A stretch of DNA of 64,000 nucleotides, taken from the NCBI RefSeq assembly GCF_050920415.1, contig NZ_CP169309.1, one strand, 5' to 3'. This DNA comes from Escherichia coli. Its GTDB lineage: Bacteria; Pseudomonadota; Gammaproteobacteria; Enterobacterales; Enterobacteriaceae. Shown here one piece after another: positions 1 to 64,000 of the stretch. The notes beneath the pieces are model-generated. The model saw nothing but the letters and a program-made list of their open reading frames with translations, ran no database searches and had not been told where the DNA came from. The translations under genes and the position numbers were made by a program. Positions within the stretch are counted from its first letter, which is position 1, and each line of letters starts with the position of its first letter.

Positions 1-342
1 ACTTAGGACTAACGACGTTTCAACACAGGTTCGGGTTTACTCATCTCACTGTATCTCACATAGGATCAGATCTCGTCTGATCGTTCCCCCTGCGCTCACT
101 ACCATGGCTCTTTACCACAGCAGCCGGGGTTGTTTGGGACCGACTTCCGACAGCAGATCCCGGTGGGCCTGCCACCATCTCTTCACAAGCTTATGCTTAT
201 TACATGCAAAACGTCCCGTTTTGCATCTTTGTGCCTACGGCACACGATGATCTTTCCCTGTACCACCTCCTCAGGAAGTGGTTTAAGGTTAATAACAAAA
301 ATACCAATCATTTTAATAAAATATGACGAGTATTTATTTTCA

Positions 343-615
343 TTATATTTTAAAGCATCCTAGCCCCTGCGATGCTCGCCATCGTTTTAACTCATCAACA
401 ATCCCTTGGGGACTATCTTCTCTATCTTCAGATGGATAGAATATCAAATCACTACCATCTGGGTGCTGAGTGATTCTAATAAAATGACTTACAAGATCAT
501 CAATAAACTTCGACAATTTATCGCCATGCAATTCCTCAGGTGGTTCAAAAAAATTATTTAGAAGTTCGATAAATTCATCTTCCGTATAATCTTCTAGATT
601 ATTTTTAAACTCCAT
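343..615 (-). CDS. Colicin-DNase-type immunity protein (Im7/Im9-like), 90 aa; candidate cognate immunity for the VgrG-fused DNase
   Basis: Translation MEFKNNLEDYTEDEFIELL...HPDGSDLIFYP...DSPQGIVDELKRWRA shares, from memory, the DYTE-EF, HPSGSDLIYYP and DSPSGIV..WRA motifs of Im9/Im7. AGGAGG Shine-Dalgarno 6 nt before the ATG; start lies 14 nt after the vgrG stop; AT-rich codon usage. Confidence 0.85.
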   Translation of the reverse strand: MEFKNNLEDYTEDEFIELLNNFFEPPEELHGDKLSKFIDDLVSHFIRITQHPDGSDLIFYPSEDREDSPQGIVDELKRWRASQGLGCFKI

Positions 616-629
616 TACTACCTCCTTTT

Positions 630-3600
630 TTATTTATGCAATCGTATGTGGTTTTTAGGTGTGTTTACTCTAAGATTATCAATATCATAGACTTCTCCCC
701 CATATTGGATTTCGTCAATATGATGAATTTCAAATGTACCTCGCCCCCCAACTCTTTGTCTTGATATAGTATAAGGTGCGCGTCCACGCTTTATCAACGT
801 TTGGTTAGCTTTATTAAATTGGCTCAATAGTTCTGGACATTCACCTACAGCAGTCCAGAAAGCTGCCCTGAATTCATCAAAATTGTTAAATGACTTACTC
901 CGAAGTTTATTTGCGACCTGTTGTGGAATTGGCACTCCTAAGCTTTTCCCCGCCTGCGACAGCCATCTTCCTGTACCTGCTAACACCTCCCCCTTACCTG
1001 TTACTGTTCCCGCTTCATCCCTTGCAGTTTTCAGATACACATATATTGGTGTTAATTCCGCACCGTCAGGAAAGACAAGTATCCAGTCATTAAAATTTCG
1101 CTCCTCCGGCATTGGAGAAGGCGGCGTGGTGATATCTGTTTTTTCATCGGGTATCGGATTAACATAAATATCAGGTAGATCAACTGGTTCGACAGGAGTT
1201 CCGGTGTGTATGGGCTGCTCTGAACCTTCTGGCTTTGCAGGCGTCCAAAATATTTTTGGTCCCGAATCAGACACAGGTGAAAATTCATAACGGGAAAATT
1301 CCTTATTCCACTCCATCAATGCTACCCGAACACCTTCAAGTTCCGAACCTGCGGGTGTGTGGTATCCGTATGTTCTCAATTCACCAGCAGTATTCCGCTG
1401 AAAGAGAAAGCGCGCCCGCGTAGCTGCCGTCTCTCCAGATTGCGCTTTACGACGTAGCTCATTTTCGAGCCACTGTTCATCCCGTCCAGGAACTTTATCA
1501 CTACCTTCACCGGCAGGTATTGGATATAGTGCTGATACTAGAACACCAAGGGCTGGCACCGTTTTTGATACACTTAAAAAACCTTCTCCACCCCATGCCC
1601 CTAATGTTCCCCATACGCGAGTTAAAACTCCCGCAGACTGTTCCGCCGCTAGTGGAACCGCAACACCCGCTGACGCAACTGTCATTTCCCCCGTCAGTGA
1701 GTTCGCTCCTGAAGTTTTTTTTGCTGACTGCGCAAGTTGCTCCACTTCATCGTCATGATAGTGTGTACCATAGCCGCAACAGTCATCCTCCACTGGCTGG
1801 GCAAATAGAGCCATATCACCAAAATGTTTCGATGGCTCCATGGTCGTACCAGCATCAGTGCAGCCTTTCTCCTTCAGACAAGATTTTGCGTATACAGGAA
1901 TTACCAGTTCATCTGAATCGTCCTTGTCTTCTTCTCCACCTTCTGATTCATCCTCATCACTAGGCTCTCCGTCATTCCCGCCGCCAGCATTCCCTCTGTC
2001 ATACTGCTCGTCAGCCAGAGCGTCCATAACTGCCGGTTGTAGTGTATTTATCGGCGTCCCCGGACTGCCCCCGCCATTCAGATTTATTTTCGGTCCGACA
2101 ATATCCACACCACCAGAATGAACGACCACAAACGAGCCCCCCACCTTCAGGCTTATCCGGCTGCTGCTCTCCAGCACGATATCCCCGTCCACCTTGATCC
2201 CCAGCGCGCCACTCACCTTCTCCGCCAGGTCGCCCTTCACCTCCAGACTGTGCGTTCCCTCCACCAGACTGATATGGTTCCCCGTCGTCTTATGCTCCTG
2301 CTTCCCTTCCACCGTCACTTTACGGTCGTTTCTGACATACAGGCCGTCATCGTGACTCACGCTCACCGTCCGGTCATTCGTCACCTTCAGCGTCTGGTCA
2401 TTACGTACCGTTATGCGCCGGTCGTTCGCCACCGTGATACTCTGGTCGTGACCCCCTTCTTTTCTGGTGCCGACCTCAACCGTCTGCCCCTTCACCACCC
2501 TTATCTTCTGGTCGTTACCGATGGTCTCCGTATGGTCATGCTTCACGTCCGTCCGCCGGTCGTTAAGCACCTCCGTGTCCATGTTCTTCTGCGCGTGGAT
2601 ATACACCTGCTCACTGTCCGTCGCATCCTCGAAACGCAGTTCATTAAAGCCGCTTCCTTTATAGGTCTTCGAGCGGATGGTCATCTGCGTCCGCGTGCCC
2701 GGTAAATCCCCCGGTGAACGGTTGTCCTCATGGTATGTCCGCCCCGTCACAATGGGCTGGTCCGGGTCGCCGTTCAGAAAGTCCACTATCACTTCCTGAC
2801 CCACACGCGGTATCGCCAGATTGCCGAACCCCGGTCCCGCCCATGCCTGCGACACCCGTATCCAGCATGAACTCTCCTCCGTCATCCCGTGATAACGGTC
2901 CCAGTGAAACTTCACCCGTACCCGGCCATGTTCGTCGCAGAATATCTCCTCGCCCTTCGGCCCGGTCACAATGGCACTCTGCGGGCCGTCCACCTTCGGC
3001 TTCGGCAGCGGCGCGTGACGCCACGTCCTGTCTGCCGGTATCACCTCAAACTGATTGCTCAGTGTCGTCCCTTCACCGTGACTCCCGTGCAGCGCCTGCG
3101 GCTGTTCTCCCCGCAGTGTGCTTCCCACAACCTGCCATTCCCGGTTCAGCGTCCCTGACGGATGGCCCGTCAGCCGGAACCGCGTTCCCGGCCACAGTCG
3201 CGCCGTGTTACACACCCCGCTCGCCGTCTCCGCCCCGTTCCGCCACCCTTCCGTCTGGTAACGCGCAAAATCCTGGCCATGCTGCTCATCCTTGAAACGC
3301 CCCGGATAATCAAATATCTCGTACTGCGTTCCCTGCCCGTTCAGGCTCTCCCCGTCATGGCTGTAGTACCCCGGCCACCCCGGCGTTTTGAACGTATAAT
3401 CCTGCGTCTCCACCGACGCCACGCTTATCTGCGCACGGTAACGGAAGTCGCTGATGTACTCTGTCGTGCCTCCGGTCGTGGTATTCGGGTTAAACGCCAG
3501 CGCCCCCATTCCCGTCAGCCCCGCCACGTCATCACACACCGCCAGCTTCTGTTCCGGCCCGTCCTGACTGCAGCGTTCATAAAAGAAGATACCTTCCTCC

Positions 3601-4085
3601 GCCCACAGCCGGGTCAGGAATGTCAGGTCGCTCTCCCCGTACTGCACGCAGAACTCCCGCGCCGGGTGCGCCTCATAGAACAGCGGCATCCACGCCGTCA
3701 CCCCGTTCTCTCTCAGAAGCTGTGCTGATATCGTCCCTATGTCCTGCTGCTGGAAGATACGGAAGTTCTGCCGTAACCCTGCCCGCCACAGCGGCGGGCT
3801 GATGCTCAGGGAATAACGCATCTGCCAGTCGTTGTTCTCACCGAGCTGCACCTCCGTCACGATACCGCTGACGTAACGCTGCGGGATATCACCCTGCCAG
3901 ACCGTCAGCACCGCGCTCTTCTCCAGAAAATCCTCCGCCGTCAGGTCAGACAGCCCGCTGGCGATATCCACATCCAGGATGAACGGCGTGCAGTGGTGCT
4001 GGTACAGACGGAAGCTCACCACCGCCGTCGCCATCTCCACGATACCGGCCACCGACAGCGTGAAACGTAATCCTTCTGAGGACAT
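630..4085 (-). CDS. vgrG: Evolved VgrG (T6SS spike, gp27/gp5-like core) with about 430 aa C-terminal extension ending in a colicin E9-like HNH DNase domain
   Basis: Six-frame ORF 630..4118 (1162 aa). N-terminus MSSEGLRFTL... is VgrG-like, so the likely start is the ATG at 4085 with a GGGG motif upstream (ORF-track alternative 4118). The middle has gp5-type repeats (VANDRRITVRNDQTLKVTNDRTVSV...). The C-terminus ...FDEFRAAFW...RQRVGGRGTFEIHHIDEIQYGGEVYDIDNLRVNTPKNHIRLHK matches the colicin E9/E7 DNase H-N-H motif by eye. Confidence 0.88.
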   Translation of the reverse strand: MSSEGLRFTLSVAGIVEMATAVVSFRLYQHHCTPFILDVDIASGLSDLTAEDFLEKSAVLTVWQGDIPQRYVSGIVTEVQLGENNDWQMRYSLSISPPLWRAGLRQNFRIFQQQDIGTISAQLLRENGVTAWMPLFYEAHPAREFCVQYGESDLTFLTRLWAEEGIFFYERCSQDGPEQKLAVCDDVAGLTGMGALAFNPNTTTGGTTEYISDFRYRAQISVASVETQDYTFKTPGWPGYYSHDGESLNGQGTQYEIFDYPGRFKDEQHGQDFARYQTEGWRNGAETASGVCNTARLWPGTRFRLTGHPSGTLNREWQVVGSTLRGEQPQALHGSHGEGTTLSNQFEVIPADRTWRHAPLPKPKVDGPQSAIVTGPKGEEIFCDEHGRVRVKFHWDRYHGMTEESSCWIRVSQAWAGPGFGNLAIPRVGQEVIVDFLNGDPDQPIVTGRTYHEDNRSPGDLPGTRTQMTIRSKTYKGSGFNELRFEDATDSEQVYIHAQKNMDTEVLNDRRTDVKHDHTETIGNDQKIRVVKGQTVEVGTRKEGGHDQSITVANDRRITVRNDQTLKVTNDRTVSVSHDDGLYVRNDRKVTVEGKQEHKTTGNHISLVEGTHSLEVKGDLAEKVSGALGIKVDGDIVLESSSRISLKVGGSFVVVHSGGVDIVGPKINLNGGGSPGTPINTLQPAVMDALADEQYDRGNAGGGNDGEPSDEDESEGGEEDKDDSDELVIPVYAKSCLKEKGCTDAGTTMEPSKHFGDMALFAQPVEDDCCGYGTHYHDDEVEQLAQSAKKTSGANSLTGEMTVASAGVAVPLAAEQSAGVLTRVWGTLGAWGGEGFLSVSKTVPALGVLVSALYPIPAGEGSDKVPGRDEQWLENELRRKAQSGETAATRARFLFQRNTAGELRTYGYHTPAGSELEGVRVALMEWNKEFSRYEFSPVSDSGPKIFWTPAKPEGSEQPIHTGTPVEPVDLPDIYVNPIPDEKTDITTPPSPMPEERNFNDWILVFPDGAELTPIYVYLKTARDEAGTVTGKGEVLAGTGRWLSQAGKSLGVPIPQQVANKLRSKSFNNFDEFRAAFWTAVGECPELLSQFNKANQTLIKRGRAPYTISRQRVGGRGTFEIHHIDEIQYGGEVYDIDNLRVNTPKNHIRLHK
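633..1004 (-). other. HNH (beta-beta-alpha-metal) colicin-type DNase toxin domain, the last ~124 aa of VgrG
   Basis: HH...N...H arrangement (EIHH, NTPKNH, RLHK) and a preceding KSLGVPIPQQVANKLRSKSFNNFDEFRAAFW segment, collinear with the colicin E9 DNase domain as remembered. About 38% GC by eye, versus about 60% for the VgrG core. Confidence 0.75.
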
Positions 4086-4260
4086 ATAAACCCCATAGCT
4101 ACCGCACTCATGGTGCAAACCATACGGGCTTATAAGAAAGGCTTAAGTGAGATATCTGCCAGATAGCAACTATTAGGAAAATATTTATATATATTTCATG
4201 AATATATATTTCGGTTGGTATAACGGTGTCTAAATATTCCTCTGAACATCTTCCTGATAC

Positions 4261-4298
4261 AAAAAAACCGCCAGCGTTTCCGCTGGCGGTTTTCTTTG
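4261..4298 (-). terminator. Rho-independent terminator downstream of ybfA (bidirectional hairpin), insulating ybfA from the vgrG promoter
   Basis: A-run, then 9-bp perfect stem ccgccagcg/cgctggcgg with tttc loop, then T-run. Confidence 0.75.
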
Positions 4299-4315
4299 AA
4301 CGTAATATTTAGCAA

Positions 4316-4522
4316 TCAGTAAAAATCACCGGTTGCCTTTTCGGCCTGATCCATCCACACCGGTTTATCGCTGGTTTTCGACCAGACGCGGTGCAGGTAG
4401 CTGTAAAAGCGGGCGCGGTCTTTCCAGAAAAGCATGAAAGGCAGCGCCAAAACGCCCGCTGCAACCGCATAAGTACGGCGTAAAAAGATAAGCCATGCAG
4501 GATATTCTCTGTAGAGTTCCAT
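4316..4522 (-). CDS. ybfA: YbfA, DUF2517 small membrane protein (68 aa)
   Basis: Translation [29 protein letters not shown]... matches K-12 YbfA from memory; position adjacent to kdp. Confidence 0.8.
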
Positions 4523-4731
4523 ACTTTTCTCCCCCTTTTGTATCTACCCGGTGAATGGCACCGGAAAAATGAATTTGTTTATCTGATGAAAATAGTACCG
4601 CCTTTTGTGTAATTTTACTACTCATCCGACCACTTATTTTTGCTTATTGATGGTTTATTTACATTCACCCCGTAATTAAGTTACATAAAAGTTAAATTAA
4701 TACTAAACATTAGTTAAATCATGGCTTTTGC

Positions 4732-4800
4732 CATTTTTATACTTTTTTTACACCCCGTCCGCAGATTTTTGCGAAATCTTTGCAGCCAGAATTCTACCCT
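4732..4800 (+). promoter_or_regulatory. kdpFABC promoter region with KdpE-binding site (catttttatactttttttacacccc)
   Basis: T-rich direct-repeat element matching the remembered KdpE operator, about 75-100 nt upstream of kdpF. Confidence 0.55.
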
Positions 4801-4834
4801 TCCGGTATCACTTTTAGGCCACTGGAGGTGCACT

Positions 4835-4924
4835 GTGAGTGCAGGCGTGATAACCGGCGTATTGCTGGTGTTTTTATTACTGGGTTATCTGGTTTATGCC
4901 CTGATCAATGCGGAGGCGTTCTGA
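4835..4924 (+). CDS. kdpF: KdpF, 29-aa K+-ATPase subunit
   Basis: GTG start after GGAGG; [29 protein letters not shown]; stop TGA overlaps the kdpA ATG (tgATGg). Confidence 0.8.
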
Positions 4925-6597
4925 TGGCTGCGCAAGGGTTCTTACTGATTGCCACGTTTTTACTGGTGTTAATGGTGCTGGCGCGCCCTTTGGGCAGTGG
5001 GCTGGCGCGGCTGATTAATGATATTCCTCTTCCTGGTACGACGGGCGTTGAGCGCGTACTCTTTCGTGTACTCGGCGTCTCTGGCCTTGAGATGAACTGG
5101 AAGCAGTATCTCTCTGCCATTCTCGGCCTGAACATGCTGGGGCTGGCGGTGCTGTTTTTTATGTTGCTCGGTCAGCACTATCTACCGCTTAACCCGCAGC
5201 AGTTACCGGGGCTGTCGTGGGATCTGGCGCTGAATACTGCCGTCAGCTTTGTCACTAATACCAACTGGCAATCTTATAGCGGTGAAACCACATTAAGCTA
5301 TTTCAGCCAGATGGTGGGCTTAACGGTACAAAACTTTCTTTCTGCCGCCAGCGGGATTGCGGTGATTTTTGCCCTCATTCGTGCATTTACCCGCCAGAGC
5401 ATGAGCACACTCGGCAATGCCTGGGTCGATCTGCTACGCATCACGTTATGGGTGTTAGCCCCGGTGGCGTTGTTGATCGCGCTGTTTTTTATTCAACAAG
5501 GTGCGTTGCAAAACTTTCTTCCCTATCAGTCGGTTACGACTGTTGAAGGGGCGCAACAGCTGTTACCAATGGGTCCGGTGGCTTCTCAGGAAGCGATCAA
5601 GATGCTCGGCACTAATGGCGGCGGTTTCTTTAATGCCAACTCATCGCATCCGTTTGAAAACCCGACCGCACTGACCAACTTCGTGCAGATGCTGGCGATC
5701 TTCTTGATCCCAACAGCGCTGTGCTTTGCCTTTGGTGAAGTGGCAGGCGATCGCCGCCAGGGGCGCATGTTGCTGTGGGCGATGTCAGTGATTTTTGTCA
5801 TCTGCGTAGGCGTGGTGATGTGGGCAGAAGTTCAGGGTAATCCTCATCTGCTGGCGCTGGGTGCGGACAGCAGCATCAATATGGAAGGTAAAGAGAGCCG
5901 TTTCGGCGTGCTGGTCAGTAGCCTGTTTGCGGTCGTGACTACGGCGGCTTCCTGTGGCGCGGTGATTGCGATGCATGATTCGTTTACCGCTCTCGGTGGC
6001 ATGGTGCCGATGTGGCTGATGCAAATTGGTGAAGTGGTATTCGGCGGTGTCGGTTCTGGTCTTTACGGCATGATGCTGTTCGTTCTGCTGGCGGTGTTTA
6101 TTGCCGGGCTGATGATTGGTCGTACACCGGAATATCTGGGTAAAAAAATCGACGTACGTGAGATGAAACTGACTGCACTGGCGATTCTGGTCACCCCGAC
6201 GCTGGTGCTGATGGGCGCGGCGCTGGCAATGATGACCGACGCCGGACGTAGCGCCATGCTCAACCCTGGCCCGCATGGTTTTAGCGAAGTGCTGTACGCC
6301 GTGTCATCCGCCGCTAACAACAACGGCAGCGCCTTTGCCGGCTTAAGCGCCAACTCTCCGTTCTGGAACTGTTTACTGGCGTTCTGCATGTTTGTCGGTC
6401 GCTTCGGGGTGATTATCCCGGTGATGGCGATTGCCGGTTCGCTGGTGAGTAAAAAGAGCCAGCCCGCCAGCTCCGGCACGCTACCAACGCACGGCCCGCT
6501 GTTTGTTGGTCTGTTGATCGGCACCGTGTTGCTGGTTGGCGCACTGACCTTTATCCCTGCCCTGGCGCTTGGTCCGGTGGCGGAATATCTCTCCTGA
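4924..6597 (+). CDS. kdpA: KdpA, K+-translocating ATPase channel subunit
   Basis: [16 protein letters not shown]...; the ORF-track 5' extension (4780) is rejected in favour of the ATG overlapping the kdpF stop. Confidence 0.95.
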
Positions 6598-6619
6598 TGA
6601 TATTGAGTGAGCACTGAAT

Positions 6620-8668
6620 ATGAGTCGTAAACAACTGGCGCTATTCGAACCAACACTTGTCGTTCAGGCGCTGAAAGAAGCGGTGAAAAAATTAAACCCG
6701 CAGGCGCAATGGCGTAATCCAGTGATGTTTATCGTCTGGATCGGCAGTCTGCTGACCACCTGTATTAGCATCGCGATGGCAAGCGGCGCGATGCCTGGCA
6801 ATGCGCTGTTTAGCGCGGCAATTAGCGGCTGGCTGTGGGTCACCGTACTGTTCGCTAATTTCGCCGAGGCGCTGGCAGAAGGCCGCAGTAAAGCGCAGGC
6901 CAACAGTCTGAAAGGGGTGAAAAAAACTGCCTTTGCCCGCAAGCTGCGTGAGCCGAAATATGGCGCTGTGGCAGACAAAGTTCCTGCCGATCAACTGCGT
7001 AAAGGCGATATCGTACTAGTAGAAGCTGGCGATATTATCCCCTGCGATGGTGAAGTCATTGAAGGGGGTGCATCGGTCGATGAAAGCGCCATCACTGGGG
7101 AATCGGCACCGGTGATCCGTGAATCCGGTGGCGATTTTGCCTCCGTCACTGGCGGCACGCGTATTCTTTCTGACTGGCTGGTGATTGAGTGCAGCGTTAA
7201 CCCCGGTGAGACATTTCTGGATCGGATGATCGCGATGGTGGAAGGCGCGCAGCGACGTAAAACGCCGAACGAGATTGCCCTGACCATTCTGCTGATTGCC
7301 CTGACTATCGTCTTTTTACTGGCAACCGCCACGCTGTGGCCGTTTTCCGCGTGGGGCGGTAATGCAGTCAGCGTAACGGTACTGGTGGCGCTGTTGGTCT
7401 GTCTGATCCCAACCACTATTGGCGGCCTGTTGTCAGCGATCGGCGTCGCCGGAATGAGTCGGATGCTGGGCGCGAATGTGATTGCCACCAGCGGACGTGC
7501 AGTTGAAGCGGCGGGCGACGTGGACGTCCTGCTGCTGGATAAAACCGGTACCATCACCCTCGGTAACCGTCAGGCATCAGAGTTTATCCCCGCGCAGGGC
7601 GTAGAGGAAAAAACGCTGGCCGACGCAGCACAACTGGCTTCGCTGGCCGACGAAACGCCGGAAGGCCGCAGTATTGTGATCCTCGCCAAGCAGCGTTTTA
7701 ACCTGCGCGAGCGCGATGTGCAGTCGCTTCACGCCACTTTTGTACCGTTTACTGCGCAAAGTCGAATGAGCGGGATCAATATCGACAACCGTATGATCCG
7801 TAAAGGTTCTGTCGATGCCATTCGCCGCCATGTTGAGGCTAACGGTGGTCACTTCCCTGCCGATGTTGATCAAAAAGTCGATCAGGTTGCGCGTCAGGGG
7901 GCCACGCCGTTGGTGGTGGTGGAAGGTTCCCGTGTGCTGGGCGTTATTGCGCTGAAAGATATCGTCAAAGGCGGTATTAAAGAGCGCTTCGCCCAGCTGC
8001 GCCAAATGGGCATAAAAACGGTGATGATTACTGGCGATAACCGTCTGACTGCCGCCGCCATTGCTGCGGAAGCGGGCGTCGATGATTTTCTCGCTGAAGC
8101 GACACCGGAGGCCAAGCTGGCATTGATCCGTCAGTATCAGGCGGAAGGCCGTTTGGTGGCGATGACCGGCGACGGCACCAACGATGCTCCGGCGCTGGCG
8201 CAGGCAGATGTCGCGGTGGCGATGAACTCAGGTACTCAGGCGGCGAAAGAAGCGGGCAATATGGTGGATCTCGACTCTAACCCGACCAAGTTGATCGAGG
8301 TGGTGCATATTGGCAAACAGATGCTGATGACCCGTGGCTCGCTGACCACCTTCAGCATTGCCAACGATGTGGCGAAATACTTCGCCATTATTCCGGCGGC
8401 GTTCGCGGCAACGTATCCGCAGTTAAATGCGCTGAACATCATGCGCCTGCATTCGCCCGACTCCGCCATTCTCAGTGCGGTCATTTTCAACGCCTTGATT
8501 ATCGTCTTTTTGATTCCCCTGGCGTTAAAAGGCGTGAGTTATAAACCGCTTACCGCTTCTGCCATGTTGCGCCGTAACTTATGGATTTACGGTCTGGGTG
8601 GGCTGCTGGTGCCGTTTATTGGTATCAAAGTCATTGATTTACTGCTGACCGTTTGCGGTCTGGTGTGA
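6620..8668 (+). CDS. kdpB: KdpB, P-type ATPase catalytic subunit
   Basis: 682 aa; DKTGTIT phosphorylation motif and [11 protein letters not shown] motif present. Confidence 0.95.
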
Positions 8669-8676
8669 GGTTTACC

Positions 8677-9249
8677 ATGCGTGGATTACGTCCGGCATTA
8701 TCAACATTTCTCTTTTTGTTACTGATTACTGGCGGTGTTTACCCGCTGCTGACCACCGCGCTGGGGCAATGGTGGTTTCCCTGGCAGGCCAATGGTTCGT
8801 TGATTCGCGAAGGTGATACGGTGCGCGGCTCGGCATTAATCGGGCAGAATTTTACCGGCAACGGCTATTTTCATGGTCGCCCGTCGGCAACGGCAGAAAT
8901 GCCCTATAATCCACAGGCTTCTGGCGGGAGCAATCTGGCGGTTAGTAACCCGGAGCTGGATAAACAAATCGCTGCACGCGTTGCCGCATTACGGGCCGCT
9001 AACCCGGACGCCAGCACGAGCGTTCCGGTTGAACTGGTGACGGCGTCAGCAAGCGGGCTGGACAATAACATTACCCCGCAAGCGGCGGTCTGGCAGATCC
9101 CACGCGTGGCGAAAGCGCGTAATCTCAGCGTTGAACAGCTCACGCAACTGGTCGCAAAATACAGCCAACAACCGCTGGTGAAATATATCGGCCAGCCGGT
9201 CGTCAATATTGTCGAACTCAATCTGGCGCTGGATAAGCTTGATGAATAA
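8677..9249 (+). CDS. kdpC: KdpC
   Basis: [25 protein letters not shown]...; ATG 8677 preceded by GAGG; the ORF-track TTG at 8653 is an unlikely start. Confidence 0.9.
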
Positions 9250-11926
9250 CGAACCCTTACGTCCCGACCCCGATCGTCTGCTGGAACAAACTGCCGCGCC
9301 GCATCGGGGGAAGCTGAAAGTTTTTTTCGGTGCCTGTGCAGGCGTCGGGAAGACCTGGGCGATGCTGGCAGAAGCCCAGCGACTGCGGGCGCAAGGGCTG
9401 GATATTGTGGTTGGCGTGGTTGAAACTCACGGACGGAAAGATACCGCCGCAATGCTGGAAGGGCTGGCTGTTCTGCCGCTAAAACGCCAGGCGTACCGTG
9501 GGCGGCATATCAGCGAGTTTGATCTCGATGCCGCCCTCGCCCGCCGTCCGGCGCTGATCTTAATGGACGAACTGGCGCACAGTAATGCGCCAGGTTCTCG
9601 TCATCCTAAACGCTGGCAGGACATCGAAGAGCTGCTGGAAGCGGGCATTGATGTTTTCACGACCGTCAACGTTCAGCATCTGGAAAGCCTGAATGATGTG
9701 GTCAGTGGCGTCACCGGAATTCAGGTGCGGGAAACCGTGCCCGATCCCTTTTTTGATGCTGCCGACGACGTAGTGCTGGTGGACTTGCCCCCGGACGATC
9801 TGCGTCAACGGCTGAAAGAAGGCAAAGTCTATATTGCCGGGCAGGCGGAGCGCGCCATTGAACATTTTTTCCGCAAAGGCAATCTGATCGCTCTGCGAGA
9901 ACTGGCACTGCGCCGTACTGCCGATCGCGTAGATGAACAAATGCGCGCCTGGCGGGGGCATCCTGGCGAAGAGAAAGTCTGGCACACGCGCGACGCGATT
10001 CTTTTATGTATTGGGCATAACACCGGCAGTGAGAAACTGGTCCGCGCGGCGGCGCGGCTGGCATCGCGCCTTGGGAGCGTCTGGCACGCGGTGTATGTTG
10101 AAACCCCTGCCCTGAATCGCTTACCGGAGAAAAAACGTCGGGCAATTCTCAGCGCCTTACGTCTGGCGCAGGAGCTGGGCGCGGAGACGGCAACACTTTC
10201 TGATCCGACGAAAGAGAAAGCCGTAGTGCGTTATGCCCGTGAACATAATCTCGGCAAGATTATTCTCGGTCGCCCGGCCTCGCGCCGCTGGTGGCATCGG
10301 GAAACGTTTGCTGACCGACTGGCGCGCATCGCCCCCGATCTCGATCAGGTGCTGGTCGCGCTTGATGAACCACCCGCCCGCCCGCTTAATAACGCGCCGG
10401 ATAGCCGCTCTTTTAAAGACAAGTGGCGGGTACAGATTCAGGGGTGCGTGGTTGCCGCCGCGTTATGTGCCGTTATCACCTTAATTGCCATGCAGTGGCT
10501 GATGGCGTTTGATGCCGCCAACCTGGTGATGCTGTATCTGCTTGGCGTGGTGGTGGTGGCGCTATTTTATGGACGCTGGCCTTCGGTGCTTGCTACCGTC
10601 ATTAATGTGGTGAGTTTCGATCTCTTTTTTATCGCCCCACGCGGCACGCTCGCCGTCTCTGATGTGCAATATCTGCTGACCTTCGCGGTGATGTTAACCG
10701 TCGGGCTGGTGATCGGGAACCTTACTGCTGGCGTGCGTTATCAGGCGCGGGTAGCCCGTTACCGCGAACAACGCACACGGCACTTATATGAAATGTCGAA
10801 AGCTCTGGCTGTGGGCCGCAGTCCGCAGGACATCGCCGCCACCAGCGAACAATTTATTGCTTCCACGTTTCATGCCCGCAGCCAGGTGTTGTTGCCCGAT
10901 GACAACGGTAAATTGCAGCCGTTGACACATCCGCAAGGAATGACGCCGTGGGAAGATGCCATCGCGCAGTGGAGTTTTGATAAAGGCCTGCCTGCGGGCG
11001 CGGGCACCGATACGTTACCCGGTGTGCCATACCAGATTTTGCCGTTAAAAAGCGGCGAGAAAACCTACGGACTGGTGATGGTGGAACCGGGGAATCTGCG
11101 CCAGTTGATGATCCCGGAACAGCAACGCCTGCTGGAGACGTTCACGCTGTTAGTTGCCAATGCCCTGGAACGCCTGGCGCTGACCGCCAGCGAAGAACAG
11201 GCGCGGATGGCAAGCGAACGAGAACAGATCCGCAACGCCCTGCTGGCGGCGCTTTCGCATGATTTACGCACGCCGCTTACGGTGCTGTTCGGTCAGGCAG
11301 AAATCTTAACGCTCGATCTGGCAAGCGAAGGATCGCCTCACGCCCGCCAGGCCAGCGAGATTCGTCAGCATGTGCTGAACACGACCCGACTGGTGAATAA
11401 TCTACTGGATATGGCGCGAATTCAGTCCGGCGGCTTTAATTTGAAGAAAGAGTGGTTAACGCTGGAAGAAGTGGTCGGTAGCGCGCTACAAATGCTGGAA
11501 CCGGGATTATCATCGCCCATCAACCTGTCTTTGCCAGAACCGCTGACCTTAATCCACGTTGATGGGCCACTCTTTGAACGGGTGCTGATTAATCTGCTGG
11601 AGAACGCGGTGAAATACGCGGGTGCGCAGGCCGAAATTGGTATCGATGCCCACGTTGAGGGCGAAAATCTACAACTGGATGTCTGGGATAACGGCCCCGG
11701 TCTTCCACAAGGCCTGGAGCAGACGATATTCGATAAGTTTGCTCGTGGAAATAAAGAGTCGGCAGTGCCGGGCGTCGGGCTTGGGCTGGCAATTTGTCGG
11801 GCGATTGTGGATGTACACAGCGGCACCATTACCGCGTTCAACCGACCGCAAGGTGGTGCCTGTTTTCGTGTTACACTTCCCCAGCAAACAGCCCCTGAAC
11901 TTGAAGAATTTCATGAGGATATGTGA
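9242..11926 (+). CDS. kdpD: KdpD sensor histidine kinase
   Basis: [16 protein letters not shown]...; start overlaps the kdpC stop (gATGAATAAcg); HisKA motif LSHDLRTPL and four transmembrane segments visible. Confidence 0.95.
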
Positions 11927-12600
11927 CAAACGTTCTGATTGTTGAAGATGAACAGGCTATTCGTCGCTTTCTGCGCACAGCGCTGGAGGGCGATGGGATG
12001 CGCGTTTTTGAAGCCGAAACGCTGCAACGGGGGCTGCTGGAAGCGGCGACTCGTAAGCCAGATTTGATTATTCTCGATCTCGGCCTGCCAGACGGTGATG
12101 GGATTGAGTTTATCCGCGACCTGCGCCAGTGGAGCTCGGTGCCAGTAATTGTGCTTTCCGCCCGCAGCGAAGAGAGCGACAAAATCGCCGCGCTGGATGC
12201 CGGAGCGGATGATTACCTGAGTAAGCCATTTGGTATTGGCGAATTACAGGCCCGTCTGCGCGTTGCTTTACGTCGCCACTCCGCCACCACCGCGCCCGAG
12301 CCGCTGGTGAAATTTTCTGATGTTACCGTCGATTTAGCCGCCCGCGTGATTCACCGCGGTGAGGAAGAGGTGCATCTCACCCCGATTGAATTCCGCCTGC
12401 TGGCGGTGCTGCTCAACAATGCCGGAAAAGTGCTCACCCAGCGCCAGCTTCTCAACCAGGTGTGGGGACCAAACGCGGTCGAACACAGCCACTATTTGCG
12501 TATTTATATGGGACATCTGCGACAAAAACTGGAGCAAGATCCCGCCCGCCCTCGCCATTTTATTACTGAAACCGGTATTGGGTATCGGTTTATGCCATGA
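11923..12600 (+). CDS. kdpE: KdpE response regulator (OmpR family)
   Basis: GTG start overlapping the kdpD stop; [17 protein letters not shown]...; 225 aa. Confidence 0.95.
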   Translation: MTNVLIVEDEQAIRRFLRTALEGDGMRVFEAETLQRGLLEAATRKPDLIILDLGLPDGDGIEFIRDLRQWSSVPVIVLSARSEESDKIAALDAGADDYLSKPFGIGELQARLRVALRRHSATTAPEPLVKFSDVTVDLAARVIHRGEEEVHLTPIEFRLLAVLLNNAGKVLTQRQLLNQVWGPNAVEHSHYLRIYMGHLRQKLEQDPARPRHFITETGIGYRFMP

Positions 12601-12645
12601 ATTATTATTCAATAAATACGCTTAACTAATTATTAATTCATTATT

Positions 12646-12679
12646 AAACCTGCCCCGAAAATTATTATTTGGCAGGTTT
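12646..12679 (+). terminator. Putative kdp operon terminator
   Basis: aaacctgcc / ggcaggttt 9-bp stem with a long AT-rich loop; weak T tract. Confidence 0.45.
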
Positions 12680-12874
12680 AATTTCTTAATGAAAATATAA
12701 CCTACGAAATTACAACATTTAAACAACAAAACAGCATCTAATATGGCGCCACTCTTAATTAACGATTTATTATTTTGGGCGTGATCGTTTTTTGTTGATC
12801 TTCTTCACAGTTTATAGCCTTTTCATGGATAGAATAACTCTACCTTCAACTGACACAGCAAAAGGTAAAGGTAA

Positions 12875-12979
12875 ATGGAAAATAATAACCGCTTAATGCC
12901 TCATATAAGGCGGACAACCCATATCATGAAGTTTGCCCATCGTAATAGTTTTGACTTTCATTTCTTTAATGCCCGTTAG
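12875..12979 (+). CDS. speFL: SpeFL, 34-codon ornithine-sensing arrest/leader peptide of the speF operon
   Basis: ATG...TAG ORF translating MENNNRLMPHIRRTTHIMKFAHRNSFDFHFFNAR, about 300 nt upstream of speF; not in the ORF track (below 60 aa). Differs at two or three N-terminal positions from my memory of the K-12 peptide. Confidence 0.7.
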   Translation: MENNNRLMPHIRRTTHIMKFAHRNSFDFHFFNAR

Positions 12980-13289
12980 TCTTCTGACTAAAGGGCACCC
13001 CAGCGTACAGGTCTCCCTGACTTTAAGCATTACAGGTTAATACCTGTATCCCTCGGTGCTCATATACTGCTAACCCTTTTAAACTCTAAATAATTCAAGT
13101 CGCAGCACTAGCAACTTGAAGTATGACGAGTATAGCCAGTTACCGGGCTGGTCTGGGTTATTGCATCTGCAAAAAGCAAACTACTGATTTATTTATCAGC
13201 GGTGGAGTTTTGCTTTTTTTCCGGCGTGATCGATTTCTCCTTTGAGAAATTGAGGACCTGCTATTACCTGAAATAAAGAGATGAACAAA

Positions 13290-15488
13290 ATGTCAGAATT
13301 AAAAATTGCCGTTAGTCGTTCTTGCCCGGATTGTTTTTCCACTCATCGTGCATGCGTGAATATTGACGAAAGTAATTATATTGACGTTGCCGCCATTATT
13401 TTGTCGGTCAATGATGTTGAACGTGGAAAACTCGATGAAATAGACGCTACTGGCTATGGCATTCCTATTTTTATTGCAACGGAAAATGAAGAACGTGTAC
13501 CAGCAGAATATCTGCCACGTATTACTGGTGTCTTCGAGCATTGCGAATCACGGAAAGAATTTTACGGACGTCAGTTAGAAACCGCCGCCAGCCATTATGA
13601 AACGCAGCTGCGCCCGCCCTTCTTCCGCGCACTGGTCGATTATGTCAATCAGGGCAATAGCGCTTTTGACTGCCCGGGTCATCAGGGGGGTGAGTTTTTC
13701 CGTCGCCATCCGGCAGGCAATCAGTTCGTGGAATATTTTGGCGAAATGCTCTTCCGCTCCGACTTGTGTAATGCCGACGTAGCAATGGGCGATCTACTGA
13801 TTCATGAAGGTGCGCCATGCATTGCACAGCAACATGCAGCTAAAGTGTTTAATGCCGATAAAACGTACTTTGTTTTAAACGGCACCTCCTCTTCCAACAA
13901 AGTGGTTTTAAACGCCCTGCTAACACCGGGTGATCTGGTGCTGTTTGACCGCAATAACCATAAGTCTAACCACCACGGGGCCTTGCTACAGGCTGGTGCA
14001 ACACCGGTTTATCTGGAAACAGCACGTAACCCGTATGGTTTTATCGGTGGTATTGATGCGCACTGCTTCGAAGAAAGTTATCTGCGTGAACTGATTAAAG
14101 AAGTTGCACCGCAACGGGCAAAAGAGGCGCGTCCGTTCCGCCTCGCTGTGATTCAGTTAGGCACCTACGACGGTACTATTTATAACGCCCGCCAGGTGGT
14201 GGATAAAATCGGTCATCTGTGTGACTACATCCTGTTTGACTCAGCATGGGTCGGCTATGAACAGTTTATTCCGATGATGGCGGACTGTTCGCCGCTGCTA
14301 CTGGAGCTTAATGAGAACGATCCGGGTATTCTGGTTACGCAATCTGTACATAAGCAGCAGGCTGGTTTTTCCCAGACTTCACAAATTCATAAAAAAGACA
14401 GCCATATCAAAGGGCAACAGCGTTATGTCCCGCACAAACGCATGAACAACGCCTTTATGATGCACGCCTCCACCAGCCCGTTCTATCCGCTGTTTGCCGC
14501 ACTGGATATTAACGCCAAAATGCATGAAGGTGTCAGCGGTCGTAATATGTGGATGGATTGTGTGGTTAACGGTATTAATGCCCGCAAATTGATCCTCGAT
14601 AACTGTCAGCACATTCGTCCGTTCGTTCCTGAACTGGTGGATGGTAAACCCTGGCAATCGTATGAAACAGCGCAAATTGCGGTTGATCTGCGCTTCTTTA
14701 AATTTGTACCCGGTGAGCACTGGCATTCTTTTGAAGGTTACGCAGAGAATCAATACTTTGTCGATCCGTGCAAACTGTTGCTGACAACTCCTGGCATTGA
14801 TGCACGTAACGGCGAATATGAAGCATTCGGTGTACCCGCGACGATTCTTGCTAACTTCCTGCGCGAAAATGGCGTAGTGCCGGAAAAATGCGATCTTAAC
14901 TCCATCCTCTTCCTGCTGACTCCGGCAGAAGATATGGCCAAACTGCAGCAACTTGTTGCCCTGCTGGTACGCTTCGAAAAACTACTGGAAGCTGATGCGC
15001 CTCTGGCGGAAGTATTGCCTTCCATCTACAAACAGCATGAAGAGCGCTACGCCGGTTATACCCTGCGTCAGTTGTGCCAGGAAATGCATGATTTGTATGC
15101 CCGTCACAACGTGAAACAACTGCAAAAAGAGATGTTCCGTAAGGAACACTTCCCACGCGTCAGCATGAATCCACAGGAAGCCAACTATGCCTACTTACGC
15201 GGTGAAGTGGAACTGGTTCGTCTGCCGGATGCAGAAGGCCGTATCGCAGCCGAAGGTGCGCTTCCTTATCCTCCGGGTGTGCTGTGTGTTGTTCCGGGTG
15301 AAATCTGGGGTGGTGCTGTTCTGCGTTACTTCAGCGCTCTGGAAGAAGGGATCAACCTGCTGCCAGGTTTTGCACCGGAGCTGCAGGGTGTCTATATCGA
15401 AGAACATGATGGTCGTAAGCAAGTTTGGTGCTATGTCATCAAGCCTCGTGATGCGCAAAGCACCCTGTTGAAAGGGGAAAAATTATGA
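13290..15488 (+). CDS. speF: Inducible ornithine decarboxylase
   Basis: MSELKIAVS...; second in-frame ATG chosen (9-nt spacing from AAAGAG); PLP-dependent decarboxylase signature. Confidence 0.95.
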   Translation: MSELKIAVSRSCPDCFSTHRACVNIDESNYIDVAAIILSVNDVERGKLDEIDATGYGIPIFIATENEERVPAEYLPRITGVFEHCESRKEFYGRQLETAASHYETQLRPPFFRALVDYVNQGNSAFDCPGHQGGEFFRRHPAGNQFVEYFGEMLFRSDLCNADVAMGDLLIHEGAPCIAQQHAAKVFNADKTYFVLNGTSSSNKVVLNALLTPGDLVLFDRNNHKSNHHGALLQAGATPVYLETARNPYGFIGGIDAHCFEESYLRELIKEVAPQRAKEARPFRLAVIQLGTYDGTIYNARQVVDKIGHLCDYILFDSAWVGYEQFIPMMADCSPLLLELNENDPGILVTQSVHKQQAGFSQTSQIHKKDSHIKGQQRYVPHKRMNNAFMMHASTSPFYPLFAALDINAKMHEGVSGRNMWMDCVVNGINARKLILDNCQHIRPFVPELVDGKPWQSYETAQIAVDLRFFKFVPGEHWHSFEGYAENQYFVDPCKLLLTTPGIDARNGEYEAFGVPATILANFLRENGVVPEKCDLNSILFLLTPAEDMAKLQQLVALLVRFEKLLEADAPLAEVLPSIYKQHEERYAGYTLRQLCQEMHDLYARHNVKQLQKEMFRKEHFPRVSMNPQEANYAYLRGEVELVRLPDAEGRIAAEGALPYPPGVLCVVPGEIWGGAVLRYFSALEEGINLLPGFAPELQGVYIEEHDGRKQVWCYVIKPRDAQSTLLKGEKL

Positions 15489-16804
15489 GTCAGGCTAAAT
15501 CGAACAAAATGGGCGTCGTTCAGTTAACCATACTGACGATGGTCAACATGATGGGCTCCGGCATCATCATGCTGCCGACAAAGCTTGCCGAAGTTGGGAC
15601 AATCTCAATAATCTCCTGGTTGGTGACAGCCGTAGGCTCAATGGCGCTGGCATGGGCATTCGCAAAATGCGGTATGTTCAGCCGTAAATCAGGCGGTATG
15701 GGCGGTTATGCCGAGTATGCTTTCGGTAAATCCGGTAACTTTATGGCGAACTATACCTACGGCGTCTCGCTGCTGATTGCTAACGTGGCGATTGCTATTT
15801 CGGCAGTTGGTTACGGCACCGAACTGCTCGGCGCGAGTTTGTCACCAGTGCAGATTGGTCTGGCAACCATCGGAGTGCTGTGGATTTGTACCGTGGCTAA
15901 CTTTGGTGGTGCGCGCATTACCGGGCAAATCAGTAGCATTACCGTGTGGGGGGTCATTATTCCGGTGGTAGGCCTGTGCGTTATCGGCTGGTTCTGGTTT
16001 AGCCCGACACTTTACGTTGATTCCTGGAATCCGCATCATGCACCGTTCTTCAGTGCGGTAGGTTCTTCCATCGCCATGACGCTGTGGGCTTTTCTTGGTC
16101 TGGAGTCTGCGTGTGCGAATACTGATGTAGTGGAAAACCCGGAACGTAATGTGCCAATCGCGGTACTCGGCGGTACGTTAGGTGCGGCGGTGATTTATAT
16201 CGTCTCCACCAACGTGATTGCCGGGATTGTGCCCAATATGGAGCTGGCAAATTCAACGGCACCATTTGGTCTGGCCTTCGCGCAAATGTTCACACCGGAA
16301 GTGGGTAAAGTCATTATGGCGCTGATGGTGATGTCCTGCTGCGGTTCGCTACTTGGCTGGCAGTTCACCATTGCCCAGGTGTTTAAATCTTCATCTGATG
16401 AAGGCTACTTCCCTAAAATTTTCTCCCGTGTAACCAAAGTGGATGCACCGGTTCAGGGGATGTTGACCATTGTGATTATTCAGAGTGGATTGGCACTGAT
16501 GACCATTAGCCCGTCACTGAACAGCCAGTTCAACGTGCTGGTTAACCTGGCCGTGGTGACCAATATCATCCCATATATTCTGTCGATGGCGGCATTAGTC
16601 ATTATTCAGAAGGTCGCCAATGTGCCACCATCAAAAGCGAAAGTAGCAAACTTTGTTGCCTTTGTTGGTGCGATGTACAGTTTCTATGCGCTGTACTCAT
16701 CCGGGGAAGAAGCCATGCTGTACGGTTCCATCGTGACCTTCCTTGGTTGGACACTGTATGGTCTGGTATCACCACGCTTTGAACTGAAAAACAAACACGG
16801 TTAA
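15485..16804 (+). CDS. potE: Putrescine:ornithine antiporter
   Basis: 439 aa; MSQAKSNKMGVVQLTILTMVNMMGSGIIMLP; start overlaps the speF stop. Confidence 0.95.
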   Translation: MSQAKSNKMGVVQLTILTMVNMMGSGIIMLPTKLAEVGTISIISWLVTAVGSMALAWAFAKCGMFSRKSGGMGGYAEYAFGKSGNFMANYTYGVSLLIANVAIAISAVGYGTELLGASLSPVQIGLATIGVLWICTVANFGGARITGQISSITVWGVIIPVVGLCVIGWFWFSPTLYVDSWNPHHAPFFSAVGSSIAMTLWAFLGLESACANTDVVENPERNVPIAVLGGTLGAAVIYIVSTNVIAGIVPNMELANSTAPFGLAFAQMFTPEVGKVIMALMVMSCCGSLLGWQFTIAQVFKSSSDEGYFPKIFSRVTKVDAPVQGMLTIVIIQSGLALMTISPSLNSQFNVLVNLAVVTNIIPYILSMAALVIIQKVANVPPSKAKVANFVAFVGAMYSFYALYSSGEEAMLYGSIVTFLGWTLYGLVSPRFELKNKHG

Positions 16805-16821
16805 AAAAGCGAAATAAAAAA

Positions 16822-16848
16822 GGGCGATCTTCCGACCGCCCTTTTTCT
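16822..16848. terminator. Bidirectional terminator between convergent potE and pgm
   Basis: A-run, gggcgatc/gaccgccc stem, T-run. Confidence 0.6.
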
Positions 16849-16860
16849 TATTTAATGTGT

Positions 16861-18501
16861 TTACGCGTTTTTCAGAACTTCGCTAACAATCTCAACCGCT
16901 TCTTTCTCGATCTGCTTGCGATGTTCTTCACCGAGGAAGCTTTCGCAGTAGATTTTGTATGCGTCTTCCGTGCCTGACGGACGCGCGGCGAACCAGCCGT
17001 TGTCAGTCATCACTTTCAGACCGCCAATAGAAGCACCGTTGCCCGGAGCAGCAGTCAGGCGCGCGGTGATCGGGTCGCCTGCCAGGGTGCTGGCGCTCAC
17101 CATTTCCGGAGACAGCTTAGACAGCGCCGCTTTTTGTGCGGAAGTCGCAGCTGCCTGCAAACGGTTGTAGCTCGGCGCACCAAAGCGTTTTGCCAGTTCG
17201 TTGTAGTGTTCCTGCGGGTTCTTACCGGTAACAGCAGTGATTTCCGCCGCCAGCAGACACATAATGATACCGTCTTTATCGGTGGACCACGGCGTGCCGT
17301 CGAAACGCAGGAAGGAAGCCCCTGCGCTCTCTTCGCCGCCAAAGCCGAAACTGCCGTCGAACAGACCATCAACAAACCATTTGAAGCCTACCGGGACTTC
17401 TACCAGCTTACGGCCCAAATCATTGACCACACGGTCGATCATCGCAGATGAAACCAGCGTTTTACCGACAGCAACATCTTTGCCCCACTGCGGACGATGC
17501 TGGAACAGGTAGTTGATCGCCACCGCCAGGTAGTGGTTCGGATTCATCAAACCTGCCGGAGTGACGATACCGTGACGGTCATAATCCGGGTCGTTAGCAA
17601 ACGCCAGATCGAACTTATCACGCAGTGCCAGCAGACCCGCCATCGCACACTCGGAGGAGCAGTCCATACGGATCGCGCCGTCTTTATCGAGGTGCATAAA
17701 GCGGAAGGTTTGATCGACCTGATCGTTAACGATGGTCAGGTTAAGGTTGTAATACTCGCCAATACGCTTCCAGTATTCGATACCGGAACCGCCCAGCGGA
17801 TCAACGCCCAGCGTCAGGCCCGCTTTCTGAATCGCCGCCATATCAACGATATCGGCCAGACCTTCCACAAACGGCTGCACCAGATCCTGCTCTTTCACAT
17901 GACCGGATGCCATCGCTTCGTCAAGGGAGATACGCTTCACGCCTTTCAGGCCATCGGCCAGCAGTGCGTTGGCCCTGTCTTCCACCACTTTGGTGACGTT
18001 AGTATCAGCCGGGCCACCATTTGGCGGATTGTACTTGATACCACCATCTTCCGGCGGGTTATGGGACGGTGTAATCACGATACCGTCTGCCAGCGGGCCA
18101 CCTTTTTTATTGTGAACCAGGATGGCATTGGAAACGGCAGGCGTCGGAGTGAAGCCATTGTTTTCCTGCACAATAACATCTACGCCGTTCGCTGCCAGCA
18201 CTTCCAGTACGGAAATGAACGCAGGCTCGGACAGGGCGTGAGTATCTTTACCCACATAGCAAGGGCCAGTGATGCCGTTTTTCGCACGTTCTTCAGCAAT
18301 TGCCTGAGCGATCGCCAGAATGTGCGGCTCGTTAAAGCTGTGGCGCGCTGCACTGCCACGGTGACCGGAAGTACCGAATTTCACCGCGTGCTCCGCATTC
18401 CCTGCTTCTGGTTTCAGTACATAATATTGCGCCGTCAGTTGGGCGACGTTAATCAAATCACTCTGTTGTGCAGGTTGGCCTGCACGATTGTGGATTGCCA
18501 T
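16861..18501 (-). CDS. pgm: Phosphoglucomutase
   Basis: [22 protein letters not shown]...; active-site TSGHRGS (phosphoserine loop); start at the internal ATG with AAGGA Shine-Dalgarno (ORF-track extension rejected). Confidence 0.95.
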
Positions 18502-18526
18502 TGCTTTGTCCTTTGTCTGCAACGTT

Positions 18527-19072
18527 TTAGATAGTTCCGCAAACCTTCTCAATCAATTCCGCCGGGAATTGCATCGACTGCATGATGTGTTCGATCATGC
18601 TGCATTTACGGCCGGTGTTGGTGTTGGTGATCACCCAATACGGCGTGCCTGGCACATGTTTCGGCTTGGTCTGATTACCATTTTTCAGCAGCGTTTGTTC
18701 ATCTGCCGCAAAGTAAACGCGTGTACGACCGTGCAACGATTCCGTGGCCTCGGCAAACGCCTGGGCGTCAAGAGAATATAGTGTAGACAACAGCAGCATG
18801 AAGCGATTGACCGCTCGCTTTTGCTCTGCGTATTCGTCTGAAAGCAAAAGTTCACGCATTGCGCGAACCTTGTCTTTAATCGTTTTGACCGGCTTCGCTT
18901 CGACGATAGCAGGTGACGCAACGCGAACCTCTTTCGTCACCGGAGCAGCAGGCTGTGATGCGGCGGAAAATTTCAACATACGCCGTAAAATGTCGGATGC
19001 GCTCTCGCCGATATGCTTAGTGTGGCTGGCAATATAGCTGTAGAGTTCATCATCAACTTCAATCGTTTTCAT
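18527..19072 (-). CDS. seqA: SeqA, negative modulator of replication initiation
   Basis: [33 protein letters not shown]...; 181 aa from the internal ATG. Confidence 0.95.
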
Positions 19073-19256
19073 CTTAATCCAGTGCAGTGTCTTAGCTGAA
19101 TACAAGTCGCCAGGAGTATATGAATAAATCCCGGCAGCGGATAGCGTCAAGCCTGGCTTGCAGAAAAACTCGGATTAAACCTTATTTGTTGCAGCCCTGT
19201 GGCACAATGGTCAACATAATACCCTAACCCGACAACGCGAAAAAAAGAACTTTGCC

Positions 19257-20021
19257 ATGAAATTGAATATCCGCGCGCAAACTGCACAAAACCAGCACAA
19301 TAATTCTCCCATCGTTCTTGTCCATGGTCTGTTTGGCAGCCTCGACAACCTTGGCGTACTGGCTCGCGATCTGGTAAACGATCACAATATCATCCAGGTT
19401 GATATGCGTAACCACGGTCTTTCCCCGAGAGATCCGGTGATGAGTTACCCGGCGATGGCCCAGGATCTTGTTGACACTCTGGATGCACAGCAGATCGATA
19501 AGGCAACATTTATTGGACACTCAATGGGCGGTAAAGCGGTGATGGCACTGACTGCACTGGCCCCCGATCGCATCGATAAACTGGTGGCGATTGATATCGC
19601 GCCGGTCGACTATCACGTACGCCGTCATGATGAAATTTTCGCGGCTATCAACGCAGTCAGTGAATCCGACGCGCAAACTCGCCAGCAAGCAGCGGCAGTA
19701 ATGCGCCAGCATCTTAATGAAGAAGGGGTGATTCAGTTTCTGTTGAAATCTTTTGTTGACGGGGAGTGGCGCTTTAACGTGCCGGTATTGTGGGATCAGT
19801 ATCCGCATATTGTGGGTTGGGAGAAAATCCCGGCATGGGATCACCCTGCCCTGTTTATCCCAGGCGGCAATTCTCCGTATGTTAGCGAGCAGTATCGTGA
19901 TGATTTACTGACACAATTTCCACAGGCACGAGCGCATGTGATTGCTGGCGCGGGTCACTGGGTCCATGCTGAAAAACCGGATGCGGTATTACGCGCTATC
20001 CGTCGCTATCTCAATGATTAA
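19257..20021 (+). CDS. ybfF: YbfF esterase (alpha/beta hydrolase)
   Basis: 254 aa; GHSMGG nucleophile elbow. Confidence 0.9.
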   Translation: MKLNIRAQTAQNQHNNSPIVLVHGLFGSLDNLGVLARDLVNDHNIIQVDMRNHGLSPRDPVMSYPAMAQDLVDTLDAQQIDKATFIGHSMGGKAVMALTALAPDRIDKLVAIDIAPVDYHVRRHDEIFAAINAVSESDAQTRQQAAAVMRQHLNEEGVIQFLLKSFVDGEWRFNVPVLWDQYPHIVGWEKIPAWDHPALFIPGGNSPYVSEQYRDDLLTQFPQARAHVIAGAGHWVHAEKPDAVLRAIRRYLND

Positions 20022-20026
20022 CGTAA

Positions 20027-20042
20027 CTGATTAAAAACCCAG
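20027..20042 (+). promoter_or_regulatory. Putative LexA box upstream of ybfE
   Basis: CTGATTAAAAACCCAG fits CTG-N10-CAG; ybfE is remembered as a LexA-regulon member. Confidence 0.45.
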
Positions 20043-20160
20043 CGTCCGCGTCGCTTTCCGCGCGTGGGCGTTGGCGTGACTCATCGCGCTGATGTATTAT
20101 GGCGCGCTATCCATCCGGGCAGGCGCCTGGCTGATTGTTTCCCCCGAAGTCACCAAGATC

Positions 20161-20454
20161 ATGGCCAAAGAACAAACGGACCGTACGACATTAGATCTGT
20201 TCGCGCACGAGCGTCGACCGGGACGACCGAAAACTAATCCGCTTTCGCGCGATGAACAGCTGCGTATTAATAAACGCAACCAGCTAAAACGCGACAAAGT
20301 ACGTGGCCTTAAGCGTGTCGAACTGAAGCTAAACGCGGAAGCTGTCGAGGCGCTGAACGAGCTGGCGGAATCGCGCAATATGAGCCGTAGCGAACTGATC
20401 GAAGAGATGTTAATGCAGCAACTGGCGGCGCTGCGTAGTCAGGGCATCGTTTAA
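20161..20454 (+). CDS. ybfE: YbfE (LexA-regulated small protein; CopG/RHH-like C-terminus)
   Basis: [33 protein letters not shown]...; internal ATG chosen. Confidence 0.8.
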
Positions 20455-20593
20455 ATTTCCACTTTCATGTAGCACAGTGTGCAGTCCTGCTCGTTTGCTG
20501 ATTCCGCAAGACTGCCTGTTCTGCTATGATTGCCTTTATCCGTGGGCAATTTTCCACCCCCATTTCAATAAGTTTCAAGAGGTTATTTCACTC

Positions 20594-21124
20594 ATGGCTA
20601 TCACTGGCATCTTTTTCGGCAGCGACACCGGTAATACCGAAAATATCGCAAAAATGATTCAAAAACAGCTTGGTAAAGACGTTGCCGATGTCCATGACAT
20701 TGCAAAAAGCAGCAAAGAAGATCTGGAAGCATATGACATTCTGCTGCTGGGCATCCCAACCTGGTATTACGGCGAAGCGCAGTGTGACTGGGATGACTTC
20801 TTCCCGACTCTCGAAGAGATTGATTTCAATGGCAAACTGGTTGCGCTGTTTGGTTGTGGCGACCAGGAAGATTACGCTGAATACTTCTGTGACGCATTGG
20901 GCACCATCCGCGACATCATTGAACCGCGCGGTGCAACCATCGTTGGTCACTGGCCAACTGCGGGCTACCATTTCGAAGCATCAAAAGGTCTGGCAGATGA
21001 CGACCACTTTGTCGGTCTGGCTATCGACGAAGACCGTCAGCCGGAACTGACCGCTGAACGTGTAGAAAAATGGGTTAAACAGATTTCTGAAGAATTGCAT
21101 CTCGACGAAATTCTCAATGCCTGA
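20594..21124 (+). CDS. fldA: Flavodoxin 1
   Basis: [27 protein letters not shown]...; 176 aa. Confidence 0.95.
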
Positions 21125-21329
21125 TGTGATGCGGCGTAGACTCATGTCTACGCCGTATTAATAGATAATGCCAATCAAAATAATTGCTACAAATTTGTAA
21201 CTTTTGCTGTTGTACCTGTACAATGTCCCGGTGTTCAAGTGGCCTTGCCGTTGTAAATGTAAGCTGTGCCACGTTTTTATTAACAATATTTGCCAGGGAC
21301 TTGTGGTTTTCATTTAGGCGTGGCAATTC

Positions 21330-21348
21330 TATAATGATACGCATTATC
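21330..21348 (+). promoter_or_regulatory. Fur-box-like 19-mer in the fur leader/promoter
   Basis: tataatgatacgcattatc against the remembered consensus GATAATGATAATCATTATC; overlaps a TATAAT hexamer and the uof start. Confidence 0.5.
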
Positions 21349-21420
21349 TCAAGAGCAAATTCTGTCACTTCTCCTAATGAAGTGAACCGCTTAGTAACAG
21401 GACAGATTCCGCATGACTGA
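21334..21420 (+). CDS. uof: uof, 28-codon upstream ORF translationally coupled to fur
   Basis: MIRIISRANSVTSPNEVNRLVTGQIPHD; stop overlaps the fur start. Confidence 0.6.
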   Translation: MIRIISRANSVTSPNEVNRLVTGQIPHD

Positions 21421-21859
21421 TAACAATACCGCCCTAAAGAAAGCTGGCCTGAAAGTAACGCTTCCTCGTTTAAAAATCCTGGAAGTTCTTCAGGAGCCGG
21501 ACAACCATCACGTCAGTGCGGAAGATTTATACAAACGTCTGATCGATATGGGTGAAGAAATTGGTCTGGCTACGGTATATCGCGTACTGAACCAGTTCGA
21601 CGACGCTGGTATCGTCACCCGCCACAATTTTGAAGGCGGTAAATCCGTATTTGAACTGACACAGCAACATCACCACGATCACCTGATCTGCCTCGACTGC
21701 GGCAAGGTTATCGAATTTAGTGATGATTCCATCGAAGCGCGTCAGCGTGAAATTGCCGCAAAACATGGCATTCGCCTGACTAACCACAGTCTCTATCTTT
21801 ACGGTCACTGTGCCGAAGGCGATTGCCGCGAAGATGAGCACGCGCACGAAGGCGAATAA
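21413..21859 (+). CDS. fur: Ferric uptake regulator
   Basis: MTDNNTALKKAGLKVTLPRLKILEVLQEPDNHHVSAEDLYKRL...; 148 aa. Confidence 0.95.
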   Translation: MTDNNTALKKAGLKVTLPRLKILEVLQEPDNHHVSAEDLYKRLIDMGEEIGLATVYRVLNQFDDAGIVTRHNFEGGKSVFELTQQHHHDHLICLDCGKVIEFSDDSIEARQREIAAKHGIRLTNHSLYLYGHCAEGDCREDEHAHEGE

Positions 21860-21878
21860 GCCAGTCTGAACGAGAAAA

Positions 21879-21902
21879 GCCAACCTGCGGGTTGGCTTTT
21901 TT
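21879..21902. terminator. Bidirectional terminator between fur and chiQ
   Basis: gccaacc/ggttggc stem, tgcg loop, T6 run; A-run on the other side. Confidence 0.75.
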
Positions 21903-21942
21903 ATACAAGGGACATAAGAAAAGCGAGAGTTACAGCTCTCAC

Positions 21943-22269
21943 TTATTTGTTATTGCTGCGAATTTCCTGCCAGACCTTATCACAATCGGTTTTCACTGCC
22001 TGGTCATTACCGGTTTGCGTTGCCTGAATGCACTGCTGATAATCCAGCACACGGACACTTTCCTGCTCGGCAAATTGCTGATGTTGTTTCTCTTTCTTCA
22101 GCACGTTTAACACGCTCTGACAGGCTTCAATTTTTTCCGGCGAACCTTGCGCGGTGTTGATACAGGCGCTGTAAGCTTCTTTCAGATGGCTGTCTTCCTG
22201 TGGCGCGGTGGATTGTGCACAAGCCACCAGCCCCGATGCCATCATGGCGATGAGAATCAGTTTTTTCAT
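21943..22269 (-). CDS. chiQ: ChiQ lipoprotein
   Basis: MKKLILIAMMASGLVAC lipobox; 108 aa; downstream of chiP. Confidence 0.85.
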   Translation of the reverse strand: MKKLILIAMMASGLVACAQSTAPQEDSHLKEAYSACINTAQGSPEKIEACQSVLNVLKKEKQHQQFAEQESVRVLDYQQCIQATQTGNDQAVKTDCDKVWQEIRSNNK

Positions 22270-22318
22270 TGCAAATTCCTCAAACGTGCGGCAGGCACAA
22301 AACCTGCCGCGTCGGGCA

Positions 22319-23725
22319 TCAGAAGATGGTGAATGGTGCGATTACCATAAATTTCACGTCACGCTCATCCTGGAAGATGTTGCCGTAACCACCGCCCCAG
22401 CTTGGGATGTCGGAGTGGTTGTCGTATTCGGTAAAGTGCAGTTTGAACATCGTGCCTTTGGCGCGACCGTCCTGAATGGTGTAGACCGCATCCAGGCTGT
22501 ATGCAGACTCTTCAATAGTCCGGTTTTTGTCGTAGTACGCATCCGGATTGCTCTGCCAGGTAGCGGGTTTAGCATCCCATGCGTAAACGTAGGAAGCGCC
22601 GATGGCGAAGCCTGGAAGATTCCAGTTTTTCAGGTCATACATCGCACCGAAGAAGACCGCTTTTTCGCCGTTGGCGTTGAAGTCAGAACGGTTATCCCAC
22701 CAGATATCCAGGCGACCGTTCGAGGAAGCGTAGGTTGGAGTCATACGTTGCAGGAAGTATCCCTGCTGGCCGTCGGCTTTAACCCAGGTGCCTTCCAGAC
22801 GCAAATCCACTACGTCAGCCGCCCGGTAACCAAAGGTCAACGCTTGCAGCCAGGCGGTGCCGTCATAAAGATCGTTGACGCTGCGATCGTCAACTTTATC
22901 GCGCGTACCGTAGAACTGGTAGCTGGTGGTTAACGGGCTACCGGCGATATCAAATTTGTAGCTGGCTTTGGCAAAATATTGATCGATATACCCTTCTGCC
23001 TGACCAAATGCCGCTTCCAGTACGAAGTTATTTTTGAAGTCGTACTTCGCCCCAAGGGAGTGTAGATAATCAACTTTGGTGGTTTTATCGTTCTGATAAA
23101 ACTCATCCATTTCCAGATGCCACGGCGCTTTATATTCGTTGGTCCACATGTAGGAGAAACTCAACGCACCAGCATCGCCGTAATCAAAATTCGCCCCCGC
23201 TTCCGCCCCCTGATAAGTACCCGGCATAAAGCTCCAGTGCGGCGCTAACAGCGTCTGACCGGTTGGCTGAATATAACCTGCCCGCGCCCACACCGGACCG
23301 TATTTAAATTTGGCCGCTGCTTTATACAGGCTTATACCGCTTTTATCGCCGGACCAGTCTTCGTCATAGGCTTTATTGCTTTTTGAAAACGCGATTTCGT
23401 TCGGGTGAGAACTGTCGCCGTTTTCCGCCATTTCAATCGCCGTAAACGCCGCAATATCAAGGCCGAACATATCAGCAGCATAACCAGACTGAAAATCGAG
23501 GTTGGCATTCCAGGTGGAGTGAGAAAGGTTGGTTTTGTATTTATCGCCGTCGGTAACGTCTTTACGGTCGCGTTCACGCTGCCAGTAATAGATACCGCCG
23601 GTTAAGGTTGAATCGTCGATGAATCCTTCGGCGCGAGCCTCCGGCATTGCCATAAAGCCCGACATTGCTGTAACACTGGCGATAGCCAGCGCCAGCGTAC
23701 TACGTTTGCCACTAAACGTACGCAT
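22319..23725 (-). CDS. chiP: Chitoporin ChiP (OprD-family outer membrane porin)
   Basis: 468 aa with signal peptide; C-terminal aromatic residue (F). Confidence 0.9.
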
Positions 23726-24125
23726 GGGTTAATCCTCTTTGACGTATAAATTGCTGCACCAAAGGTGAACAGCGAAAAAAATAAAAATTAAAAAAGTAGC
23801 GTTGAGAAAAGTCTCGCTGACTACAGGAACAGACTATTTTTCGCGACGCGAATTATCAATCTCTTTCTGTAACCAGAATGTAAGAACATGAGCAACCGCA
23901 CATATTTTGATGATTTTTGTTACAAGGCTTAAGTTTGCAGTTGAAAGGCTTGCAGAAGAATAAAAGCGTGAATTTCCAGCAAGATGAAAACGGTTACATT
24001 TTATTTAATTATGGTTTGTGATTTTAAATTTGTTTTATGGATAAATTGCGAAGCGGAATTAATTCGCGAAGAAAAGCAAAAAAAACGCCGCAGAGCGCGG
24101 CGTTTGGGTTTGTTTGCTATTTCTT

Positions 24126-24287
24126 GCCGGATGCGGCGTGAACGCCTTATCCGGCCTACAAAAGCACGCAAATTCAATATATGGCAGAGATCATGTAGGC
24201 CTGATAAGCGTAGCGCATCAGGCAATTTAGCGTTTGAAACTGTTTCTATGTTTCTTGCCGGATGCGGCGTAAACGCCTCACCCGGCC
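24126..24287. repeat. REP/BIME cluster (three REP units) between chiP and glnS
   Basis: gccggatgcggcgtgaacgccttatccggcctac, gtaggcctgataagcgtagcgcatcaggc, gccggatgcggcgtaaacgcctcacccggcc. Confidence 0.8.
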
Positions 24288-24302
24288 TGGTAGAACTTAA
24301 AA

Positions 24303-25967
24303 TTACTCGCCTACTTTCGCCCAGGTATCACGCAGCCCAACGGTGCGGTTAAATACCGGTTTTTCCGCCGTAGAATGGCGGCTGTCGAGGCAGAAATAAC
24401 CTTCACGCTCAAACTGGAATGCTTTACCCGCTACCGCATCTTTCAGCGAAGGTTCAGCAAAGCCCTGTTTGATCACCAACGATTCCGGGTTAATCACCGA
24501 CAGGAAATCATCCGCAGCACCTGGGTTCGGCACGCTGAACAGACGATCGTACAGGCGGATTTCAACCGGCAGCGCATGTGCCGCGCTCACCCAGTGAATA
24601 ACGCCTTTCACTTTACGACCATCTGCCGGATCTTTGCTTAAGGTGTCGGCGTCATAAGTACAGAAGATGGTGGTGATATTGCCTTCGGCATCTTTCTCCA
24701 CGCGTTCTGCCTTAATAACGTAAGCATTACGCAGACGCACTTCTTTACCCAGCACCAGACGTTTGTACTGCTTGTTAGCTTCTTCGCGGAAATCGGCGCG
24801 ATCGATCCAAATCTCACCGCTAAACGGCACCTGACGGCTACCCATTTCCGGTTTGTTTGGATGGTTCGGCATGGTAACCATTTCGCCTTCGCCCTGGTAG
24901 TTTTCGATAACCAGTTTCACCGGATCGATAACCGCCATTGCGCGCGGGGCGTTTTCGTTGAGATCTTCACGAATGCAGGATTCCAGCGACGCCATCTCAA
25001 TGGTGTTGTCCTGCTTGGTCACGCCAATGCGTTTGCAGAACTCACGAATAGAAGCCGCCGTGTAACCACGACGACGCAGACCGGAAATAGTCGGCATACG
25101 CGGATCATCCCAGCCTTCAACGTGCTTGTCGGTCACCAGCAGGTTCAGCTTACGCTTGGACATCACGGTGTATTCCAGATTCAGGCGCGAGAATTCGTAC
25201 TGGCGCGGATGAACAGGAATGGTGATGTTGTCCAGTACCCAGTCATACAGACGACGGTTATCCTGGAACTCCAGCGTACACAGAGAGTGTGTAATACCTT
25301 CCAGCGCATCGCTGATGCAGTGGGTGAAGTCGTACATCGGGTAGATGCACCACTTGTTACCGGTCTGGTGGTGTTCAGCAAACTTAATGCGGTACAGCAC
25401 CGGATCGCGCATCACGATAAACGGCGAAGCCATGTCGATTTTCGCGCGCAGGCAGGCTTTACCTTCTTCAAAACCACCGGTACGCATTTTTTCGAACAGC
25501 GCCAGGTTCTCTTCAACGCTACGGTCGCGGTACGGGCTGTTTTTACCCGGCTGAGTCAGGGTGCCACGATATTCGCGGATCTGTTCCGGTGTCAGTTCAT
25601 CAACATACGCCAGGCCTTTATTGATCAGTTCGATCGCATAGGCGTGGAGCTGATCAAAATAATCGGAGGAGTAACGGACGTTACCAGACCAGTGAAAACC
25701 TAACCACTCTACGTCGTTTTTGATCGAATCGACATACTCGATATCTTCTTTTACCGGGTTAGTGTCGTCGAAACGCAGGTTGCACTGGCCTTTATAGTCC
25801 TGGGCGATCCCGAAGTTCAGGCAGATAGATTTCGCATGGCCAATATGCAGATAGCCATTCGGCTCCGGCGGGAAACGGGTGTGTACTGTGGTGTGCTTAC
25901 CACTGGCCAGATCTTCATCGATGATCTGACGGATAAAGTTAGTCGGGCGGGCTTCTGCCTCACTCAT
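24303..25967 (-). CDS. glnS: Glutaminyl-tRNA synthetase
   Basis: 554 aa; class I HIGH (HIGHAKS) and VMSKR motifs. Confidence 0.95.
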
Positions 25968-26140
25968 CGTGGATTCCTCAAAGCGTAAACAACGTATAAC
26001 GGCGTATGATCTTATAAGCGGGACAGGCTGACAACTGTTAGTTAGTGAAAATCGAAAATCTCACTGAGATTATGGGGATGATTGATGAAAAAAAAAGCGG
26101 CAGAGAAGATCTCCACCGCTTTTGCCAGTCCTGCGTCATT

Positions 26141-26224
26141 GTTGGATGCGACGCTTAAGCGTCTTATCCAACCTGGACTGAGATTTTGTAGGCCTGATAA
26201 GACGCGTCATGCGTCGCATCAGGC
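26141..26224. repeat. REP elements between glnS and nagE
   Basis: ggatgcgacgcttaagcgtcttatcc and gtaggcctgataagacgcgtcatgcgtcgcatcaggc palindromes. Confidence 0.7.
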
Positions 26225-26234
26225 ATGAAGCAGA

Positions 26235-28181
26235 TTACTTTTTGATTTCATACAGCGGCGTTTGACCCGCCACAACATGACCTTGAGCTTTAATGATAAG
26301 GCCGCTGAAATCGTCGATATTGCTGCAAACCACCGGGCTAATCATCGAACGGGCGTTAGCGTTCAGGTAATCCAGATCCATTTCCAGAATCGGTTGCCCT
26401 GCGCTTACTTGCGCCCCCTCTTCCACCAGACGTTTAAAGCCTTTGCCTTCCAGCGCTACGGTGTCGATACCCATATGGACGACAATCTCAGCGCCTTTTT
26501 CGGTTTCCAGGCAGAACGCGTGATTGGTGTTGAAGATTTTCACGATTGTCCCTGCGGCTGGCGATACGACGATTTTATCCGTCGGTTTCACCGCCACACC
26601 GTCACCCACCGCTTTGCTGGCAAATGCTTCGTCAGGAACCTGATCCAGCGCCACAACATCACCGGTAATCGGCGATACCAGCTCCGCGACAGACACCGCG
26701 TTTGGTACGGCCTGCGGTTTTGCTACAGGCACGGTAGTTGCAGGCGCAGTTTCAGCAGAGGCGGCTGCTACCGGACCACGGGCAACGACTTTCTTCATTG
26801 CATCGCCAATGGATTCCGCTTTCGCGCCAACAATCACCTGAATAGTCTGTTTGTTCAGTTTTACCACCCCAGAAGCACCCAGACGTTTACACATCGCATC
26901 GTTGACGCGAGCTGAGTCAGCCACCGTCAGGCGCAGACGAGTAATACAGGCGTCAATGGCTTTCAGGTTGTCAGTGCCGCCAACCGCAGCAATATAGTTG
27001 GTCGCCAGTTGATTGAGACCTTCTTCAGTGTTGCTGTTGGCTTCTTCAGTAACGATCTCGTCTTCTTTATCTTCGCGACCCGGCGTTTTCAGATTGAACA
27101 TGCGGATAACCACACTGAACACCACGAAGTAGATAGCGAAGAACACAACCCCCATCACCAGCAGCATCCAGACGTTCTGGCTGGCGGCCGGCAGGTTATA
27201 CATCAACGCGTAGTCGATAGCCCCCGCAGAGAAGGAGAAGCCAGCATGGATACCCAGCAGCGTTGCCACAAACAGGCTGATACCCGTCAGCAGTGCGTGC
27301 AGGAGGTACAGCAGCGGCGCAAGGAACATGAACAGGAATTCCAGCGGCTCAGTCACACCGGTCAGGAACGCAGTAACAGCAACAGAAAGCAGCATACCGC
27401 CAACCATCGGACGACGCTCTTTCGGTGCTGCGAAGTACATCGCCAGCGCCGCACCCGGCAGACCGAACATCATAATCGGGAAGAAGCCGGACATGAACAT
27501 CCCCGCGGTGCCGTCACCGGCATAGAAGCGGTTAATGTCGCCGTGGAAAACCGTACCCGCCGCGTTGGTGAATTCACCAATCTGGAACCAGGCGATGGTG
27601 TTCAGTACCTGATGCAGACCGGTTGGGATCAGCAGACGGTTGATGAAACCAAAGATACCGGAACCCAGCGCGCCCGCAGAAACGATCCATTCGCCGCCTG
27701 CATGGATAGCGTGCTGTACCGGTGGCCAGACGTAACCAAAAATGGCCGCCAGCACCAGGCAGAAGAAGCCGGTGGCGATCGGCACAAAACGTTTGCCGCC
27801 AAAGAAGCTCAGGAAATCCGGCAGTTTAATATCGGACCAACGGTTATAGACTGCGCCACCCACCAGACCGGTAATGATACCCGCCAGTACACCCATGTTA
27901 ATTTCTGGGTTGATGGTCACCATCGCTTTGGTTAATACAAAGTAACCTACCGCACCCGCCAGGGCCGCCGCACCTGCGCTGTCTTTCGACCAGCTGGATG
28001 CCACACCGATGGCGAAGATTAATGCGAGGTTATCAAAAATCGCACCGCCCGCCTGGGCAATAAACGCAACGTTAAGTAAATCTGGCTGACCGAATCGCAG
28101 CAACAGTGCCGCCACCGGCAGCACCGCGATAGGGAGCTGTAACGCCCTACCGAGTCGCTGGAAAAAACCTAAAATATTCAT
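26235..28181 (-). CDS. nagE: PTS N-acetylglucosamine-specific EIICBA
   Basis: 648 aa; polytopic N-terminus, EIIB Cys-containing CITRLR motif, EIIA C-terminus. Confidence 0.95.
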   Translation of the reverse strand: MNILGFFQRLGRALQLPIAVLPVAALLLRFGQPDLLNVAFIAQAGGAIFDNLALIFAIGVASSWSKDSAGAAALAGAVGYFVLTKAMVTINPEINMGVLAGIITGLVGGAVYNRWSDIKLPDFLSFFGGKRFVPIATGFFCLVLAAIFGYVWPPVQHAIHAGGEWIVSAGALGSGIFGFINRLLIPTGLHQVLNTIAWFQIGEFTNAAGTVFHGDINRFYAGDGTAGMFMSGFFPIMMFGLPGAALAMYFAAPKERRPMVGGMLLSVAVTAFLTGVTEPLEFLFMFLAPLLYLLHALLTGISLFVATLLGIHAGFSFSAGAIDYALMYNLPAASQNVWMLLVMGVVFFAIYFVVFSVVIRMFNLKTPGREDKEDEIVTEEANSNTEEGLNQLATNYIAAVGGTDNLKAIDACITRLRLTVADSARVNDAMCKRLGASGVVKLNKQTIQVIVGAKAESIGDAMKKVVARGPVAAASAETAPATTVPVAKPQAVPNAVSVAELVSPITGDVVALDQVPDEAFASKAVGDGVAVKPTDKIVVSPAAGTIVKIFNTNHAFCLETEKGAEIVVHMGIDTVALEGKGFKRLVEEGAQVSAGQPILEMDLDYLNANARSMISPVVCSNIDDFSGLIIKAQGHVVAGQTPLYEIKK

Positions 28182-28304
28182 CTTATTCCCCCTACGAGAA
28201 CCCTATTTGGCTCGTTTAAAGCCGTATTTTTATTTTGCTGCAAATTGTACTGCCGATGTTCTGTAATCAGATTGTTAGATCATCTGCTACAGAGTGTGTG
28301 AAAA

Positions 28305-28327
28305 TTTAATTCGTATCGCAAATTAAA
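28305..28327. promoter_or_regulatory. NagC operator (nagE-proximal)
   Basis: tttaattcgtatcgcaaattaaa palindrome-like element in the divergent nagE/nagB region. Confidence 0.6.
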
Positions 28328-28335
28328 CGCGTGTC

Positions 28336-28357
28336 TTTTGTGAGTTTTGTCACCAAA
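28336..28357. promoter_or_regulatory. CRP site in the nagE-nagB intergenic region
   Basis: TGTGAgttttgTCACc. Confidence 0.6.
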
Positions 28358-28398
28358 TATCGTTATCATCACTCCCTTTTACTGGCTAAACCAGAAAA

Positions 28399-28422
28399 CT
28401 TATTTTATCATTCAAAAAATCA
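28399..28422. promoter_or_regulatory. Putative second NagC operator (nagB-proximal)
   Basis: cttattttatcattcaaaaaatca; position consistent with the two-operator loop remembered for nagE/nagB. Confidence 0.4.
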
Positions 28423-28514
28423 GGTCGGATTGACGCCTGTCTGCGCAAATCCAGGTTACGCTTAAAGATGCCTAATCCGCCAACGGCTTACTTTTTACTT
28501 ACTTGAGGTGAATA

Positions 28515-30523
<2,009 letters not shown>

Positions 30524-30531
30524 GAGAAAGT

Positions 30532-31752
30532 ATGACACCAGGCGGACAAGCTCAGATAGGTAATGTTGATCTCGTAAAACAGCTTAACAGCGCGGCGGTT
30601 TATCGCCTGATTGACCAGTATGGGCCAATCTCGCGGATTCAGATTGCCGAGCAAAGCCAGCTTGCCCCCGCCAGCGTAACCAAGATTACGCGTCAGCTTA
30701 TCGAACGCGGGCTGATCAAAGAAGTTGATCAGCAGGCCTCCACCGGGGGCCGCCGCGCTATCTCCATTGTCACCGAAACCCGCAATTTCCACGCAATCGG
30801 CGTACGGCTTGGTCGTCATGACGCCACCATCACCCTGTTTGATCTCAGCAGCAAAGTGCTGGCAGAGGAACATTACCCGTTGCCTGAACGCACTCAGCAA
30901 ACGCTGGAACATGCACTGCTGAATGCCATTGCTCAGTTTATTGATAGCTACCAGCGCAAACTGCGCGAGCTGATCGCCATTTCCGTGATCCTGCCAGGGC
31001 TTGTTGACCCGGACAGTGGCAAAATTCATTACATGCCGCATATTCAGGTAGAAAACTGGGGACTGGTAGAAGCACTGGAAGAACGTTTTAAAGTGACCTG
31101 TTTTGTCGGCCACGATATCCGCAGTCTGGCACTGGCAGAGCACTACTTCGGTGCAAGCCAGGATTGCGAAGACTCCATTCTGGTGCGTGTGCATCGCGGA
31201 ACCGGGGCAGGGATTATCTCTAACGGGCGCATTTTTATCGGGCGCAACGGCAACGTCGGTGAAATTGGCCATATTCAGGTCGAACCGCTGGGTGAACGCT
31301 GCCACTGCGGCAACTTTGGCTGCCTGGAAACTATCGCCGCCAACGCTGCCATTGAACAACGGGTGTTGAATCTGTTAAAGCAGGGCTACCAGAGCCGTGT
31401 GCCACTGGACGACTGCACCATCAAAACTATCTGCAAAGCCGCGAACAAAGGCGATAGCCTGGCGTCGGAAGTGATTGAGTATGTCGGTCGTCATCTGGGC
31501 AAAACCATCGCCATTGCTATCAACTTATTTAATCCGCAAAAAATTGTTATTGCCGGTGAAATCACCGAAGCCGATAAAGTGCTGCTCCCTGCTATTGAAA
31601 GCTGCATTAATACCCAGGCGCTGAAGGCGTTTCGTACTAATCTGCCGGTGGTACGTTCTGAGCTGGATCACCGCTCGGCAATCGGCGCTTTTGCGCTGGT
31701 AAAACGCGCCATGCTCAACGGTATTTTGCTCCAGCATTTGCTGGAAAATTAA
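30532..31752 (+). CDS. nagC: NagC transcriptional regulator (ROK family)
   Basis: 406 aa; helix-turn-helix N-terminus; ROK zinc motif CHCGNFGCLE. Confidence 0.95.
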   Translation: MTPGGQAQIGNVDLVKQLNSAAVYRLIDQYGPISRIQIAEQSQLAPASVTKITRQLIERGLIKEVDQQASTGGRRAISIVTETRNFHAIGVRLGRHDATITLFDLSSKVLAEEHYPLPERTQQTLEHALLNAIAQFIDSYQRKLRELIAISVILPGLVDPDSGKIHYMPHIQVENWGLVEALEERFKVTCFVGHDIRSLALAEHYFGASQDCEDSILVRVHRGTGAGIISNGRIFIGRNGNVGEIGHIQVEPLGERCHCGNFGCLETIAANAAIEQRVLNLLKQGYQSRVPLDDCTIKTICKAANKGDSLASEVIEYVGRHLGKTIAIAINLFNPQKIVIAGEITEADKVLLPAIESCINTQALKAFRTNLPVVRSELDHRSAIGAFALVKRAMLNGILLQHLLEN

Positions 31753-31799
31753 TGTGCTTTTATAGTGGCGCTTATTGTTGTCAATATTCTGGGTAGTCC

Positions 31800-32552
31800 A
31801 TGACCATTAAAAATGTAATTTGCGATATCGACGGCGTGCTGATGCACGATAACGTCGCCGTACCGGGTGCAGCGGAATTTTTGCACGGGATTATGGATAA
31901 AGGCCTGCCGCTGGTGTTGCTGACCAACTATCCTTCGCAGACCGGGCAGGATCTGGCGAACCGCTTTGCCACTGCGGGTGTAGATGTGCCGGACAGCGTG
32001 TTTTATACCTCCGCGATGGCGACCGCCGATTTCCTGCGTCGCCAGGAAGGCAAGAAAGCGTATGTGGTGGGCGAAGGCGCACTGATTCATGAACTGTACA
32101 AAGCCGGTTTCACTATTACCGATGTGAACCCTGATTTTGTGATTGTTGGCGAAACGCGTTCCTACAACTGGGACATGATGCATAAAGCAGCCTATTTCGT
32201 CGCTAACGGTGCACGCTTTATCGCCACCAATCCGGATACTCACGGACGCGGTTTTTATCCAGCCTGCGGCGCGTTGTGCGCGGGGATCGAGAAAATCTCC
32301 GGACGTAAACCGTTCTATGTCGGTAAGCCCAGCCCATGGATCATCCGCGCGGCATTAAACAAAATGCAGGCGCATTCGGAAGAAACGGTGATTGTCGGTG
32401 ATAATCTGCGTACCGACATTCTGGCGGGCTTCCAGGCCGGTCTGGAGACGATTCTTGTACTGTCCGGTGTTTCGTCGCTCGACGATATCGACAGTATGCC
32501 GTTCCGCCCGAGCTGGATTTACCCATCGGTCGCTGAAATCGACGTTATCTGA
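31800..32552 (+). CDS. umpH: UMP phosphatase (HAD superfamily; NagD)
   Basis: 250 aa; DIDGV HAD motif I. Confidence 0.9.
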   Translation: MTIKNVICDIDGVLMHDNVAVPGAAEFLHGIMDKGLPLVLLTNYPSQTGQDLANRFATAGVDVPDSVFYTSAMATADFLRRQEGKKAYVVGEGALIHELYKAGFTITDVNPDFVIVGETRSYNWDMMHKAAYFVANGARFIATNPDTHGRGFYPACGALCAGIEKISGRKPFYVGKPSPWIIRAALNKMQAHSEETVIVGDNLRTDILAGFQAGLETILVLSGVSSLDDIDSMPFRPSWIYPSVAEIDVI

Positions 32553-32557
32553 ATAGC

Positions 32558-32590
32558 AACCACGCCTCAGGGCGTGGTTTCTTATTTTTA
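32558..32590 (+). terminator. Terminator of the nag operon
   Basis: aaccacgcc/ggcgtggtt stem, tcag loop, T-rich tail. Confidence 0.75.
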
Positions 32591-32808
32591 CCCATCATTA
32601 AAATTCGCCCATTCAATAAAACCCGCCAAAAAATATCGATTCATCAATAAATACACCTCCAAACCCTCCTCTTTTTCATCAATCAGCAATCACCATTACG
32701 TTTTTTATTTTCCCCCTGCCAAATCGCTTGCGCATAGTGCTGCTTTGCGGCATTTTTTTAAACAAGCAAACACAATAAGCAACAAACACCAGGTTAACGG
32801 AGAAGGTT

Positions 32809-34473
32809 ATGTGTTCAATTTTTGGCGTATTCGATATCAAAACAGACGCAGTTGAGCTGCGTAAGAAAGCACTCGAGCTGTCACGCCTGATGCGTCATCG
32901 TGGCCCGGACTGGTCCGGTATTTATGCCAGCGATAACGCCATTCTCACCCACGAACGTCTGTCCATTGTTGACGTTAACGCGGGGGCGCAACCTCTCTAC
33001 AACCAACAAAAAACTCATGTGCTGGCAGTAAACGGTGAAATCTACAACCACCAGGCATTGCGCGCTGAATATGGCGATCGTTACCAGTTCCAGACCGGGT
33101 CTGACTGTGAAGTGATCCTCGCGCTGTATCAGGAAAAAGGGCCGGAATTTCTCGACGATTTGCAGGGCATGTTCGCTTTTGCCCTGTACGACAGCGAAAA
33201 AGATGCGTATCTGATTGGTCGCGACCATCTGGGGATCATCCCACTGTATATGGGCTATGACGAACATGGTCAGCTGTATGTGGCCTCAGAAATGAAAGCC
33301 CTGGTGCCGGTATGCCGCACGATTAAAGAGTTCCCGGCGGGGAGCTATTTGTGGAGTCAGGACGGCGAAATCCGTTCTTATTATCACCGCGACTGGTTCG
33401 ACTACGATGCGGTGAAAGATAACGTGACCGACAAAAACGAGCTGCGTCAGGCACTGGAAGATTCCGTTAAAAGCCATCTGATGTCTGATGTGCCTTACGG
33501 TGTGCTGCTTTCTGGTGGTCTGGATTCCTCAATTATTTCCGCGATCACCAAGAAATACGCCGCCCGTCGCGTGGAAGATCAGGAACGCTCTGAAGCCTGG
33601 TGGCCGCAGCTGCACTCCTTTGCTGTAGGTCTGCCGGGTTCACCGGATCTGAAGGCAGCCCAGGAAGTGGCAAACCATCTGGGCACTGTGCATCATGAAA
33701 TTCACTTCACTGTACAGGAAGGTCTGGACGCCATCCGCGACGTGATTTACCACATTGAAACCTATGATGTGACCACTATTCGCGCTTCAACACCGATGTA
33801 TTTAATGTCGCGTAAGATCAAGGCGATGGGCATTAAAATGGTGCTGTCCGGTGAAGGTTCTGATGAAGTGTTCGGCGGTTATCTTTACTTCCACAAAGCA
33901 CCGAATGCCAAAGAACTGCATGAAGAGACGGTGCGTAAACTGCTGGCCCTGCATATGTATGACTGCGCGCGTGCCAACAAAGCGATGTCAGCCTGGGGCG
34001 TGGAAGCACGCGTTCCGTTCCTCGACAAAAAATTCCTTGATGTGGCGATGCGCATTAACCCACAGGATAAAATGTGCGGTAACGGCAAAATGGAAAAACA
34101 CATCCTGCGTGAATGTTTTGAAGCGTATCTGCCTGCAAGCGTGGCCTGGCGGCAGAAAGAGCAGTTCTCCGATGGCGTCGGTTACAGTTGGATCGATACC
34201 CTGAAAGAAGTGGCGGCGCAGCAGGTTTCTGATCAACAGCTGGAAACTGCCCGCTTCCGCTTCCCGTACAACACGCCGACGTCCAAAGAAGCGTATCTGT
34301 ACCGGGAGATCTTTGAAGAACTGTTCCCGCTTTCGAGCGCCGCAGAGTGCGTACCGGGCGGTCCTTCCGTCGCGTGTTCTTCCGCTAAAGCGATTGAGTG
34401 GGATGAGGCGTTCAAGAAAATGGACGATCCGTCTGGTCGTGCGGTTGGTGTTCACCAGTCGGCGTATAAGTAA
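32809..34473 (+). CDS. asnB: Asparagine synthetase B (glutamine-hydrolysing)
   Basis: 554 aa; MCSIFGV N-terminal nucleophile; SGGLDSS PP-loop. Confidence 0.95.
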   Translation: MCSIFGVFDIKTDAVELRKKALELSRLMRHRGPDWSGIYASDNAILTHERLSIVDVNAGAQPLYNQQKTHVLAVNGEIYNHQALRAEYGDRYQFQTGSDCEVILALYQEKGPEFLDDLQGMFAFALYDSEKDAYLIGRDHLGIIPLYMGYDEHGQLYVASEMKALVPVCRTIKEFPAGSYLWSQDGEIRSYYHRDWFDYDAVKDNVTDKNELRQALEDSVKSHLMSDVPYGVLLSGGLDSSIISAITKKYAARRVEDQERSEAWWPQLHSFAVGLPGSPDLKAAQEVANHLGTVHHEIHFTVQEGLDAIRDVIYHIETYDVTTIRASTPMYLMSRKIKAMGIKMVLSGEGSDEVFGGYLYFHKAPNAKELHEETVRKLLALHMYDCARANKAMSAWGVEARVPFLDKKFLDVAMRINPQDKMCGNGKMEKHILRECFEAYLPASVAWRQKEQFSDGVGYSWIDTLKEVAAQQVSDQQLETARFRFPYNTPTSKEAYLYREIFEELFPLSSAAECVPGGPSVACSSAKAIEWDEAFKKMDDPSGRAVGVHQSAYK

Positions 34474-34514
34474 GAAATGCGGTACTGCCCCGGAGAAATC
34501 CGGGGCTGTTTCAG

Positions 34515-34952
34515 TTATTGAGCTGCTTGTTGATTCTGATATGCAGTAAGGAAATGTTCCGGGTTTGCCACATCACTGTTTGACAACTCATCACTGTAGG
34601 CCACCGACCAGGTCGCCTGCTCATCCGGAATATGCAGGCTGCCATTCCCCTCTTTCAGGCGTAATAACTCAAAAGATTTGCCCTTAATTACGGCGGTATA
34701 GGATTTTTCACCTTCCTGTAATGCTTTCACTTTACAGCGAAAAATCTGGCCATCGATGTCATTATCAACATGCGATACCTGAATGAGGGCTTCATTAGAG
34801 GCTTTCGGCCCTATCCGCATCATCCACACCACAGCGCCTTCCTGCCCACGATAGCCAAAAACATATTTACCGATTTCCGGTTTGACCGTATCGGCAAACG
34901 CAGATTGCATAAGTAATAACGCACCCATCAGCGCCGTCATAAAACGCAGCAT
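34515..34952 (-). CDS. Hypothetical secreted protein (145 aa, predicted Sec signal peptide); apparently strain-specific
   Basis: ORF MLRFMTALMGALLLMQSAFA|DTVKPE... with a signal-peptide-like N-terminus and AFA cleavage motif. Sits in the asnB-tRNA spacer, which I recall as much shorter in K-12. No homolog recognised. Confidence 0.5.
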   Translation of the reverse strand: MLRFMTALMGALLLMQSAFADTVKPEIGKYVFGYRGQEGAVVWMMRIGPKASNEALIQVSHVDNDIDGQIFRCKVKALQEGEKSYTAVIKGKSFELLRLKEGNGSLHIPDEQATWSVAYSDELSNSDVANPEHFLTAYQNQQAAQ

Positions 34953-35215
34953 AGTATTCCCTCAATAAATCGCCTGAAGTGGTAGCAGAGATGCAGGCGT
35001 AGCGATCCCTGCCCTGTCCTGTTGCAACGGGCCAGTATTTCATAGATTAATTTCCTACCACTATTGTTGAATTCCGAATTTCATCCTGTATGACAAAAGA
35101 ATGGCTGTAGGGTGGGAAAAAAACACAAAGTAAACAATAATTGACGAATATAGCGCCACGCTGTTCGCAACCTAACCAAACAGTCACTTTCGAGCAATTT
35201 TCCTTGAAAAAGAGG

Positions 35216-35250
35216 TTGACGCTGCAAGGCTCTATACGCATAATGCGCCC
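35216..35250 (+). promoter_or_regulatory. Promoter of the tRNA operon (stringent-type)
   Basis: TTGACG, 17 nt spacer, CATAAT, followed by GC-rich discriminator gcgccccgc; A/T-rich upstream. Confidence 0.6.
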
Positions 35251-35283
35251 CGCAACGCCGATAAGGTATCGCGAAAAAAAGAT

Positions 35284-35360
35284 GGCTACGTAGCTCAGTT
35301 GGTTAGAGCACATCACTCATAATGATGGGGTCACAGGTTCGAATCCCGTCGTAGCCACCA
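35284..35360 (+). tRNA. metT: tRNA-Met (elongator, CAU)
   Basis: ggctacgtagctcag...ctcataat... cloverleaf ending CCA; first gene of the seven-tRNA operon. Confidence 0.85.
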
Positions 35361-35368
35361 TCTTTTTT

Positions 35369-35453
35369 GCGGGAGTGGCGAAATTGGTAGACGCACCAGA
35401 TTTAGGTTCTGGCGCCGCAAGGTGTGCGAGTTCAAGTCTCGCCTCCCGCACCA
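35369..35453 (+). tRNA. leuW: tRNA-Leu (UAG), long variable arm
   Basis: gcgggagtggcgaaattggtag...anticodon loop tttaggt...CCA; 85 nt. Confidence 0.85.
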
Positions 35454-35476
35454 TTCACCAGAAAGCGTTGTACGGA

Positions 35477-35551
35477 TGGGGTATCGCCAAGCGGTAAGGC
35501 ACCGGTTTTTGATACCGGCATTCCCTGGTTCGAATCCAGGTACCCCAGCCA
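35477..35551 (+). tRNA. glnU: tRNA-Gln (UUG)
   Basis: tggggtatcgccaagcggtaagg...anticodon loop ttttgat...CCA. Confidence 0.85.
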
Positions 35552-35585
35552 TCTTCTTCGAGTAAGCGGTTCACCGCCCGGTTAT

Positions 35586-35660
35586 TGGGGTATCGCCAAG
35601 CGGTAAGGCACCGGTTTTTGATACCGGCATTCCCTGGTTCGAATCCAGGTACCCCAGCCA
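35586..35660 (+). tRNA. glnW: tRNA-Gln (UUG), second copy
   Basis: Identical to the previous tRNA-Gln (UUG). Confidence 0.85.
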
Positions 35661-35675
35661 TCGAAGAAACAATCT

Positions 35676-35752
35676 GGCTACGTAGCTCAGTTGGTTAGAG
35701 CACATCACTCATAATGATGGGGTCACAGGTTCGAATCCCGTCGTAGCCACCA
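35676..35752 (+). tRNA. metU: tRNA-Met (elongator, CAU), second copy
   Basis: Identical to the first tRNA-Met. Confidence 0.85.
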
Positions 35753-35800
35753 AATTCTGAATGTGTCGAATGCGTTCGGCAAATTCACAAACCAATTTGT

Positions 35801-35875
35801 TGGGGTATCGCCAAGCGGTAAGGCACCGGATTCTGATTCCGGCATTCCGAGGTTCGAATCCTCGTACCCCAGCCA
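35801..35875 (+). tRNA. glnV: tRNA-Gln (CUG)
   Basis: tggggtatcgccaagcggtaagg...anticodon loop ttctgat...CCA. Confidence 0.85.
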
Positions 35876-35912
35876 ATTTATTCAAGACGCTTACCTTGTA
35901 AGTGCACCCAGT

Positions 35913-35987
35913 TGGGGTATCGCCAAGCGGTAAGGCACCGGATTCTGATTCCGGCATTCCGAGGTTCGAATCCTCGTACCCCAGCCA
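35913..35987 (+). tRNA. glnX: tRNA-Gln (CUG), second copy
   Basis: Identical to the previous tRNA-Gln (CUG). Confidence 0.85.
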
Positions 35988-35991
35988 CATT

Positions 35992-36024
35992 AAAAAAGCT
36001 CGCTTCGGCGAGCTTTTTGCTTTT
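35992..36024 (+). terminator. tRNA operon terminator
   Basis: aaagctcgc/gcgagcttt stem, ttcg loop, T-run. Confidence 0.8.
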
Positions 36025-36069
36025 CTGCGTATATTCAATGTCGAATGCGATGTTGACACGTCTTATTCT

Positions 36070-36115
36070 TCAAAGTCGGATGCGACGCTGACGCGTCTTA
36101 TCCGACCTACGGTTG
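36070..36115. repeat. REP element
   Basis: ggatgcgacgctgacgcgtcttatccgacctac palindromic unit. Confidence 0.6.
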
Positions 36116-36140
36116 GCATGCATTCGGCAATGTTGTAAGG

Positions 36141-37322
36141 CTACAACCCTAACGCATATTTCAGCGCCTGCCGTTTCAATACGCCAGCACGCTCCGCCGC
36201 CATTAACCCGAGATTACGCATAAAACGCAGTGGCGGCAGATTATTGCTGAATCCGGCATAAAACAGATCCATACCGCTTTGCATAATGAAGTTATCCGCC
36301 ATACGCCGCATCTGGTAACGCTTGAGGACAGGATAACTGGCCCACGCTTCACCGTAGCTGCGGGCATTCACCAGAACGTCAATCAGCGCATCAACATCGC
36401 GATAACCAAGATTCACCCCCTGCCCCGCCAGCGGATGAATGGTGTGCGCCGCATCGCCCACCAGCGCCAGCCCTGGTTGCACATACTGCAACGCATGGCG
36501 GCGCGTCAGCGGAAACGCACCAGCGGCGAGTGGCATCACGTACCCAAGACGCGACGGGAAATGCTTCGCGATTTCCGCCTGTAGCTGCGCCATATTCATA
36601 TTCTGCAACTGGCGAATGCGTGCCGGAGAGTCATACCACACCAGCGATGCCCAGTTATCAAACAACGGCAGAAACGCACGAGGTCCATCCGGGGTAAATT
36701 GCTGCCAGGTGCTGTCGCCGGGATCGTTCTCACACTGTACGCTAATCAACATACACGACTGTGCATACTGCCAGGCATGAACGCCAATTCCCGCCATTTG
36801 CCGCACCTGCGAATTTGCACCGTCAGCGCCAATCACCAGCTTCGCCTGGATCACTTCGCCCCCCTTCAGTTCCAGTTCCTGAAGATCATTATGGCGATGC
36901 AGAGCAATCAGTGAGCCTGGCACACGTAACGTTACTTTCGGATGCGCCTCCAGCGCCTGCCACAGCGCCTGTTGCAGGACAGTGTTTTCCACCATATAGC
37001 CAAGCAACGGCAGCTTCAATTCGGCTGCATCAAACACCACATGCGCCGTTTCCCACTCCCACGTTTCCAGTCTGCGATAAGGATGGCAACGCATGGCCTG
37101 TACCGCGTCCCAGACGCCTAAACCTTTAAGCAATGATACCGAAGCCGCACTAATCGCCGAGATCCGCACATCCGGCTGGCTGTCAGCGACAAACGGCGCA
37201 GGTTCTGCGTGCTCGATTACCGTTACCGAAAATCCGTGCTGTGCCAGTCCCAGCGCCAGTGCGCCGCCGACCATTCCTCCGCCGACAATGGCAATTTCCG
37301 TTGGTTGATTTGTCATGGTCAA
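36141..37322 (-). CDS. ubiF: 2-octaprenyl-3-methyl-6-methoxy-1,4-benzoquinol hydroxylase (FAD monooxygenase)
   Basis: MTMTNQPTEIAIVGGGMVGGALALGL (GxGxxG FAD fold); the true start may be the ATG at 37316. Confidence 0.9.
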   Translation of the reverse strand: MTMTNQPTEIAIVGGGMVGGALALGLAQHGFSVTVIEHAEPAPFVADSQPDVRISAISAASVSLLKGLGVWDAVQAMRCHPYRRLETWEWETAHVVFDAAELKLPLLGYMVENTVLQQALWQALEAHPKVTLRVPGSLIALHRHNDLQELELKGGEVIQAKLVIGADGANSQVRQMAGIGVHAWQYAQSCMLISVQCENDPGDSTWQQFTPDGPRAFLPLFDNWASLVWYDSPARIRQLQNMNMAQLQAEIAKHFPSRLGYVMPLAAGAFPLTRRHALQYVQPGLALVGDAAHTIHPLAGQGVNLGYRDVDALIDVLVNARSYGEAWASYPVLKRYQMRRMADNFIMQSGMDLFYAGFSNNLPPLRFMRNLGLMAAERAGVLKRQALKYALGL

Positions 37323-37461
37323 TCATCCTGTTAGCAATATGCTTTAAGTTTACAGGATTTTTACCCCCAAGGGCTGATAACGCTCATACTGGTCACAACG
37401 GCAGCAAAGCATTACACTATGCGCCCTGCATTCCTGGCTACTATTTCGCAAGAGCAAGTCG

Positions 37462-38886
37462 ATGACCAAAAAACTCCATATTAAAACCTGGGGCTGTCAG
37501 ATGAACGAGTACGATTCATCGAAGATGGCCGATCTGCTGGATGCCACCCACGGCTATCAACTGACCGACGTGGCGGAAGAAGCGGATGTGCTGCTGCTGA
37601 ACACCTGCTCAATCCGCGAGAAGGCTCAGGAAAAAGTCTTCCATCAGTTGGGTCGCTGGAAACTGTTAAAAGAGAAGAATCCAGACCTGATTATCGGCGT
37701 CGGCGGCTGCGTGGCATCGCAAGAAGGCGAGCACATTCGCCAGCGCGCCCACTATGTTGATATTATTTTTGGGCCGCAAACACTGCACCGTCTGCCGGAG
37801 ATGATCAACTCCGTACGCGGCGACCGCAGCCCGGTTGTAGATATCAGCTTCCCGGAAATCGAGAAGTTTGACCGTCTGCCGGAACCGCGTGCCGAAGGAC
37901 CAACCGCGTTTGTCTCCATCATGGAAGGCTGCAATAAATATTGCACCTACTGTGTGGTGCCTTACACCCGTGGTGAAGAGGTAAGCCGTCCTTCCGACGA
38001 TATTCTGTTTGAGATTGCCCAGCTTGCGGCTCAGGGCGTGCGTGAAGTCAACCTGCTCGGTCAGAACGTGAACGCCTGGCGTGGTGAGAACTACGACGGC
38101 ACCACCGGATCGTTTGCCGATCTGCTGCGTCTGGTTGCGGCGATCGACGGGATCGATCGTATTCGCTTTACCACCAGCCATCCGATCGAATTCACCGACG
38201 ATATCATCGAAGTGTACCGCGACACGCCGGAGCTGGTGAGCTTCCTGCATCTGCCGGTTCAGAGCGGTTCCGATCGCATTCTAAACCTGATGGGACGTAC
38301 CCACACGGCGCTGGAGTACAAAGCGATCATCCGTAAATTGCGTGCGGCGCGTCCTGATATTCAGATCAGTTCTGACTTCATTGTCGGCTTCCCGGGCGAA
38401 ACCACCGAAGACTTCGAAAAAACGATGAAGCTGATTGCCGACGTCAATTTCGACATGAGCTACAGCTTTATCTTCTCCGCTCGTCCGGGTACACCAGCCG
38501 CCGATATGGTTGATGATGTTCCGGAAGAAGAGAAGAAGCAGCGTCTGTATATTCTGCAAGAGCGCATTAATCAGCAAGCGATGGCATGGAGCCGCCGTAT
38601 GCTCGGCACCACCCAGCGTATTCTGGTAGAAGGTACATCGCGTAAGAGCATCATGGAGCTTTCCGGTCGTACTGAAAATAACCGCGTGGTTAACTTCGAA
38701 GGCACGCCGGATATGATCGGTAAATTCGTCGATGTAGAAATTACCGACGTCTATCCGAACTCTCTGCGCGGTAAAGTGGTGCGAACTGAAGATGAAATGG
38801 GTCTGCGCGTGGCAGAAACACCGGAATCGGTGATTGCCCGTACCCGCAAAGAAAATGACCTGGGCGTGGGTTATTATCAGCCGTAA
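37462..38886 (+). CDS. miaB: tRNA-i6A37 methylthiotransferase (radical SAM)
   Basis: 474 aa; CxxxCxxC radical-SAM motif (CNKYCTYC). Confidence 0.95.
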
Positions 38887-38892
38887 TTCTCA

Positions 38893-38923
38893 GGCCCGCC
38901 GTTCCGGTGGGCCTTGTTTTTTC
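38893..38923 (+). terminator. Terminator after miaB
   Basis: ggcccgcc/ggtgggcc stem (one G-U pair), T-run. Confidence 0.65.
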
Positions 38924-39038
38924 TCTCTTTATCCCCATCTTTATCGCAATGCTTGCGCCTTTTTCCTGTGGCGTGAATAATTTCCTTATAGGCCGGTGAA
39001 TGTTCAGCTTCCGGCGGCATACAGATAAGAGGAACGGT

Positions 39039-40079
39039 TTGAACATAGACACTCGCGAAATCACTCTGGAGCCAGCAGACAACGCACGTCTGTTGAGCCT
39101 GTGCGGCCCGTTTGATGACAACATCAAACAACTCGAACGCCGTCTCGGCATCGAAATCAATCGCCGCGATAATCATTTTAAACTGACCGGCCGTCCGATT
39201 TGCGTCACCGCTGCGGCAGACATTCTGCGTAGCCTGTATGTCGATACTGCCCCGATGCGCGGTCAGATTCAGGATATCGAGCCGGAACAGATCCACCTTG
39301 CGATTAAAGAAGCGCGCGTGCTGGAACAAAGTGCGGAGAGCGTGCCGGAGTATGGCAAAGCGGTCAATATCAAGACCAAACGCGGTGTAATTAAACCGCG
39401 CACGCCAAACCAGGCGCAGTACATCGCCAATATTCTCGACCATGACATTACCTTCGGCGTTGGCCCGGCGGGTACGGGTAAAACCTACCTGGCAGTGGCT
39501 GCGGCAGTTGATGCCCTGGAGCGTCAGGAAATTCGCCGTATTCTGCTGACTCGTCCGGCGGTAGAAGCCGGTGAGAAACTGGGCTTCCTGCCTGGCGATT
39601 TAAGCCAGAAAGTGGACCCGTATCTGCGCCCGCTGTATGACGCGCTGTTTGAAATGTTGGGCTTTGAGAAAGTCGAGAAGCTGATTGAGCGCAACGTTAT
39701 TGAAGTCGCGCCACTGGCCTATATGCGTGGCCGTACGCTGAACGACGCGTTTATCATTCTTGATGAGAGCCAGAACACCACCATCGAACAGATGAAGATG
39801 TTCCTGACTCGTATCGGTTTTAACTCAAAAGCAGTTATTACCGGCGATGTCACGCAGATCGACTTACCGCGTAATACTAAATCAGGTTTACGTCACGCTA
39901 TCGAGGTGTTAGCCGATGTCGAAGAGATCAGCTTTAACTTCTTCCACAGCGAAGACGTGGTTCGTCACCCGGTGGTAGCGCGTATCGTTAACGCTTATGA
40001 AGCCTGGGAAGAAGCCGAACAAAAACGAAAAGCGGCGCTGGCAGCAGAACGCAAGCGCGAAGAACAGGAACAAAAATGA
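39039..40079 (+). CDS. ybeZ: PhoH-like ATPase YbeZ
   Basis: Walker A GPAGTGKT; probable TTG start (LNIDTRE...) after AGAGGA; the ORF-track start 39000 is less likely. Confidence 0.85.
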
Positions 40080-40543
40080 GTCAGGTGATCCTCGATTTAC
40101 AACTGGCATGTGAAGATAATTCCGGGTTACCGGAAGAGAGCCAGTTTCAGACATGGCTGAATGCGGTGATCCCGCAGTTTCAGGAAGAATCGGAAGTGAC
40201 GATTCGCGTGGTCGATACCGCCGAAAGCCACAGTCTCAATCTGACCTATCGCGGTAAGGATAAGCCGACCAACGTGCTCTCCTTCCCGTTTGAAGTACCG
40301 CCTGGCATGGAGATGTCGCTGCTGGGCGATCTGGTTATCTGCCGTCAGGTGGTTGAAAAGGAAGCACAGGAGCAAGGCAAACCACTGGAAGCGCACTGGG
40401 CGCATATGGTGGTGCACGGCAGTCTGCATTTGTTAGGTTACGATCACATCGAAGATGACGAAGCAGAAGAAATGGAAGCCCTCGAAACAGAGATTATGCT
40501 TGCTCTGGGCTATGAGGATCCGTACATTGCCGAGAAAGAATAA
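40076..40543 (+). CDS. ybeY: Endoribonuclease YbeY (rRNA maturation)
   Basis: 155 aa; [11 protein letters not shown] metal-binding motif; start overlaps the ybeZ stop. Confidence 0.95.
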
Positions 40544-40632
40544 TTTGCCAGGCATTTGACTGGCAGACGTCCCCGCCGTTGGTGATTAACGACGGCGTTT
40601 TGATTAACTAACATGAGAACCCATACGACGCC

Positions 40633-41511
40633 ATGAGCGACGACAATTCACACAGTAGTGACACGATAAGCAACAAGAAGGGATTTTTCTCCCTGTTACT
40701 CAGCCAACTTTTCCACGGTGAACCGAAAAACCGTGACGAACTGCTGGCGCTGATCCGTGATTCCGGGCAGAACGACCTTATCGACGAAGATACGCGCGAT
40801 ATGCTCGAAGGGGTGATGGACATCGCAGACCAACGCGTTCGCGACATCATGATCCCCCGCTCCCAGATGATTACCCTGAAACGCAACCAGACGCTGGACG
40901 AATGCCTTGATGTCATCATCGAGTCCGCCCACTCACGTTTCCCGGTGATTAGCGAAGACAAAGATCACATTGAAGGGATTCTGATGGCGAAAGACTTGCT
41001 GCCGTTTATGCGCAGCGATGCTGAAGCCTTCAGCATGGACAAAGTGTTACGTCAGGCGGTTGTCGTTCCTGAAAGTAAGCGCGTAGACCGGATGCTGAAA
41101 GAGTTTCGCTCTCAGCGTTACCACATGGCGATCGTCATTGACGAATTCGGTGGGGTTTCCGGTCTGGTGACCATTGAAGATATCCTGGAACTGATTGTTG
41201 GTGAGATTGAAGACGAGTATGACGAAGAAGATGATATCGACTTCCGTCAGCTGAGTCGTCATACCTGGACCGTGCGCGCACTGGCTTCCATCGAAGATTT
41301 CAACGAAGCCTTCGGCACCCACTTTAGCGATGAAGAAGTCGACACCATCGGAGGTCTGGTGATGCAGGCATTTGGGCATCTCCCGGCGCGTGGCGAAACC
41401 ATCGACATCGACGGTTACCAGTTCAAAGTGGCGATGGCCGACAGTCGGCGTATTATTCAGGTTCATGTCAAAATCCCGGATGACTCACCCCAGCCAAAGC
41501 TGGATGAATAA
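40633..41511 (+). CDS. corC: CorC/YbeX CBS-domain divalent cation efflux protein
   Basis: 292 aa; tandem CBS pair plus CorC_HlyC C-terminus. Confidence 0.9.
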
Positions 41512-41535
41512 AACCGAAACTGGATAGATAACTAC

Positions 41536-43074
41536 ATGGCTTTTGCCTCATTAATTGAACGCCAGCGCATTCGCCTGCTGCTGGCGTTATTATTCGGTGC
41601 CTGCGGAACGCTGGCCTTCTCTCCTTACGATGTCTGGCCTGCGGCGATTATTTCGCTGATGGGGCTTCAGGCGCTGACCTTTAACCGCCGTCCACTCCAG
41701 TCTGCCACTATTGGCTTTTGCTGGGGATTTGGCCTGTTTGGCAGCGGTATTAACTGGGTCTATGTCAGCATCGCGACCTTTGGCGGAATGCCTGGCCCGG
41801 TTAACATCTTCTTGGTGGTGCTGCTGGCGGCGTATTTGTCGCTGTATACCGGACTGTTTGCTGGCGTACTGTCGCGTCTGTGGCCGAAAACCACCTGGCT
41901 GCGCGTGGCGATTGCCGCCCCTGCTCTCTGGCAAGTGACCGAGTTTCTGCGCGGTTGGGTGCTGACTGGCTTCCCGTGGTTGCAGTTCGGCTATAGCCAG
42001 ATTGACGGTCCGTTAAAAGGACTGGCACCGATAATGGGCGTGGAAGCCATTAACTTCCTGCTGATGATGGTAAGCGGCCTGCTGGCACTGGCGTTGGTCA
42101 AACGCAACTGGCGTCCGCTGGTGGTGGCCGTCGTGCTGTTCGCCCTTCCCTTCCCGCTGCGTTACATCCAGTGGTTCACCCCGCAACCGGAGAAAACCAT
42201 TCAGGTTTCGATGGTTCAGGGCGACATTCCGCAATCGCTGAAGTGGGATGAAGGCCAGCTTCTCAATACGCTGAAGATTTACTACAACGCAACGGCACCG
42301 CTGATGGGCAAATCATCGCTGATTATCTGGCCGGAGTCGGCGATAACCGACCTGGAAATTAATCAGCAGCCGTTCCTCAAAGCACTGGACGGTGAGTTGC
42401 GTGATAAAGGTAGCTCGCTGGTCACCGGGATTGTCGACGCGCGTCTCAATAAGCAGAATCGCTACGATACCTACAACACCATCATCACGCTGGGTAAAGG
42501 TGCACCGTATAGCTACGAATCAGCCGATCGCTATAACAAAAACCATCTGGTACCGTTTGGCGAGTTTGTCCCGCTGGAGTCGATTCTGCGTCCGTTAGCA
42601 CCGTTCTTTGATCTGCCGATGTCGTCATTCAGCCGTGGACCATATATCCAACCACCGCTGTCGGTAAATGGTATTGAGCTTACTGCGGCTATTTGCTACG
42701 AGATCATTCTCGGCGAGCAAGTGCGCGATAACTTCCGCCCGGATACCGACTATCTGCTGACTATCTCCAACGATGCGTGGTTTGGTAAGTCTATTGGCCC
42801 ATGGCAGCACTTTCAGATGGCGCGAATGCGTGCGCTGGAGCTGGCGCGCCCGCTGCTGCGTAGCACCAACAACGGCATTACGGCGGTGATTGGCCCGCAG
42901 GGTGAGATTCAGGCGATGATCCCGCAATTCACCCGCGAAGTGTTAACCACTAATGTGACGCCGACCACCGGACTCACACCGTACGCACGTACCGGCAACT
43001 GGCCGCTGTGGGTGCTGACGGCACTGTTTGGTTTTGCCGCTGTGTTGATGAGTCTGCGTCAACGACGTAAATAA
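41536..43074 (+). CDS. lnt: Apolipoprotein N-acyltransferase
   Basis: 512 aa; polytopic N-terminus plus nitrilase-like domain. Confidence 0.95.
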
Positions 43075-43470
43075 TCCCTTCTTATCGTGCCGGAATACAT
43101 CCCGTATTTCGGCACGCTCGCCGGATGTGGTATCAGTGCGTTATCCGGATGACAAAATTCCCCTATCCAACTTTGGCACATCTATTGCTTTGTTATACAA
43201 GGCAAAGCTTGAACCCGCGTCAGTACAACCCGGTTGCACCATAGCAATCCACCGGTAGCACCAAAAGAGTGCATTTTAAGAGTTTTGCTTCGGAATGGTG
43301 CGGCGCATCTCGCAAAAACAAACAATAAAACATCAATATCTTTACATTTAGCCAAACTAAATGTTACCTAACAAACACAACACTGCACAATAAAGTTGCA
43401 GATGATAACAACACAAACACTCACAACGGGTATCCATGCGTTCTTAACGCAGAAGATAAAGGAGTTGGAT

Positions 43471-44379
43471 ATGCAATTACGTAAACCTGCCACAGCAATC
43501 CTGGCCCTGGCGCTTTCCGCAGGCCTGGCACAGGCAGATGACGCCGCCCCGGCAGCGGGCAGTACGCTGGACAAAATCGCCAAAAACGGTGTGATTGTCG
43601 TCGGTCACCGTGAATCTTCAGTACCTTTCTCTTATTACGACAATCAGCAAAAAGTGGTGGGTTACTCGCAGGATTACTCCAACGCCATTGTTGAAGCAGT
43701 GAAAAAGAAACTCAACAAACCGGACTTGCAGGTGAAATTGATTCCGATCACCTCACAAAACCGTATTCCGCTGCTGCAAAACGGCACTTTCGATTTTGAA
43801 TGTGGTTCTACCACCAACAATGTCGAACGCCAAAAACAGGCGGCTTTCTCTGACACTATTTTCGTGGTCGGTACGCGCCTGCTGACCAAAAAAGGCGGCG
43901 ATATCAAAGATTTTGCCGACCTGAAAGACAAAGCCGTAGTCGTTACTTCCGGCACTACCTCTGAAGTTTTGCTCAACAAACTGAATGAAGAGCAAAAAAT
44001 GAATATGCGCATCATCAGCGCCAAAGATCACGGTGACTCTTTCCGCACCCTGGAAAGCGGTCGTGCCGTTGCCTTTATGATGGATGACGCTCTGTTAGCC
44101 GGTGAGCGAGCGAAAGCGAAGAAACCAGACAACTGGGAAATCGTCGGCAAGCCGCAGTCTCAGGAAGCCTACGGTTGCATGTTGCGTAAAGACGATCCGC
44201 AGTTCAAAAAGCTGATGGATGACACTATCGCTCAGGTGCAGACCTCCGGTGAAGCGGAAAAATGGTTTGATAAGTGGTTCAAAAATCCAATTCCGCCGAA
44301 AAACCTGAACATGAATTTCGAACTGTCGGACGAAATGAAAGCACTGTTCAAAGAACCGAATGACAAGGCACTGAACTAA
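43471..44379 (+). CDS. gltI: Glutamate/aspartate periplasmic binding protein
   Basis: MQLRKPATAILALALSAGLAQA signal peptide; AAGGAG Shine-Dalgarno; the ORF-track 5' extension is rejected. Confidence 0.95.
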   Translation: MQLRKPATAILALALSAGLAQADDAAPAAGSTLDKIAKNGVIVVGHRESSVPFSYYDNQQKVVGYSQDYSNAIVEAVKKKLNKPDLQVKLIPITSQNRIPLLQNGTFDFECGSTTNNVERQKQAAFSDTIFVVGTRLLTKKGGDIKDFADLKDKAVVVTSGTTSEVLLNKLNEEQKMNMRIISAKDHGDSFRTLESGRAVAFMMDDALLAGERAKAKKPDNWEIVGKPQSQEAYGCMLRKDDPQFKKLMDDTIAQVQTSGEAEKWFDKWFKNPIPPKNLNMNFELSDEMKALFKEPNDKALN

Positions 44380-44384
44380 TTACA

Positions 44385-44536
44385 AGAACCAGGGGCGGAA
44401 ATTCCAGCCCTCTCGATTGTTACGTAGCACGGACAGACTATACGCCTGATGGTCGTTCCCCATCGGGCCTGAAAACCGCAATACGCTGGGTAACAATCTT
44501 CGAGGGTAGCAGTTAACGCTGCTACCCTCTTTTTTC
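44385..44536 (+). ncRNA. sroC: Probable SroC sRNA (gltI 3'UTR / gltI-gltJ spacer-derived), ending in an intrinsic terminator
   Basis: Position and strong terminator (gagggtagcag/ctgctaccctc stem plus T7) match where SroC is remembered to lie; the 5' end is not determinable by eye. Confidence 0.45.
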
Positions 44537-44548
44537 TGGAGTAGATTT

Positions 44549-45289
44549 ATGTCTATAGACTGGAACTGGGGTATTTTTTTACAACAAGCCCCGTTCGGCA
44601 ACACCACCTATCTTGGTTGGATCTGGAGTGGTTTTCAGGTGACGATTGCTTTGTCGATCTGCGCCTGGATTATCGCTTTCCTCGTCGGTTCATTTTTCGG
44701 CATTTTACGTACCGTTCCAAACCGTTTTCTCTCCGGTCTGGGTACGTTGTATGTCGAACTGTTCCGCAACGTGCCGTTGATTGTGCAATTCTTTACCTGG
44801 TATCTGGTTATCCCTGAACTGTTGCCGGAAAAAATCGGCATGTGGTTTAAGGCAGAACTAGACCCCAATATTCAGTTTTTCCTCTCCTCCATGCTCTGTC
44901 TGGGACTGTTTACTGCAGCTCGTGTTTGCGAACAAGTACGCGCCGCGATTCAGTCGTTGCCGCGTGGGCAAAAGAATGCCGCGCTGGCAATGGGTCTGAC
45001 GCTACCGCAGGCTTACCGCTACGTACTGTTGCCTAACGCTTATCGCGTTATCGTCCCGCCAATGACCTCTGAGATGATGAACCTGGTGAAAAACTCCGCC
45101 ATCGCCTCGACCATCGGTCTGGTGGATATGGCGGCGCAGGCCGGTAAATTGCTCGACTACTCGGCCCACGCCTGGGAGTCATTTACCGCCATTACGCTGG
45201 CGTATGTGTTGATTAACGCTTTTATCATGCTGGTGATGACGCTGGTTGAACGTAAAGTTCGCCTGCCCGGCAACATGGGGGGCAAATAA
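44549..45289 (+). CDS. gltJ: Glutamate/aspartate ABC permease
   Basis: 246 aa polytopic. Confidence 0.95.
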
Positions 45290-45962
45290 TGTACGAGTTT
45301 GACTGGAGTTCCATTGTTCCTTCCCTGCCATATCTGCTCGACGGGCTGGTGATCACCCTGAAAATCACCATCACGGCGGTGGTCATTGGTATTTTGTGGG
45401 GTACGATGCTGGCAGTGATGCGCTTGTCCAGCTTTGCGCCGATTGCCTGGTTTGCCAAAGCCTACGTTAACGTGTTCCGTTCGATCCCGTTAGTCATGGT
45501 TTTGCTATGGTTTTACCTGATTGTGCCGGGATTTCTGCAAAACGTGCTGGGATTATCGCCAAAAAATGATATCCGTTTAATTTCGGCGATGGTGGCGTTT
45601 TCGATGTTTGAAGCGGCCTACTATTCAGAGATTATCCGTGCCGGTATTCAAAGTATTTCCCGTGGGCAGTCGAGCGCCGCGCTGGCGTTGGGGATGACTC
45701 ACTGGCAGTCGATGAAACTGATTATTCTGCCGCAGGCGTTCCGCGCGATGGTGCCGCTGCTGCTCACTCAGGGCATCGTACTTTTCCAGGATACCTCGCT
45801 GGTGTATGTGTTATCTCTGGCCGATTTCTTCCGTACCGCCTCAACCATTGGTGAGCGTGATGGTACACAGGTCGAAATGATTCTGTTTGCCGGGTTTGTT
45901 TATTTCGTTATTAGCCTTAGCGCATCGTTGTTGGTCAGCTACTTGAAAAGAAGGACAGCATA

Positions 45963-45963
<1 letters not shown>
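45289..45963 (+). CDS. gltK: Glutamate/aspartate ABC permease
   Basis: 224 aa polytopic; start overlaps the gltJ stop. Confidence 0.95.
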
Positions 45964-46688
<725 letters not shown>

Positions 46689-46694
46689 TCACTC

Positions 46695-46730
46695 TGGCGC
46701 GCATACCCAAGTGCGCGCCATCTCACGCTT
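46695..46730 (+). terminator. Putative terminator after gltL
   Basis: tggcgcgca/tgcgcgcca stem; weak T tract. Confidence 0.5.
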
Positions 46731-46805
46731 TATCGTTTCGCTCCTCGTATCTGTTACATCCTGGCGGTACCCTTGTCGCAAAGAAGCACACAACAAGGAG
46801 CAACA

Positions 46806-47741
46806 ATGGCACTGCCAATTCTGTTAGATTGCGACCCAGGTCATGACGACGCTATCGCAATAGTTCTTGCCCTCGCCTCACCAGAGCTTGATGTCAAAGC
46901 AATTACGTCTTCCTCCGGAAACCAGACTCCAGAAAAAACCTTACGCAATGTTCTGCGTATGCTGACCTTGCTCAATCGCACCGATATTCCGGTAGCAGGC
47001 GGCGCGGTAAAACCGTTAATGCGTGAGTTGATTATCGCGGACAATGTGCACGGCGAAAGCGGTCTCGACGGCCCGGCATTACCGGAACCGACGTTCGCAC
47101 CGCAAAACTGTACGGCGGTGGAGCTGATGGCGAAAACGCTGCGTGAAAGTGCGGAACCTGTCACGATTGTTTCTACCGGGCCGCAAACTAACGTTGCCTT
47201 GCTGCTCAATAGCCATCCGGAACTGCATAGCAAAATCGCCCGTATCGTGATTATGGGCGGCGCAATGGGGCTTGGTAACTGGACGCCAGCCGCCGAGTTT
47301 AATATTTATGTTGACCCGGAAGCGGCAGAAATTGTTTTCCAGTCAGGGATCCCGGTGGTGATGGCCGGTCTGGATGTTACTCATAAAGCGCAAATCCACG
47401 TTGAAGACACCGAGTGTTTCCGCGCGATTGGCAACCCTGTTTCAACCATTGTTGCCGAACTGCTGGATTTCTTCCTCGAATATCATAAAGACGAAAAATG
47501 GGGCTTTGTTGGCGCACCGCTGCATGACCCATGCACCATCGCCTGGCTGTTAAAACCGGAGTTGTTTACCACTGTTGAGCGCTGGGTTGGCGTGGAAACA
47601 CAGGGGAAATATACTCAGGGCATGACGGTTGTTGATTATTATTATCTGACCGGCAATAAACCGAATGCTACTGTAATGGTCGATGTTGATCGTCAGGGCT
47701 TTGTTGATTTACTGGCTGATCGTCTGAAATTTTACGCTTAA
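46806..47741 (+). CDS. rihA: Pyrimidine-specific ribonucleoside hydrolase
   Basis: [20 protein letters not shown] (DxDxxxDD motif); AAGGAG Shine-Dalgarno. Confidence 0.9.
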
Positions 47742-47752
47742 CACACCACATT

Positions 47753-47805
47753 GATTAAGATCACCACGCGTTCACAAGGTGGTCTTAATCTGTTTATCTC
47801 TTTTT
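47753..47805 (+). terminator. Terminator after rihA
   Basis: 13-bp stem gattaagatcacc/ggtggtcttaatc plus T-rich tail. Confidence 0.6.
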
Positions 47806-47824
47806 CTTTCAAGATATAAATGCA

Positions 47825-49495
47825 ATGGATAATGCAGAACTCGCCATTGGTATCGATCTCGGCACTACCAATAGTTTAATTGCCGTCTGGAAAGACGGTG
47901 CCGCGCAATTAATTCCAAATAAGTTCGGTGAATATTTAACACCATCCATAATTAGCATGGATGAAAATAATCATATTTTAGTCGGAAAACCCGCTGTATC
48001 ACGGCGCACTTCGCATCCGGATAAAACGGCAGCGTTATTTAAACGTGCAATGGGCAGTAATACCAACTGGCGGTTAGGCAGCGACACATTTAACGCACCA
48101 GAACTGTCCTCTTTAGTATTACGCTCATTAAAAGAAGATGCCGAAGAATTTCTGCAACGTCCGATTAAAGATGTGGTGATCTCCGTTCCGGCTTATTTCA
48201 GCGATGAACAACGCAAGCATACCCGTTTAGCAGCGGAGTTAGCCGGGTTAAATGCGGTACGCTTAATTAATGAACCCACAGCAGCTGCGATGGCATATGG
48301 CCTGCATACGCAACAAAATACCCGCTCGCTGGTTTTTGATCTCGGTGGTGGCACGTTTGACGTCACGGTGCTCGAATACGCCACGCCGGTGATTGAAGTT
48401 CACGCCTCCGCGGGAGATAACTTTCTTGGCGGCGAAGATTTTACTCATATGCTGGTGGATGAAGTTTTAAAACGCTCCGCAGTGGCTAAAAACATGCTCA
48501 ACGAAAGTGAGCTGGCAGCCCTGTACACCAGCGTGGAAGCGGCAAAATGCAGCAATCAATTACCGCTGCAAATTAGCTGGCAGTATCAGGAAGAAACGCG
48601 TGAGTGCGAATTTTACGAGAACGAACTGGAAGATTTGTGGTTGCCGCTGCTCAATCGCTTGCGAGTGCCGATTGAACAGGCGTTGCGCGATGCACGTCTG
48701 AAGCCAAGTCAAATCGACAGTCTGGTGCTGGTTGGCGGCGCATCACAAATGCCGCTGGTGCAGCGAATCGCCGTGCGTCTGTTTGGCAAATTACCGTATC
48801 AAAGTTACGACCCGAGTACTATTGTCGCGCTGGGAGCAGCAATCCAGGCCGCCTGCCGCTTACGCAGCGAAGACATTGAAGAAGTGATCCTCACCGATAT
48901 TTGCCCCTACTCCTTAGGTGTTGAAGTTAACCGCCAGGGCGTTTCCGGCATTTTCTCACCGATTATTGAACGAAACACCACTGTACCGGTGTCGCGTGTA
49001 GAAACTTACTCGACCATGCACCCGGAACAGGATTCAATTACGGTTAACGTCTATCAGGGAGAAAACCACAAAGTTAAAAATAACATTCTGGTAGAATCCT
49101 TCGATGTGCCGTTGAAGAAAACCGGGGCTTATCAGTCGATTGATATTCGCTTTAGTTATGATATCAACGGGTTGCTTGAAGTTGACGTGCTTCTGGAAGA
49201 CGGCAGCGTTAAGTCCAGAGTCATTAACCACAGTCCTGTAACATTGAGCGCACAGCAGATTGAAGAGAGTCGGACGCGGTTATCCGCATTGAAAATTTAT
49301 CCGCGCGATATGCTCATCAACCGCACCTTTAAGGCCAAACTGGAAGAGTTGTGGGCGCGGGCGCTGGGTGACGAGCGAGAAGAGATCGGCCGGGTGATCA
49401 CCGATTTTGATGCGGCGTTGCAGTCAAACGATATGGCCCGCGTCGATGAAGTTCGGCGACGGGCGAGCGATTATTTAGCCATTGAGATCCCATAA
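47825..49495 (+). CDS. hscC: Hsp70-family chaperone HscC
   Basis: IGIDLGTTNS, DLGGGTFD Hsp70 signatures; 556 aa (shorter than DnaK). Confidence 0.9.
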   Translation: MDNAELAIGIDLGTTNSLIAVWKDGAAQLIPNKFGEYLTPSIISMDENNHILVGKPAVSRRTSHPDKTAALFKRAMGSNTNWRLGSDTFNAPELSSLVLRSLKEDAEEFLQRPIKDVVISVPAYFSDEQRKHTRLAAELAGLNAVRLINEPTAAAMAYGLHTQQNTRSLVFDLGGGTFDVTVLEYATPVIEVHASAGDNFLGGEDFTHMLVDEVLKRSAVAKNMLNESELAALYTSVEAAKCSNQLPLQISWQYQEETRECEFYENELEDLWLPLLNRLRVPIEQALRDARLKPSQIDSLVLVGGASQMPLVQRIAVRLFGKLPYQSYDPSTIVALGAAIQAACRLRSEDIEEVILTDICPYSLGVEVNRQGVSGIFSPIIERNTTVPVSRVETYSTMHPEQDSITVNVYQGENHKVKNNILVESFDVPLKKTGAYQSIDIRFSYDINGLLEVDVLLEDGSVKSRVINHSPVTLSAQQIEESRTRLSALKIYPRDMLINRTFKAKLEELWARALGDEREEIGRVITDFDAALQSNDMARVDEVRRRASDYLAIEIP

Positions 49496-49503
49496 ACACG
49501 GCT

Positions 49504-49532
49504 GCCGGATGCGGCGTAAACGCTGCATCCGG
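49504..49532. repeat. REP-like hairpin / bidirectional terminator between hscC and djlC
   Basis: gccggatgc ... gcatccggc perfect 9-bp stem. Confidence 0.6.
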
Positions 49533-49554
49533 CATCGGCGCAAAAAACACATCC

Positions 49555-51006
49555 TCAGCTAAACAACATCGCGATTTTTCCGAGAGCATAGCCTATCACC
49601 AGCACCGTTAAGCTGATTTTGATAATGCTGGTAATGCTCTGTGGTTTTTCATCCTCATCATTTTTTTCTTCGTGGTTTTCAGGTGTTGGCTCATCGACAT
49701 CTTCATCCTCCGGCTCGAGTTTCACTTTCGTCAACAGCATCCGCGTGATAATGGCCTCTAATGGATGAGCATCTCCACCTTCCAGCCTTGTATTAAGACG
49801 GGCCAGCATCTCTTGTTTCGGGAACGCTTCCAGCACAACCTGTTCCGCTACCCGATACAAATCCAGTAACGGTGAATCTTGTTCTGTCTCGCTACCGACT
49901 CTCGATTTCCACCATGCCCATGCTTTGCGTTTGAAGAATAACGACTCAATAAACGATTGACCTAACGGCGATAATTTTCCGCTATGTAAAATTTCCGCCC
50001 ATAACAGCCTCGTCCGGGCGCTCTCACCAGGAACATATTTTAGCGGCTTACCTTGCGCATCAACCATACTTCGCGCTTCGATAACCATCACTAACAGCGC
50101 GAAGTAATCCGGGCAATGTTGCGCACTCCACTGCAGTAATAAATTATCGGCTTGTGTAGATGGATAACTTTCCCAGTAACCACAGAGATCGGCAAGCATG
50201 CTTTCACCCTCGCCGCAGTACAACTGTTGCGCACACTGGTAATATCGGGCATCTTCACTTTCTGGTTCTTCCGTTTGCCACTGTTGCGCTACAGAAATGA
50301 GTTCCGCCATACCTGTTTGCACCGAGCTATACCAGCGCAACAATTTGCGATGCAACTTCGCATCATCAGGAATGAACCACGGACCTTCCATTGCCATAAA
50401 CGCAGTGACATAGTCAGGATGGTAACGGCAGCAGCGTTCCAGCGCGAAGTAATACTCAACAGTCTGGTTCTGCAACGCGACGGGATATTCCAGAAGGCTA
50501 AGGAAATCGAAACAATCACCAGCCTGAATGGCCTCAAGAAAAGCCTCCCTTTCTTCCTCATCCATTCCTTCGCTGTCATTAAACGAATGCCAGTTCAAAC
50601 GCTCTGCCAGCAAAGAAGCACAATTTAATGAAAGATATCGCGCTTCTATAGCGACTGCACACAGCGGCCAGCGTAATTGATCGACATCCTCCATGTTCCA
50701 GGTATTTAATTGCTGAATAAATTTCTGCCAGGCGGAGGGCTGAAAACGATCACTTTCAGAATCCAGTAATGCCCTGAATGCACGTAGTATTTCATGTTCA
50801 GCGGCGGCATCTTTTTCTTCATCATCTGCTTCCTCGACAGGATTTACCGCCAGTCGCAGCGCCTCTTCATAGGCCTGGCGTAATGCTTTAAACCCCTGCG
50901 GATCGGTTTCGGGATGACACAACGGTAAGCGAGCAAGATAAGCCTGGCGGATAATTTCTATTTGCGTCGTGCTTTCAATTTCGAGGATTTGCCAACATGT
51001 TTTCAT
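49555..51006 (-). CDS. djlC: J-domain co-chaperone DjlC (C-terminal membrane anchor)
   Basis: N-terminal J-like domain ...[33 protein letters not shown]; C-terminal hydrophobic tail; 4-nt overlap with the ybeU stop. Confidence 0.85.
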
Positions 51007-51710
51007 AGGTCGCTTACATCCTTAAGCGTTACCGGGCATTCAGGCTGGACAGTTAATGGCTGCCAGGGAAGCGTGGCATAGAAACGGTCGCTTCCCGCTG
51101 CCAGCTCTTCGAACATCCGACTCCCGGCGCTATCGTATTTGTACAGGGTTAGCGCCTCGCGTAGCGAAGCGTTGTCTTCGCACTGAGAAGATTGCCAGTA
51201 GAGACGCCCTAACGAATAGGCGGAAAAATAGTGCATCCAGCTGTGATAGTAATGGTGTGCTCGTATATAGACACGCGATTGCAGCCATAAACTCTCGTCT
51301 TCCGTCAGCCACTTGTTGAGCACACCAACCCGTGATAAAAAACTCATCCGCACATAATCCCAGGCTTTGATTCCCCCTTCCCCACAACACATAGCGGTTT
51401 GGGTAACGAATTGGGTATAAATCAACCCTCTCTCCGAGCCGCCAGCAATTAATGCTTTCCACTCTTCAGGGGAAGAGCGATGCCATGTCAGATATAAGCC
51501 AGCTAAATCATTGGCATGACCATCATCGGTCATCTGATAAATAGTCTGAATTAAATCATCACGATTATTTATTCCCCAGGATGATGAGAGATCGAATTCT
51601 TTTATCCCGGTATACATTTTTGGCGAGTCATGCGCTGGCTTGCAACCCTGATTAAGTATTTCCATGGGTGCAGAAAGCGCAAAAAGAAGATATTGTTCTT
51701 CCTTATTCAT
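51003..51710 (-). CDS. ybeU: YbeU (DUF1266 family)
   Basis: 235 aa; paralog of YbeR (shared [22 protein letters not shown] motifs). Confidence 0.85.
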
Positions 51711-51810
51711 TTGTTAATAATCCCTTAAGTGCATTAACTGACTACTTTTTTATTATCGATGAGTATAAACTTGACGTTTTCAAAATAAAAGAAAATAGAA
51801 GTATTCAAGC

Positions 51811-52365
51811 ATGAATAAAAAATTAATGTATATATTCGCAATATTTATAGTTGCGGCAATTACCTGTATTAGCCAACCCAAGAAAACGACCCTGCGCGAT
51901 AAAGCTATGGCGAATTATGTCTTTGATTATTTAAGCTCACCGGGCAGTCTTCCGTTTACCACGGCAGCAACAGAGCTTTCCGCCATTCATGGTCACTCAA
52001 CGTCGCAATATAGACTTGGCGAATTTTATCTTCATGGTAGCGATGGTAAGCCTCTGGATTATACAAAGGCGAGATACTGGTATGAGCAATCAGCGGAACA
52101 GGAAAATCCACGCGCGCAAAGTCAACTGGGATGGATCTACCTGAAAGGTTTGGGAGTCAATCCCGATACCCGTAAAGCAATTCTCTGGTATAAGGAAGCA
52201 GCTGAACAAGGGCATGTTCATGCACAATACACGTTGGGTTTGATCTACAGAAACGGCACGGGCATTAGCACCAACAATTATGAAGCTCGCAAATGGTTAG
52301 AACTGGCGGCAGAGCAACATTATAAAAATGCGGAAAGATTACTTGCAGAGCTTCCCGCACATTAA
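51811..52365 (+). CDS. ybeT: YbeT, Sel1-repeat protein with N-terminal hydrophobic segment
   Basis: 184 aa; repeats of A.YNLG..Y..G.GV.QD..KA..WY.KAAEQG type. Confidence 0.85.
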
Positions 52366-52374
52366 CGTCGACTG

Positions 52375-53802
52375 TCACCCGAACAGATGGAGTATTTTCC
52401 CTATCAAACCGGCAAAGATAAAAATGTAGAAAATAATTTTGATGACGCCCAGGCAGCCCGGCCCACCATCGTCAACGAGCATCGACTGCGGTTGCGGCTC
52501 CGGTTCGACGGTTTGCTTCTCGGTAAAATTTGCCGCCTGAATTAATAATCGACGAATCATTAATGCTTCCAGTGGACAACGATCTTCTGCATCAAGGCGG
52601 CTGACGATCGGCATTAATGATTCTTCTGTCGGTTGGCTGGCCTGAACTAATTGTTTAGCAACTAAATATAATGGCCATAAGGGATGTTCTGTATCACGCG
52701 TGAGTGAGATCCGCGGCTTACGTCCTTTGTGCAAAACCATCTCGACCAGAGAACGCCCCAGCGCAGAGAGTTTTTCATCACTGAGTATTTCGTATAAATG
52801 AAAACGCGTACGAGCGCTGTCACCAGGGACATAAAGTAGCGGTTTTCCCTGATCGTTAACCAGATCACGCGCTTCAATCATCATCACCACTAACGGGTAA
52901 TAATCGACCCGATGCTGACGGCACCATTGCAACATTAAAGCATCCGCCTGGGTGGAGGGATACTCGCGCCAGAAGTCACAAAGTTCTGCCAGCAGGCTTT
53001 CGCCTTCTCCACAATAGACGCGTTGCGCGTATTCATAATAACGCGCATCTTCATTATCAGGTTCAGCTACCCGCCACGACCGGGCGTAATCCAGAAGTTC
53101 GGGGATATCCAGACGGCTTGTGCTATACCAGCGGAGTAAATTTCTGTGCAAATTTGCATCATCGGGGATAATCACTGCGCGATGTTGCGCTAAATACAAT
53201 GTCAGCCATTCTGGATGCGATGACCAAATCCGCGCGAACATTTGGTAAAAATCAATGGTGTCATTTTGTACGGCAACGGGCAGATGCAGAATGGTCTGGA
53301 AGTTAAAAACATTCCCCTTCGCAATGGCATATAAAAAGGATTCCAGTTCTTCTTCGTCTATTTCCCCGACGTTTTCCTCCTGCAACCACCGCAATCTTTC
53401 TGCTAATAACACCACGCACTCGAAGGATAAATGGGCAGTGTTCATGGCTATTGTGCACAGCGACCAGCGTAATTCATCAATATCTTCCATCGAGCAATAA
53501 TTTAATTGCTGAATGAATCGCTGCCAGGCAGAGGGCAGAAAACGTTCGCTATCAGAGGCGAGTAACGCACGAAAGGCGAGCAGAATTTCATGTTCTGCAA
53601 CTTCATGTTCTTCTGGTTGCCAAACAGATTTAGCAGGCGACTGCGCAATCCGTAGCGCGTCCTCATACGCCTGACGAAGTTGTTTAAAACCCTGCGGATC
53701 GGTTTCTGGATGAAAGGACGGTAACAGCGCCAGATAAGCGCGGCGGATAATATCGACGTCAGTCGTTTCCTCTATTTCGAGAATATTCCAGCAATTTTTC
53801 AT
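52375..53802 (-). CDS. djlB: J-domain co-chaperone DjlB (C-terminal membrane anchor)
   Basis: Paralog of DjlC: [39 protein letters not shown]...; C-terminal hydrophobic tail; 4-nt overlap with the ybeR stop. Confidence 0.85.
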
Positions 53803-54506
53803 AGGTCGCTCATATCATTAAGCGTTTCCGGACATGTGGGGTAGTCAGCCAGTGGTTGCCAGGGTAAGGTCGCGTAATATGCATCGTCACTGGCAATTAA
53901 TTGATAAAACATATCATTGCCGGAATCGTCGTATTCTTTACGTGCCAATGTTTCCCGCAATAACGGTAAATTGTCATCATCAGGAGACTGCCAGTATTGC
54001 CGGCCAAAGGTATAACCGGCAAAATACTGCCGCCAGCTGGTATAATAACGTAGCACCCGCAGGTGAAGACGCGATTGGATCCACAGGCTTTCTTCTTCGC
54101 TGAGCCAGTTATTAAGTACGCCCATCCGGCTTAAAAAACCCATACGGACATAATCCCAGGCTTTTATACCGCCTTCGCCACAACATTCGGCAGTGCTGGC
54201 GACAAACTGCGCATAAGCCTGACCTTGCTCATTTAGTTCAGCAAGATAGTCACGCCATTCACATGGAGAATAACGAAACCAGCGGTGATAAAAACCAGCC
54301 AACCGCGCAGCATGACCGTTATCCATCATTCGATGAATTGTCCGCAACAGGTCTTCACGGTCATCAATTCCCCATGAGGAAGAAAGGTCAAAAAAGCGTG
54401 TACCTAAATACATTTTGGGGGATGAATGCGAAGGTAAACAGCATTCATTGCGTATTTCCATCGGAGTGGAAAGTGCAAACAATATTTTTTGCGACTCCAT
54501 GTCCAT
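53799..54506 (-). CDS. ybeR: YbeR (DUF1266 family)
   Basis: 235 aa; paralog of YbeU. Confidence 0.85.
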
Positions 54507-54663
54507 ATAATTTATCCTTAAACATTTATTTAATGAATGTAAACTACATTGCGAGACTCAGTTATTTATACTTTTCTGACGCAACATAATACGCATAAAA
54601 TAAGGCTTACGCAAAAATGGAATACATAAAAATATAATATGTTTTATCTACAACCATAAGGAA

Positions 54664-55647
54664 ATGATAATGATTTTTACGTCAAGTTGCTGCGATAATT
54701 TATCAATAGATGAGATTATCGAACGTGCTGAAAAAGGCGATTGCGAGGCTCAATATATTGTTGGGTTTTATTATAATCGCGATAGCGCAATTGACTCTCC
54801 GGACGACGAAAAGGCCTTTTACTGGCTGAAGCTGGCCGCTGAGCAAGGTCATTGTGAAGCACAATATTCCTTAGGGCAAAAGTATACCGAGGATAAAAGC
54901 CGTCATAAAGATAATGAGCAAGCCATCTTTTGGCTGAAAAAAGCAGCCCTACAAGGACATACTTTCGCTTCCAACGCCCTTGGCTGGATACTGGATCGTG
55001 GAGAAGACCCCAACTATAAAGAAGCGGTTGTCTGGTATCAGATAGCCGCGGAGAGCGGAATGTCTTATGCGCAAAATAATCTTGGGTGGATGTACAGAAA
55101 TGGCAACGGAGTCACACAAGATTATGCGCTGGCATTTTTCTGGTACAAACAAGCTGCATTGCAAGGCCATAGTTACGCACAAGACAATCTGGCCGATCTT
55201 TATGAAGACGGTAAAGGTGTTGCTCAAAACAAGACACTCGCCGCATTCTGGTATTTGAAAAGCGCACAGCAGGGTAATCGGCATGCCCAGTTTCAAATTG
55301 CATGGGATTATAACGCTGGCGAAGGGGTGGACCAGGACTATAAGCAAGCGATGTACTGGTATCTGAAGGCTGCCGCTCAGGAAAGCGTCGGCGCTTACGT
55401 TAACATCGGCTATATGTATAAACACGGTCAAAGCGTTGAGAAGGATTATCAGGCCGCCTTTGAATGGTTTACGAAAGCCGCTGAATGCGATAATGCCACT
55501 GCCTGGTATAACCTTGCCATTATGTATCATTACGGAGAAGGAAGACCTGTCGATCTCCGACAGGCTCTCGATCTGTATCGTAAAGCTCAGTCATCCGGTA
55601 CCAGGGATGTCAGTCAAAAAATCCGTGAGATTGAAGATTTACTGTAG
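54664..55647 (+). CDS. ybeQ: YbeQ, Sel1-repeat protein (about 8 repeats)
   Basis: 327 aa; tandem Sel1/TPR-like repeats, no signal peptide. Confidence 0.85.
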   Translation: MIMIFTSSCCDNLSIDEIIERAEKGDCEAQYIVGFYYNRDSAIDSPDDEKAFYWLKLAAEQGHCEAQYSLGQKYTEDKSRHKDNEQAIFWLKKAALQGHTFASNALGWILDRGEDPNYKEAVVWYQIAAESGMSYAQNNLGWMYRNGNGVTQDYALAFFWYKQAALQGHSYAQDNLADLYEDGKGVAQNKTLAAFWYLKSAQQGNRHAQFQIAWDYNAGEGVDQDYKQAMYWYLKAAAQESVGAYVNIGYMYKHGQSVEKDYQAAFEWFTKAAECDNATAWYNLAIMYHYGEGRPVDLRQALDLYRKAQSSGTRDVSQKIREIEDLL

Positions 55648-55716
55648 AGATAAAAACAAGGGCCGGGGAATTTTATTCGGCCCATATTCTCTTTATTGCT
55701 GTTTGAAATCGGACCA

Positions 55717-56199
55717 TTAAGGCTCGAACGGGCGTCTCTGGAACTGATCATGACCACATTTCGGGCATAGCGTCAGCACTTCCGGTGTGTAGATTGGGAG
55801 ATGGAAGTGACATTTCTCGCAGACCAGATTCCCCAGACCTACGACTTCCCCGCTGTGATAAACCCCGTGATGATTGAGATCCTGGAAAACTTCGCGCCAC
55901 TCAAGTTGCGTTTTATCGGTAATGTCCGCCAGTTCCTGCCAGAGGCTTTCTTTAATCACCCGCATAAAGACGCTGTCAGACTCTTCTTTCAGGCTCTCTT
56001 CATAGCTCATGGCGAACTCTTCCAGGTCACGTCTGACAGCTCGCGTCAGCTCATCGACCTCGGTTCGCGTTAACTCCCCTGTTTTTATTACGCGCTCGCG
56101 CGCCTGTTCCACCAGTGCGTCGATATCACGTTCGCCATTACGCAGGCGTTCGCTCAGTGACGCGACCAGTTCACGGTAATATTGAGCAACCTTGTTCAT
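55717..56199 (-). CDS. ybeL: YbeL (DUF1451, C-terminal zinc-ribbon)
   Basis: 160 aa; CEKCH...CPKCGH motif. Confidence 0.85.
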   Translation of the reverse strand: MNKVAQYYRELVASLSERLRNGERDIDALVEQARERVIKTGELTRTEVDELTRAVRRDLEEFAMSYEESLKEESDSVFMRVIKESLWQELADITDKTQLEWREVFQDLNHHGVYHSGEVVGLGNLVCEKCHFHLPIYTPEVLTLCPKCGHDQFQRRPFEP

Positions 56200-56434
56200 C
56201 GTTTCATCTCCCGGGTCGTTAACTGACTATAATAATAGACGTTCTTTGTTCCTTGCTTTGCTATTACGCCCACAAACTCTGTAAATTAATGTATGAATAA
56301 TCCGGGCATCATTTCAACGTCGAGTGCGCGAAAGGCTGTTTTGACGCGGACGTTTGGGCTATGCTATGCGGATCTGAAAAACCACCTCTAACGCTACTTT
56401 TGTAGCCGTATTGAAAACAGGACCACTGGCTGCC

Positions 56435-59017
56435 ATGCAAGAGCAATACCGCCCGGAAGAGATAGAATCCAAAGTACAGCTTCATTGGGATGAGAAGCGC
56501 ACATTTGAAGTAACAGAAGACGAGAGCAAAGAGAAGTATTACTGCCTGTCTATGCTTCCCTATCCTTCTGGTCGACTACACATGGGCCACGTACGTAACT
56601 ACACCATCGGTGACGTGATCGCCCGTTACCAGCGCATGCTGGGCAAAAACGTTCTGCAGCCAATCGGCTGGGACGCGTTTGGTCTGCCTGCGGAAGGCGC
56701 AGCGGTGAAAAATAACACCGCGCCAGCACCGTGGACGTACGACAACATCGCGTACATGAAAAACCAGCTCAAAATGCTGGGCTTTGGTTATGACTGGAGC
56801 CGCGAGCTGGCAACCTGTACGCCGGAATATTACCGTTGGGAACAGAAATTCTTCACCGAGCTGTATAAAAAAGGCCTGGTATATAAGAAGACTTCTGCGG
56901 TCAACTGGTGCCCGAACGACCAGACCGTACTGGCGAACGAACAGGTTATCGACGGCTGCTGCTGGCGCTGCGATACCAAAGTTGAGCGTAAAGAGATCCC
57001 GCAGTGGTTTATCAAAATCACCGCTTACGCTGACGAGCTGCTCAACGATCTGGATAAACTGGATCACTGGCCAGACACCGTTAAAACCATGCAGCGTAAC
57101 TGGATCGGTCGTTCCGAAGGAGTGGAAATCACCTTCAACGTTAACGACTATGACAACACGCTGACCGTTTACACTACCCGCCCGGACACCTTTATGGGTT
57201 GTACCTACCTGGCGGTAGCGGCAGGTCATCCGCTGGCACAGAAAGCGGCGGAAAATAATCCTGAACTGGCCGCCTTTATTGACGAATGCCGTAACACCAA
57301 AGTTGCCGAAGCTGAAATGGCGACGATGGAGAAAAAAGGCGTCGATACTGGCTTTAAAGCGGTTCACCCATTAACGGGCGAAGAAATTCCCGTTTGGGCA
57401 GCAAACTTCGTATTGATGGAATACGGCACGGGCGCAGTTATGGCGGTTCCGGGTCACGACCAGCGCGACTACGAGTTTGCCTCTAAATACGGCCTGAATA
57501 TCAAACCGGTTATCCTGGCAGCTGACGGTTCTGAGCCAGATCTTTCTCAGCAAGCCCTGACTGAAAAAGGCGTGCTGTTCAACTCTGGCGAGTTCAACGG
57601 TCTTGACCATGAAGCGGCCTTCAACGCCATCGCCGATAAACTGACTGCGATGGGCGTTGGCGAGCGTAAAGTGAACTACCGCCTGCGCGACTGGGGTGTT
57701 TCCCGTCAACGTTACTGGGGCGCGCCGATTCCGATGGTGACGCTGGAAGACGGTACTGTAATGCCGACCCCGGACGACCAACTGCCGGTGATCCTGCCGG
57801 AAGATGTGGTGATGGACGGCATTACCAGCCCAATCAAAGCTGATCCTGAGTGGGCGAAAACCACCGTTAACGGTATGCCTGCGCTGCGTGAAACCGATAC
57901 TTTCGACACCTTTATGGAGTCCTCCTGGTACTATGCGCGCTACACTTGCCCTGAGTACAAAGAAGGTATGCTGGATTCCGAAGCGGCCAACTACTGGCTG
58001 CCGGTGGATATCTACATTGGTGGTATCGAACACGCCATTATGCACCTGCTCTACTTCCGCTTCTTCCATAAACTGATGCGTGATGCAGGCATGGTGAACT
58101 CTGACGAACCAGCAAAACAGTTGCTGTGTCAGGGTATGGTGCTGGCGGATGCCTTCTACTATGTTGGCGAAAACGGCGAGCGTAACTGGGTTTCCCCAGT
58201 TGATGCTATCGTTGAACGTGACGAGAAAGGCCGTATCGTGAAAGCGAAAGACTCGGCAGGCCATGAACTGGTTTATACCGGCATGAGCAAAATGTCCAAG
58301 TCGAAGAACAACGGTATCGACCCTCAGGTGATGGTTGAACGTTACGGCGCGGACACCGTTCGTCTGTTTATGATGTTTGCTTCTCCGGCGGATATGACTC
58401 TCGAATGGCAGGAGTCTGGCGTGGAAGGGGCTAACCGCTTCCTGAAACGTGTCTGGAAACTGGTTTACGAGCACACTGCAAAAGGTGATGTTGCAGCACT
58501 GAATGTCGACGCGTTGACTGAAGATCAGAAAGCACTGCGTCGCGATGTTCATAAAACTATCGCTAAAGTGACCGATGATATCGGCCGTCGTCAGACCTTC
58601 AACACCGCGATTGCGGCAATTATGGAGCTGATGAACAAACTGGCGAAAGCACCGACCGATGGCGAGCAGGATCGCGCCCTGATGCAGGAAGCGCTGCTGG
58701 CGGTAGTCCGTATGCTTAACCCGTTCACCCCGCACATCTGCTTCACGCTGTGGCAGGAACTGAAAGGCGAAGGCGATATCGACAACGCGCCGTGGCCGGT
58801 TGCTGACGAAAAAGCGATGGTGGAAGACTCCACCCTGGTGGTGGTGCAGGTTAACGGTAAAGTCCGTGCCAAAATCACTGTTCCGGTGGACGCAACGGAA
58901 GAACAGGTTCGCGAACGTGCTGGCCAGGAACATCTGGTAGCAAAATATCTTGATGGCGTTACCGTGCGTAAAGTGATTTACGTACCGGGTAAACTCCTCA
59001 ATCTGGTCGTTGGCTAA
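56435..59017 (+). CDS. leuS: Leucyl-tRNA synthetase
   Basis: [21 protein letters not shown]...; HMGH and KMSKS motifs; internal ATG chosen over the ORF-track start. Confidence 0.95.
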
Positions 59018-59031
59018 GCGCGGGAGGAAGC

Positions 59032-59613
59032 GTGCGATATCTGGCAACATTGTTGTTATCTCTGGCGGTGTTAATCACCGCCGGGTGTGGCTGGCATCTG
59101 CGTGATACTACGCAGGTTCCTTCCACTATGAAGGTCATGATCCTGGACTCTGGCGACCCGAACGGGCCGTTAAGTCGTGCGGTGCGTAACCAGTTACGTC
59201 TGAACGGTGTCGAGTTGCTTGATAAAGAAACCACCCGTAAGGACGTTCCATCCCTGCGTTTGGGTAAAGTGAGCATCGCGAAAGATACCGCATCGGTATT
59301 CCGTAACGGTCAAACAGCAGAGTATCAGATGATCATGACGGTCAATGCGACCGTGTTGATCCCCGGCCGTGACATCTACCCGATTAGCGCCAAAGTCTTC
59401 CGTTCGTTCTTCGATAACCCGCAAATGGCGTTAGCGAAAGATAACGAACAAGACATGATCGTAAAAGAGATGTACGACCGTGCTGCCGAACAGCTGATTC
59501 GTAAGCTGCCAAGCATCCGTGCTGCGGATATTCGTTCCGATGAAGAACAGACGTCGACCACAACGGATACTCCGGCAACGCCTGCACGCGTCTCAACCAC
59601 GCTGGGTAACTGA
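59032..59613 (+). CDS. lptE: LPS-assembly lipoprotein LptE
   Basis: GTG start; [19 protein letters not shown] lipobox. Confidence 0.9.
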
Positions 59614-60644
59614 TGATTCGGTTGTACCCAGAACAACTCCGCGCGCAGCTCAATGAAGGGCTGCGCGCGGCGTATCTTTTACTTGGTAACGATCCTCTGT
59701 TACTGCAGGAAAGCCAGGACGCTATTCGTCAGGTCGCTGCGGCACACGGATTCGAAGAACACCACACTTTTTCCATTGATCCCAACACTGACTGGAATGC
59801 GGTCTTTTCGTTATGCCAGGCCATGAGTCTGTTTGCCAGTAGACAAACGCTATTGCTGTTATTACCAGAAAACGGACCGAATGCGGCGATCAATGAACAA
59901 CTTCTCACGCTCACTGGACTTCTGCATGACGACCTGCTGTTGGTCGTCCGCGGTAATAAATTAAGCAAAGCGCAAGAAAATGCTGCCTGGTTTACTGCTC
60001 TTGCGAATCGCAGCGTGCAGGTGACCTGTCAGACGCCGGAGCAGGCTCAGCTTCCCCGCTGGGTTGCTGCGCGTGCAAAACAGCTCAACTTAGAACTGGA
60101 TGACGCGGCAAACCAAGTGCTCTGCTACTGTTATGAAGGTAACCTGCTGGCGCTGGCCCAGGCACTGGAGCGTTTATCGCTACTCTGGCCAGACGGCAAA
60201 CTGACATTACCGCGCGTTGAACAGGCGGTGAATGATGCCGCGCATTTCACCCCTTTTCATTGGGTTGATGCTTTGTTGATGGGCAAAAGTAAGCGCGCGT
60301 TGCATATTCTTCAGCAACTGCGTCTGGAAGGCAGCGAGCCGGTTATTTTGTTGCGCACATTACAACGAGAACTGTTGTTACTGGTTAACCTGAAACGCCA
60401 GTCTGCCCATACGCCACTGCGTGCGTTGTTTGATAAACATCGCGTTTGGCAGAACCGCCGGGGCATGATGAGTGAGGCGTTAAATCGCTTAAGCCAGCCG
60501 CAGTTACGTCAGGCCGTGCAACTCCTGACACGAACGGAACTCACCCTCAAACAAGATTACGGTCAGTCAGTGTGGGCAGAGCTGGAAGGGTTATCTCTTC
60601 TGTTGTGCCATAAACCCCTGGCGGACGTATTTATCGACGGTTGA
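59613..60644 (+). CDS. holA: DNA polymerase III delta subunit
   Basis: 343 aa; start overlaps the lptE stop. Confidence 0.9.
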
Positions 60645-60645
60645 T

Positions 60646-61287
60646 ATGAAATCTTTACAGGCTCTGTTTGGTGGCACCTTTGATCCGGTGCACTATGGTC
60701 ATCTTAAGCCCGTGGAAACGCTGGCGAACTTGATTGGTCTGACGCGAGTCACCATCATCCCTAATAATGTTCCTCCGCATCGTCCCCAGCCGGAAGCAAC
60801 CAGCGTGCAGCGTAAACACATGCTTGAACTGGCGATTGCCGACAAGCCACTGTTTACTCTTGATGAACGCGAGCTAAAGCGCAATTCTCCCTCTTACACT
60901 GCACAAACACTGAAAGAATGGCGGCAGGAACAAGGGCCAGATGTGCCGCTGGCATTTATTATTGGCCAGGATTCACTGCTCACCTTTCCAACCTGGTACG
61001 AATACGAAACGATACTCGACAATGCACATTTGATCGTCTGTCGGCGTCCCGGTTACCCACTTGAAATGGCGCAACCGCAATACCAGCAATGGCTGGAAGA
61101 TCATTTGACACATAACCCGGAAGATCTTCACCTTCAGCCTGCCGGTAAAATTTATCTGGCTGAAACGCCGTGGTTTAACATCTCGGCGACCATCATCCGC
61201 GAACGTTTGCAAAACGGTGAATCGTGTGAGGATTTATTGCCGGAACCGGTACTGACTTACATTAACCAACAAGGCTTGTATCGCTGA
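60646..61287 (+). CDS. nadD: Nicotinate-mononucleotide adenylyltransferase
   Basis: [11 protein letters not shown] nucleotidyltransferase motif. Confidence 0.9.
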
Positions 61288-61307
61288 TACCTGTCGTTAC
61301 GGAGGGC

Positions 61308-61922
61308 ATGATGCGACTGTGGTTAATTCGTCATGGCGAAACGCAAGCGAATATCGATGGTCTGTACAGCGGTCATGCTCCCACACCCCTGACTGCGCGC
61401 GGTATTGAGCAAGTGCAAAATCTGCATACGCTGCTACATGGTGTTTCCTTTGACCTGGTTTTATGCAGTGAACTGGAACGGGCACAGCATACCGCGCGAC
61501 GGGTTCTCAGTGATCGCCAGCTCCCCGTGCAAATCATCCCTGAACTCAACGAAATGTTTTTTGGCGACTGGGAGATGCGACATCATCGCGACCTCATGCA
61601 AGAAGATGCCGAAAACTATAGCGCGTGGTGCAATGACTGGCAGCATGCTATCCCCACGAACGGTGAAGGATTTCAGGCATTTTCACAACGTGTGGAACGG
61701 TTTATCGCAAGGCTTAGTGAATTTCAGCACTATCAGAATATTTTAGTCGTCAGCCATCAGGGTGTACTGAGTCTGTTAATCGCTCGTTTAATTGGCATGC
61801 CTGCCGAGGCTATGTGGCATTTTCGCGTTGACCAGGGGTGTTGGAGCGCCATTGATATCAACCAAAAATTCGCGACGTTACGCGTCCTCAATAGCCGTGC
61901 CATCGGGGTCGAGAATACATGA
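61308..61922 (+). CDS. cobC: Alpha-ribazole phosphatase (histidine phosphatase family)
   Basis: LIRHGETQAN (RHG catalytic motif); start 61308 or 61311. Confidence 0.85.
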   Translation: MMRLWLIRHGETQANIDGLYSGHAPTPLTARGIEQVQNLHTLLHGVSFDLVLCSELERAQHTARRVLSDRQLPVQIIPELNEMFFGDWEMRHHRDLMQEDAENYSAWCNDWQHAIPTNGEGFQAFSQRVERFIARLSEFQHYQNILVVSHQGVLSLLIARLIGMPAEAMWHFRVDQGCWSAIDINQKFATLRVLNSRAIGVENT

Positions 61923-62163
61923 CTTTTCTGTTTTTTTACGGGTAAGCCGCAACGACCATTGACAGCCCCGGGCAGGCTGATATTCTCCGCAGCCAGACTT
62001 TTTTCGCCAGACACGACTTTGTAGAAATTGTTTTACAAAAATGGCGATGCAATCTGCGGCGCGGGGTGGGATGATAGCCCACTTTCGAAAGCCGATTCGG
62101 CGACAATTGTCCCGAAATCGCCTCTGGTTCAGGTATACTGACAGACCATTTTTATCTATTTGA

Positions 62164-62499
<336 letters not shown>

Positions 62500-62502
62500 T
62501 GC

Positions 62503-62970
62503 GTGAAGCTGCAACTTGTCGCCGTGGGAACGAAAATGCCGGACTGGGTACAAACCGGTTTTACCGAGTACCTGCGTCGTTTTCCGAAAGATATGCCCTT
62601 CGAGCTGATTGAAATTCCGGCCGGAAAACGCGGCAAGAATGCGGACATCAAGCGCATACTCGACAAAGAGGGTGAGCAGATGTTGGCGGCCGCAGGCAAA
62701 AACCGCATTGTCACCCTCGATATTCCAGGCAAGCCCTGGGATACACCGCAGTTAGCCGCTGAGCTGGAACGCTGGAAACTGGATGGTCGCGACGTCAGTC
62801 TACTGATTGGCGGGCCTGAAGGGTTGTCGCCTGCCTGTAAAGCGGCGGCGGAGCAGAGCTGGTCGCTGTCGGCGCTTACCCTTCCCCATCCGCTGGTTCG
62901 CGTGCTGGTCGCAGAGAGTCTGTACCGGGCGTGGAGCATCACCACCAACCATCCTTATCACCGTGAGTGA
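62503..62970 (+). CDS. rlmH: 23S rRNA m3-pseudouridine1915 methyltransferase
   Basis: 155 aa; SPOUT fold; GTG start. Confidence 0.9.
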
Positions 62971-63000
62971 TAAGGGAGCTTTGAGTAGAAAACGCAGCGG

Positions 63001-64000
63001 ATGAAACTACAGAACTCTTTTCGCGACTATACGGCAGAGTCCGCGCTGTTTGTGCGCCGGGCGCTGGTCGCCTTTTTGGGGATTTTGCTGCTGACCGGCG
63101 TGCTTATCGCCAACCTGTATAATCTGCAAATTGTTCGCTTTACCGATTACCAGACCCGATCTAATGAAAACCGCATTAAGCTGGTGCCTATCGCGCCCAG
63201 CCGCGGCATTATCTACGACCGTAACGGTATCCCTCTGGCACTTAACCGCACTATCTACCAGATAGAGATGATGCCGGAGAAAGTCGATAACGTGCAGCAA
63301 ACGCTGGACGCTTTGCGCAGCGTGGTTGATCTGACCGATGACGATATTGCTGCATTCCGAAAAGAGCGCGCACGTTCACACCGTTTCACCTCCATTCCGG
63401 TGAAAACTAACCTGACTGAAGTACAAGTGGCACGCTTTGCCGTCAATCAGTACCGTTTTCCGGGTGTCGAAGTTAAAGGCTATAAGCGTCGTTACTATCC
63501 TTACGGTTCGGCGTTGACCCACGTTATCGGCTATGTGTCGAAAATCAACGATAAAGACGTCGAACGCCTGAATAATGACGGCAAACTGGCCAACTATGCG
63601 GCAACGCATGATATCGGTAAGCTGGGCATTGAGCGTTACTATGAAGACGTGCTGCACGGTCAGACCGGTTATGAAGAGGTTGAAGTTAACAACCGTGGGC
63701 GTGTTATCCGCCAGTTAAAAGAAGTGCCACCGCAAGCCGGACACGATATTTACCTGACGCTGGATCTCAAACTGCAGCAATATATTGAAACGCTGCTGGC
63801 GGGTAGCCGCGCAGCGGTGGTAGTCACCGATCCGCGTACAGGTGGGGTGCTGGCGCTGGTTTCCACGCCTAGTTATGACCCAAACCTGTTTGTTGACGGT
63901 ATCTCCAGCAAAGATTATTCCGCCTTGCTGAACGACCCAAATACACCGCTGGTGAACCGCGCCACACAGGGGGTTTATCCTCCCGCGTCTACAGTTAAAC
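63001..64000 (+). CDS. mrdA: Penicillin-binding protein 2 (peptidoglycan transpeptidase), 3' truncated by window edge
   Basis: Own translation MKLQNSFRDYTAESALFVRRALVAFLGILLLTGVLIANLYNLQIV... continuing open to the window end; not in the ORF track because no stop lies within the window. Confidence 0.9.
   Translation, partial: MKLQNSFRDYTAESALFVRRALVAFLGILLLTGVLIANLYNLQIVRFTDYQTRSNENRIKLVPIAPSRGIIYDRNGIPLALNRTIYQIEMMPEKVDNVQQTLDALRSVVDLTDDDIAAFRKERARSHRFTSIPVKTNLTEVQVARFAVNQYRFPGVEVKGYKRRYYPYGSALTHVIGYVSKINDKDVERLNNDGKLANYAATHDIGKLGIERYYEDVLHGQTGYEEVEVNNRGRVIRQLKEVPPQAGHDIYLTLDLKLQQYIETLLAGSRAAVVVTDPRTGGVLALVSTPSYDPNLFVDGISSKDYSALLNDPNTPLVNRATQGVYPPASTVK

Follow-up and report, generated by a model that had tools for sequence, protein, structure and literature searches.

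Group II intron E.c.I9 in the ISEc1 end beside a VgrG–DNase immunity gene of Escherichia coli MFDS1022581

INTRODUCTION

The RNA of a group II intron folds into a ribozyme and splices out with the help of the intron's own protein; the intron recognizes its target by base pairing and reverse-splices into it, and for the intron E.c.I9 of Escherichia coli the targets are new copies of the insertion sequence (IS) ISEc1. The experimental model RmInt1 of Sinorhizobium meliloti (class D/IIB3), an intron with an endonuclease-less reverse transcriptase (RT)/maturase, homes into the insertion sequence ISRm2011-2 and moves at replication forks, where it reverse-splices into single-stranded DNA.

E.c.I9 was described by Leclercq and Cordaux (PLoS One 2012, PMC3522654) as a class D intron (the label is given in their Table S2) that lies 'in a Rhs region' and is full length in strain ATCC 8739. 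In that study an intron took the name of a Zbase reference if its nucleotide identity to it was 90% or more, and the Rhs IS (ISEc1-5) was given as the target of both E.c.I2 and E.c.I9, at two different positions (the site of E.c.I9 is described as 'Rhs IS at another position'). The same authors reported E.c.I9 fragments of 193 bp in O157 and other strains and of 159 bp in BL21/REL606 (PMC3522654). E.c.I9 in ISEc1 is an ordinary arrangement that has already been described, the targeting of ISEc1 having been published in 2012; a search for H-rpt (another name of ISEc1) and group II introns together found no paper in the literature covered.

Here we analyse the left edge of a window of 64,000 nt (the whole stretch of DNA under study) from E. 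coli MFDS1022581, where 342 nt had been left unassigned downstream of an immunity gene; the original prediction suggested a remnant of a further toxin/immunity cassette, a recombination scar or a structured RNA. Our joint reading, of which we are very nearly certain, is that a decaying E.c.I9 copy occupies its known homing site in ISEc1, and that the junction with the immunity cassette is probably the product of a recombinational deletion. The window agrees with the MFDS1022581 chromosome (NZ_CP169399.1) from position 3486661 onward in all 9342 bases that were compared. Positions are those of the window; positions marked L001 refer to the MFDS1022581 stretch that comprises the window start and the sequence on its left.

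RESULTS

The flank matches the 5' part of E.c.I9

An Rfam search of the region, as the original prediction had proposed, did find a structured RNA: in a permissive scan of positions 1–1000, the group II intron model RF01999 (Table 1) was the only one to score above its gathering threshold. Weak matches to Pseudomonadales-1 (22.6 bits, gathering score 68), the plastid psbA UTR, miRNA/snoRNA models and CrcZ were all sub-threshold and are taken as chance. The 245 nt of the intron inside the window have five differences from the E.c.I9 of ATCC 8739 (98% identical), and by this similarity we identify positions 1–245 as intron nt 1–245, which make up the 5' part of domain I of this mobile group II element. 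On these comparisons, the structured RNA that had been suggested is the beginning of a group II intron ribozyme; it is read from the minus strand and belongs to a known mobile element rather than being a new RNA.

Table 1. Features at the left edge of the window
Feature	Position	Strand	Evidence or remark
E.c.I9 5' part, domain I	1–245	-	Rfam RF01999; identity to the ATCC 8739 reference
Domain-I core, Rfam group-II-D1D4-2 (RF01999)	59–176	-	93.1 bits (gathering 36), E = 7e-20, full model 1–118
Reported hairpin, proximal domain-I stem-loop (intron nt 20–42)	204–226	-	10-bp stem, GGA loop
5' splice-site consensus GUGUG (GUGYG)	241–245	-	read from the sequence; same 5' end in all copies examined
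ISEc1 (H-rpt) left end, outermost 15 bp, CAGGGAAAGATCATC; intron 5' exon	246–260	-	contiguous in intronless ISEc1
Putative IBS1	246–251	-	within the 5' exon
AT-rich 3' tail of the immunity cassette, with 8-bp hairpin (263–281)	261–342	-	co-occurrence with the immunity gene
Colicin/pyocin DNase immunity gene	343–615	-	Pfam Colicin_Pyocin, E = 1.5e-32
VgrG + S-type pyocin + colicin-type DNase fusion	630–4118	-	single 1162-aa ORF

The intron runs leftward out of the window, from L001 9245 to 7360 (1886 nt in MFDS1022581), and its domains V/VI are found in the same element outside the window (L001 7360–7435, minus strand; RF00029, 62.8 bits, gathering score 40). We used the ATCC 8739 copy as the E.c.I9 reference (1887 nt; NC_010468, 2411599–2413485, coordinates from Table S3 of PMC3522654). 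In a full-length alignment the MFDS1022581 copy has 68 substitutions and one deletion relative to it, and this identity (96.3% over 1887 nt) lies above the 90% of the naming rule. We found no evidence against the identification as E.c.I9. The fragments known from other strains are recovered at the same place: O157 strains match query positions 2–210, of which 15 nt are exon and 193 nt intron, the latter equalling the published fragment, and BL21 matches query positions 3–176 (159 nt of intron) at 242497–242671, where a fragment had been listed at 242507–242665 (NC_012892; PMC3522654, Table S3).

The protein encoded by the ATCC 8739 intron is intact (440 aa), scores 424 bits against TIGR04416 (cut-off 300) and has the Pfam domains RVT_1 and GIIM but no endonuclease domain; E.c.I9 carries its bacterial class D label from the published table, and the lack of an endonuclease domain agrees with this. 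In MFDS1022581 the corresponding gene, ltrA (group II intron reverse transcriptase/maturase; L001 7437–8758), is frameshifted: a 1-nt deletion at reference nt 1224 breaks the RT frame immediately before the YADD motif, so that the first RT ORF, in which RVT_1 is found (first half of the copy), ends in EIPCAVMQMMD and a stop codon, and the second reads LCRYADDG. Because of this frameshift the copy would be without a reverse transcriptase of its own, and judging by its sequence it is decaying. Its predicted ligated-exon junction is CAGGGAAAGATCATC joined to TAACGCTGC.

The intron lies in the left end of ISEc1

The 15-mer next to the intron, joined to the 3' exon, is contiguous in the intronless ISEc1 copies of 5335 out of 5426 E. 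coli genomes (these copies are annotated as ydcC, 'ISAs1-like element ISEc1 family transposase'). The intron-side module has matches in 2563 of the 5426 genomes; every one of them ends at window position 260, outside which the sequence varies with the locus. The left end CAGGGAAAGATCA is an imperfect inverted repeat of the right end CAGGGCAAGATTA (given as reverse complement). An intact ISEc1 has 1291 bp (for example L005, 2501–3791), and the intron site lies 15 bp inside it, in the untranslated leader, with 127 nt between it and the transposase ATG downstream; the insertion site reads CAGGGAAAGATCAYS, then the intron, then TAACGC… or AGAAGT…. The intron has the same orientation as the ISEc1 transposase and the vgrG–immunity genes. 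By these matches 246–260 is the left end of ISEc1, which is the known homing site of E.c.I9. An IS end was exactly what the original prediction had named as evidence against its own proposal.

The rest of the IS is degraded in MFDS1022581: a truncated ISAs1 transposase ORF is left (NF033564, 152.7 bits against a cut-off of 70), the right end is kept (L001 ~6643), ~560 bp have been lost internally and ~732 of the 1291 bp remain. Beyond the right end comes the core gene ybgA. Extending the contig leftward, as had been proposed, thus yielded the rest of the intron, the truncated ISEc1 and ybgA, with no toxin or immunity gene; that the island continues past the window start holds for only ~2.4 kb of mobile-element DNA, and not for any further cassette.

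The immunity cassette and its tail

Between the ISEc1 end and the immunity gene lies a short AT-rich tail (Table 1). The 82-nt tail accompanies the immunity gene in no more than four genomes, spread over three chromosomal loci; in four out of four it adjoins the ISEc1 left end at the same base. The tail has an 8-bp hairpin of its own (263–281, minus strand; CCACUUCC-UGA-GGAGGUGG), 2 nt outside the ISEc1 end and with no T run after it; a change in ET350 makes its stem perfect, and one in RMDEC465 breaks a pair.

Upstream of the immunity gene, the effector ORF is uninterrupted on the minus strand, with a probable start at MSSEGLRF… and the Pfam domains Phage_GPD, Phage_base_V, Gp5 trimerisation/Gp5_C, Pyocin_S and Col-Pyo_DNase. 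RefSeq splits the same DNA into a pseudogene (tssI, 'missing C-terminus') and a separate S-type pyocin protein; from its reading frame and domains it looks like an intact 'evolved' VgrG with a DNase toxin. Elsewhere in the window, seven tRNA genes (35284–35984) and the sRNA sroC (44375–44537, 174.8 bits) are ordinary core-genome features.

The absence of a convincing ORF from 1–342 stood up to re-examination: the longest ORFs touching the region have 77, 48, 42, 40 and 40 aa, and the 77-aa and 48-aa ORFs have no match to an NCBIfam family. The search for additional small immunity-like ORFs or displaced toxin fragments came back empty, both in 1–342 and to the left of the window. We therefore give practically no chance to the idea that 1–342 is a degraded orphan toxin/immunity cassette of the kind typical downstream of T6SS/Rhs effectors. 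Arrays of this kind do occur in relatives (N96 has a glycoside-hydrolase cassette at the same locus, and in ATCC 8739 there are Rhs fragments upstream of its E.c.I9 copy), but in MFDS1022581 no ORF of the region exceeds 77 aa or matches a family, no such cassette lies left of the window, and intron, IS end and cassette tail account for all of 1–342. As far as homology can tell, the remnant of a further cassette is already refuted.

The hairpin and the composition of the flank

The hairpin that drew attention to the flank is real and perfect, but its stem has 10 bp rather than the 9 bp first reported (arms 204–213 and 217–226, 10 nt each, 100% complementary, with a 3-nt loop). As minus-strand RNA it folds with -11.8 kcal/mol against a shuffle mean of -2.9 (z = -5.75; none out of 200 shuffles was as stable), and the minus strand gives fold z-scores of -3.6 for 1–245 as a whole and -4.5 for 246–345. 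It is identical in seven of the eight E.c.I9 copies examined; in ATCC 8739 an A at nt 34 leads to a C.A mismatch and a weaker fold (-6.7 kcal/mol).

A hairpin equally far from GUGUG recurs in two introns that are 71–76% identical to E.c.I9; its loop contains GGA and, in the Methylobacter intron (L019), is GGA itself. The stem sequences differ across the three introns: AUGCAAAACG/CGUUUUGCAU, CCGCAUA/UAUGCGG and CUGCAUA/UACGCAG (the last with one mismatch). A position that is kept with changed stems is, at the level of these three sequences, what one would expect if the hairpin is a structural part of domain I, and the domain-I core next to the hairpin has eight compensatory pairs among E.c.I9 and the two related introns. 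RNAalifold, applied to the three intron lineages, did not call the hairpin, the automatic alignment being out of register there; the hairpins of the three lineages were compared by folding each singly.

The GC content is 0.48–0.56 over 1–250, 0.28 over 251–350 and 0.26–0.43 across the immunity gene. A shift in composition relative to the immunity gene had been noted, and it is real, but the break is near 250, where the boundary between intron and IS explains it, and not at the gene end at 343. We looked for terminator-like sites (a GC-rich stem with a T run) on either strand of 1–800 and found none; a promoter scan of the same 800 nt gave one promoter-like site, inside the effector gene.

It could be argued that hairpin and flanking structure form an RNA element that works for the immunity gene independently of the intron, as a 3' UTR stabiliser, a terminator or an sRNA: from the immunity stop codon to the intron there is no canonical terminator, so that a read-through RNA would end in stable structure (the z-scores of -3.6 and -4.5 above), and intron 5' stubs persist in ~47% of E. 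coli genomes. We consider this very improbable. Whatever DNA lies upstream, the hairpin is always part of the intron, and the three other genomes with the same immunity gene have no intron at that position; vertical inheritance of orthologous copies accounts for the persistence of the stubs (PMC3522654), and the only other Rfam match to be set against the intron, Pseudomonadales-1, is the one that falls far below its gathering score.

The junction compared with strain N96

In the sister strain N96 the island is likewise found, and it too lies at the ybgA–ybfA/kdp locus. Two segments correspond: L001 7027–9260 is 99.4% identical to N96 5650–7884, and L001 9246–13158 is 99.1% identical to N96 11018–14930. 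The ~3.1 kb in between (N96, L010 7885–11017), which separate the immunity gene from the full intron in N96, are absent from MFDS1022581; they comprise an intronless ISEc1 remnant beside the immunity gene, an orphan pair and a 144-nt E.c.I9 stub. The orphan pair consists of genes for a glycoside hydrolase family protein and a hypothetical protein, and is effector/immunity-like. The full E.c.I9 copy of N96 is intact; the MFDS1022581 copy differs from it by six substitutions and the 1-nt frameshifting deletion.

At the junction, the three other genomes with the immunity cassette have an intronless ISEc1, in which …ATC or …ACC is followed by AGAAGTAC, and MFDS1022581 has …ATC, the intron and TAACGC. 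Its 5' exon (…GATCATC) is the variant found beside the same immunity gene elsewhere, there followed by AGAAGTAC; its 3' exon (TAACGC…) is the variant of the full intron of N96, there preceded by …GATCACG. By this comparison the 5' and 3' exons of MFDS1022581 come from different ISEc1 variants, i.e. the flanks are chimeric.

The putative EBS1 loop of the intron is CGUGAU (intron nt 264–273, outside the window), an assignment made from its loop position and partial matching, with no clean co-variation in the six copies examined. It forms four Watson–Crick pairs and one G.U pair with the resident AUCAUC, with a C.C mismatch at -1, and it pairs perfectly with the AUCACG of N96 and 2017-02-2CC. A complementarity search against the 5' exon gave no convincing site for EBS2, and EBS3 was not located. 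Candidate EBS3 positions at nt 245, 283 and 316, which vary between intron variants, were dropped, because with them the intact copy of N96 would not pair with the 3' exon it carries.

Given the chimeric exons, the mismatch of the putative EBS1 and the additional 3.1 kb of N96, the junction probably arose by recombinational deletion between repeated ISEc1-end/intron sequences and not by homing in place. Under such a scheme the ancestral island would have been N96-like, and recombination between the repeated ISEc1-end/intron sequences would have deleted ~3.1 kb including the orphan cassette; starting from such an ancestor, one crossover alone would leave …ACG, not …ATC, at the 5' exon, and a route through the stub or two events would be needed. 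The 'recombination scar' of the original prediction holds to this extent, with chimeric ISEc1 flanks and 3.1 kb more in N96 at the exact junction.

The alternative is that E.c.I9 arrived by ordinary retrohoming into the ISEc1 beside the immunity gene and that N96 gained its 3.1 kb later. The insertion point is indeed the canonical E.c.I9 site, and positions -1 to -3 of the 5' exon are diverse among copies (ATC, ACG, ATG, ACT, GCC), so the pairing may be tolerant of the C.C mismatch that the putative EBS1 leaves at -1 with AUCAUC and that otherwise counts against homing in place. A further point against it is that the orthologous ISEc1 in the three other cassette genomes has AGAAGTAC after the 15-mer, whereas TAACGC follows the intron of the window. 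The RT of the MFDS1022581 copy is now dead, which also speaks against retrohoming, although decay after insertion is possible. Taken together, we regard retrohoming at this place as possible but unlikely, and deletion as the probable origin of the junction.

Distribution of the intron and its 5' stubs

The module of ISEc1 end and intron 5' part is found in ~47% of E. coli genomes (2563 out of 5426), mostly as stubs of 144 to ~590 nt near Rhs/VgrG cassettes: at least 80% of the intron is present in only 83 out of the 5426 genomes, and ~2480 have 5' stubs only. Stub lengths are 144, 159, 193, 460 and 589 nt (e.g. L017 2321–2619, N96 (L010) 7870–8042, L004 3760–4260 and L002 3657–4260). The 144-nt and 159-nt stubs have a complete ISEc1 left end directly after them, and their ends look like the result of nested ISEc1 insertion or of IS-mediated adjacent deletion. 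In nearly all of the RefSeq records matched, the annotation of the ISEc1-end/intron region is 'none'. The MFDS1022581 chromosome has E.c.I9 matches at three places, two of them in addition to the copy described here.

Outside E. coli, the searches located the intron on a plasmid of E. albertii and in the genome of Escherichia sp. MOD1-EC7003. The latter has at least six distinct ISEc1-end/intron junctions in one genome (L011–L016), all at contig ends, with variation in the last 2–3 nt of the 5' exon (ATC, ACG, ACT, GCC). Among species representatives, a scan recovered the intron 5' end from just two sources, an Escherichia sp. genome and a 'Collinsella' MAG contig. This 2.6-kb contig of 'Collinsella sp.' (JAIJJM010000460.1, L017) carries E. 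coli-type ISEc1 and an E.c.I9 stub with 98–99% identity, and is probably a mis-binned Escherichia contig.

DISCUSSION

The assignment fills a flank that had been left without one: the island ends in mobile-element debris, not in further toxin/immunity genes. The arrangement of 1–342 is of little importance by itself, the element being already known, but it yields a rule for annotation: where the DNA after E. coli Rhs/VgrG immunity genes is GC-richer and free of ORFs, it often consists of the 15-bp ISEc1 end and the E.c.I9 5' part. The comparison with N96 would illustrate, in addition, how an orphan effector cassette can be deleted via repeated IS/intron ends.

A broader idea is that the module of ISEc1 end and intron 5' part serves as portable homology that drives the gain and loss of T6SS/Rhs effector–immunity cassettes, its stubs perhaps being co-opted as structured 3' ends of the immunity transcripts that come from upstream. 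We offer it as a speculation with rather long odds; if portable homology of this kind were at work, the MFDS1022581 junction would be an example caught in the act, with a 3.1-kb orphan cassette lost relative to N96.

Among described elements, the closest to the MFDS1022581 copy is E.c.I9 of ATCC 8739. Both have the GUGUG 5' end, domains V/VI and an RT plus maturase ORF without an endonuclease domain, and both lie 15 bp inside the ISEc1 left end in Rhs/VgrG islands. They differ in that the RT of MFDS1022581 is frameshifted by the 1-nt deletion, its EBS1 loop is the variant UUUCGUGAUA (CAUGAUGAUA in the reference), its hairpin is perfect where the reference has the C.A mismatch, and its ISEc1 flanks are of different variants. 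ISEc1/H-rpt itself (ISAs1 family; ydcC, ybfD and ybfL in K-12) is the IS of Rhs loci, and its left terminus is what we find at window positions 246–260; the MFDS1022581 element differs from it in being interrupted by the intron after nt 15 and in its internal loss.

RmInt1 resembles E.c.I9 as an endonuclease-less intron that homes into an IS, and differs in its host and its target IS. Two further introns can be compared at the nucleotide level. The one in E. coli MS1050 (L018 748–~2640), which is probably E.c.I2, is 71% identical to E.c.I9, and the one on a plasmid of Methylobacter sp. YRD-M1 (L019 1736–~3550) is 76% identical to it over nt 83–571. Like E.c.I9, both have the 5' end GUGUGCCGYAGG and the domain-I core, and both lie inside ISAs1-family elements; they interrupt the transposase reading frame, whereas E.c.I9 sits in the 5' untranslated end of the IS. 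The MS1050 and methanotroph cases suggest, from their sequences, a clade-wide association of these introns with insertion sequences of the ISAs1 family.

Follow-up and report, generated by a model that had tools for sequence, protein, structure and literature searches.

A chromosomal module in the rhsC slot next to ybfA in Escherichia coli very probably encodes a "specialised" (evolved) T6SS VgrG effector together with its cognate immunity gene, an auxiliary to the main secretion locus. The window analysed here is a stretch of 64,000 nucleotides (contig NZ_CP169309.1); the features of the module and its flanks are collected in Table 1. A first-pass annotation of the same DNA had proposed a VgrG fused to a colicin E9-like HNH DNase, and the proposal is borne out by a single open reading frame (ORF) with strong Pfam and NCBIfam matches to both families. 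Judged as sequence evidence, the domain and sequence matches of the toxin/immunity pair are far beyond chance.

Table 1. Features of the VgrG-DNase module and its flanks (window positions; aa, residues of the 1151-aa protein)
Feature	Position	Strand	Basis or remark
Evolved VgrG-DNase effector gene	630..4085	-	One unbroken ORF, 1151 aa (ORF list, sequence reading)
VgrG spike core and tail, aa 1-727	1905..4085	-	Pfam; TIGR03361
gp27-like Phage_GPD, aa 33-328	3102-3989	-	Pfam, 1e-73
OB-fold Phage_base_V, aa 385-451	2733-2933	-	Pfam
gp5 beta-helix Gp5_trimer_C, aa 468-622	2220-2684	-	Pfam
Acidic Asp/Glu/Gly-rich linker	about 1905-2018	-	Hydropathy
Cassette start, junction motif PVYAKSCLKEKGCTDAG...FAQPVEDDCCGYG, aa 728-773	1767..1904	-	Conserved carrier/cassette boundary
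Gly/Ala-rich, moderately hydrophobic stretch before Pyocin_S, aa about 800-858	1512..1688	-	Hydropathy peak 1.5
Pyocin_S domain, aa 878-1017	1035..1454	-	PF06958, 2.9e-31
Colicin/pyocin-type HNH DNase, aa 1026-1151	633..1010	-	Col-Pyo_DNase PF21431, 6.9e-50
H-N-H motif, E1119...H1150	636-731	-	ColE9 alignment
AGGAGG ribosome-binding site of immunity gene	621..626	-	Sequence reading
Im7/Im9-type DNase immunity gene, 90 aa	343..615	-	Colicin_Pyocin PF01320, 1.7e-32
ybfA-vgrG intergenic region	4086..4315	-	K-12 comparison
ybfA intrinsic terminator	about 4261-4289	-	Inside ybfA-vgrG intergenic region
Group II intron, 5' end (GTGTG at 245; continues beyond window)	1..245	-	Rfam RF01999

The ORF list gives the large gene as 630..4118 on the minus strand, 1162 amino acids counted from an in-frame TTG at 4118. 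The true start is likely the ATG at 4085, preceded by a weak Shine-Dalgarno sequence, from which the protein opens MSSEGLRFTL; the TAA stop is read at 632-630. The 1151 amino acid form has been deposited exactly (BDI35294.1, EGE65999.1 and others, on 24 public contigs), so the protein is already in GenBank and is not new. The VgrG part scores 583 bits against TIGR03361 (NCBIfam cut-off 186) and is 89% identical to a canonical 743 amino acid E. coli VgrG as far as residue 738. Because it is collinear with that complete protein to within approximately 5 residues of its end, the VgrG part is not truncated. The GC content is approximately 60% in the VgrG core and 34-45% in the toxin cassette (GC profile).

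The cassette is 424 amino acids long and consists of the junction region, the Pyocin_S/IMT domain and the colicin-type HNH DNase. The junction motif contains four invariant cysteines (C736, C742, C769, C770) and is kept at the carrier/cassette boundary in Hcp-, PAAR- and VgrG-borne homologues; residues 728-773 have no Pfam match, and the confidence of the AlphaFold2 (AF2) model is low over them. The Gly/Ala-rich stretch is kept among homologues from about residue 820 on, a VPA1263-type MIX effector included, and has a pLDDT < 50 in the AF2 model. The Pyocin_S domain matches PDB 3MFB at 4e-19. Its functional assignment as IMT is taken from PMC9040868, in which an IMT domain is reported for 97.6% of SecReT6 Colicin-DNase effectors. 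In a PDB sequence search, the DNase domain matches ColE9, E2, E7, pyocin S2/AP41 and KlebG at 1e-31 to 1e-45, with the ColE9 DNase chains aligning at 2e-38. Eight of eight E9 residues (R5, R96, E100, H102, H103, N118, H127, H131) are conserved, as R1022, R1115, E1119, H1121, H1122, N1137, H1146 and H1150. The AF2 model, with pLDDT > 90 for this domain, superposes on the E9 DNase with a TM score of 0.96 and an rmsd of 0.8 Å (Foldseek). All the metal-binding and general-base histidines claimed earlier are thus present in a proper ColE9 alignment, and the predicted fold agrees. Homologues of the cassette ride on Hcp, PAAR and VgrG carriers, and in E. coli it occurs at three different Rhs-type loci; it is a mobile polymorphic-toxin unit.

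Direct reading of the sequence confirms the gap of 14 nt (629-616) between the toxin stop and the immunity ATG (615), with the AGGAGG ending 5 nt short of the ATG. The 90 amino acid product matches Im7 at 4e-25, and Im2, Im9, ImAP41 and ImS2 match as well. Its proposed membership in the Im7/Im9 family stands (PF01320, Im7), but the helix III hot spot (D56, F59, Y60) departs from type, with Phe-Tyr (F59/Y60) in place of the conserved Tyr-Tyr.

In K-12, rhsC lies between ybfA and ybgA, and the module sits exactly in this slot, as the first-pass annotation had stated. Homology to K-12 extends to window position 4117, ending 32 nt ahead of the vgrG start. From 4117 upward, the sequence matches the ybfA-rhsC intergenic region of K-12 at 96% identity; the VgrG module has therefore taken over the upstream region that belongs to the rhsC slot. 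The ybfA terminator is followed by an AT-rich stretch. At the far side, the Rfam match to RF01999 covers positions 59-176 (minus strand, 93 bits). Past the intron start, ltrA and an ISAs1 remnant are found in E. coli MFDS1022581 (NZ_CP169399.1), a genome with 0 mismatches to the window across the 19.7 kb compared. The intron end shows where the distal (H-repeat/ISAs1) side of the island lies.

The same genome answers whether a T6SS core cluster is at hand: its T6SS locus at tRNA-Asp is complete (hcp, tssA-C, tssE-M), and the vgrG/tssI and PAAR genes next to it are intact. The label "orphan" given earlier to the module is apt, since the module lies in the rhsC slot approximately 640 kb from this cluster. 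The module's VgrG core is 94% identical to the cluster VgrGs over residues 1-696 and 98% over residues 1-514.

A survey of 5426 complete E. coli genomes shows the module to be rare, with four carriers, two of which have an intact copy. Strain N96 carries a second intact copy. In ET350 the cassette is fused in frame to a different vgrG allele, and the copy is frameshifted; the RMDEC465 copy has been shortened by ISAs1. This rarity, the damage to two of the four copies, and the ISAs1 remnant and group II intron in the island make decay possible. The fusion would then be a relic of recombination at an Rhs/H-repeat hotspot, no longer expressed or loaded, with selection acting on the immunity gene alone, against the toxin of other strains. 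The insertion debris lies directly downstream, a search ahead of vgrG gave no convincing sigma-70 promoter, and the exact immunity protein occurs on 110 public contigs against 24 for the exact toxin, although these counts cover exact sequences only and therefore give no fair comparison of prevalence. We consider such decay unlikely. The ORF runs for 3456 nt without a stop or frameshift and keeps all catalytic residues; it is identical on the 24 contigs, which come from different assemblies and all place it at ybfA-ybgA, and the toxin part is 100% identical in N96. Moreover, toxin and immunity gene occur together in all four complete genomes that carry the latter, and at megablast sensitivity no orphan immunity copy was found in the remaining 5422.

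In three genomes with the identical sequence, RefSeq (PGAP) divides the gene into a "pseudogene" and a 403 amino acid ORF. Taken literally, a C-terminally truncated VgrG would lie beside an independent "S-type pyocin domain" cargo that starts at Met749 and is carried non-covalently by a different VgrG, and databases do hold free-standing cassette proteins of 405-491 amino acids. We regard this reading as very improbable and the two-part annotation as a mis-split. No stop codon separates the two parts, the VgrG part is complete, and other submitters and gene callers have called the whole protein. Met749 has no Shine-Dalgarno sequence and lies 21 residues into the conserved cassette, past two of the four invariant cysteines. 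Many of the "free-standing" entries are probably products of the same annotation split. It is scarcely conceivable that the protein is a diffusible, lysis-released bacteriocin acting independently of T6SS, although its IMT and DNase domains and its Im gene are those of colicins E2/E7/E9 and klebicin G. The N-terminal 700 amino acids are VgrG rather than a colicin translocation or receptor-binding domain, and the module is chromosomal, in an Rhs slot, not on a Col plasmid. The stretch from the immunity gene to the intron contains no lysis gene (ORF list, sequence reading), and no LexA-box-like site was found in the ybfA-vgrG intergenic region.

For an evolved VgrG effector, what is already established about T6SS and about nuclease colicins suggests how the module would work. 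The protein would trimerise as the spike tip of the tRNA-Asp T6SS, with three DNase copies aboard, and sheath contraction would push the spike into a neighbouring Gram-negative cell. By analogy with nuclease bacteriocins, the Pyocin_S/IMT region might help the DNase into the cytoplasm, possibly via FtsH, where the Zn/Mg-dependent H-N-H endonuclease would break down chromosomal DNA. Producer cells and their kin would be protected by the Im protein, which would bind the DNase exosite and block the enzyme.

The first-pass annotation could not say whether this exact architecture had been characterised, a question settled by VgrG-NucSe1 of Salmonella enterica subsp. arizonae (SARI_02603/SARI_02602). 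Its architecture was described in 2009 (PMC2907695); in competition assays it kills, and the immunity protein SARI_02602 neutralises it (PMC12992299; PMC2907695; Ho et al. 2017 as cited in PMC12992299). Like the E. coli module, it runs from a VgrG core through an S-type pyocin domain and a colicin/pyocin HNH DNase to an immunity gene directly downstream. The sizes are also similar: in the published layout, VgrG-NucSe1 has 1196 amino acids (VgrG 26-500, pyocin_S 903-1032, DNase 1060-1196; immunity protein 98) and the E. coli counterpart 1151 (VgrG 10-519, pyocin_S 878-1017, DNase 1026-1151; immunity protein 90). The two differ in host species and VgrG lineage, and the Salmonella gene lies inside a T6SS cluster (SPI-21), whereas the E. 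coli module is an orphan.

Pyocin_S+HNH cassettes are also known on other carriers, namely E. coli Usp-like Hcp fusions (P0206, 593 amino acids) and PAAR fusions of Pectobacterium/Lonsdalea, including the ECA1669 type (PDB 3MFB); other such effectors are Enterobacter Ppp1-3 and Vibrio VPA1263/Vti2. Compared between the PVYAKSCLKEKGC junction and the HNH motif at the C-terminus, our cassette is 46-57% identical to such cassettes, and a VPA1263-type protein is 41% identical over residues 820-1151. DNA cleavage has been shown for the PyS-HNH region of VPA1263 (PMC9602870); the E. coli protein scores 223 bits, below the VPA1263 whole-protein cut-off of 900 (NCBIfam). The Hcp-, PAAR- and MIX-borne effectors have Im-type immunity genes, as here, and differ in the carrier. 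An IMT domain upstream of the DNase is shared with colicins E2/E7/E8/E9, klebicin G and pyocins S2/AP41. The ColE9 DNase aligns end to end, at about 46% identity when aligned by structure, and has the same catalytic constellation, and Im7 aligns end to end with the immunity protein, apart from the hot-spot difference. These bacteriocins enter through a receptor and Tol or Ton import, whereas contractile-spike delivery is predicted for the E. coli effector, which has no T or R domain, lysis gene, SOS box or plasmid. With K-12 rhsC the module has its slot and upstream region in common, and with Rhs elements an island logic of conserved delivery core, low-GC toxin tip, immunity gene and H-repeat/ISAs1; it differs from them in having no Rhs/YD-repeat shell, the toxin being joined directly to VgrG. 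The VgrG-DNase design is already known, and the E. coli module is a rare local example of it.

The long minus-strand frame next to ybfA encodes a VgrG protein with a predicted colicin-type nuclease at its C-terminus, followed by a putative immunity gene. From the ATG at 4085 the product is 1151 amino acids long and starts MSSEGLRFTL, which is the form called in public records. The VgrG core is complete, with a gp27-like domain, an OB fold and a gp5 beta-helix (Pfam: GPD, base_V, Gp5_trimer_C), and the protein scores 583 bits with the NCBIfam VgrG model TIGR03361, for which the cut-off is 186 bits. Over residues 1-738 it is 89% identical to a canonical 743 amino acid E. coli VgrG; the alignment reaches to within a few residues of the end of that protein, so the VgrG part is not truncated. 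The toxin is covalently joined in frame, with no stop codon or frameshift from window position 4085 to 633. The open reading frame, the 14-nt gap, the AGGAGG site and the 90-codon frame reported by the first-pass annotation are all correct on the sequence, and the profile matches bear out the fusion of a VgrG core with an HNH/colicin DNase that it had proposed.

Features of the effector-immunity module and its downstream flank (window coordinates in nt; aa, residues of the effector unless stated)
Feature	Position	Strand	Remarks
Group II intron, 5' end	window 1-245	-	starts GTGTG at 245; Rfam RF01999 at 59-176
Immunity gene	window 343-615	-	ATG at 615, 90 codons; 14 nt after effector stop
Immunity residues 57-60, LIFY	window 436-447	-	hot-spot Phe-Tyr; Im7/Im9 helix III comparison
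Ribosome-binding site AGGAGG	window 621-626	-	strong site within the 14-nt gap
Effector ORF, single open frame	window 630-4118	-	TTG at 4118 would give 1162 aa
Effector stop TAA	window 632-630	-	read from sequence
Phage_GPD	aa 33-328	-	Pfam, 1e-73
Phage_base_V	aa 385-451	-	Pfam
Gp5_trimer_C	aa 468-622	-	Pfam
Acidic Asp/Glu/Gly-rich linker	about aa 690-727	-	after gp5 beta-helix
Junction motif, unannotated	window 1767-1904, aa 728-773	-	PVYAKSCLKEKGCTDAG...FAQPVEDDCCGYG, four invariant cysteines
Pyocin_S	aa 878-1017	-	Pfam, 2.9e-31
Col-Pyo_DNase	aa 1026-1151	-	Pfam, 6.9e-50, full model length

The nuclease domain matches PF21431 over profile positions 1-124 of 124, and for the last 256 residues there are matches among solved structures to klebicin G, colicins E9, E2 and E7 and pyocins S2, S8 and AP41, at 1e-31 to 1e-45. 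In the HMMER alignment to the E9 DNase, eight E9 residues are conserved: R5, R96 and E100 (here R1022, R1115 and E1119), H102 and H103 (H1121 and H1122), and N118, H127 and H131 (N1137, H1146 and H1150). The domain thus retains every metal ligand, the general base and the arginines that contact DNA, and the catalytic histidines align as the first-pass annotation expected. An AlphaFold2 model built with 53 homologues has pLDDT above 90 throughout the DNase and superimposes on the E9 DNase with a TM score of 0.96 and 0.8 A rmsd (Foldseek). The C-terminus is thus predicted, from alignment and model, to be a colicin/pyocin HNH DNase with an intact active site. The 90 amino acid product of the adjacent gene has the size of a small four-helix protein; it matches PF01320 end to end (positions 1-82 of 82, 1.7e-32) and Im7 at 4e-25 over residues 1-89, in agreement with its earlier reading as an Im-type protein. 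The helix III hot spot (Im9: D51, Y54, Y55; Im7: D52, Y55, Y56) corresponds to D56, F59 and Y60. Of the contacts anticipated there, the Asp and the second Tyr are kept and the first Tyr is conservatively replaced by Phe. We consider the gene to encode a putative DNase immunity protein of the Im7/Im9 type.

Two other readings of the effector frame deserve consideration. In the RefSeq/PGAP model of identical DNA, it is divided into a “tssI pseudogene, missing C-terminus” and a separate 403 amino acid “S-type pyocin domain-containing protein” (WP_249822543.1). This split is repeated in three other genomes (the frame lies at 15331-18786 in L001, a stretch of the E. coli MFDS1022581 genome). However, the frame is uninterrupted and its VgrG part is untruncated, the proposed internal start, Met749, lacks a Shine-Dalgarno sequence and lies 21 residues into a block conserved across all homologues of the nuclease-bearing region, and other submitters have called the 1151 amino acid product (BDI35294.1; EGE65999.1 in STEC_7v). 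In the contig index it is found on 24 public contigs, where a single product bears all seven Pfam hits. We therefore reject the two-gene model and regard the split as an annotation artefact. A word-indexed search with the full protein, saturated by ordinary VgrGs, gave no full-length match because, by exact look-up, the 1151 amino acid protein is filed under a 743 amino acid VgrG representative. The second reading is a soluble nuclease colicin or S-type pyocin, to which the Pyocin_S and DNase domains are related. Such a bacteriocin is contradicted by the N-terminus, which by Pfam is VgrG and has no colicin T/R (receptor-binding, Tol/Ton translocation) domain. There is also no LexA box upstream of vgrG and no lysis ORF in the module region. 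Since all three are missing, the diffusible-bacteriocin reading is excluded for practical purposes. The observation made in the first pass is confirmed, and its interpretation as a toxin delivered on VgrG is supported.

This architecture is not new, and the prior literature includes Blondel et al. By published coordinates (PMC12992299, Table 1), VgrG-NucSe1 (SARI_02603) of Salmonella enterica subsp. arizonae has its domains in the same collinear order, with an immunity gene next to it. A 2026 study shows that VgrG-NucSe1 kills within the species in an immunity-dependent manner and that its C-terminal region is toxic, a toxicity from which the immunity protein gives partial rescue (PMC12992299). 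According to the account of Ho et al. 2017 in that study, the V. cholerae T6SS is able to deliver the C-terminal region. Fridman et al. 2022 state that PAAR, Hcp and VgrG effectors can end in Pyocin_S combined with HNH (PMC9602870), and among the toxins joined covalently to T6SS cores in a survey of 11,832 genomes, Pyocin_S ranks second in frequency of all Pfam domains (PMC11148199). One 593 amino acid E. coli Hcp fusion with a homologous C-terminal region has the reported length of Usp. The likeness to the VPA1263-type Vibrio MIX effector is confined to the C-terminal PyS-HNH part (common from about residue 820 on; 41% identity to P0274). As a whole the protein is not of that type: it scores 223 bits with NF047924, over profile positions 420-711 only, and the curated cut-off of 900 bits includes the MIX/LysM N-terminal part. 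In the literature searched we found neither this particular E. coli protein nor this variant of the ybfA locus described, and the module is a new, rare and uncharacterised E. coli example of the architecture.

In K-12 the interval from ybfA to ybgA contains rhsC-ybfB-ybfO-ybfC and H-repeat remnants; here it contains the module. The intergenic region between ybfA and vgrG (4117-4315, minus strand) is 96% identical to the ybfA-rhsC intergenic region of K-12, a match that stops 32 nt short of the start codon. Because the homology to K-12 runs through this region, the module occupies the rhsC slot, as stated in the first-pass annotation, and inherits the upstream region; presumably, whatever drives rhsC in K-12 also drives the effector. 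A promoter scan upstream of vgrG found no site. The sole sigma-70-like site in window 1-4800 (768-797, minus strand; TTGATA-18-TATACT) falls inside the sequence that encodes the DNase, some 150 nt ahead of the start of the immunity gene. It would resemble the constitutive promoters that serve the immunity genes from within nuclease-colicin operons, but one hit is fewer than shuffled sequences yield, so the site is a lead only and is not evidence of a promoter. The group II intron, about 100 bp downstream of the immunity gene, continues in the identical genome (L001 12400-14946) and is followed there by a frameshifted ltrA and an ISAs1/H-repeat transposase remnant. The same ltrA and ISAs1 pair is seen in strain N96 (L004) and, in MFDS1022581, downstream of the Tle1 island of the main T6SS cluster (11642-13934 in L015, which is NZ_CP169399.1 4105000-4131000). 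The intron appears to travel with, or to target, the H-repeat element flanking T6SS/Rhs toxin islands. The rest of the window is ordinary core genome (kdp, speF-potE, pgm, seqA, fur, nag, asnB, a tRNA cluster, miaB ... mrdA). Also in it are the ordinary E. coli core features sroC sRNA (44375-44537, plus strand, 175 bits) and seven tRNA genes (35284-35984, plus strand), and a 145 amino acid “hypothetical protein” (WP_000943486.1, about 34515-34952, minus strand) between asnB and the metT-leuW-glnUW-metU-glnVX tRNA cluster.

Is there a secretion system in the same genome that could deliver the effector? The window is identical to MFDS1022581 (NZ_CP169399.1) over the 19.7 kb compared, with no mismatch, and in that genome a full T6SS cluster adjoins tRNA-Asp, about 640 kb from the module; the core locus named in the first pass as a point to check is therefore present. 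The cluster comprises hcp, tssB, tssC, tssE, tssF, tssG, tagH, tssJ, tssK, tssL, tssH, vasI, tssA, tssM, a VasL-domain gene and a second hcp, together with several vgrG-PAAR-effector islands encoding Tae4 (an amidase), an M23-type peptidoglycan DD-metalloendopeptidase and Tle1. The Tle1-like phospholipase island includes three DUF3304 genes. There are at least five further vgrG copies in the genome (in L015 and in L012, another stretch of it), and several further vgrG islands are broken by IS21, IS2 or ISAs1. The first VgrG of the cluster is 94% identical to the effector over residues 1-696, another is 98% identical over 1-514, and an orphan VgrG at the rhsD locus, with unannotated ORFs after it, is 94% identical over 1-717. 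The paralogues differ essentially in their C-terminal tails alone. They follow the known “a la carte” arrangement, with the VgrG tail specifying the effector; here the effector is attached covalently to VgrG. From the similarity of the cores we infer that the T6SS of the cluster, which looks compatible, could use the VgrG of the module. The VgrG-DNase protein would then form the trimeric spike tip and be expelled into a neighbouring cell by contraction of the sheath. By analogy with the import of colicins and pyocins, the inner-membrane-translocation (IMT) region may assist passage to the cytoplasm, where the H-N-H DNase would degrade DNA, and the Im protein would guard the producer and its kin.

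Of 5426 complete E. coli genomes, four carry the toxin and immunity DNA, in each case chromosomally; the unit occupies three Rhs-type slots and is joined to at least two vgrG alleles. It is intact at ybfA (the rhsC slot) in MFDS1022581 and N96; in ET350 it lies at yncG-pptA (the rhsE slot), is fused in frame to another vgrG allele and has an early frameshift, and in RMDEC465 it lies at yibH-mtlA and is cut by ISAs1. ISAs1 sequences flank the module in all four. The VgrG core has a GC content of about 60%, against 34-45% in the C-terminal cassette (424 amino acids, from residue 728) and the immunity gene; such a drop is typical of a polymorphic-toxin tip that has been swapped. Cassette homologues on other carriers are 46-57% identical. 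They are borne on Hcp in Kluyvera, Citrobacter, Salmonella and E. coli and on PAAR in Pectobacterium, Lonsdalea and Photorhabdus; other VgrG-type carriers include a Siccibacter protein and Klebsiella fragments with PF10106, which we take to be the VgrG-associated DUF2345 domain. A cassette search of 1.84 billion representatives, in which VgrG fusions are clustered under VgrG representatives and so cannot be counted, returned no VgrG core in any long match, and the long matches scanned have only the C-terminal PyS-HNH region in common. The spread over several loci and carriers is evidence that the cassette hops between them.

Within the cassette, the junction motif is followed by a Gly/Ala-rich, moderately hydrophobic stretch, Pyocin_S and the DNase. 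PF06958 (Pyocin_S/IMT) covers profile positions 2-139 of 139 directly N-terminal to the nuclease domain, and this part matches PDB 3MFB at 4e-19. The IMT domain, as defined in PMC9040868, is required for the import of pyocin G via FtsH/TonB1 and is present in 97.6% of SecReT6 Colicin-DNase effectors (PMC9040868). The junction motif (which may also be written PVYAKSCLKEKGC...DDCCGYG or PVYAKSCLKEKGCTDAG...DDCCGYG) is the exact point at which cassette homology begins in all VgrG-, Hcp- and PAAR-borne homologues, and the segment of about 145 residues between the VgrG tail and Pyocin_S (residues 728-872) is conserved in copies on all three carriers. The junction and the hydrophobic region match no Pfam family, and AlphaFold2 modelling of residues 728-1151 gives them pLDDT below 50 and no assignable fold. 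It is tempting, if rather improbable, to see in residues 728-872 a distinct module instead of a passive linker. It might be a universal “plug” and recombination joint by which one nuclease cassette could move among all three T6SS carriers, or else a device for release or membrane insertion that would pass the IMT-DNase to the inner membrane of the target.

The current understanding of T6SS effectors is unchanged by these findings, and their value is modest. The module adds an E. coli case of a VgrG-borne colicin-type DNase, shows movement of the cassette from site to site, and draws attention to an unannotated four-cysteine junction motif. Since the RefSeq pipeline splits an intact effector, counts of evolved VgrGs taken from RefSeq proteins will be too low. 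With E. coli genetics and ColE9/Im9 biophysics both well developed, the module would make a convenient test system for asking whether T6SS nucleases need IMT and FtsH at the inner membrane.

Follow-up and report, generated by a model that had tools for sequence, protein, structure and literature searches.

We consider it likely, on the basis of sequence comparisons, that the gene located at positions 630-4085 on the minus strand of the window (the 64,000-nucleotide stretch of Escherichia coli DNA that was analysed, contig NZ_CP169309.1) encodes a specialised, or evolved, VgrG spike of a T6SS with a C-terminal antibacterial effector, and that the cassette specifying this effector is a mobile polymorphic-toxin module.

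A single reading frame joins a VgrG core to a colicin-type DNase

The gene is a single uninterrupted ORF of 1151 codons that begins with an ATG at position 4085 and ends with a stop codon at positions 630-632, without internal stop codons or frameshifts. All three peptide strings quoted in an earlier note on this DNA were found in this one minus-strand ORF. Starting from the N-terminus, the encoded protein consists of a VgrG core, an acidic linker, a four-cysteine motif, a Gly/Ala-rich segment, a Pyocin_S domain (also called IMT, for inner-membrane translocation) and a colicin-type HNH DNase. The core (residues 1-650, positions 2136..4085, minus strand) comprises the gp27-like hub, the OB fold and the gp5 beta-helix, as identified with Pfam (Phage_GPD, residues 33-328, 9.7e-74; Phage_base_V, residues 385-451; Gp5_trimer_C, residues 468-622) and with the NCBIfam model TIGR03361, which was matched with 583 bits against a cut-off of 186. 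The complete hub/OB/beta-helix core and a C-terminal effector domain are thus present in the same polypeptide, as in evolved VgrG proteins.

The core is 94% identical at the amino acid level to the VgrG of the T6SS-1 cluster of the same genome. This cluster is located at aspV (NZ_CP169399.1) and contains tssB, tssC, tssE, tssF, tssG, tssJ, tssK, tssL (annotated as icmH/DotU), tssH, tssA and tssM, together with genes for Hcp and PAAR; none of the T6SS-1 core genes is flagged as a pseudogene. No PAAR gene adjoins the vgrG fusion in this strain. The conserved end of the VgrG beta-helix (residues 651-692, positions 2010..2135, minus strand; ...GPKINLNGGGSPGTP..LQP..) has a GC3 of 0.45 and aligns with all other alleles. 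It forms a shared homology patch adjoining the cargo junction.

In RefSeq (PGAP), the ORF is divided into a tssI pseudogene (5' part) and a separate protein with a pyocin domain (3' part; 403 aa, start at M749, position 1841). The pseudogene is an artefact, since a continuous ORF was split. Taken literally, the annotation would mean that the 403-aa product is made separately and released independently of VgrG, as an S-type bacteriocin like a pyocin or a colicin, and the homology of residues 835-1151 to klebicin G, colicins and pyocins points in the same direction. We nevertheless regard such a free bacteriocin as highly unlikely. No stop codon is present between the VgrG part and M749, and a start at M749 would cut the conserved motif at residues 728-780, whose invariant residues lie at 731-750. 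Moreover, the N-terminus is a VgrG core and no receptor-binding or TonB/Tol-box region was found; klebicin G aligns only from residue 835, and the homologues are fused to Hcp, PAAR or VgrG. Additionally, GenBank already contains the exact 1151-aa protein, which was labelled VgrG by its submitters.

Domains of the C-terminal extension

The segment previously described as pyocin-S-like proved to be a true Pyocin_S domain (PF06958, E=2.9e-31; residues 878-1017, positions 1035..1454, minus strand). The match spans model positions 2-139 of 139 and ends 8 residues ahead of the DNase, and the domain also matched PDB 3mfb (ECA1669; E=1.7e-20) and klebicin G. In the AlphaFold2 model its pLDDT values are mostly 65-84, with a low-confidence stretch at residues 957-990. 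Import of pyocin G, the only protein for which such a requirement has been shown, depends on its IMT domain, and the domain is present in nearly all T6SS colicin-DNase effectors (PMC9040868).

The DNase (residues 1026-1151, positions 633..1010, minus strand) was assigned to Col-Pyo_DNase (PF21431, E=6.9e-50). It matched the ColE9 DNase with an E value of about 1e-37 and 46% identity, the catalytic motif HH...N...H...H being aligned. The predicted structure of this domain (pLDDT >90) was superimposed by Foldseek on 1fr2_B with a TM-score of 0.97 and an rmsd of 0.8 A, and among the 50 PDB matches listed only DNase-domain matches were found. Downstream, 14 nt past the toxin stop codon, starts a gene for the cognate Im-type DNase immunity protein of 90 aa (positions 343..615, minus strand), which matched the full Colicin_Pyocin model (PF01320, E=1.7e-32) and is labelled in RefSeq as bacteriocin immunity protein WP_000394623.1. 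It is followed by a conserved 3' untranslated tail of the cassette (positions 246..342, minus strand), which ends at 246, where the shared module has its downstream boundary.

The segment preceding the IMT domain (residues 781-877, positions 1455..1745, minus strand) contains a basic patch, AQSAKK, and after it a moderately hydrophobic stretch rich in Gly and Ala that ends with GEGSDKVPGRD; Kyte-Doolittle(19) hydropathy peaks at 1.53, at residue 844. Klebicin G (PDB 9hn1) aligns over residues 835-1151, and the NCBIfam VPA1263 model aligns from residue 819 with a score well under its cut-off. Weak beta strands were predicted in this segment by AlphaFold2, with pLDDT values of about 45-53. A glycine zipper at residues 800-860 was considered and rejected, because only loose small-xxx-small patterns and no GxxxGxxxG were observed.

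The acidic linker and a conserved cysteine motif

The acidic, Gly/Ser/Asn-rich low-complexity linker (residues 693-727, positions 1905..2009, minus strand) contains 16 D/E in 35 residues, and its AlphaFold2 pLDDT is 26-38. It had been proposed to be one of the pieces of a mosaic. The linker is indeed present, but an acidic run of variable length occupies the same position in all seven E. coli T6SS-1-type VgrG alleles compared, and it is therefore not a mosaic piece; it is a native, hypervariable feature of the VgrG family.

The Cys/His-rich stretch reported earlier was confirmed at residues 728-780 (positions 1746..1904, minus strand; PVYAKSCLKEKGCTDAGT..EP...FG.M..FAQPV.DDCCGY.H.H), with cysteines at 736, 742, 769 and 770 and histidines at 754, 775 and 777. 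This is the best-conserved part of the cassette, with 57-77% identity to the compared enterobacterial homologues, versus 37-58% for the pre-IMT segment and the IMT domain in the same comparison. Across 26 diverse proteins, V731, K734, S735, C736, C742, A745, G746 and E750 are invariant. The first Cys pair, C736 and C742, is the only one conserved family-wide (invariant or nearly so), whereas the CC pair (DDCCGY) and the His residues are mainly confined to the enterobacterial subgroup. The start of the cassette is marked by a motif of about 30 residues, PV[FY]AKSC-x5-6-C-x-DAG-x3-E-x3-NFG, which follows PAAR, Hcp and VgrG-DUF2345 carrier domains and can also be observed in Vibrio homologues.

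No match to this motif was found in Pfam, NCBIfam or the PDB, the PDB profile search giving none even at E<=10, and the same profile search placed the motif in none of the solved bacteriocin chains. A full-text literature search with the peptide string 'AKSCL' returned only noise, and no description of such a motif element was found in the literature. A word-indexed search with the junction of the VgrG end, the linker and the motif returned fragments only, and no full-length protein with the same junction. In the AlphaFold2 prediction for residues 690-1151, based on an alignment of 66 sequences, pLDDT was <50 across the linker and over the greater part of both the Cys motif and the pre-IMT segment, and therefore no structural reading of the Cys/His cluster is given here. 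The cluster may bind metal, as the earlier note suggested, but the family-wide conservation of only the first Cys pair and the low pLDDT values lend this idea no support. The sequence AKSC was also considered as a lipobox; this reading was rejected, as no signal peptide is present and a Lys would be unusual at such a short distance from a lipobox Cys.

We tentatively suggest that the motif, together with the following basic patch and the Gly/Ala-rich stretch, may form an element with a function peculiar to IMT toxins delivered by a T6SS, a possibility to which we give less than even weight. Such an element could be a processing site at which the toxin is released from the spike. Other options are a disulfide or metal switch activated in the periplasm, or a docking element replacing the TonB box that pyocin G needs for inner-membrane import.

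With respect to its position, the candidate element directly follows any of the carriers (VgrG, Hcp or PAAR). Its conservation exceeds that of the IMT domain, and diffusible bacteriocins lack it, at least among the chains with solved structures.

Distribution and mobility of the cassette

Comparison with alternative vgrG alleles located the homology breakpoint at window position 2007/2008, at about residue 692, beyond which the C-terminus differs between alleles. The alleles of A32, A30, PapRG-04-4 and JX21CE8, and that of the same genome, share a common core up to about residue 692 and then continue into other C-termini, and alternative alleles adjoin different downstream cargo genes, for example those of M35 and M23 peptidases. 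Positions 2008-2195 also match separate 3' fragments of vgrG in L006 and L009, where they precede other cargo genes.

The distribution of the cassette was analysed in 5426 complete E. coli genomes and by a search of 1.84 billion representatives. It was found in four of the complete genomes (about 0.07%), at three chromosomal loci (ybfA/kdp, yncG/pptA and mtlA/yibH), and homologous cassettes were found on Hcp, PAAR and VgrG-DUF2345 carriers. In ET350, at another locus, the extension and the immunity gene are 91-99% identical per 100-nt block, whereas the core is only 60-77% identical over positions 2991-4085, except for two blocks at 80-86%. In RMDEC465, a patch of 81-91% identity coincides exactly with positions 2010-2135, between flanks of about 98-100%. 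At the other end, the homology of three other cassette-bearing genomes begins at positions 246-248, with ISAs1 remnants beyond; in the window, a group II intron is present there instead. The swapped unit is thus delimited as positions 246-2007, from the Cys motif to about 100 nt beyond the immunity gene. The end of homology at about residue 692 and the 91-99% identical cassette on the diverged core of ET350 bear out the earlier suggestion that the tip was gained by recombination onto a resident vgrG. The acquired unit was, on the other hand, not the AT-rich DNase-plus-immunity cassette alone, as had been supposed, but the whole of positions 246-2007. As in other polymorphic toxins, one core bears alternative C-termini and one cassette is found on differing carriers and at differing loci.

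Several features of the locus would fit a decaying relic, in which an IS-ridden orphan vgrG/rhs island retains a fusion that no longer functions, only for the sake of its useful immunity gene. Besides the pseudogene flag in PGAP, two of the four cassette copies are disrupted (by a frameshift in ET350, and by an ISAs1 truncation and a frameshift in RMDEC465), and the cassette flanks contain ISAs1 fragments and a frameshifted group II intron RT gene. Of the public contigs, 110 encode the exact immunity protein, whereas 24 encode the full-length toxin and 6 the 403-aa version. In a simple promoter/terminator scan, no sigma-70-like site was found upstream of vgrG, and one promoter-like site was detected within the DNase coding region (positions 797-768, minus strand); both counts are below chance expectation, and the promoter scan is therefore uninformative. 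Because IS and intron remnants litter the locus, it could be silent. We nevertheless regard a relic as unlikely: the 3453-nt ORF is intact, every domain model is matched over its full length, the catalytic residues are present, and the pseudogene call results from the splitting of a continuous ORF. Moreover, two unrelated isolates, from Korean food and from a Tibetan pig, share the cassette with 100% identity.

Base composition of the core and the extension

The core has a GC content of 0.606 and a GC3 of 0.77 (z=+4.2 relative to 36 host genes in the window), the extension of about 1.5 kb has values of 0.467 and 0.34 (z=-5.2), and the immunity gene 0.348 and 0.25 (z=-7.1). Change-point analysis of GC3 identified one strong break at codon 654 (position ~2123; log-likelihood gain 105), with 0.77 upstream and 0.35 downstream, and a weak second one at codon 1077 (position ~854; gain 2.8). 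Composition is thus non-uniform, as the earlier note had judged by eye, but the boundary lies at codon ~654 and the step that it had placed at the last ~400 nt of the gene is weak in GC3. Similarly, the codon usage of the DNase and immunity genes is atypical, as was claimed, but this is not confined to them and applies to the whole extension. The same GC3 drop is present at the same position in seven other E. coli T6SS-1-type vgrG alleles, and neither the drop nor the acidic linker is peculiar to the fusion with the DNase cassette. E. coli rhs elements likewise have a GC-rich core and an AT-rich tip, and a core/tip GC3 mosaic (here 0.77 vs 0.35) is the usual signature of such systems.

In line with the mosaic described in the earlier note, a two-step origin can be considered, in which the DNase and immunity genes were grafted separately, and later, onto a VgrG that already contained the pyocin-S region. 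Total GC does decrease from about 0.47-0.50 to 0.42 in the DNase and 0.35 in the immunity gene and, in the family as a whole, the degree of identity in the DNase does not follow that in the IMT domain. For Vibrio homologues, identity is 30% in the IMT domain and 59-60% in the DNase, and enterobacterial homologues with about 50% IMT identity are split into DNase classes of 40-48% and 52-64%. The toxin domains that follow the 'YVYL' junction at the end of the IMT domain also vary widely (Cytotoxic, DUF6883 and others). Within the cassette, however, GC3 is nearly flat (0.31-0.40) and the second change point is weak; the fall in total GC towards the DNase occurs without a significant GC3 break and probably reflects amino-acid composition. 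Moreover, the cassettes align co-linearly in ET350, RMDEC465 and N96, none being interrupted between IMT and DNase, and any such swap must therefore predate the spread of the cassette present in the window. For this cassette, we consider a two-step origin rather unlikely.

Comparison with known effectors

The studied counterpart of the window protein, compared here by description, is VgrG-NucSe1 (SARI_02603) of the Salmonella enterica subsp. arizonae SPI-21 T6SS. In S. arizonae, VgrG-NucSe1 and SARI_02602 have been shown to work as a T6SS effector and its immunity protein, and V. cholerae could deliver the nuclease region when it was part of a VgrG3 chimera (PMC12992299, PMC6077691). VgrG-NucSe1 is encoded within a main T6SS cluster, whereas the gene of the window protein belongs to an orphan vgrG island. 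Among the homologues of the cassette found in the database, the best has only 57% identity.

Hcp-ET proteins of Enterobacteriaceae (Ma et al. 2017, reviewed in PMC6730261) consist of Hcp fused to Pyocin_S and a DNase. They share with the window cassette the Cys motif, the pre-IMT segment, the IMT domain, the colicin DNase and the immunity gene(s), with a cassette identity of 42-53%, but their carrier is the Hcp tube protein and not the VgrG spike. They are far commoner in E. coli, where one cluster alone has 2755 member sequences. The PAAR-Pyocin_S-DNase effectors of Pectobacterium and Lonsdalea and the Vibrio effector VPA1263 are likewise T6SS effectors whose C-terminus combines Pyocin_S with an HNH DNase (PMC9602870) and, as here, have a KSC...C...NFG motif upstream of IMT. 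Their carriers are PAAR and, in VPA1263, MIX/LysM (PMC9602870), in contrast to VgrG, and the second Cys pair (DDCCGY) is missing from many of them.

The IMT, DNase and Im parts are also homologous to those of colicins E2/E7/E9, pyocins S2/AP41/S8 and klebicin G. Unlike these diffusible bacteriocins, the window protein has no receptor-binding or Tol/TonB-box domains, and it would cross the outer membrane by means of the T6SS instead. The combination of a conserved GC-rich delivery core with a variable AT-rich toxin tip and an immunity gene is shared with the Rhs/YD-repeat systems (PMC4436062), as are the associated ISAs1/H-repeat elements and the displaced orphan modules downstream. Rhs systems differ in having an Rhs shell in place of the VgrG core, and a PxxxxDPxGL autoproteolysis motif in place of the acidic linker and the Cys motif.

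Proposed mode of action and implications

From the domain identities we infer a route of secretion, membrane crossing and killing for the evolved VgrG. The VgrG core would form a trimer carried by the Hcp tube of the aspV-encoded T6SS-1 machine, and contraction of the sheath would push the spike into an adjacent Gram-negative cell. The Cys motif, the Gly/Ala-rich segment and the IMT domain would then move the HNH DNase out of the periplasm and through the inner membrane, a step that is modelled on the pyocin G IMT domain and may, by analogy, depend on FtsH. The delivered DNase would degrade the prey chromosome, and the producer and its kin would escape this fate through tight binding of the DNase by the Im protein, whose gene lies 14 nt downstream. 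With regard to its origin, the cassette may be swapped between vgrG loci by homologous recombination, with the conserved vgrG core and the beta-helix end as upstream homology and ISAs1 (H-repeat) remnants as downstream homology; it would have replaced the C-terminal domain that other alleles bear past the acidic linker.

The protein is an ordinary polymorphic T6SS toxin of the known VgrG-pyocin-DNase class, to which it adds a rare E. coli allele, and the intact gene exposes an annotation artefact in RefSeq, where it appears as a 'pseudogene' and a 'pyocin-domain protein'. The modestly new point is the conserved cysteine motif at the cassette start, and the more useful outcome is the precise module boundary. 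The motif offers a defined, mutable target for the question of how T6SS-delivered nucleases leave the spike or cross the inner membrane (PMC9040868, PMC9602870).

The VgrG-toxin gene and its annotation

Over 200-4400, the window is 100% identical to the chromosome of E. coli MFDS1022581 (NZ_CP169399.1), and the gene coordinates of that record agree with the open reading frames of the window. The fusion gene is located between ybfA-kdpFABC and ybgA-phrB, an interval that is the rhsC locus in K-12, and it lies in an uninterrupted open reading frame on the minus strand (630-4118) that contains neither a stop codon nor a frameshift. The ATG at 4085 is a plausible start, giving a fusion protein of 1151 aa. 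In the RefSeq/PGAP annotation, the region 630-4085 (NZ_CP169399.1 3487290-3490745) is divided into a "tssI pseudogene, missing C-terminus" (1908-4085) and a 403-aa "S-type pyocin domain-containing protein" (630-1841), whose start, M749, cuts into a conserved motif at the beginning of the toxin cassette. An identical 1151-aa protein is present in GenBank as VgrG (e.g., EGE65999.1 from STEC_7v; 24 contigs). Since the frame is open, M749 falls inside the motif and the full-length form has been deposited as VgrG, the division is an annotation artefact. The same split is repeated in the cassette-bearing E. coli genomes N96, ET350 and RMDEC465, and in the last two the vgrG part is truly disrupted. 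In N96 (locus L005, 9999-12587), an IS66 element inserted between ybfA and the vgrG start (breakpoint corresponding to about 4150-4158) separates the vgrG-toxin gene, which is otherwise identical, from the sequence upstream of it.

Composition and extent of the swapped unit

An earlier note on this DNA had described a mosaic with a GC-rich VgrG core and an AT-rich last ~400 nt. All of the peptide strings quoted there are present in the reading frame and the mosaic composition was borne out, but the strong break in GC content at third codon positions (GC3) lies at ~2120 and not in the last ~400 nt. In blocks of 50 codons, GC3 is 0.70-0.86 at residues 1-650 and 0.22-0.46 from residue 651 on. Relative to the window's 36 host genes (GC3 0.574 ± 0.045), the VgrG core (GC3 0.77, z = +4.2), the extension C-terminal to it (0.34, z = -5.2) and the immunity gene (0.25, z = -7.1) all deviate, and codon adaptation to the host genes drops in parallel. 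Likelihood analysis of GC3 placed a strong change point at codon 654 (about 2123, gain 105) and a second, weak one at codon 1077 (gain 2.8). As the latter is only weak, the AT-richness of the last ~400 nt comes without a significant third-position break, and it probably reflects amino-acid composition. By third-position usage, the entire 1.5-kb extension is foreign.

The alleles used for comparison included the spike gene of the T6SS-1 main cluster and orphan vgrG genes located beside an M35 peptidase, an M23 peptidase and other downstream cargo genes. Nucleotide homology to these other E. coli vgrG alleles ends at 2007/2008 (about residue 692). In a protein alignment of seven alleles, the core is common to all up to ...GPKINLNGGGSPGTP.xTLQP.V, and it is followed in every one of them by an acidic Gly/Ser/Asp/Glu-rich run of variable length; beyond this linker, five alleles carry an unrelated C-terminal part (e.g., TLQFHFTDD...) and two stop within a few residues. 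GC3 falls from about 0.8 to <0.5 near codon 650 in all seven. Both the linker and the compositional step thus characterise the VgrG family as a whole, and the linker, previously counted as a piece of the mosaic, is native to it. In the window protein, the toxin cassette fills the slot that is held by the post-linker C-terminal domain in the longer alleles. In E. coli A32, the second vgrG (locus L007, 1628-3859) encodes a 743-aa protein that ends directly past the acidic linker (...PEKSVCKECLK*); this end is faintly like the motif start AKSCLKEKGC and may be what remains of a cassette since lost, or a chance resemblance.

The cassette (246-2007) was found at ≥80% coverage in four of 5426 complete E. 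coli genomes: at the ybfA/kdp locus in N96 and the window strain, MFDS1022581, at yncG/pptA in ET350 and at mtlA/yibH in RMDEC465. Only the two copies at ybfA/kdp are intact, the ET350 copy being frameshifted and that of RMDEC465 both truncated by ISAs1 and frameshifted. Per 100-nt block, the ET350 cassette is 91-99% identical to that of the window, whereas identity in the vgrG core is 82-95% over 1991-2990 and drops to 60-77% over 2991-4085, save two blocks of 80-86%. This comparison is direct evidence that one cassette is carried on diverged cores. Small patches of lower identity, one at the junction (2091-2290) in the comparison with RMDEC465 and one in the core (3191-3490) in that with N96, indicate that vgrG paralogues have undergone further recombination or gene conversion with one another. 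The proposal that a toxin tip had moved onto a resident vgrG is thus upheld, both by the abrupt end of homology and by the same cassette on diverged cores; the mobile unit, however, is not the AT-rich DNase and immunity tip alone but the whole of 246-2007.

On the 3' side, the cassette is followed by ISAs1 (H-repeat) fragments in the three other genomes. The window strain instead has a group II intron, whose first position (245, GTGTG) is exactly where homology to the other cassette-bearing genomes ends, 97 nt past the immunity stop codon; its 5' end occupies 1-245 on the minus strand (Rfam RF01999 D1-D4 at 59-176, 93 bits), and its frameshifted reverse transcriptase gene (ltrA) lies just outside the window. 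N96 has the same intron further downstream, past an extra glycoside-hydrolase module, and the 15 nt flanking it (246-260) are common to both insertion sites.

Domains, immunity gene and toxin exchange

The protein scores 583 bits against TIGR03361 (TssI/VgrG, NCBIfam; cut-off 186), and Pfam assigns Phage_GPD (residues 33-328), Phage_base_V (385-451), Gp5_trimer_C (468-622), Pyocin_S (878-1017, 2.9e-31) and Col-Pyo_DNase (1026-1151, 6.9e-50). Residues 835-1151 align with klebicin G (PDB 9hn1), and the Pyocin_S domain aligns with PDB 3mfb. The last 130 residues match the DNases of colicins E9/E7/E2 and pyocins S2/AP41/S8 (E about 1e-31 to 1e-38) with the HNH residues kept, and the AlphaFold2 model of the DNase (pLDDT >90) superposes on the ColE9 DNase with a TM-score of 0.97 and an rmsd of 0.8 Å.

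The immunity gene (343-615, 90 aa; Colicin_Pyocin immunity protein, 1.7e-32) starts 14 nt past the toxin stop codon. The exact immunity protein occurs in 110 public contigs, the full-length toxin in 24 and the 403-aa version in 6; this excess suggests orphan immunity genes, with assembly fragmentation as an alternative cause. Its 90%-identity cluster includes Salmonella enterica members. The sole sigma-70-like site in 1-4700 (768-797, minus strand, TTGATA-18-TATACT) falls within the coding sequence of the DNase, about 150 nt before the start codon of the immunity gene, a placement reminiscent of E-type colicin operons with their internal promoters for immunity genes; as 4.7 such sites would be expected by chance in 1-4700, it is not evidence of a promoter.

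Across homologues, DNase identity is uncoupled from that of the Pyocin_S inner-membrane translocation (IMT) domain. In Vibrio homologues, identity is 30% for the IMT domain and 59-60% for the DNase; enterobacterial ones with an IMT identity of about 50% form two classes by DNase identity (40-48% and 52-64%). Other toxins, e.g., a Cytotoxic rRNase domain or DUF6883, stand past the "YVYL" end of the IMT domain in many relatives. Swapping of toxin and immunity genes behind the IMT domain therefore occurs in this family, in line with the earlier note, but GC3 is flat across the cassette and its four copies are co-linear, so that this allele bears no sign of a recent event of this kind.

A conserved Cys motif at the cassette start

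No family in Pfam, NCBIfam or PDB covers residues 693-818; beyond them, the VPA1263 model (NCBIfam), aligning from residue 819 with a score far below its cut-off, is the sole partial exception. Residues 728-780 form a conserved motif, PV[FY]AKSC-x5-6-C-x-DAG-x3-E-x3-NFG, which stands at the cassette start in many T6SS effectors and continues in enterobacteria as FAQP..DDCCGY.H. A profile search against 1.84 billion representative proteins matched only 61 clusters. All 26 long matches carry Pyocin_S; the N-terminus is PAAR in 19-21 and Hcp in one, and one is the window VgrG. A word-indexed search added many Hcp-Pyocin_S-DNase proteins (Kluyvera, Citrobacter, Salmonella, E. coli), PAAR fusions (Pectobacterium, Lonsdalea), VgrG-DUF2345 fusions (Klebsiella, Enterobacter, E. 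coli) and Vibrio and Pseudomonas homologues, with a top cassette identity of 57% among all homologues that it returned.

Of 66 aligned homologues, 55 have the strict motif and 63 a relaxed form; V731, K734, S735, C736, C742, A745, G746 and E750 do not vary across the diverse set of 26 proteins. No other part of the cassette is as well conserved as the motif: its identity to the enterobacterial homologues compared is 57-77%, vs 37-58% in the pre-IMT segment (residues 781-877) and the IMT domain. In DNA comparisons, too, only this part of the cassette still matches fusion genes of other E. coli vgrG and hcp (tssD) types. A profile search of PDB did not find it in any solved bacteriocin chain. 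Only the first Cys pair is universal in the stretch 728-780, and the AlphaFold2 pLDDT is <50 over most of the Cys/His stretch; metal binding, as suggested by the earlier note, a disulfide loop, a processing site and a docking motif are equally open candidates for its role.

A different, 869-aa VgrG is encoded between tssJ and tssE in E. coli DSM 103246 (locus L010, NZ_CP019944.1 3152509-3155937), in a T6SS cluster that looks degraded. Its C-terminal region matches the Cys-motif segment in DNA (72.5% over 189 nt), a match found in at least nine E. coli genomes. Next to this vgrG, on its downstream side, come a hypothetical ORF of 87 aa and a gene for bacteriocin immunity; this is apparently a decayed VgrG-pyocin-DNase cassette whose immunity gene was retained.

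The T6SS context and known effectors

The chromosome carries a T6SS-1 cluster at tRNA-Asp (aspV)/dnaQ (locus L014, NZ_CP169399.1 4109567-4151166), about 620-660 kb from the window. It comprises tssB, C, E, F, G, tagH, tssJ, K, L (annotated icmH/DotU), H, vasI, tssA, M and a VasL-domain gene, with no pseudogene flags among the core genes, together with two Hcp genes, three vgrG genes and PAAR genes. The VgrG beside hcp is 94% identical to residues 1-696 of the window protein. Given this and the intact-looking cluster, the fusion could plausibly be incorporated into that machine. The cluster also holds Tae4-family, M23-type and Tle1-like effectors, an intact copy of the group II intron reverse transcriptase gene and ISAs1 remnants.

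Evolved VgrGs that combine an S-type pyocin domain with an HNH DNase are already known: S. arizonae VgrG-NucSe1 (SARI_02603) and SARI_02602 are a demonstrated effector/immunity pair, and V. cholerae has delivered the nuclease region of the former in a chimera with VgrG3 (PMC12992299, PMC6077691). Pyocin_S is the IMT domain needed for pyocin G import, for which FtsH and TonB1 are also required (PMC9040868); among the T6SS colicin-DNase effectors examined, 97.6% are reported to contain it, together with VgrG, Hcp and PAAR domains (PMC9040868; also PMC9602870), and E. coli Hcp-ET proteins bear the same toxin types (PMC6730261). The suggestion of the earlier note that the pyocin-S-like region could aid inner-membrane crossing thus restates a hypothesis already published for T6SS effectors. 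A description of the cassette-start motif was not found in PMC9040868, PMC9602870, PMC12992299 or PMC6730261, and it may have been described elsewhere. The fusion is an ordinary polymorphic T6SS toxin that public databases already contain as a protein; the modest new lead is the Cys motif conserved where the cassette starts, and genome surveys relying on PGAP will undercount VgrG-toxin fusions.

Follow-up and report, generated by a model that had tools for sequence, protein, structure and literature searches.

Which signals govern a vgrG gene that stands alone among core genes of Escherichia coli, and what secretion machine could its product serve? The question is raised by the spacer at positions 4086-4315 of a 64,000-nt stretch of DNA (the window), which corresponds to 3,486,661-3,550,660 of the chromosome of strain MFDS1022581 (NZ_CP169399.1, to which all record coordinates refer; the first 4.8 kb are 100% identical). 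A first-pass annotation had described 4119-4315 as an AT-rich, horizontally acquired promoter region that is probably silenced, with H-NS as the presumed silencer, and the vgrG as an auxiliary spike for a distant type VI secretion system (T6SS). We hold it to be fairly probable that the spacer combines the ybfA terminator with a weak, protein-occupied and probably silenced leader, which would drive a VgrG-DNase/immunity operon whose product rides the distant T6SS encoded at aspV.

On the plus strand, the window runs from part of a group II intron through an immunity gene, a long open reading frame (ORF) and the spacer 4086-4315 to ybfA, kdpFABCDE, speF-potE and other core genes up to mrdA. The core gene ybfA (4316-4522, minus strand; DUF2517, Pfam PF10725 and RefSeq) lies upstream of vgrG on the same strand, and only 629 nt of the window lie downstream of vgrG. 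The 5' part of the intron (1-260, minus strand; Rfam RF01999 at 59-176, 93 bits, and RefSeq annotation) marks the end of the cassette and is 100% identical to a copy in the aspV T6SS island, and to the left of the window the genome record contains, before ybgA, only the intron with its ltrA, which is frameshifted in the RefSeq annotation, and an ISAs1 fragment. The locus is the classical RhsC site of K-12 (ybfA-rhsC-...-H-repeat-ybgA), a hot spot occupied here by an accessory island of 6.65 kb (ybfA-...-ISAs1-ybgA). In ST131 the site is empty, with ybgA about 100 nt from ybfA, and because this empty site is homologous to the window only from the A-run of the terminator onwards, the island start is placed at about 4262. 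The DNA to the left of this point is accessory, and 4261-4315 is core-genome DNA consisting of the ybfA stop-codon spacer and the strong intrinsic ybfA terminator. As the first-pass annotation had stated, the window holds no hcp, PAAR, tss or adaptor genes, RefSeq annotation giving core genes only from kdp to mrdA over the 64 kb, and the annotation between ybfA and ybgA likewise contains no PAAR or adaptor (DUF4123/DUF2169/DUF1795) partner.

The long ORF (630-4085, minus strand, stop codon at 630-632) encodes a single uninterrupted VgrG-Pyocin_S-DNase protein of 1151 aa. Its VgrG core (aa 1-696, nt 1998-4085; Phage_GPD with E = 6e-74, Phage_base_V and Gp5_C/Gp5 repeats in Pfam) is followed on the same strand by an acidic linker and a further stretch, by a Pyocin_S domain (aa 878-1017, nt 1035-1454; Pfam) and by a ColE9-like HNH DNase (Col-Pyo_DNase, aa 1026-1151, nt 633-1010; Pfam and PDB match). 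In the PDB, the C-terminal 130 residues match the colicin E9 and E7 DNases (E ~ 1e-38), with the HH..N..H..H motif in place. The immunity gene (343-615, minus strand, 90 aa) begins 14 nt past the stop codon, belongs to the Im7/Im9 family (Pfam Colicin_Pyocin PF01320, E = 1.5e-32; Im7 in the PDB, E = 4e-25) and is named 'bacteriocin immunity protein' in RefSeq; it is presumably cognate to the DNase. With Pyocin_S and Col-Pyo_DNase in the vgrG ORF and a Colicin_Pyocin gene at 343-615, the module thus has its own effector/immunity pair. The gp27/gp5-like core, the in-frame C-terminal toxin domain and the immunity gene directly downstream are the features of an evolved VgrG. The gene is more than the 'auxiliary spike' of the earlier description, since Pfam and PDB matches identify a spike-toxin fusion accompanied by an immunity gene.

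In RefSeq, PGAP divides this ORF into a tssI pseudogene 'missing C-terminus' and a separate S-type pyocin CDS. We read this split as an annotation artefact, because the ORF is intact and its architecture is identical and likewise intact in strain N96, which shows 11 differences from MFDS1022581, all of them in the N-terminal region, and an identical toxin half. The pseudogene call reflects the absence of the canonical VgrG C-terminus, which is replaced by the toxin. A protein search with the full-length fusion brought up mostly ordinary VgrGs, with no full-length fusion among the matches listed; for the C-terminal half, searched separately, the best identity among the proteins returned was 57%.

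By architecture, the closest characterised relative is VgrG-NucSe1 (SARI_02603) from SPI-21 of S. enterica subsp. arizonae, for which a role in T6SS-dependent interbacterial competition and immunity by SARI_02602 have been reported (PMC12992299). The two were compared by domain order: both are evolved VgrGs of about 1150-1200 aa with the same order of domains, a C-terminal S-type pyocin/colicin HNH DNase and an adjacent colicin/pyocin immunity gene. SARI_02603, however, lies inside its own T6SS cluster, whereas the vgrG of the window stands alone at the RhsC hot spot, with the T6SS core about 640 kb away. The cassette of linker, Pyocin_S and Col-Pyo_DNase is also found elsewhere in Enterobacterales on Hcp, PAAR or VgrG carriers with an identity of 45-57%; the protein search returned it on Hcp in Kluyvera, Citrobacter and E. 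coli, on PAAR in Pectobacterium and Photorhabdus, and on VgrG in Siccibacter. It is the cassette of the Hcp-ET3/ET4 effectors (PMC6730261) and of the PAAR-linked Pyocin_S-DNase effectors, from which the protein studied here differs in its VgrG carrier and by the identity given above.

The same chromosome encodes a machine that such a spike could use. A T6SS core adjoining the tRNA-Asp gene aspV lies at 4,130,358-4,151,166, about 640 kb from the vgrG of the window (3,487,290-3,490,745), and comprises tssB, C, E, F, G, tagH, tssJ, K, L, H, vasI, tssA, tssM, vasL plus one of two hcp genes; the annotation marks none of them as a pseudogene or as defective. Divergent from the tssB operon, the island carries as cargo hcp, three further vgrG genes, two PAAR genes, Tae4, Tle1 and DUF4123. 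The genome search for tss core genes and PAAR/DUF4123 partners that had been suggested thus found all of them in the aspV island; the prediction that the core is encoded elsewhere holds, and the case of a genome devoid of any T6SS, in which the module would be a relic, does not apply. With the vgrG away from the core and a complete core elsewhere in the genome, the locus has the arrangement of an orphan cargo island. Over 696 aa the VgrG core shares 94% identity with the VgrG encoded after hcp in the aspV island, which makes the use of the aspV T6SS by the window VgrG very plausible, and it is 97.9% identical to an IS21-truncated copy in the same genome. The VgrG-DNase would be mounted as a spike of the aspV T6SS and the DNase delivered into neighbouring bacteria, with the Im7/9-like protein presumably protecting the producer and its kin.

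The region that would control this operon is not quite the one originally delimited as lying between the ybfA terminator and the vgrG start, because the interval 4119-4315 includes the terminator and the gene starts with the ATG at 4085, not with the in-frame TTG at 4118; the paralogues in the same genome begin with MSSEGLRF at the ATG, and DNA homology to them ends at 4087. The interval is a composite of the ybfA terminator, 43 nt of island flank and a leader of about 130 nt (4086-4218) that reaches to the vgrG ATG. The terminator (4261-4296, minus strand) has a GC stem at 4268-4276/4281-4289 with the loop at 4277-4280 and a U-run on the ybfA strand, is bounded by A/T runs (4261-4293), folds with -29.3 kcal/mol (z = -6.6) and is conserved in ST131 and K-12; a consensus terminator scanner did not list it. 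All Rfam matches on the terminator were below threshold (trpB motif 27.7 vs 59 bits, NsiR1 23.9 vs 39 bits), and a scan of 1-5000 at E <= 1 returned no RNA family in the leader. The adjoining flank (4219-4261) is specific to the E. coli RhsC site, being shared by K-12 and absent from the ST131 empty site and from Pseudocitrobacter. At the other end, the proximal leader (4086-4118, minus strand) is a probable 5' UTR of vgrG type, with a GGGG Shine-Dalgarno sequence at 4091-4094; rhs leaders lack it, and it is conserved in the vgrG leader of Pseudocitrobacter and on metagenome contig L107. The idea that 4086-4116 is left over from a deleted PAAR gene or from a PAAR-vgrG spacer was rejected, as the alignment to four PAAR-vgrG junctions was unconvincing.

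The terminator bears directly on the question of whether the operon has a promoter of its own. The co-orientation of ybfA and vgrG, the listing of ybfA as directly ArcA-activated (PMC3798270) and the lack of a consensus promoter would agree with a vgrG that is reached solely by read-through from ybfA, while the tssI gene marked incomplete by PGAP, the frameshifted copy of the cassette in strain ET350, the truncated second copy in strain RMDEC465 and the frameshifted ltrA could point to a decaying relic that is never expressed. We consider either version highly improbable. Read-through would have to pass a strong terminator, whose 16-bp stem is uninterrupted (nine G-C pairs in its core) and followed by a U7 tail, and decay is at odds with the 1151-aa ORF being uninterrupted in two genomes with identical toxin halves, with the intact HNH motif, immunity gene and T6SS core, and with a leader that outdoes the coding start in conservation across genera.

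We infer that the leader carries the only plausible promoter of the two-gene operon, i.e., vgrG-pyocinS-HNH DNase plus the immunity gene. A constitutive sigma70 promoter, which would speak against silencing, was not apparent: the consensus scan of 3900-4900 gave 0 sites with >=9 of 12 matches vs 1.8 expected, and neither this nor the position weight matrix (PWM) scan found near-consensus -35/-10 elements with a spacing of 16-18 nt. The best PWM candidate is a weak sigma70-like core promoter (4119-4146, minus strand) composed of TTAAGC (4146-4141), N16 and TATGGT (4124-4119), which is outscored by the best hit in 96% of shuffles. Because the candidate scores worse than chance for its composition, the true promoter may be situated elsewhere or depend on another sigma factor; an RpoE-holoenzyme SELEX peak has been described in vitro within the ybfA-rhsC spacer (PMC5493296). 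We favour the candidate despite its score because its hexamers are kept in Pseudocitrobacter (they read TTAAGG/TAGGGT in rhs leaders), and because the point at which rhs-type and vgrG-type leaders diverge lies directly past the -10 element. A shared promoter followed by gene-specific 5' UTRs would fit this divergence point. Such a non-consensus promoter, situated below the conserved palindrome and the AT-rich tract, would place the transcription start near 4112; a text search of the literature for published transcription starts of rhsC or ybfA yielded nothing usable.

The AT-richness of 4119-4315 that had attracted attention is confirmed (35.0% GC vs 51.1% for the window, with 1.9% of 197-nt segments as AT-rich). 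It is nevertheless ordinary for an E. coli spacer, because the adjacent core spacers ybfA-kdpF and kdpE-speF have 36.2% and 36.1% GC, respectively. The GC content is 31-35% over 4119-4261 and 35% over 4086-4261, and the AT-rich tract is short (about 175 nt), giving way to a vgrG body with 60% GC. The spacer is thus AT-rich and acquired, as expected of a xenogeneic promoter (35% vs 51% GC; ST131 site empty), yet no more AT-rich than core spacers.

Indications of silencing come from the homologous element of K-12, which according to the Fig 1G legend of PMC8282354 is a transcriptionally silent, protein-occupied domain. The coordinates that this source gives on NC_000913.3 include EPODs in rich medium at 728,535-733,285 and 733,360-739,095, an EPOD in stationary phase starting from 729,405, just past the ybfA terminator, and IPOD-HR occupancy peaks at 729,436-729,496 in both rich medium and stationary phase (cutoff 1; PMC8282354). 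Via alignments, this peak corresponds to 4159-4219 of the window. The K-12 sequence on which the occupancy was recorded departs from the window downstream of 4117 and drives rhsC, in a strain without a T6SS; by homology, silencing of the vgrG operon in laboratory culture is plausible. Since the homologous K-12 tract is protein-occupied in vivo and forms the start of a silent domain, the operon would most likely be kept off in standard culture by nucleoid-protein occupancy, putatively of the H-NS type, and a counter-silencer or activator would be needed for its expression.

Whether H-NS itself nucleates on the AT-rich tract and silences the vgrG promoter directly, a reading that overlaps with ours, is a separate matter, to which we give a real chance, albeit one short of even. 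The low GC content over 4119-4261, the accessory nature of the DNA as judged from the ST131 empty site and the silent EPOD begun by the K-12 homologue all fit it, and 72% of EPODs fall in the high-H-NS class in the data given by PMC8282354, with about a quarter to a third outside it. The related aspV-type T6SS of EHEC is also repressed in vitro and only partly derepressed in an hns mutant (PMC13141884, PMC7216683). On the other hand, the high-affinity H-NS motif TCGATAAATT has no match within 2 mismatches in 4086-4315, although a perfect match occurs at 566-575 inside the immunity gene, where three near matches fall within 500-575. The tract of about 175 nt is no higher in AT content than the adjacent core spacers, the K-12 occupancy signal does not identify the bound protein, and EPOD status is not specific to H-NS. 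The first-pass assignment of silencing to H-NS in particular is therefore not supported by the motif search, and the PNAS match returned by a literature search on rhsC and H-NS concerned an incidental rhsC mutation only.

The comparison with EHEC extends to gene order, as in the aspV T6SS of MFDS1022581, too, hcp-vgrG and the tssB operon point in opposite directions. It does not extend to the control region, since the hcp-vgrG spacer of MFDS1022581, the counterpart of the EHEC hcp3-vgrG3 spacer h3R, is unlike the leader of the window beyond the ribosome-binding site and ATG. We therefore rejected an h3R-type origin of the leader, and this lack of homology suggests that the orphan vgrG is controlled separately from h3R.

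The origin of the leader is indicated by its distribution. Part of 4060-4330 is matched in 5264 of the 5426 E. coli genomes, with 4117-4330 covered in about 28 of 40 evenly spaced match rows, and this region is 87-90% identical to the ybfA-rhsC spacer of most E. coli (about 90% to K-12 over 4117-4261). The block 4117-4190 also precedes rhsA/rhsB-type genes adjoining yibF, as seen in the alignment to an rhsB-linked copy. The homology to rhs leaders ends at about 4117, 31 nt before the ATG, so that 4117-4261 has the character of an rhs-element leader, which is lost from 4116 to the ATG. The vgrG-type junction was present in only three of the 5426 complete E. coli genomes (MFDS1022581, N96 and RMDEC465). 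In metagenomes, an exact 26-nt pattern for the vgrG-type leader gave 0 matches, and with a looser pattern 119 of 120 leaders were of rhs type and one (L107) of vgrG type; among GTDB representatives the palindrome pattern occurred in a single genome. The leader in its full extent, from about 4218 to the ATG, is found again in Pseudocitrobacter faecalis, next to rpmE and before a different vgrG allele (MSSLKGLRF...). Identity to the window is 93% over the proximal 75 nt and 83% over the following 46 nt, but 66% over the first 58 nt of the coding sequence and 52% in the DNA upstream of the leader, i.e., the leader is better conserved between these genera than the coding start. The presumption of horizontal acquisition thus stands insofar as the DNA is accessory and absent from the ST131 empty site, but judged from these alignments the promoter did not arrive with the vgrG: the leader is a fixed part of the RhsC site in most E. 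coli.

The leader also contains two elements at which a specific regulator might act. A perfect palindrome, TATCTGnCAGATA, at 4153-4165 is present in all leader copies, and in strain N96 an IS66 element is inserted in it, some 65-70 nt ahead of the ATG. Next to it, an RcsAB-box-like sequence, TAAATATTTTCCTA, at 4174-4187 on the minus strand matches the RcsAB box at 11 of 14 positions, and within it TTTTCCTA at 4174-4181 on the minus strand agrees at 8 of 8 positions with the core wwTTCykA as given in PMC3950696. The leader could accordingly be an activator-dependent promoter, at which an RcsB heteromer such as BglJ-RcsB, bound at the box, and/or a factor at the palindrome would co-activate rhsA, rhsB, rhsC and vgrG. 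BglJ-RcsB is an antagonist of H-NS repression. The shared block 4117-4190 in the rhsA/rhsB leaders, the invariance of the palindrome and a K-12 occupancy peak (PMC8282354) that spans the box agree with such co-activation, and sites for the putative targets rhsA and rhsB rank among the top 14 genome-wide BglJ-RcsB predictions in K-12 (PMC3950696). However, rhsC itself is not among the predicted targets listed there. RcsAB-box matches at three mismatches are moreover as frequent across the window as expected by chance (4 found vs 3.2 expected), so we treat the box as a lead only, and the invariance of the palindrome proves little because gene conversion homogenises the rhs copies. Taken as a whole, dependence on such an activator seems unlikely to us.

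Compared with the RhsC element of K-12, the locus has the same site, left flank, distal leader and ISAs1/H-repeat right end, but the cargo is vgrG-DNase instead of a PAAR-Rhs toxin, and between about 4117 and the start codon the leaders differ. Further arrangements were found in other strains. In RMDEC465 the same leader is followed by an ordinary vgrG and by a glycoside-hydrolase effector with its immunity gene, and the second copy in this strain is truncated. In N96, vgrG-DNase and its immunity gene are followed by an ISAs1 fragment, a 5'-truncated hydrolase gene with its immunity gene, and the group II intron; MFDS1022581 has lost this hydrolase remnant. ET350 has the same cassette at the RhsE site behind a PAAR gene, 87.5% identical and with one frameshift. 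From these four arrangements we conclude that the cargo has been exchanged between a fixed left leader and ISAs1/H-repeat DNA on the right; the exchange itself is seen as an outcome, whereas its mechanism is an inference. Three of the strains seem to represent consecutive steps in the replacement of a toxin cassette at an Rhs hot spot.

The promoter half of the leader thus stands before rhsA, rhsB, rhsC and the vgrG of the window, and the whole leader before another vgrG in Pseudocitrobacter. On this basis we tentatively raise the idea, to which we attach limited credence, that the leader of about 120 nt is a portable regulatory cassette for T6SS cargo, which would place dispersed genes under one signal and at the same time serve as the left homology arm for toxin swaps. 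The palindrome and/or the RcsB-heteromer box would then act against nucleoid-protein silencing, and the ISAs1/H-repeat DNA would be the right arm.

The components of the locus are all of known kinds, i.e., evolved VgrG nucleases, Rhs hot spots, orphan T6SS cargo islands and silent AT-rich leaders; this is ordinary biology that leaves current concepts unchanged. What is new is a VgrG-DNase allele found in only a few E. coli and wrongly divided in RefSeq, its junction with the RhsC-site leader, and the finding that this leader travels with vgrG genes across genera. [quoted passage not shown] The locus is also a clear example of toxin-cassette replacement at an Rhs hot spot. The T6SS of E. coli is notoriously silent in vitro, and a short conserved leader that is protein-occupied in its K-12 copy offers a place to seek the signal that activates the dispersed T6SS cargo of this species.

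The RefSeq/PGAP annotation divides the toxin gene into a tssI pseudogene ('missing C-terminus') and a second CDS for a 403-aa 'S-type pyocin domain-containing protein', which together are one intact ORF of 1151 aa encoding a VgrG-pyocinS-DNase fusion (window 630-4085, i.e., NZ_CP169399.1 3,487,290-3,490,745). The identical tssI / S-type pyocin split is found in strain N96, and an annotation artefact of this kind may lie behind many of the stand-alone 'S-type pyocin' entries of roughly 450 aa that the protein search turned up.

The vgrG start codon is overlapped by an out-of-frame upstream ORF (ATGAGTGCGGTAGCTATGGGG...), whose minus-strand ATG lies at window 4109-4111, with no obvious Shine-Dalgarno sequence for it. 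Its first 9 codons are kept in the homologous leader of Pseudocitrobacter, where a stop follows after 12 codons, and this ORF would be located at the extreme 5' end of the proposed vgrG transcript. In N96, an IS66 element (about 12,150-14,800 of the N96 locus, equivalent to window 4150-4158) interrupts the conserved palindrome, about 65-70 nt 5' of the vgrG ATG; the target site is duplicated around CAGATATCT. The insertion keeps the candidate -35/-10 elements and removes the AT-rich upstream tract; N96 is thus a natural truncation mutant of the putative promoter. Genomic SELEX with the RpoE holoenzyme gave a peak in the K-12 ybfA-rhsC spacer, the homologue of window 4117-4315 (PMC5493296). No convincing match to GGAACTT-N16-TCTGA was found; the K-12 palindrome contains TCTGA, and the window has TCTGG. 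On the ybfA side, the terminator hairpin at 4261-4296 is obvious (z = -6.6 by the folding tool); it was not reported by the consensus terminator scanner run on both strands over window about 3900-4900.

Matches to the H-NS high-affinity motif cluster within the immunity gene at window 500-575, comprising one perfect copy (TCGATAAATT, 566-575), one with a single mismatch (515-524) and a further two with 2 mismatches each. For H-NS nucleation, should it occur in this module, the motif distribution favours the 3' end over the promoter tract.

At the RhsE site (yncG...pptA) of strain ET350, the vgrG-DNase-imm cassette (13,100-17,144 of that locus) is preceded by a stand-alone PAAR gene, which the ybfA-site copies lack, and followed by a second module, PAAR-vgrG-DUF2169-PAAR-like. 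The group II intron at the cassette end (window 1-260) has a second copy in the MFDS1022581 genome, where it closes the aspV T6SS island (17176-17435 of the island locus, L008); the two share 100% identity across 260 nt. Both copies are followed by ISAs1 remnants, and ltrA is frameshifted in the window-side copy and intact in the aspV copy. In the same island, a 'peptidoglycan DD-metalloendopeptidase' gene opens with 69 nt (L008 27951-28019) that are 96% identical to the vgrG start, a match which suggests that the 5' end of this gene is chimeric, a relic of an earlier cassette exchange.

Follow-up and report, generated by a model that had tools for sequence, protein, structure and literature searches.

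An intact copy of the speFL leader, in its majority allelic form, upstream of speF-potE in Escherichia coli

The 34-codon open reading frame (ORF) found upstream of speF in the 64,000-nt stretch of Escherichia coli DNA analysed here (the window) is very probably a functional speFL gene, which encodes the arrest peptide that senses ornithine in the leader of speF-potE, in its commonest natural allelic form. In this reading ribosome stalling and ornithine binding are taken from the literature. By each sequence criterion examined, the encoded peptide classifies as a member of the SpeFL family. The speFL leader is already known, structurally solved and routinely annotated, and the copy in the window is intact and typical. 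We established the reading frame, its critical residues and codons, the hairpin at its stop codon, its complementarity to the speF ribosome-binding site (RBS), the purifying selection acting on it and the frequency of the allele. The window carries the majority allele of E. coli, found in about two-thirds of genomes, whereas K-12 carries the minority one. A search of the available literature for an experiment on the exact window allele found none.

The reading frame and its peptide

The ORF consists of an ATG, 34 sense codons and a TAG, and is translated to MENNNRLMPHIRRTTHIMKFAHRNSFDFHFFNAR, exactly the peptide quoted in the initial annotation, which had placed a 34-codon ORF upstream of speF. 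The initial annotation had also ascribed its absence from the ORF track to its size. This fits, since the ORF falls below both the 60-aa default and the 80-aa threshold: it is absent from the ORF listing at a minimum of 80 aa and appears at a minimum of 20 aa. The reverse strand of the same segment, when translated, has an internal stop. The gene order is kdpD-kdpE-speFL-speF-potE, with speFL 310 nt upstream of the speF ATG (Table 1).

Table 1. Features of the speFL-speF-potE region, in window coordinates.
Feature	Position	Strand	Basis or remark
kdpD	9209-11926		neighbour gene
kdpE	11923-12600		neighbour gene
Putative -10 hexamer TAGAAT of the speFL-speF-potE promoter	12830..12835	+	inference only
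Shine-Dalgarno-like AAGGTAAAGGT ahead of the speFL ATG	12862..12872	+	read from sequence; K-12 equivalent GGAAAGG
speFL, 34 codons and TAG, peptide MENNNRLMPHIRRTTHIMKFAHRNSFDFHFFNAR	12875..12979	+	translation, Pfam, PDB match, annotation, dN/dS
HIRRTTH ornithine-recognition motif, codons 10-16	12902..12922	+	sequence; motif role from 10.1101/604074
C-rich, G-poor stretch, compatible with a Rho-loading (rut) region	12933..13127	+	composition only, C/G 1.4-2.3
Long-range helix, 5' arm, speFL codons 23-32	12942..12968	+	minimum-energy fold
Hairpin enclosing the speFL stop (TAG 12977-12979), proposed RNA polymerase pause hairpin	12970..12997	+	predicted fold; pausing from 10.1101/604074
Small spacer hairpin ACAGGT-TAAT-ACCTGT	13032..13047	+	predicted
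Short-form ERIC/IRU, 52 nt, between speFL and speF; not in the K-12 haplotype	13083..13134	+	alignment to full ERIC copy
Long-range helix, 3' arm: speF Shine-Dalgarno AAAGAG, ATG 13290 and first codons	13274..13309	+	minimum-energy fold
speF, inducible ornithine decarboxylase, regulated gene, intact	13290..15488	+	ORF listing, annotation of identical genome
potE, putrescine-ornithine antiporter, operon partner, intact	15485..16804	+	ORF listing, annotation of identical genome
pgm		-	neighbour gene

Strain MFDS1022581 matches the window with 100% identity over 801 nt spanning the ORF, which in that strain carries the annotation speFL, 'leader peptide SpeFL', WP_001312672.1. The same accession is the annotated speFL product of O157:H7, 536 and 98889. 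The alignment with K-12 speFL that the initial annotation had proposed as a check was carried out, and the two frames are in register, related and in the same place relative to speF. K-12 MG1655 speFL (b4803, YP_010051176.1) encodes MENNSRTMPHIRRTTHIMKFAHRNSFDFHFFNAR, which is identical to the window peptide at 32 of the 34 residues. The sole differences are S5N and T7L (Ser5 and Thr7 in K-12, Asn5 and Leu7 in the window), exactly the positions at which a few N-terminal differences had been suspected. Pro9 and HIRRTTH (residues 10-16) as well as residues 14-34 are identical to K-12, in agreement with what the initial annotation said of the motif and the C-terminal arrest region. The published account of ornithine-dependent stalling that relieves Rho-dependent termination, as given in the initial annotation, agrees with the primary papers (10.1101/604074, PMC6386406).

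Against the SpeFL chain of PDB entries 6TBV and 6TC3, which has the K-12 sequence, the window peptide matches at 32/34 residues with E = 1.7e-18. The Pfam family PF10940 (SpeFL, formerly DUF2618) is hit by the window peptide at 27.9 bits (cut-off 25, E = 2.1e-6) and by the K-12 peptide at 23.8 bits, which is under the 25-bit cut-off; of the two, the window variant is thus nearer to the family consensus. No NCBIfam model matches either peptide.

Toeprinting and cryo-EM were performed with the K-12 peptide, and the residues that matter for arrest are known from that work (10.1101/604074). The sensor domain (residues 1-13) forms a hairpin; Pro9, Arg12 and Arg13 line the ornithine pocket, and Glu2 and Asn3 contact uL4 and 23S rRNA. 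In the HIRRxxH motif (residues 10-16) arrest is abolished by alanine at His10, Ile11 or His16, and also by changing Arg12 and Arg13 to alanine or lysine. Stalling is lost when residues 1-7 are deleted, and no contact is described for residue 5 or 7. The effector domain (residues 14-34) is built on Phe20, 26, 28, 30 and 31, and arrest takes place at the stop codon. Further K-12 features are the rare arginine codons 12-13, a pause hairpin over the 3' end of speFL and an overlapping rut site (10.1101/604074).

The window peptide has Glu2, Asn3, Pro9, His10, Ile11, Arg12, Arg13, His16, the five phenylalanines (Phe20/26/28/30/31) and Arg34. Its N-terminal segment MENNNRLM is full length, with Glu2 and Asn3 kept. 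Codons 12-13 are the rare arginine codons AGG (12908-12910) and CGG (12911-12913), and the last sense codon CGT (Arg34) is joined to TAG at 12974-12979, with the stop (12977-12979) straight after residue 34.

With twelve ORFs of 20 aa or more overlapping positions 12620-13280, a 34-codon ORF is unremarkable alone, and the evidence that this one is real is comparative. The PDB match, the PF10940 score, the conserved place upstream of speF and the third-position bias described below are together far beyond chance. For the comparison between species we searched one genome per species with a back-translated PHIRRTTHIM pattern. This gave 72 loci in Enterobacteriaceae, 71 of them with a 34-codon ORF. 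The scan requires the PHIRRTTHIM core, so that codons 9-18 are conserved by construction and variability is judged from the remaining 24 codons. speFL was found upstream of speF in 65 of the 73 loci examined in which speF was identified. Codon 12 is AGG in 65/71 species, codon 13 is CGG or CGA in 66/71, and the stop codon is TAG in 60/71 and TAA in 11/71.

Between the window and K-12, 14 of the 105 nucleotides of the ORF differ, 10 of them in synonymous codons. Eleven of the 14 differences are third-position changes (P = 7e-4 if all codon positions were hit equally). The Nei-Gojobori estimates for this pair are dS = 1.15 and dN = 0.041, with a dN/dS of 0.04, and across species dN/dS is 0.06 when the pattern-fixed codons are excluded. 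Judged from these substitution patterns, the speFL peptide is under strong purifying selection in its own frame.

Purifying selection on this frame rules out that the ORF arose by chance and goes untranslated while the real feature is an antisense ORF or the small CDS that RefSeq places at 12765-12896 ('TonB-dependent receptor' or 'hypothetical protein'); we give such readings almost no probability. Small ORFs are indeed frequent in this AT-rich spacer, as the 12 ORFs counted above illustrate, and RefSeq puts a CDS of 43-44 aa over the speFL start in many genomes. Against this, most differences from K-12 lie at third positions when read in the speFL frame, 71 species retain the 34-aa ORF, and the Salmonella orthologue is translated according to reporter fusions (PMC6386406). 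The RefSeq mini-CDS itself has an ATT start and extends over the promoter region; its product names are inconsistent, and the K-12 annotation lacks it.

Variation at positions 5 and 7 and allele frequency

Positions 5 and 7, at which the window and K-12 differ, are the most variable positions in the 71 Enterobacteriaceae species-level genomes. Position 5 is Asn in 52/71 species and Ser in 19/71. Position 7 is the most variable site of all, with Leu in 34 species, Thr in 12, Met in 9, Ala in 5, Ile in 4, Val in 3, Ser in 2 and Phe in 2. The commonest N-terminus is MENNNRLM, as in the window (30/71), followed by the MENNSRTM of K-12 (12/71), which is found in Citrobacter, Phytobacter, Pluralibacter and others. 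A HMMER search of 1.84 billion representative sequences gave the same picture: in nearly all relatives the N-terminus reads MENNNR and then L, F, A or K. Residues 1-7 matter as a whole, their deletion abolishing stalling, though residues 5 and 7 vary; the natural variation at these two positions argues that their side chains are tolerant of substitution.

The frequency of the alleles in E. coli was determined by blastn of the 105-nt ORF against 5,426 complete genomes, 5,043 of which have speFL. The best match to the window ORF was at least 99% identical in 3,070 genomes, 95-99% in 265, 90-95% in 7 and 80-90% in 1,701. The 80-90% band is the K-12 type, K-12 itself being 86.7% identical to the window ORF. 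The window-type allele is thus present in approximately 3,340 of the 5,043 speFL-bearing genomes (~66%), and the K-12 type in approximately 1,700 (~34%). An independent count by megablast with the K-12 leader gave 1,710 genomes. In an exact-sequence cluster look-up the window and K-12 peptides were each found on at least 1000 contigs, and the window peptide also occurs, named SpeFL, in Shigella sonnei. The speFL genes of O157:H7, 536 and 98889 are 1-2 synonymous bases apart from that of the window, including CGC for CGT at codon 34.

The initial annotation had described the window peptide as carrying N-terminal substitutions. The differences are real, and their direction has to be reversed, as Asn5/Leu7 is the majority form in E. 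coli and K-12 is the unusual one. The K-12 reference is not representative in this respect, most E. coli and Enterobacteriaceae having Asn5 and a hydrophobic residue 7, and when speFL integrity is assessed in other genomes, substitutions at positions 5 and 7 can be regarded as tolerated. A search of the available literature for a population-level description of speFL alleles found none; PMC11190716 and PMC7815308 mention speFL only in passing.

Natural disruptions of the leader were also seen. In CFT073 an in-frame deletion of 63 nt removes speFL codons 4-24, including the sensor domain, and no speFL is annotated there. Some K-12-type genomes carry an IS1 in the leader.

Leader RNA, haplotypes and rival explanations

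A putative transcription start is predicted near 12842: the TAGAAT hexamer is suitably spaced for a start like the one mapped in Salmonella, 31 nt ahead of the orf34 AUG (PMC6386406). The hexamer, like the segment GGATAGAATA, is invariant in 6/6 E. coli haplotype representatives. A scan for consensus promoters and terminators did not flag a speFL promoter, for want of a good -35; the only site it returned was a terminator-like one on the minus strand, formed by the palindrome of the ERIC block.

The hairpin that encloses the speFL stop codon has a predicted energy of -16.4 kcal/mol (z -3.9), and its K-12 equivalent one of -15.2 kcal/mol (z -3.4). When sequences were folded one by one, a comparable hairpin was predicted in ~53 of 61 distinct species sequences, the exceptions being mainly Cedecea and Atlantibacter. 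MAFFT followed by RNAalifold over the hairpin region returned an empty consensus. We do not count this against the hairpin, because small indels in the loop shift the 3' arms relative to one another. From the second half of speFL onwards, as far as about 13127, C is more frequent than G, a composition compatible with Rho loading. The small spacer hairpin has a K-12 counterpart, ACAGGC-ATAT-GCCTGT, with a compensatory change from U-A to C-G at the closing pair.

The minimum-energy fold of the putative leader (12842-13310) is -132.2 kcal/mol, with z -5.1. It contains a long-range helix in which the 3' part of speFL pairs with the RBS and first codons of speF. This helix has 26 predicted pairs in the window versus 13 in K-12, and the predicted duplex energy from arm to arm is -17.6 versus -8.9 kcal/mol. 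The equivalent helix of Salmonella was validated by compensatory mutations (PMC6386406). A search of Rfam over 12550-13350 gave nothing at the gathering score, the matches to isrH, STnc370 and ncr1175 being far below threshold. No Rfam family is expected, since the leader is peptide-coding, and the isrH match, which overlaps the ERIC block, is probably repeat-derived.

Divergence between the window and K-12 is concentrated in the regulatory region. Identity between them is 59-88% across 12600-13900, versus about 92-99% in kdpD/E, the rest of speF, potE and pgm. Their speFL genes are 14 nt apart, and each is 9-13 nt from those of Citrobacter, Salmonella or E. albertii. The speFL-speF spacer measures 310 nt in the window, 257 in K-12, 253-259 in most Enterobacteriaceae, 307 in E. 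albertii, 304 in E69 and ~378 in Salmonella. Import of the K-12 S5/T7 allele from Citrobacter, which shares MENNSRT, was considered and is not supported by the DNA identities: the 5' end of K-12 speF is 85-87% identical to Escherichia alleles versus 78% to Citrobacter.

The 52-nt block in the window spacer consists of two inverted ERIC ends joined together, with a core of about 74 nt missing. In alignment it matches both ends, left (ACTCTAAATAATTCGAGTTGCAG) and right (CGCAGCACATGCAACTTGAAGTATGACGAGTATA), of a full copy at pgk-fbaA, which is 125 nt long and contains the ERIC2 primer sequence. The block, first taken as 51 nt, had been assigned to the 'boxC' repeat; this was dropped, as longer copies carry the ERIC2 primer sequence. 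The same short form is present at yafP-prfH. The median E. coli genome has ERIC elements at 5 places, and all sampled copies are intergenic. The corresponding site of the spacer is occupied by a diverged insert in E. albertii and E69 and is empty in K-12 and C. braakii. From the shared insert site we infer that the ERIC insertion predates the split of E. coli and E. albertii and that the K-12-type leader comes from a lineage without it. Two haplotypes can be described in this way. The window type has N5/L7, the short ERIC in the 5'UTR and a strong predicted anti-RBS helix, an architecture common to E. albertii; the K-12 type combines S5/T7 with an unoccupied ERIC site and a predicted helix that is weaker.

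Stalling, ornithine binding, Rho dependence and the transcription start are carried over to the window allele from the literature, and by homology with K-12 and Salmonella the leader would operate as follows. Transcription would begin ~30 nt upstream of speFL, and RNA polymerase would pause at the hairpin around the speFL stop codon. The ribosome would be slowed at the rare AGG-CGG codons 12-13, and the nascent N-terminal hairpin, with Pro9 and the HIRRTTH loop, would trap a single molecule of L-ornithine in the exit tunnel, against 23S rRNA. Once all 34 residues have been made, the Phe-rich C-terminal domain would compact and block RF1 at the UAG. The stalled ribosome and those queued behind it would cover the C-rich Rho-loading region, Rho termination would not occur, and speF-potE would be transcribed. 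A ribosome on the 3' third of speFL would also open the helix that sequesters the speF RBS. When ornithine is missing, the ribosome would be released, the rut site exposed, and Rho would terminate transcription shortly after speFL.

One alternative to ornithine as the main signal is arginine supply. In the model of Ben-Zvi et al. the speed of the ribosome at AGG-CGG decides between two alternative structures of the leader and determines whether the speF mRNA is degraded by RNase G. The model is favoured by the presence of AGG-CGG at codons 12-13 and their strong conservation across species, by the highly structured nature of the whole leader (z -5.1) and by the Salmonella study, which describes repression by arginine acting through these codons and RNase G (PMC6386406). 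The same study reports positive regulation by ornithine, however, and the K-12 work shows direct and highly selective ornithine capture with blockage of RF1 (10.1101/604074). In addition, the spacer that holds the Salmonella 'ring' varies in length (257, 310 or about 378 nt), so that an RNase G-sensitive structure need not be conserved. That arginine is the main signal is possible and, on this evidence, rather doubtful. Control by arginine and RNase G may be an additional layer more than an exclusive rival to ornithine sensing, and may apply to the window as AGG-CGG is conserved.

Another alternative concerns the two haplotypes: Asn5/Leu7 together with the window-type leader (short ERIC, stronger helix) might give a set-point unlike that of K-12 in ornithine sensitivity, basal expression or mRNA stability. 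Residues 1-7 make up half of the sensor hairpin and their deletion abolishes stalling (10.1101/604074), the haplotypes diverge across exactly the regulatory region (59-88% identity vs about 92-99% in the flanks), their spacers differ by the 52-nt ERIC, and the predicted helix of 26 bp (-17.6 kcal/mol) compares with 13 bp (-8.9 kcal/mol) in K-12. However, species differ freely at positions 5 and 7, whereas all residues with described contacts are invariant, and no contact is described for residue 5 or 7 (10.1101/604074). Salmonella orf34 is ornithine-responsive and its sampled subspecies carry N5/F7, and the fold differences are predictions only. We regard a distinct set-point as unlikely, and likewise think it improbable that the two ancient or introgressed E. 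coli haplotypes of the speFL-speF regulatory region are functionally different regulatory alleles. If they did set different thresholds for ornithine- and acid-induced putrescine production, the regulation of speF would be known from a minority allele. The regulatory dimorphism, the ERIC in the 5'UTR, the helix and the speFL deletions may be of interest for work on polyamines and acid stress; none of them is surprising in kind. The preferred reading remains an ornithine-sensing leader of the established type.

Comparison with known leader peptides

The closest known system is K-12 SpeFL (b4803; 6TBV, 6TC3) described by Herrero del Valle et al. (10.1101/604074), for which ornithine-dependent arrest, Rho dependence and induction of speF were demonstrated. 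It has the same locus, gene order and length as the window copy, and shares with it HIRRTTH, Pro9, the Phe-rich effector domain, AGG-CGG, the UAG stop and the stop-codon hairpin. It differs in having Ser5/Thr7 and in 14 of the 105 nt of speFL (dS about 1.1). The upstream promoter region of K-12 is only about 60-65% identical to that of the window, its spacer is 257 nt instead of 310 nt owing to the 52-nt short ERIC in the window, and the predicted speFL:RBS helix of the window is about twice as strong.

In Salmonella Typhimurium the corresponding leader is orf34 (Ben-Zvi et al. 2019, PMC6386406), which like the window has a 34-codon ORF upstream of speF with AGG-CGG. Its translation was demonstrated with reporter fusions, it is ornithine-responsive, and Rho-dependent termination was mapped ~20 nt past its stop (PMC6386406). 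The 3' part of orf34 pairs with the speF RBS, as predicted in the window. The two Salmonella subspecies sampled have Asn5 like the window, but Phe7 and Met19. The spacer is longer (~378 nt), and the stop codon of S. Typhimurium is given as UGA (PMC6386406).

TnaC, the tryptophan-sensing leader peptide of tnaCAB, shares the logic of ligand sensing in the exit tunnel, a release factor blocked at the stop codon and a rut site masked by the stalled ribosome, so that Rho does not terminate (10.1101/604074). It differs in its unrelated sequence, its ligand and its pocket, and in acting on RF2 at a UGA, and it is not a homologue of SpeFL.

Two haplotypes of the speF regulatory region

In E. coli, the kdpE-speF intergenic region together with the 5' end of speF exists as two deeply diverged haplotypes. 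Between positions 12600 and 13900 the window is 59-88% identical to the K-12 MG1655 locus (L002), as compared to approximately 92-99% in the flanks, and the dS of speFL between the two haplotypes is approximately 1.1. The window type accounts for about 66% of the complete genomes that bear speFL, and the K-12 type for about 34%. The K-12-type haplotype may have originated by introgression or by ancient polymorphism.

Part of speFL is predicted to pair with the start region of speF in a helix sequestering the speF ribosome-binding site. In the window haplotype this predicted helix has about double the strength (26 pairs, -17.6 kcal/mol) that it has in K-12 (13 pairs, -8.9 kcal/mol), where it is weaker because synonymous changes in speFL codons 23-31 create mismatches.

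The speF 5'UTR of the window also holds a short form of the ERIC/IRU repeat, a dispersed intergenic family with a full copy of about 125 nt. The short copy is carried by every non-K-12 E. coli haplotype examined, and a diverged version is found in E. albertii at the identical site. In the leader comparison this site was empty in K-12 and in Citrobacter braakii. In E. coli, the ERIC family as a whole is found at 5 places per genome (median).

Features of the kdpE-pgm region in the window
Feature	Coordinates	Strand	Remarks
Stem CCTGCC...GGCAGG, then TTTAATTT	12651-12686	+	just 3' of kdpE
RefSeq mini-CDS, 43-44 aa	12765-12896	+	named 'TonB-dependent receptor' or 'hypothetical protein' in RefSeq genomes
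speFL	12875-12979	+	34-codon leader ORF
Predicted helix, paired segments	12942-12968 with 13274-13309		speF ribosome-binding site
Short-form ERIC/IRU repeat, 52 nt	13083-13134		within speF 5'UTR; both inverted ends kept, core deleted
potE-pgm junction	16805-16860		pgm directly after potE

Flanking loci

K-12 carries approximately 1.7 kb extra between potE and pgm (L002 2200-3946), comprising ybfP and the ybfG and ybfI pseudogenes; within this segment the 3' end of kdpE is duplicated over 145 nt at 90% identity. The stem following kdpE in the window looks like the kdp operon terminator; an Rfam STnc370 match overlapping it is weak and sub-threshold (26.6 bits; gathering score 54).

Disrupted, missing and misplaced leaders

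A blastn census of the 105-nt ORF against 5,426 complete E. coli genomes gave no speFL match in 383, and in 23 of the 5,043 matching genomes less than 80% of the ORF was covered. In CFT073 (locus L006 from NC_004431.1, approximately 2995-3040 of that locus) an in-frame 63-nt deletion has removed codons 4-24, leaving MENSFDFHFFNAR; speFL is unannotated there, and speF-potE is intact. Some E. coli with K-12-type leaders have IS1 inside the kdpE-speF leader region (NZ_AP022177.1 and NZ_CP053787.1), the leader match being split into two pieces approximately 0.8 kb apart with an annotated IS1 transposase in between.

Enterobacterial speFL was also present in two assemblies labelled as non-enterobacterial, a 'Collinsella sp.' MAG, identical to K-12 speFL across the complete 105-nt ORF, and 'Chryseobacterium sp. 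18061'. Both cases are probably due to contaminating contigs or to mislabelling.

Annotation of speFL

The RefSeq mini-CDS has an ATT start and crosses the speFL promoter region; its frame differs from that of speFL, whose start it overlaps. No counterpart is annotated in K-12, and the mini-CDS looks like an annotation artefact. With Pfam PF10940 (gathering cut-off 25) the window allele passes at 27.9 bits, whereas the experimentally characterised K-12 SpeFL scores 23.8 bits; the reference member would therefore escape Pfam-based annotation.

Follow-up and report, generated by a model that had tools for sequence, protein, structure and literature searches.

Why are potE and pgm immediate neighbours in one Escherichia coli strain when K-12 carries further genes between them? 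We addressed this question in a 64,000-nt stretch of the strain's chromosome, referred to here as the window, by comparing it with K-12, with other E. coli genomes, and with outgroups. The initial annotation of the window had counted 56 nt between the two stop codons. It had also placed ybfP and ybfG/ybfH in this interval in K-12, and it read the difference as a strain-level indel in a region that is otherwise syntenic.

The potE–pgm junction in the window

The 56-nt distance was recovered from both the sequence and the open reading frame (ORF) list, with the potE stop codon ending at 16804 and the pgm stop codon beginning at 16861 (Table 1). The potE stop codon is TAA (16802–16804), and that of the convergent pgm gene occupies 16861–16863. 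Upstream of potE lies its operon partner speF, and the two genes overlap by 4 nt in the ORF list. The speF–potE operon is acid-inducible. The identities of PotE, Pgm, and SpeF are all backed by NCBIfam equivalog models. YbfP, YbfG (DUF2625/PRK11408), and the kdpE-like ybfI fragment are all absent between potE and pgm. When the window was compared with K-12 ybfI, the sole match was kdpE itself.

Table 1. Features at and around the potE–pgm junction, in window coordinates.
Feature	Position	Strand	Basis
kdpE 3′ end (stretch copied in K-12 pseudogene ybfI)	12457–12601	+	alignment
speF (inducible ornithine decarboxylase), preceding potE in the operon	13281–15488	+	ORF list; NCBIfam equivalog
potE (putrescine-ornithine antiporter)	15485–16804	+	ORF list; NCBIfam NF007938/TIGR04299 equivalog, 856 bits; RefSeq annotation of identical matches
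potE/pgm spacer, short ('S') junction form	16805–16860	none	sequence; exactly 56 nt between convergent stop codons
Single hairpin, A6-GGGCGATC-ttcc-GACCGCCC-T5	16816–16847	none	terminator scan (− strand); folds; comparison with K-12, N96, and 2020CK-00188
Putative recombinant tract (hairpin right arm and last ~590 nt of pgm)	16836–17449	none	SNP comparison with N96; 4% divergent
pgm (phosphoglucomutase, 546 aa)	16861–18501	−	ORF list; NCBIfam TIGR01132, 1074 bits

A single hairpin with terminator features on both strands

The spacer holds one hairpin, which is unique within the window. A run of six A residues (16816–16821) precedes the left arm, GGGCGATC (16822–16829). A TTCC loop and the right arm, GACCGCCC (16834–16841), follow, and the element closes with five T residues (16842–16846). 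The stem sits 11 nt past the potE stop codon and 13 nt past that of pgm. Folded as RNA, the + strand (potE direction) gives −16.1 kcal/mol (z = −4.06) and the − strand (pgm direction) gives −21.9 kcal/mol (z = −5.46); none of 200 shuffles was as stable in either case. A U-rich tract directly follows the stem on its 3′ side whichever strand is read: T5CTTATTT in the potE direction and T6ATTTCGCTTTT in the pgm direction.

Bidirectional intrinsic terminators are a known class of element where bacterial genes converge. The element in the window resembles them: its stem-loop is GC-rich, has an A-tract on one side and a T-tract on the other, and is placed between two stop codons. It differs in that its stem has an A·C mismatch at one position in the potE direction, in place of a G·U pair. 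Because of this mismatch, the consensus terminator scan fails the + strand and passes only the − strand. The initial annotation had called the element a bidirectional terminator. The stable hairpin and the T-tracts on both strands agree with that name, which remains a structural reading and which the consensus scan supports in the pgm direction only. With intrinsic-terminator features in both directions, the hairpin probably ends the transcripts of both potE and pgm.

There is no known sRNA at the hairpin. An Rfam scan of 12000–19000 (E ≤ 1) returned no family with a significant match over it. Sub-threshold matches to STnc430, MicX, and ar35 fell far below their gathering scores and were rejected as chance matches.

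K-12 carries a long form bracketed by two hairpins

Alignment to K-12 MG1655 and other E. coli genomes showed that pgm and potE are not adjacent in K-12, in agreement with the initial annotation. In MG1655, 1,747 nt separate the two stop codons (interval b0688–b0692). Its annotation places ybfP and the pseudogene ybfG (b0691) in this spacer, together with a further pseudogene, ybfI (b4636); the former ybfG/ybfH is now the single pseudogene ybfG. The window is collinear with K-12 on either side of the junction and ~96–97% identical to it overall. The description as a strain-level indel in a syntenic region is therefore apt, with the window being the form without the K-12 segment.

The two genomes share the flanking genes, their orientation, and the convergent layout, and the pgm-side hairpin of K-12 is one loop base off that of the window. 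They differ in what lies between. In place of the 56 nt and single hairpin of the window, K-12 has a second hairpin after potE, then ybfI, the DUF2625 pseudogene ybfG, the lipoprotein gene ybfP, and a REP element, in this order from the potE-side hairpin to the pgm-side one. Hairpin A (GGGCGATtgaatgATCGCCC) lies 11 nt past potE, and hairpin B (GGGCGATCttgcGACCGCCC) lies after pgm. The two form a direct repeat: each copy spans 31 nt, the copies are 81% identical, and 1,692 nt separate them. They have a 13-nt left arm, AAAAAAGGGCGAT, in common. Both hairpins are also present in strains N96 and 2020CK-00188. Depending on the form, they bracket the REP element alone (222-nt form) or ybfI–ybfG–ybfP together with the REP element (~1.74-kb form).

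Compared with these longer forms, the hairpin in the window is a hybrid. The spacer corresponds to the hairpin-A side up to and including the left arm, and to hairpin B from the loop onward through the right arm and the pgm-proximal sequence. The potE-side spacer of the window is the same as the hairpin-A side of N96.

A second pair of direct repeats, imperfect, ~43 nt long, and 80–86% identical, brackets ybfI–ybfG–ybfP in the K-12 segment (39–82 versus 1553–1596) and in 2020CK-00188. One copy follows hairpin A and the other precedes the REP element. A deletion between these ~43-nt repeats appears to have produced the 222-nt form. In 2020CK-00188 (locus 1–1489), speF is annotated as a pseudogene with an internal stop and ybfG (DUF2625) is intact, the reverse of K-12, where speF is intact and ybfG is the pseudogene.

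In K-12, the pseudogene ybfI duplicates ~145 nt of the kdpE 3′ end, to which it is ~90% identical (K-12 locus 6721–6871 against the kdpE 3′ end of the window). This copy suggests that K-12 combines two layouts, kdpE-...-pgm and speF–potE, in a chimeric arrangement. A closer relation of ybfI to the kdpE of genomes without speF–potE was also considered; the alignments, 76–80% identical when padded and ~90% in the core, did not discriminate.

The short form predominates in E. coli

We then placed the junction among 5,426 complete E. coli genomes, counting the short form where at least 80% of the query was covered in one place. Most of them, 3,196 genomes (59%), have the short junction, and a few of these carry an IS200 insertion (e.g., PE164). 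The 1,747-nt K-12 segment, at ≥80% coverage, is present in 1,851 (34%). The 222-nt intermediate, made up of hairpin A, the REP element, and hairpin B, was found in two, N96 and one other. About 354 of the 5,426 (about 6.5%) are without speF–potE at this locus, and kdpE is there convergent on pgm or on ybfP–pgm; the operon itself is therefore polymorphic in E. coli. This agrees with the 5,037 genomes in which speF–potE is intact. Among the genomes without the operon (e.g., DETEC-C31, locus 4886–5049, and S1-ISR-02-A, locus 3644–4455), kdpE reaches pgm via a REP element and hairpin B, or reaches ybfP–pgm.

At least six structural alleles can be told apart: the short form, the 222-nt form, the ~1.74-kb form, the ~1.74-kb form with IS200, kdpE–ybfP–pgm, and kdpE directly against pgm. 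In nine long-form members of the strain's clade (e.g., Z0117EC0005, locus 2820–3530), the IS200 element interrupts the A-run that immediately precedes hairpin A, and in PE164 it lies inside the short-form junction. The neighbourhood of the hairpin appears to be a recurrent IS200 target.

Short-form strains of other lineages (O55:H7, O157:H7, ST131, and others) have spacers of 55–56 nt with the same hairpin, GGGCGATCTT(C/G)CGACCGCCC, and PGAP annotates nothing between their potE and pgm genes. They differ from the window by 3–7% over 456 nt of spacer and flanks. The polymorphism is already visible in the public annotation of thousands of genomes. A literature search on ybfP and ybfG found no paper on it.

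Close relatives carry longer forms, and substitutions cluster at the junction

In all stretches compared, the window and E. coli MFDS1022581 are 100% identical, and 16 genomes are ≥99% identical to the window at 38–46 kb; clade membership is defined by three stretches of the window. Among the matches listed, all relatives at 98.4–99.6% identity over 14000–20000 have the 222-nt or the ~1.74-kb form, some with IS200, and the nearest other short-form genome is 97.7% identical over the same interval. The same clade is closest to the window 20–30 kb from the junction. At that distance its sister N96, which carries the 222-nt form, is 100.0% identical over 8 kb. Between K-12 and the clade, the long segment is 94.1% identical and the whole 7.7-kb alignment including it 96.1%. 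Since the segment has diverged like its flanks, the long form appears to be old and vertically inherited in the clade. From these comparisons, the short form in this strain appears to be a secondary loss within an otherwise long-form clade.

Relative to N96, the window is missing 166 nt between the hairpins and has 27 substitutions across 6 kb. Twenty-five of these fall within 16836–17449, two in 14000–16828, and none in 17450–20000. The tract thus defined starts inside the right arm of the hairpin. This clustering from the hairpin onward points to a recombination event ending at the junction.

A search of complete E. coli genomes for a donor of the pgm 3′ tract found no other genome more than 98.1% identical to it. 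Against all compared sequences the tract is a mosaic, and the SNP table has no single best source. At 16836, in the right arm, the window has C where N96 and 2020CK-00188 have T, and therefore none of the sampled genomes supplies the direct parent sequence. Left of the junction the window keeps GCGAAAT, a spacer variant that, among sampled genomes, it has in common only with its own long-form clade and that sets it apart from five short-form genomes of other lineages. The window's junction string is AGCGAAATAAAAAAGGGCGATCTT. Exact-pattern scans of a metagenome collection for the window-specific junction gave no match.

Proposed origin of the short form in this strain

The short form here is one allele of a common structural polymorphism of the E. 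coli kdpE–pgm interval. We consider it probable that in this strain it arose by recombination between hairpins A and B with loss of the segment between them, probably in the same event that replaced the 3′ end of pgm. The starting point would be an ancestor with the intermediate or the long form. One crossover would have occurred in pgm near 17450–17500. The other would have joined the 13-nt left arm of hairpin A (AAAAAAGGGCGAT) to an incoming hairpin B. This would have removed the REP element, or the entire ybfI–ybfG–ybfP block, from between the hairpins, leaving a single hybrid hairpin to serve both potE and pgm. The same event probably exchanged ~0.6 kb of the pgm 3′ end for foreign or mosaic sequence. 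YbfP (a lipoprotein) and YbfG (DUF2625) would then be absent because the inter-hairpin segment was removed. The repeats, the hybrid junction, the distribution of the alleles, and the SNP tract are observed directly; both the crossover mechanism and the joining of the deletion and the SNP tract into a single event are what we infer from this pattern.

The anatomy resembles that of a deletion between direct repeats. In the long form, the repeats flank the segment that is missing from the window, and the short form keeps one hybrid repeat with a flank from each side. Flanking direct repeats of which one hybrid copy is kept are also the likeness to short-homology or REP-associated deletion and to homology-facilitated illegitimate recombination. 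A recombinant tract that anchors one side, here in pgm, is a further likeness. The mechanism proposed here is read from comparative anatomy. Several observations speak against it. All sampled E. coli short forms of other lineages share the hairpin-B-type junction, so that the short allele circulates and could be imported whole. In addition, the pgm 3′ end is mosaic species-wide, so that the deletion might have arisen independently of the SNP tract. The C at 16836, where N96 and 2020CK-00188 have T, also counts against it.

Import of the complete short allele is the main rival, though an unlikely one. Here a short-form donor would have supplied the whole junction by homologous recombination (allelic replacement), with no new deletion. 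The divergent tract in pgm would fit such a replacement, as would position 16738 in potE, which is also specific to the window within the clade. Short-form donors are abundant, and the hairpin with its pgm-proximal sequence is identical to that of some short-form and kdpE–ybfP-form strains. However, left of the hairpin the spacer has the variant specific to the clade, which none of the five sampled short-form genomes carries. There are also no differences from N96 across 15337–16737, so that the left crossover would have had to fall by chance within ~20 nt of the hairpin, and a tract at >98.1% identity is present in no other complete genome.

Recombination between the hairpins, the reading we prefer, starts from a longer form. 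A short junction that is ancestral and vertically inherited, with the insertion carried by K-12 and by the strain's relatives, is improbable. One argument for it comes from the outgroups. A Pgm-based scan recovered 80 loci across Enterobacteriaceae, and in none of them does the 10 kb around pgm contain a homologue of YbfP or YbfG; the ybfP–ybfG segment was therefore gained within E. coli. In most loci with the next gene in range, pgm lies against potE–speF–kdpE or directly against kdpE. The spacer is usually short, but some species have one of several hundred nt or longer. E. albertii resembles the window in its 57-nt potE–pgm spacer and its single hairpin with A and T runs, and the short form is, as noted, the more common one in E. 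coli. But the loop and right arm of the E. albertii hairpin are of A type (GGGCGATCgaatGATCGCCC) and its pgm-proximal sequence differs, whereas the window has the B type on an A-side spacer. The cues to the ancestral form for E. coli as a whole conflict: the outgroups are without ybfP and ybfG, yet the short-form hairpin of E. coli is of B type and that of E. albertii of A type. Further evidence against an ancestral short junction comes from within the species. The examined genomes >98% identical to the window carry long or intermediate forms, the long segment and its flanks have diverged to a similar degree between K-12 and the clade, and the SNP tract lies directly against the junction.

An assembly or sequencing artefact that collapsed a longer region is scarcely credible: the junction does lie between short repeats and its exact sequence occurs in only one public genome, but a modern complete assembly would not be collapsed by repeats of only ~13–30 nt, about 3,200 other genomes have the same architecture, and the adjoining SNP tract is not expected from assembly collapse.

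Other differences between the window and K-12

The window departs from K-12 at several other places. Across 12501–14000, which covers the kdpE–speF intergenic region and the start of speF, identity to K-12 is 73–88%, compared with about 96% elsewhere in the window. This region retains the speFL leader peptide (12875–12979), with 2 of its 34 residues differing from K-12. An identity of 89.9% to K-12 over 12001–16844 had raised the possibility of a divergent speF–potE allele. This was rejected when a sliding comparison confined the dip to 12501–14000 and gave 96–98% identity for potE, like the remaining window. Another local dip, to 82%, lies at 26001–26500 and corresponds approximately, by coordinate arithmetic, to the nagE–glnS intergenic region.

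At one end of the window, positions 1–4117 have no match to the K-12 region at 666–745 kb. K-12 has ybfA and rhsC on that side of the kdp operon, and the content of the window differs. A stretch of ~426 nt (34604–35029), between asnB and the metT-leuW-glnUW-metU-glnVX cluster, is without a K-12 counterpart; the seven tRNA genes of this cluster are conserved (35284–35987). The window has no IS5D element at 43364–43371, whereas K-12 carries one between gltI and lnt.

Significance of the locus

The potE–pgm junction is an ordinary presence/absence polymorphism of two accessory genes. The relevance for strain typing that the initial annotation had proposed holds in one respect, since the junction can separate close strains. 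As a lineage marker it is weak: short, intermediate, and long forms occur in one ≥99% identical clade, and the locus is therefore homoplasic. K-12 has a minority form and is not the reference state at potE–pgm.

If the proposed origin is correct, the strain would offer a natural example in which paired terminator-like hairpins mark the ends of a deletion and a recombination tract stops exactly at the junction. More tentatively, the whole kdpE–pgm interval may be a multi-allelic recombination hot spot, in which terminator hairpins and REP elements would act repeatedly as crossover joints. Should this possibility hold, the K-12 arrangement would be chimeric, and ybfI would be the scar left behind by a kdpE 3′ end.
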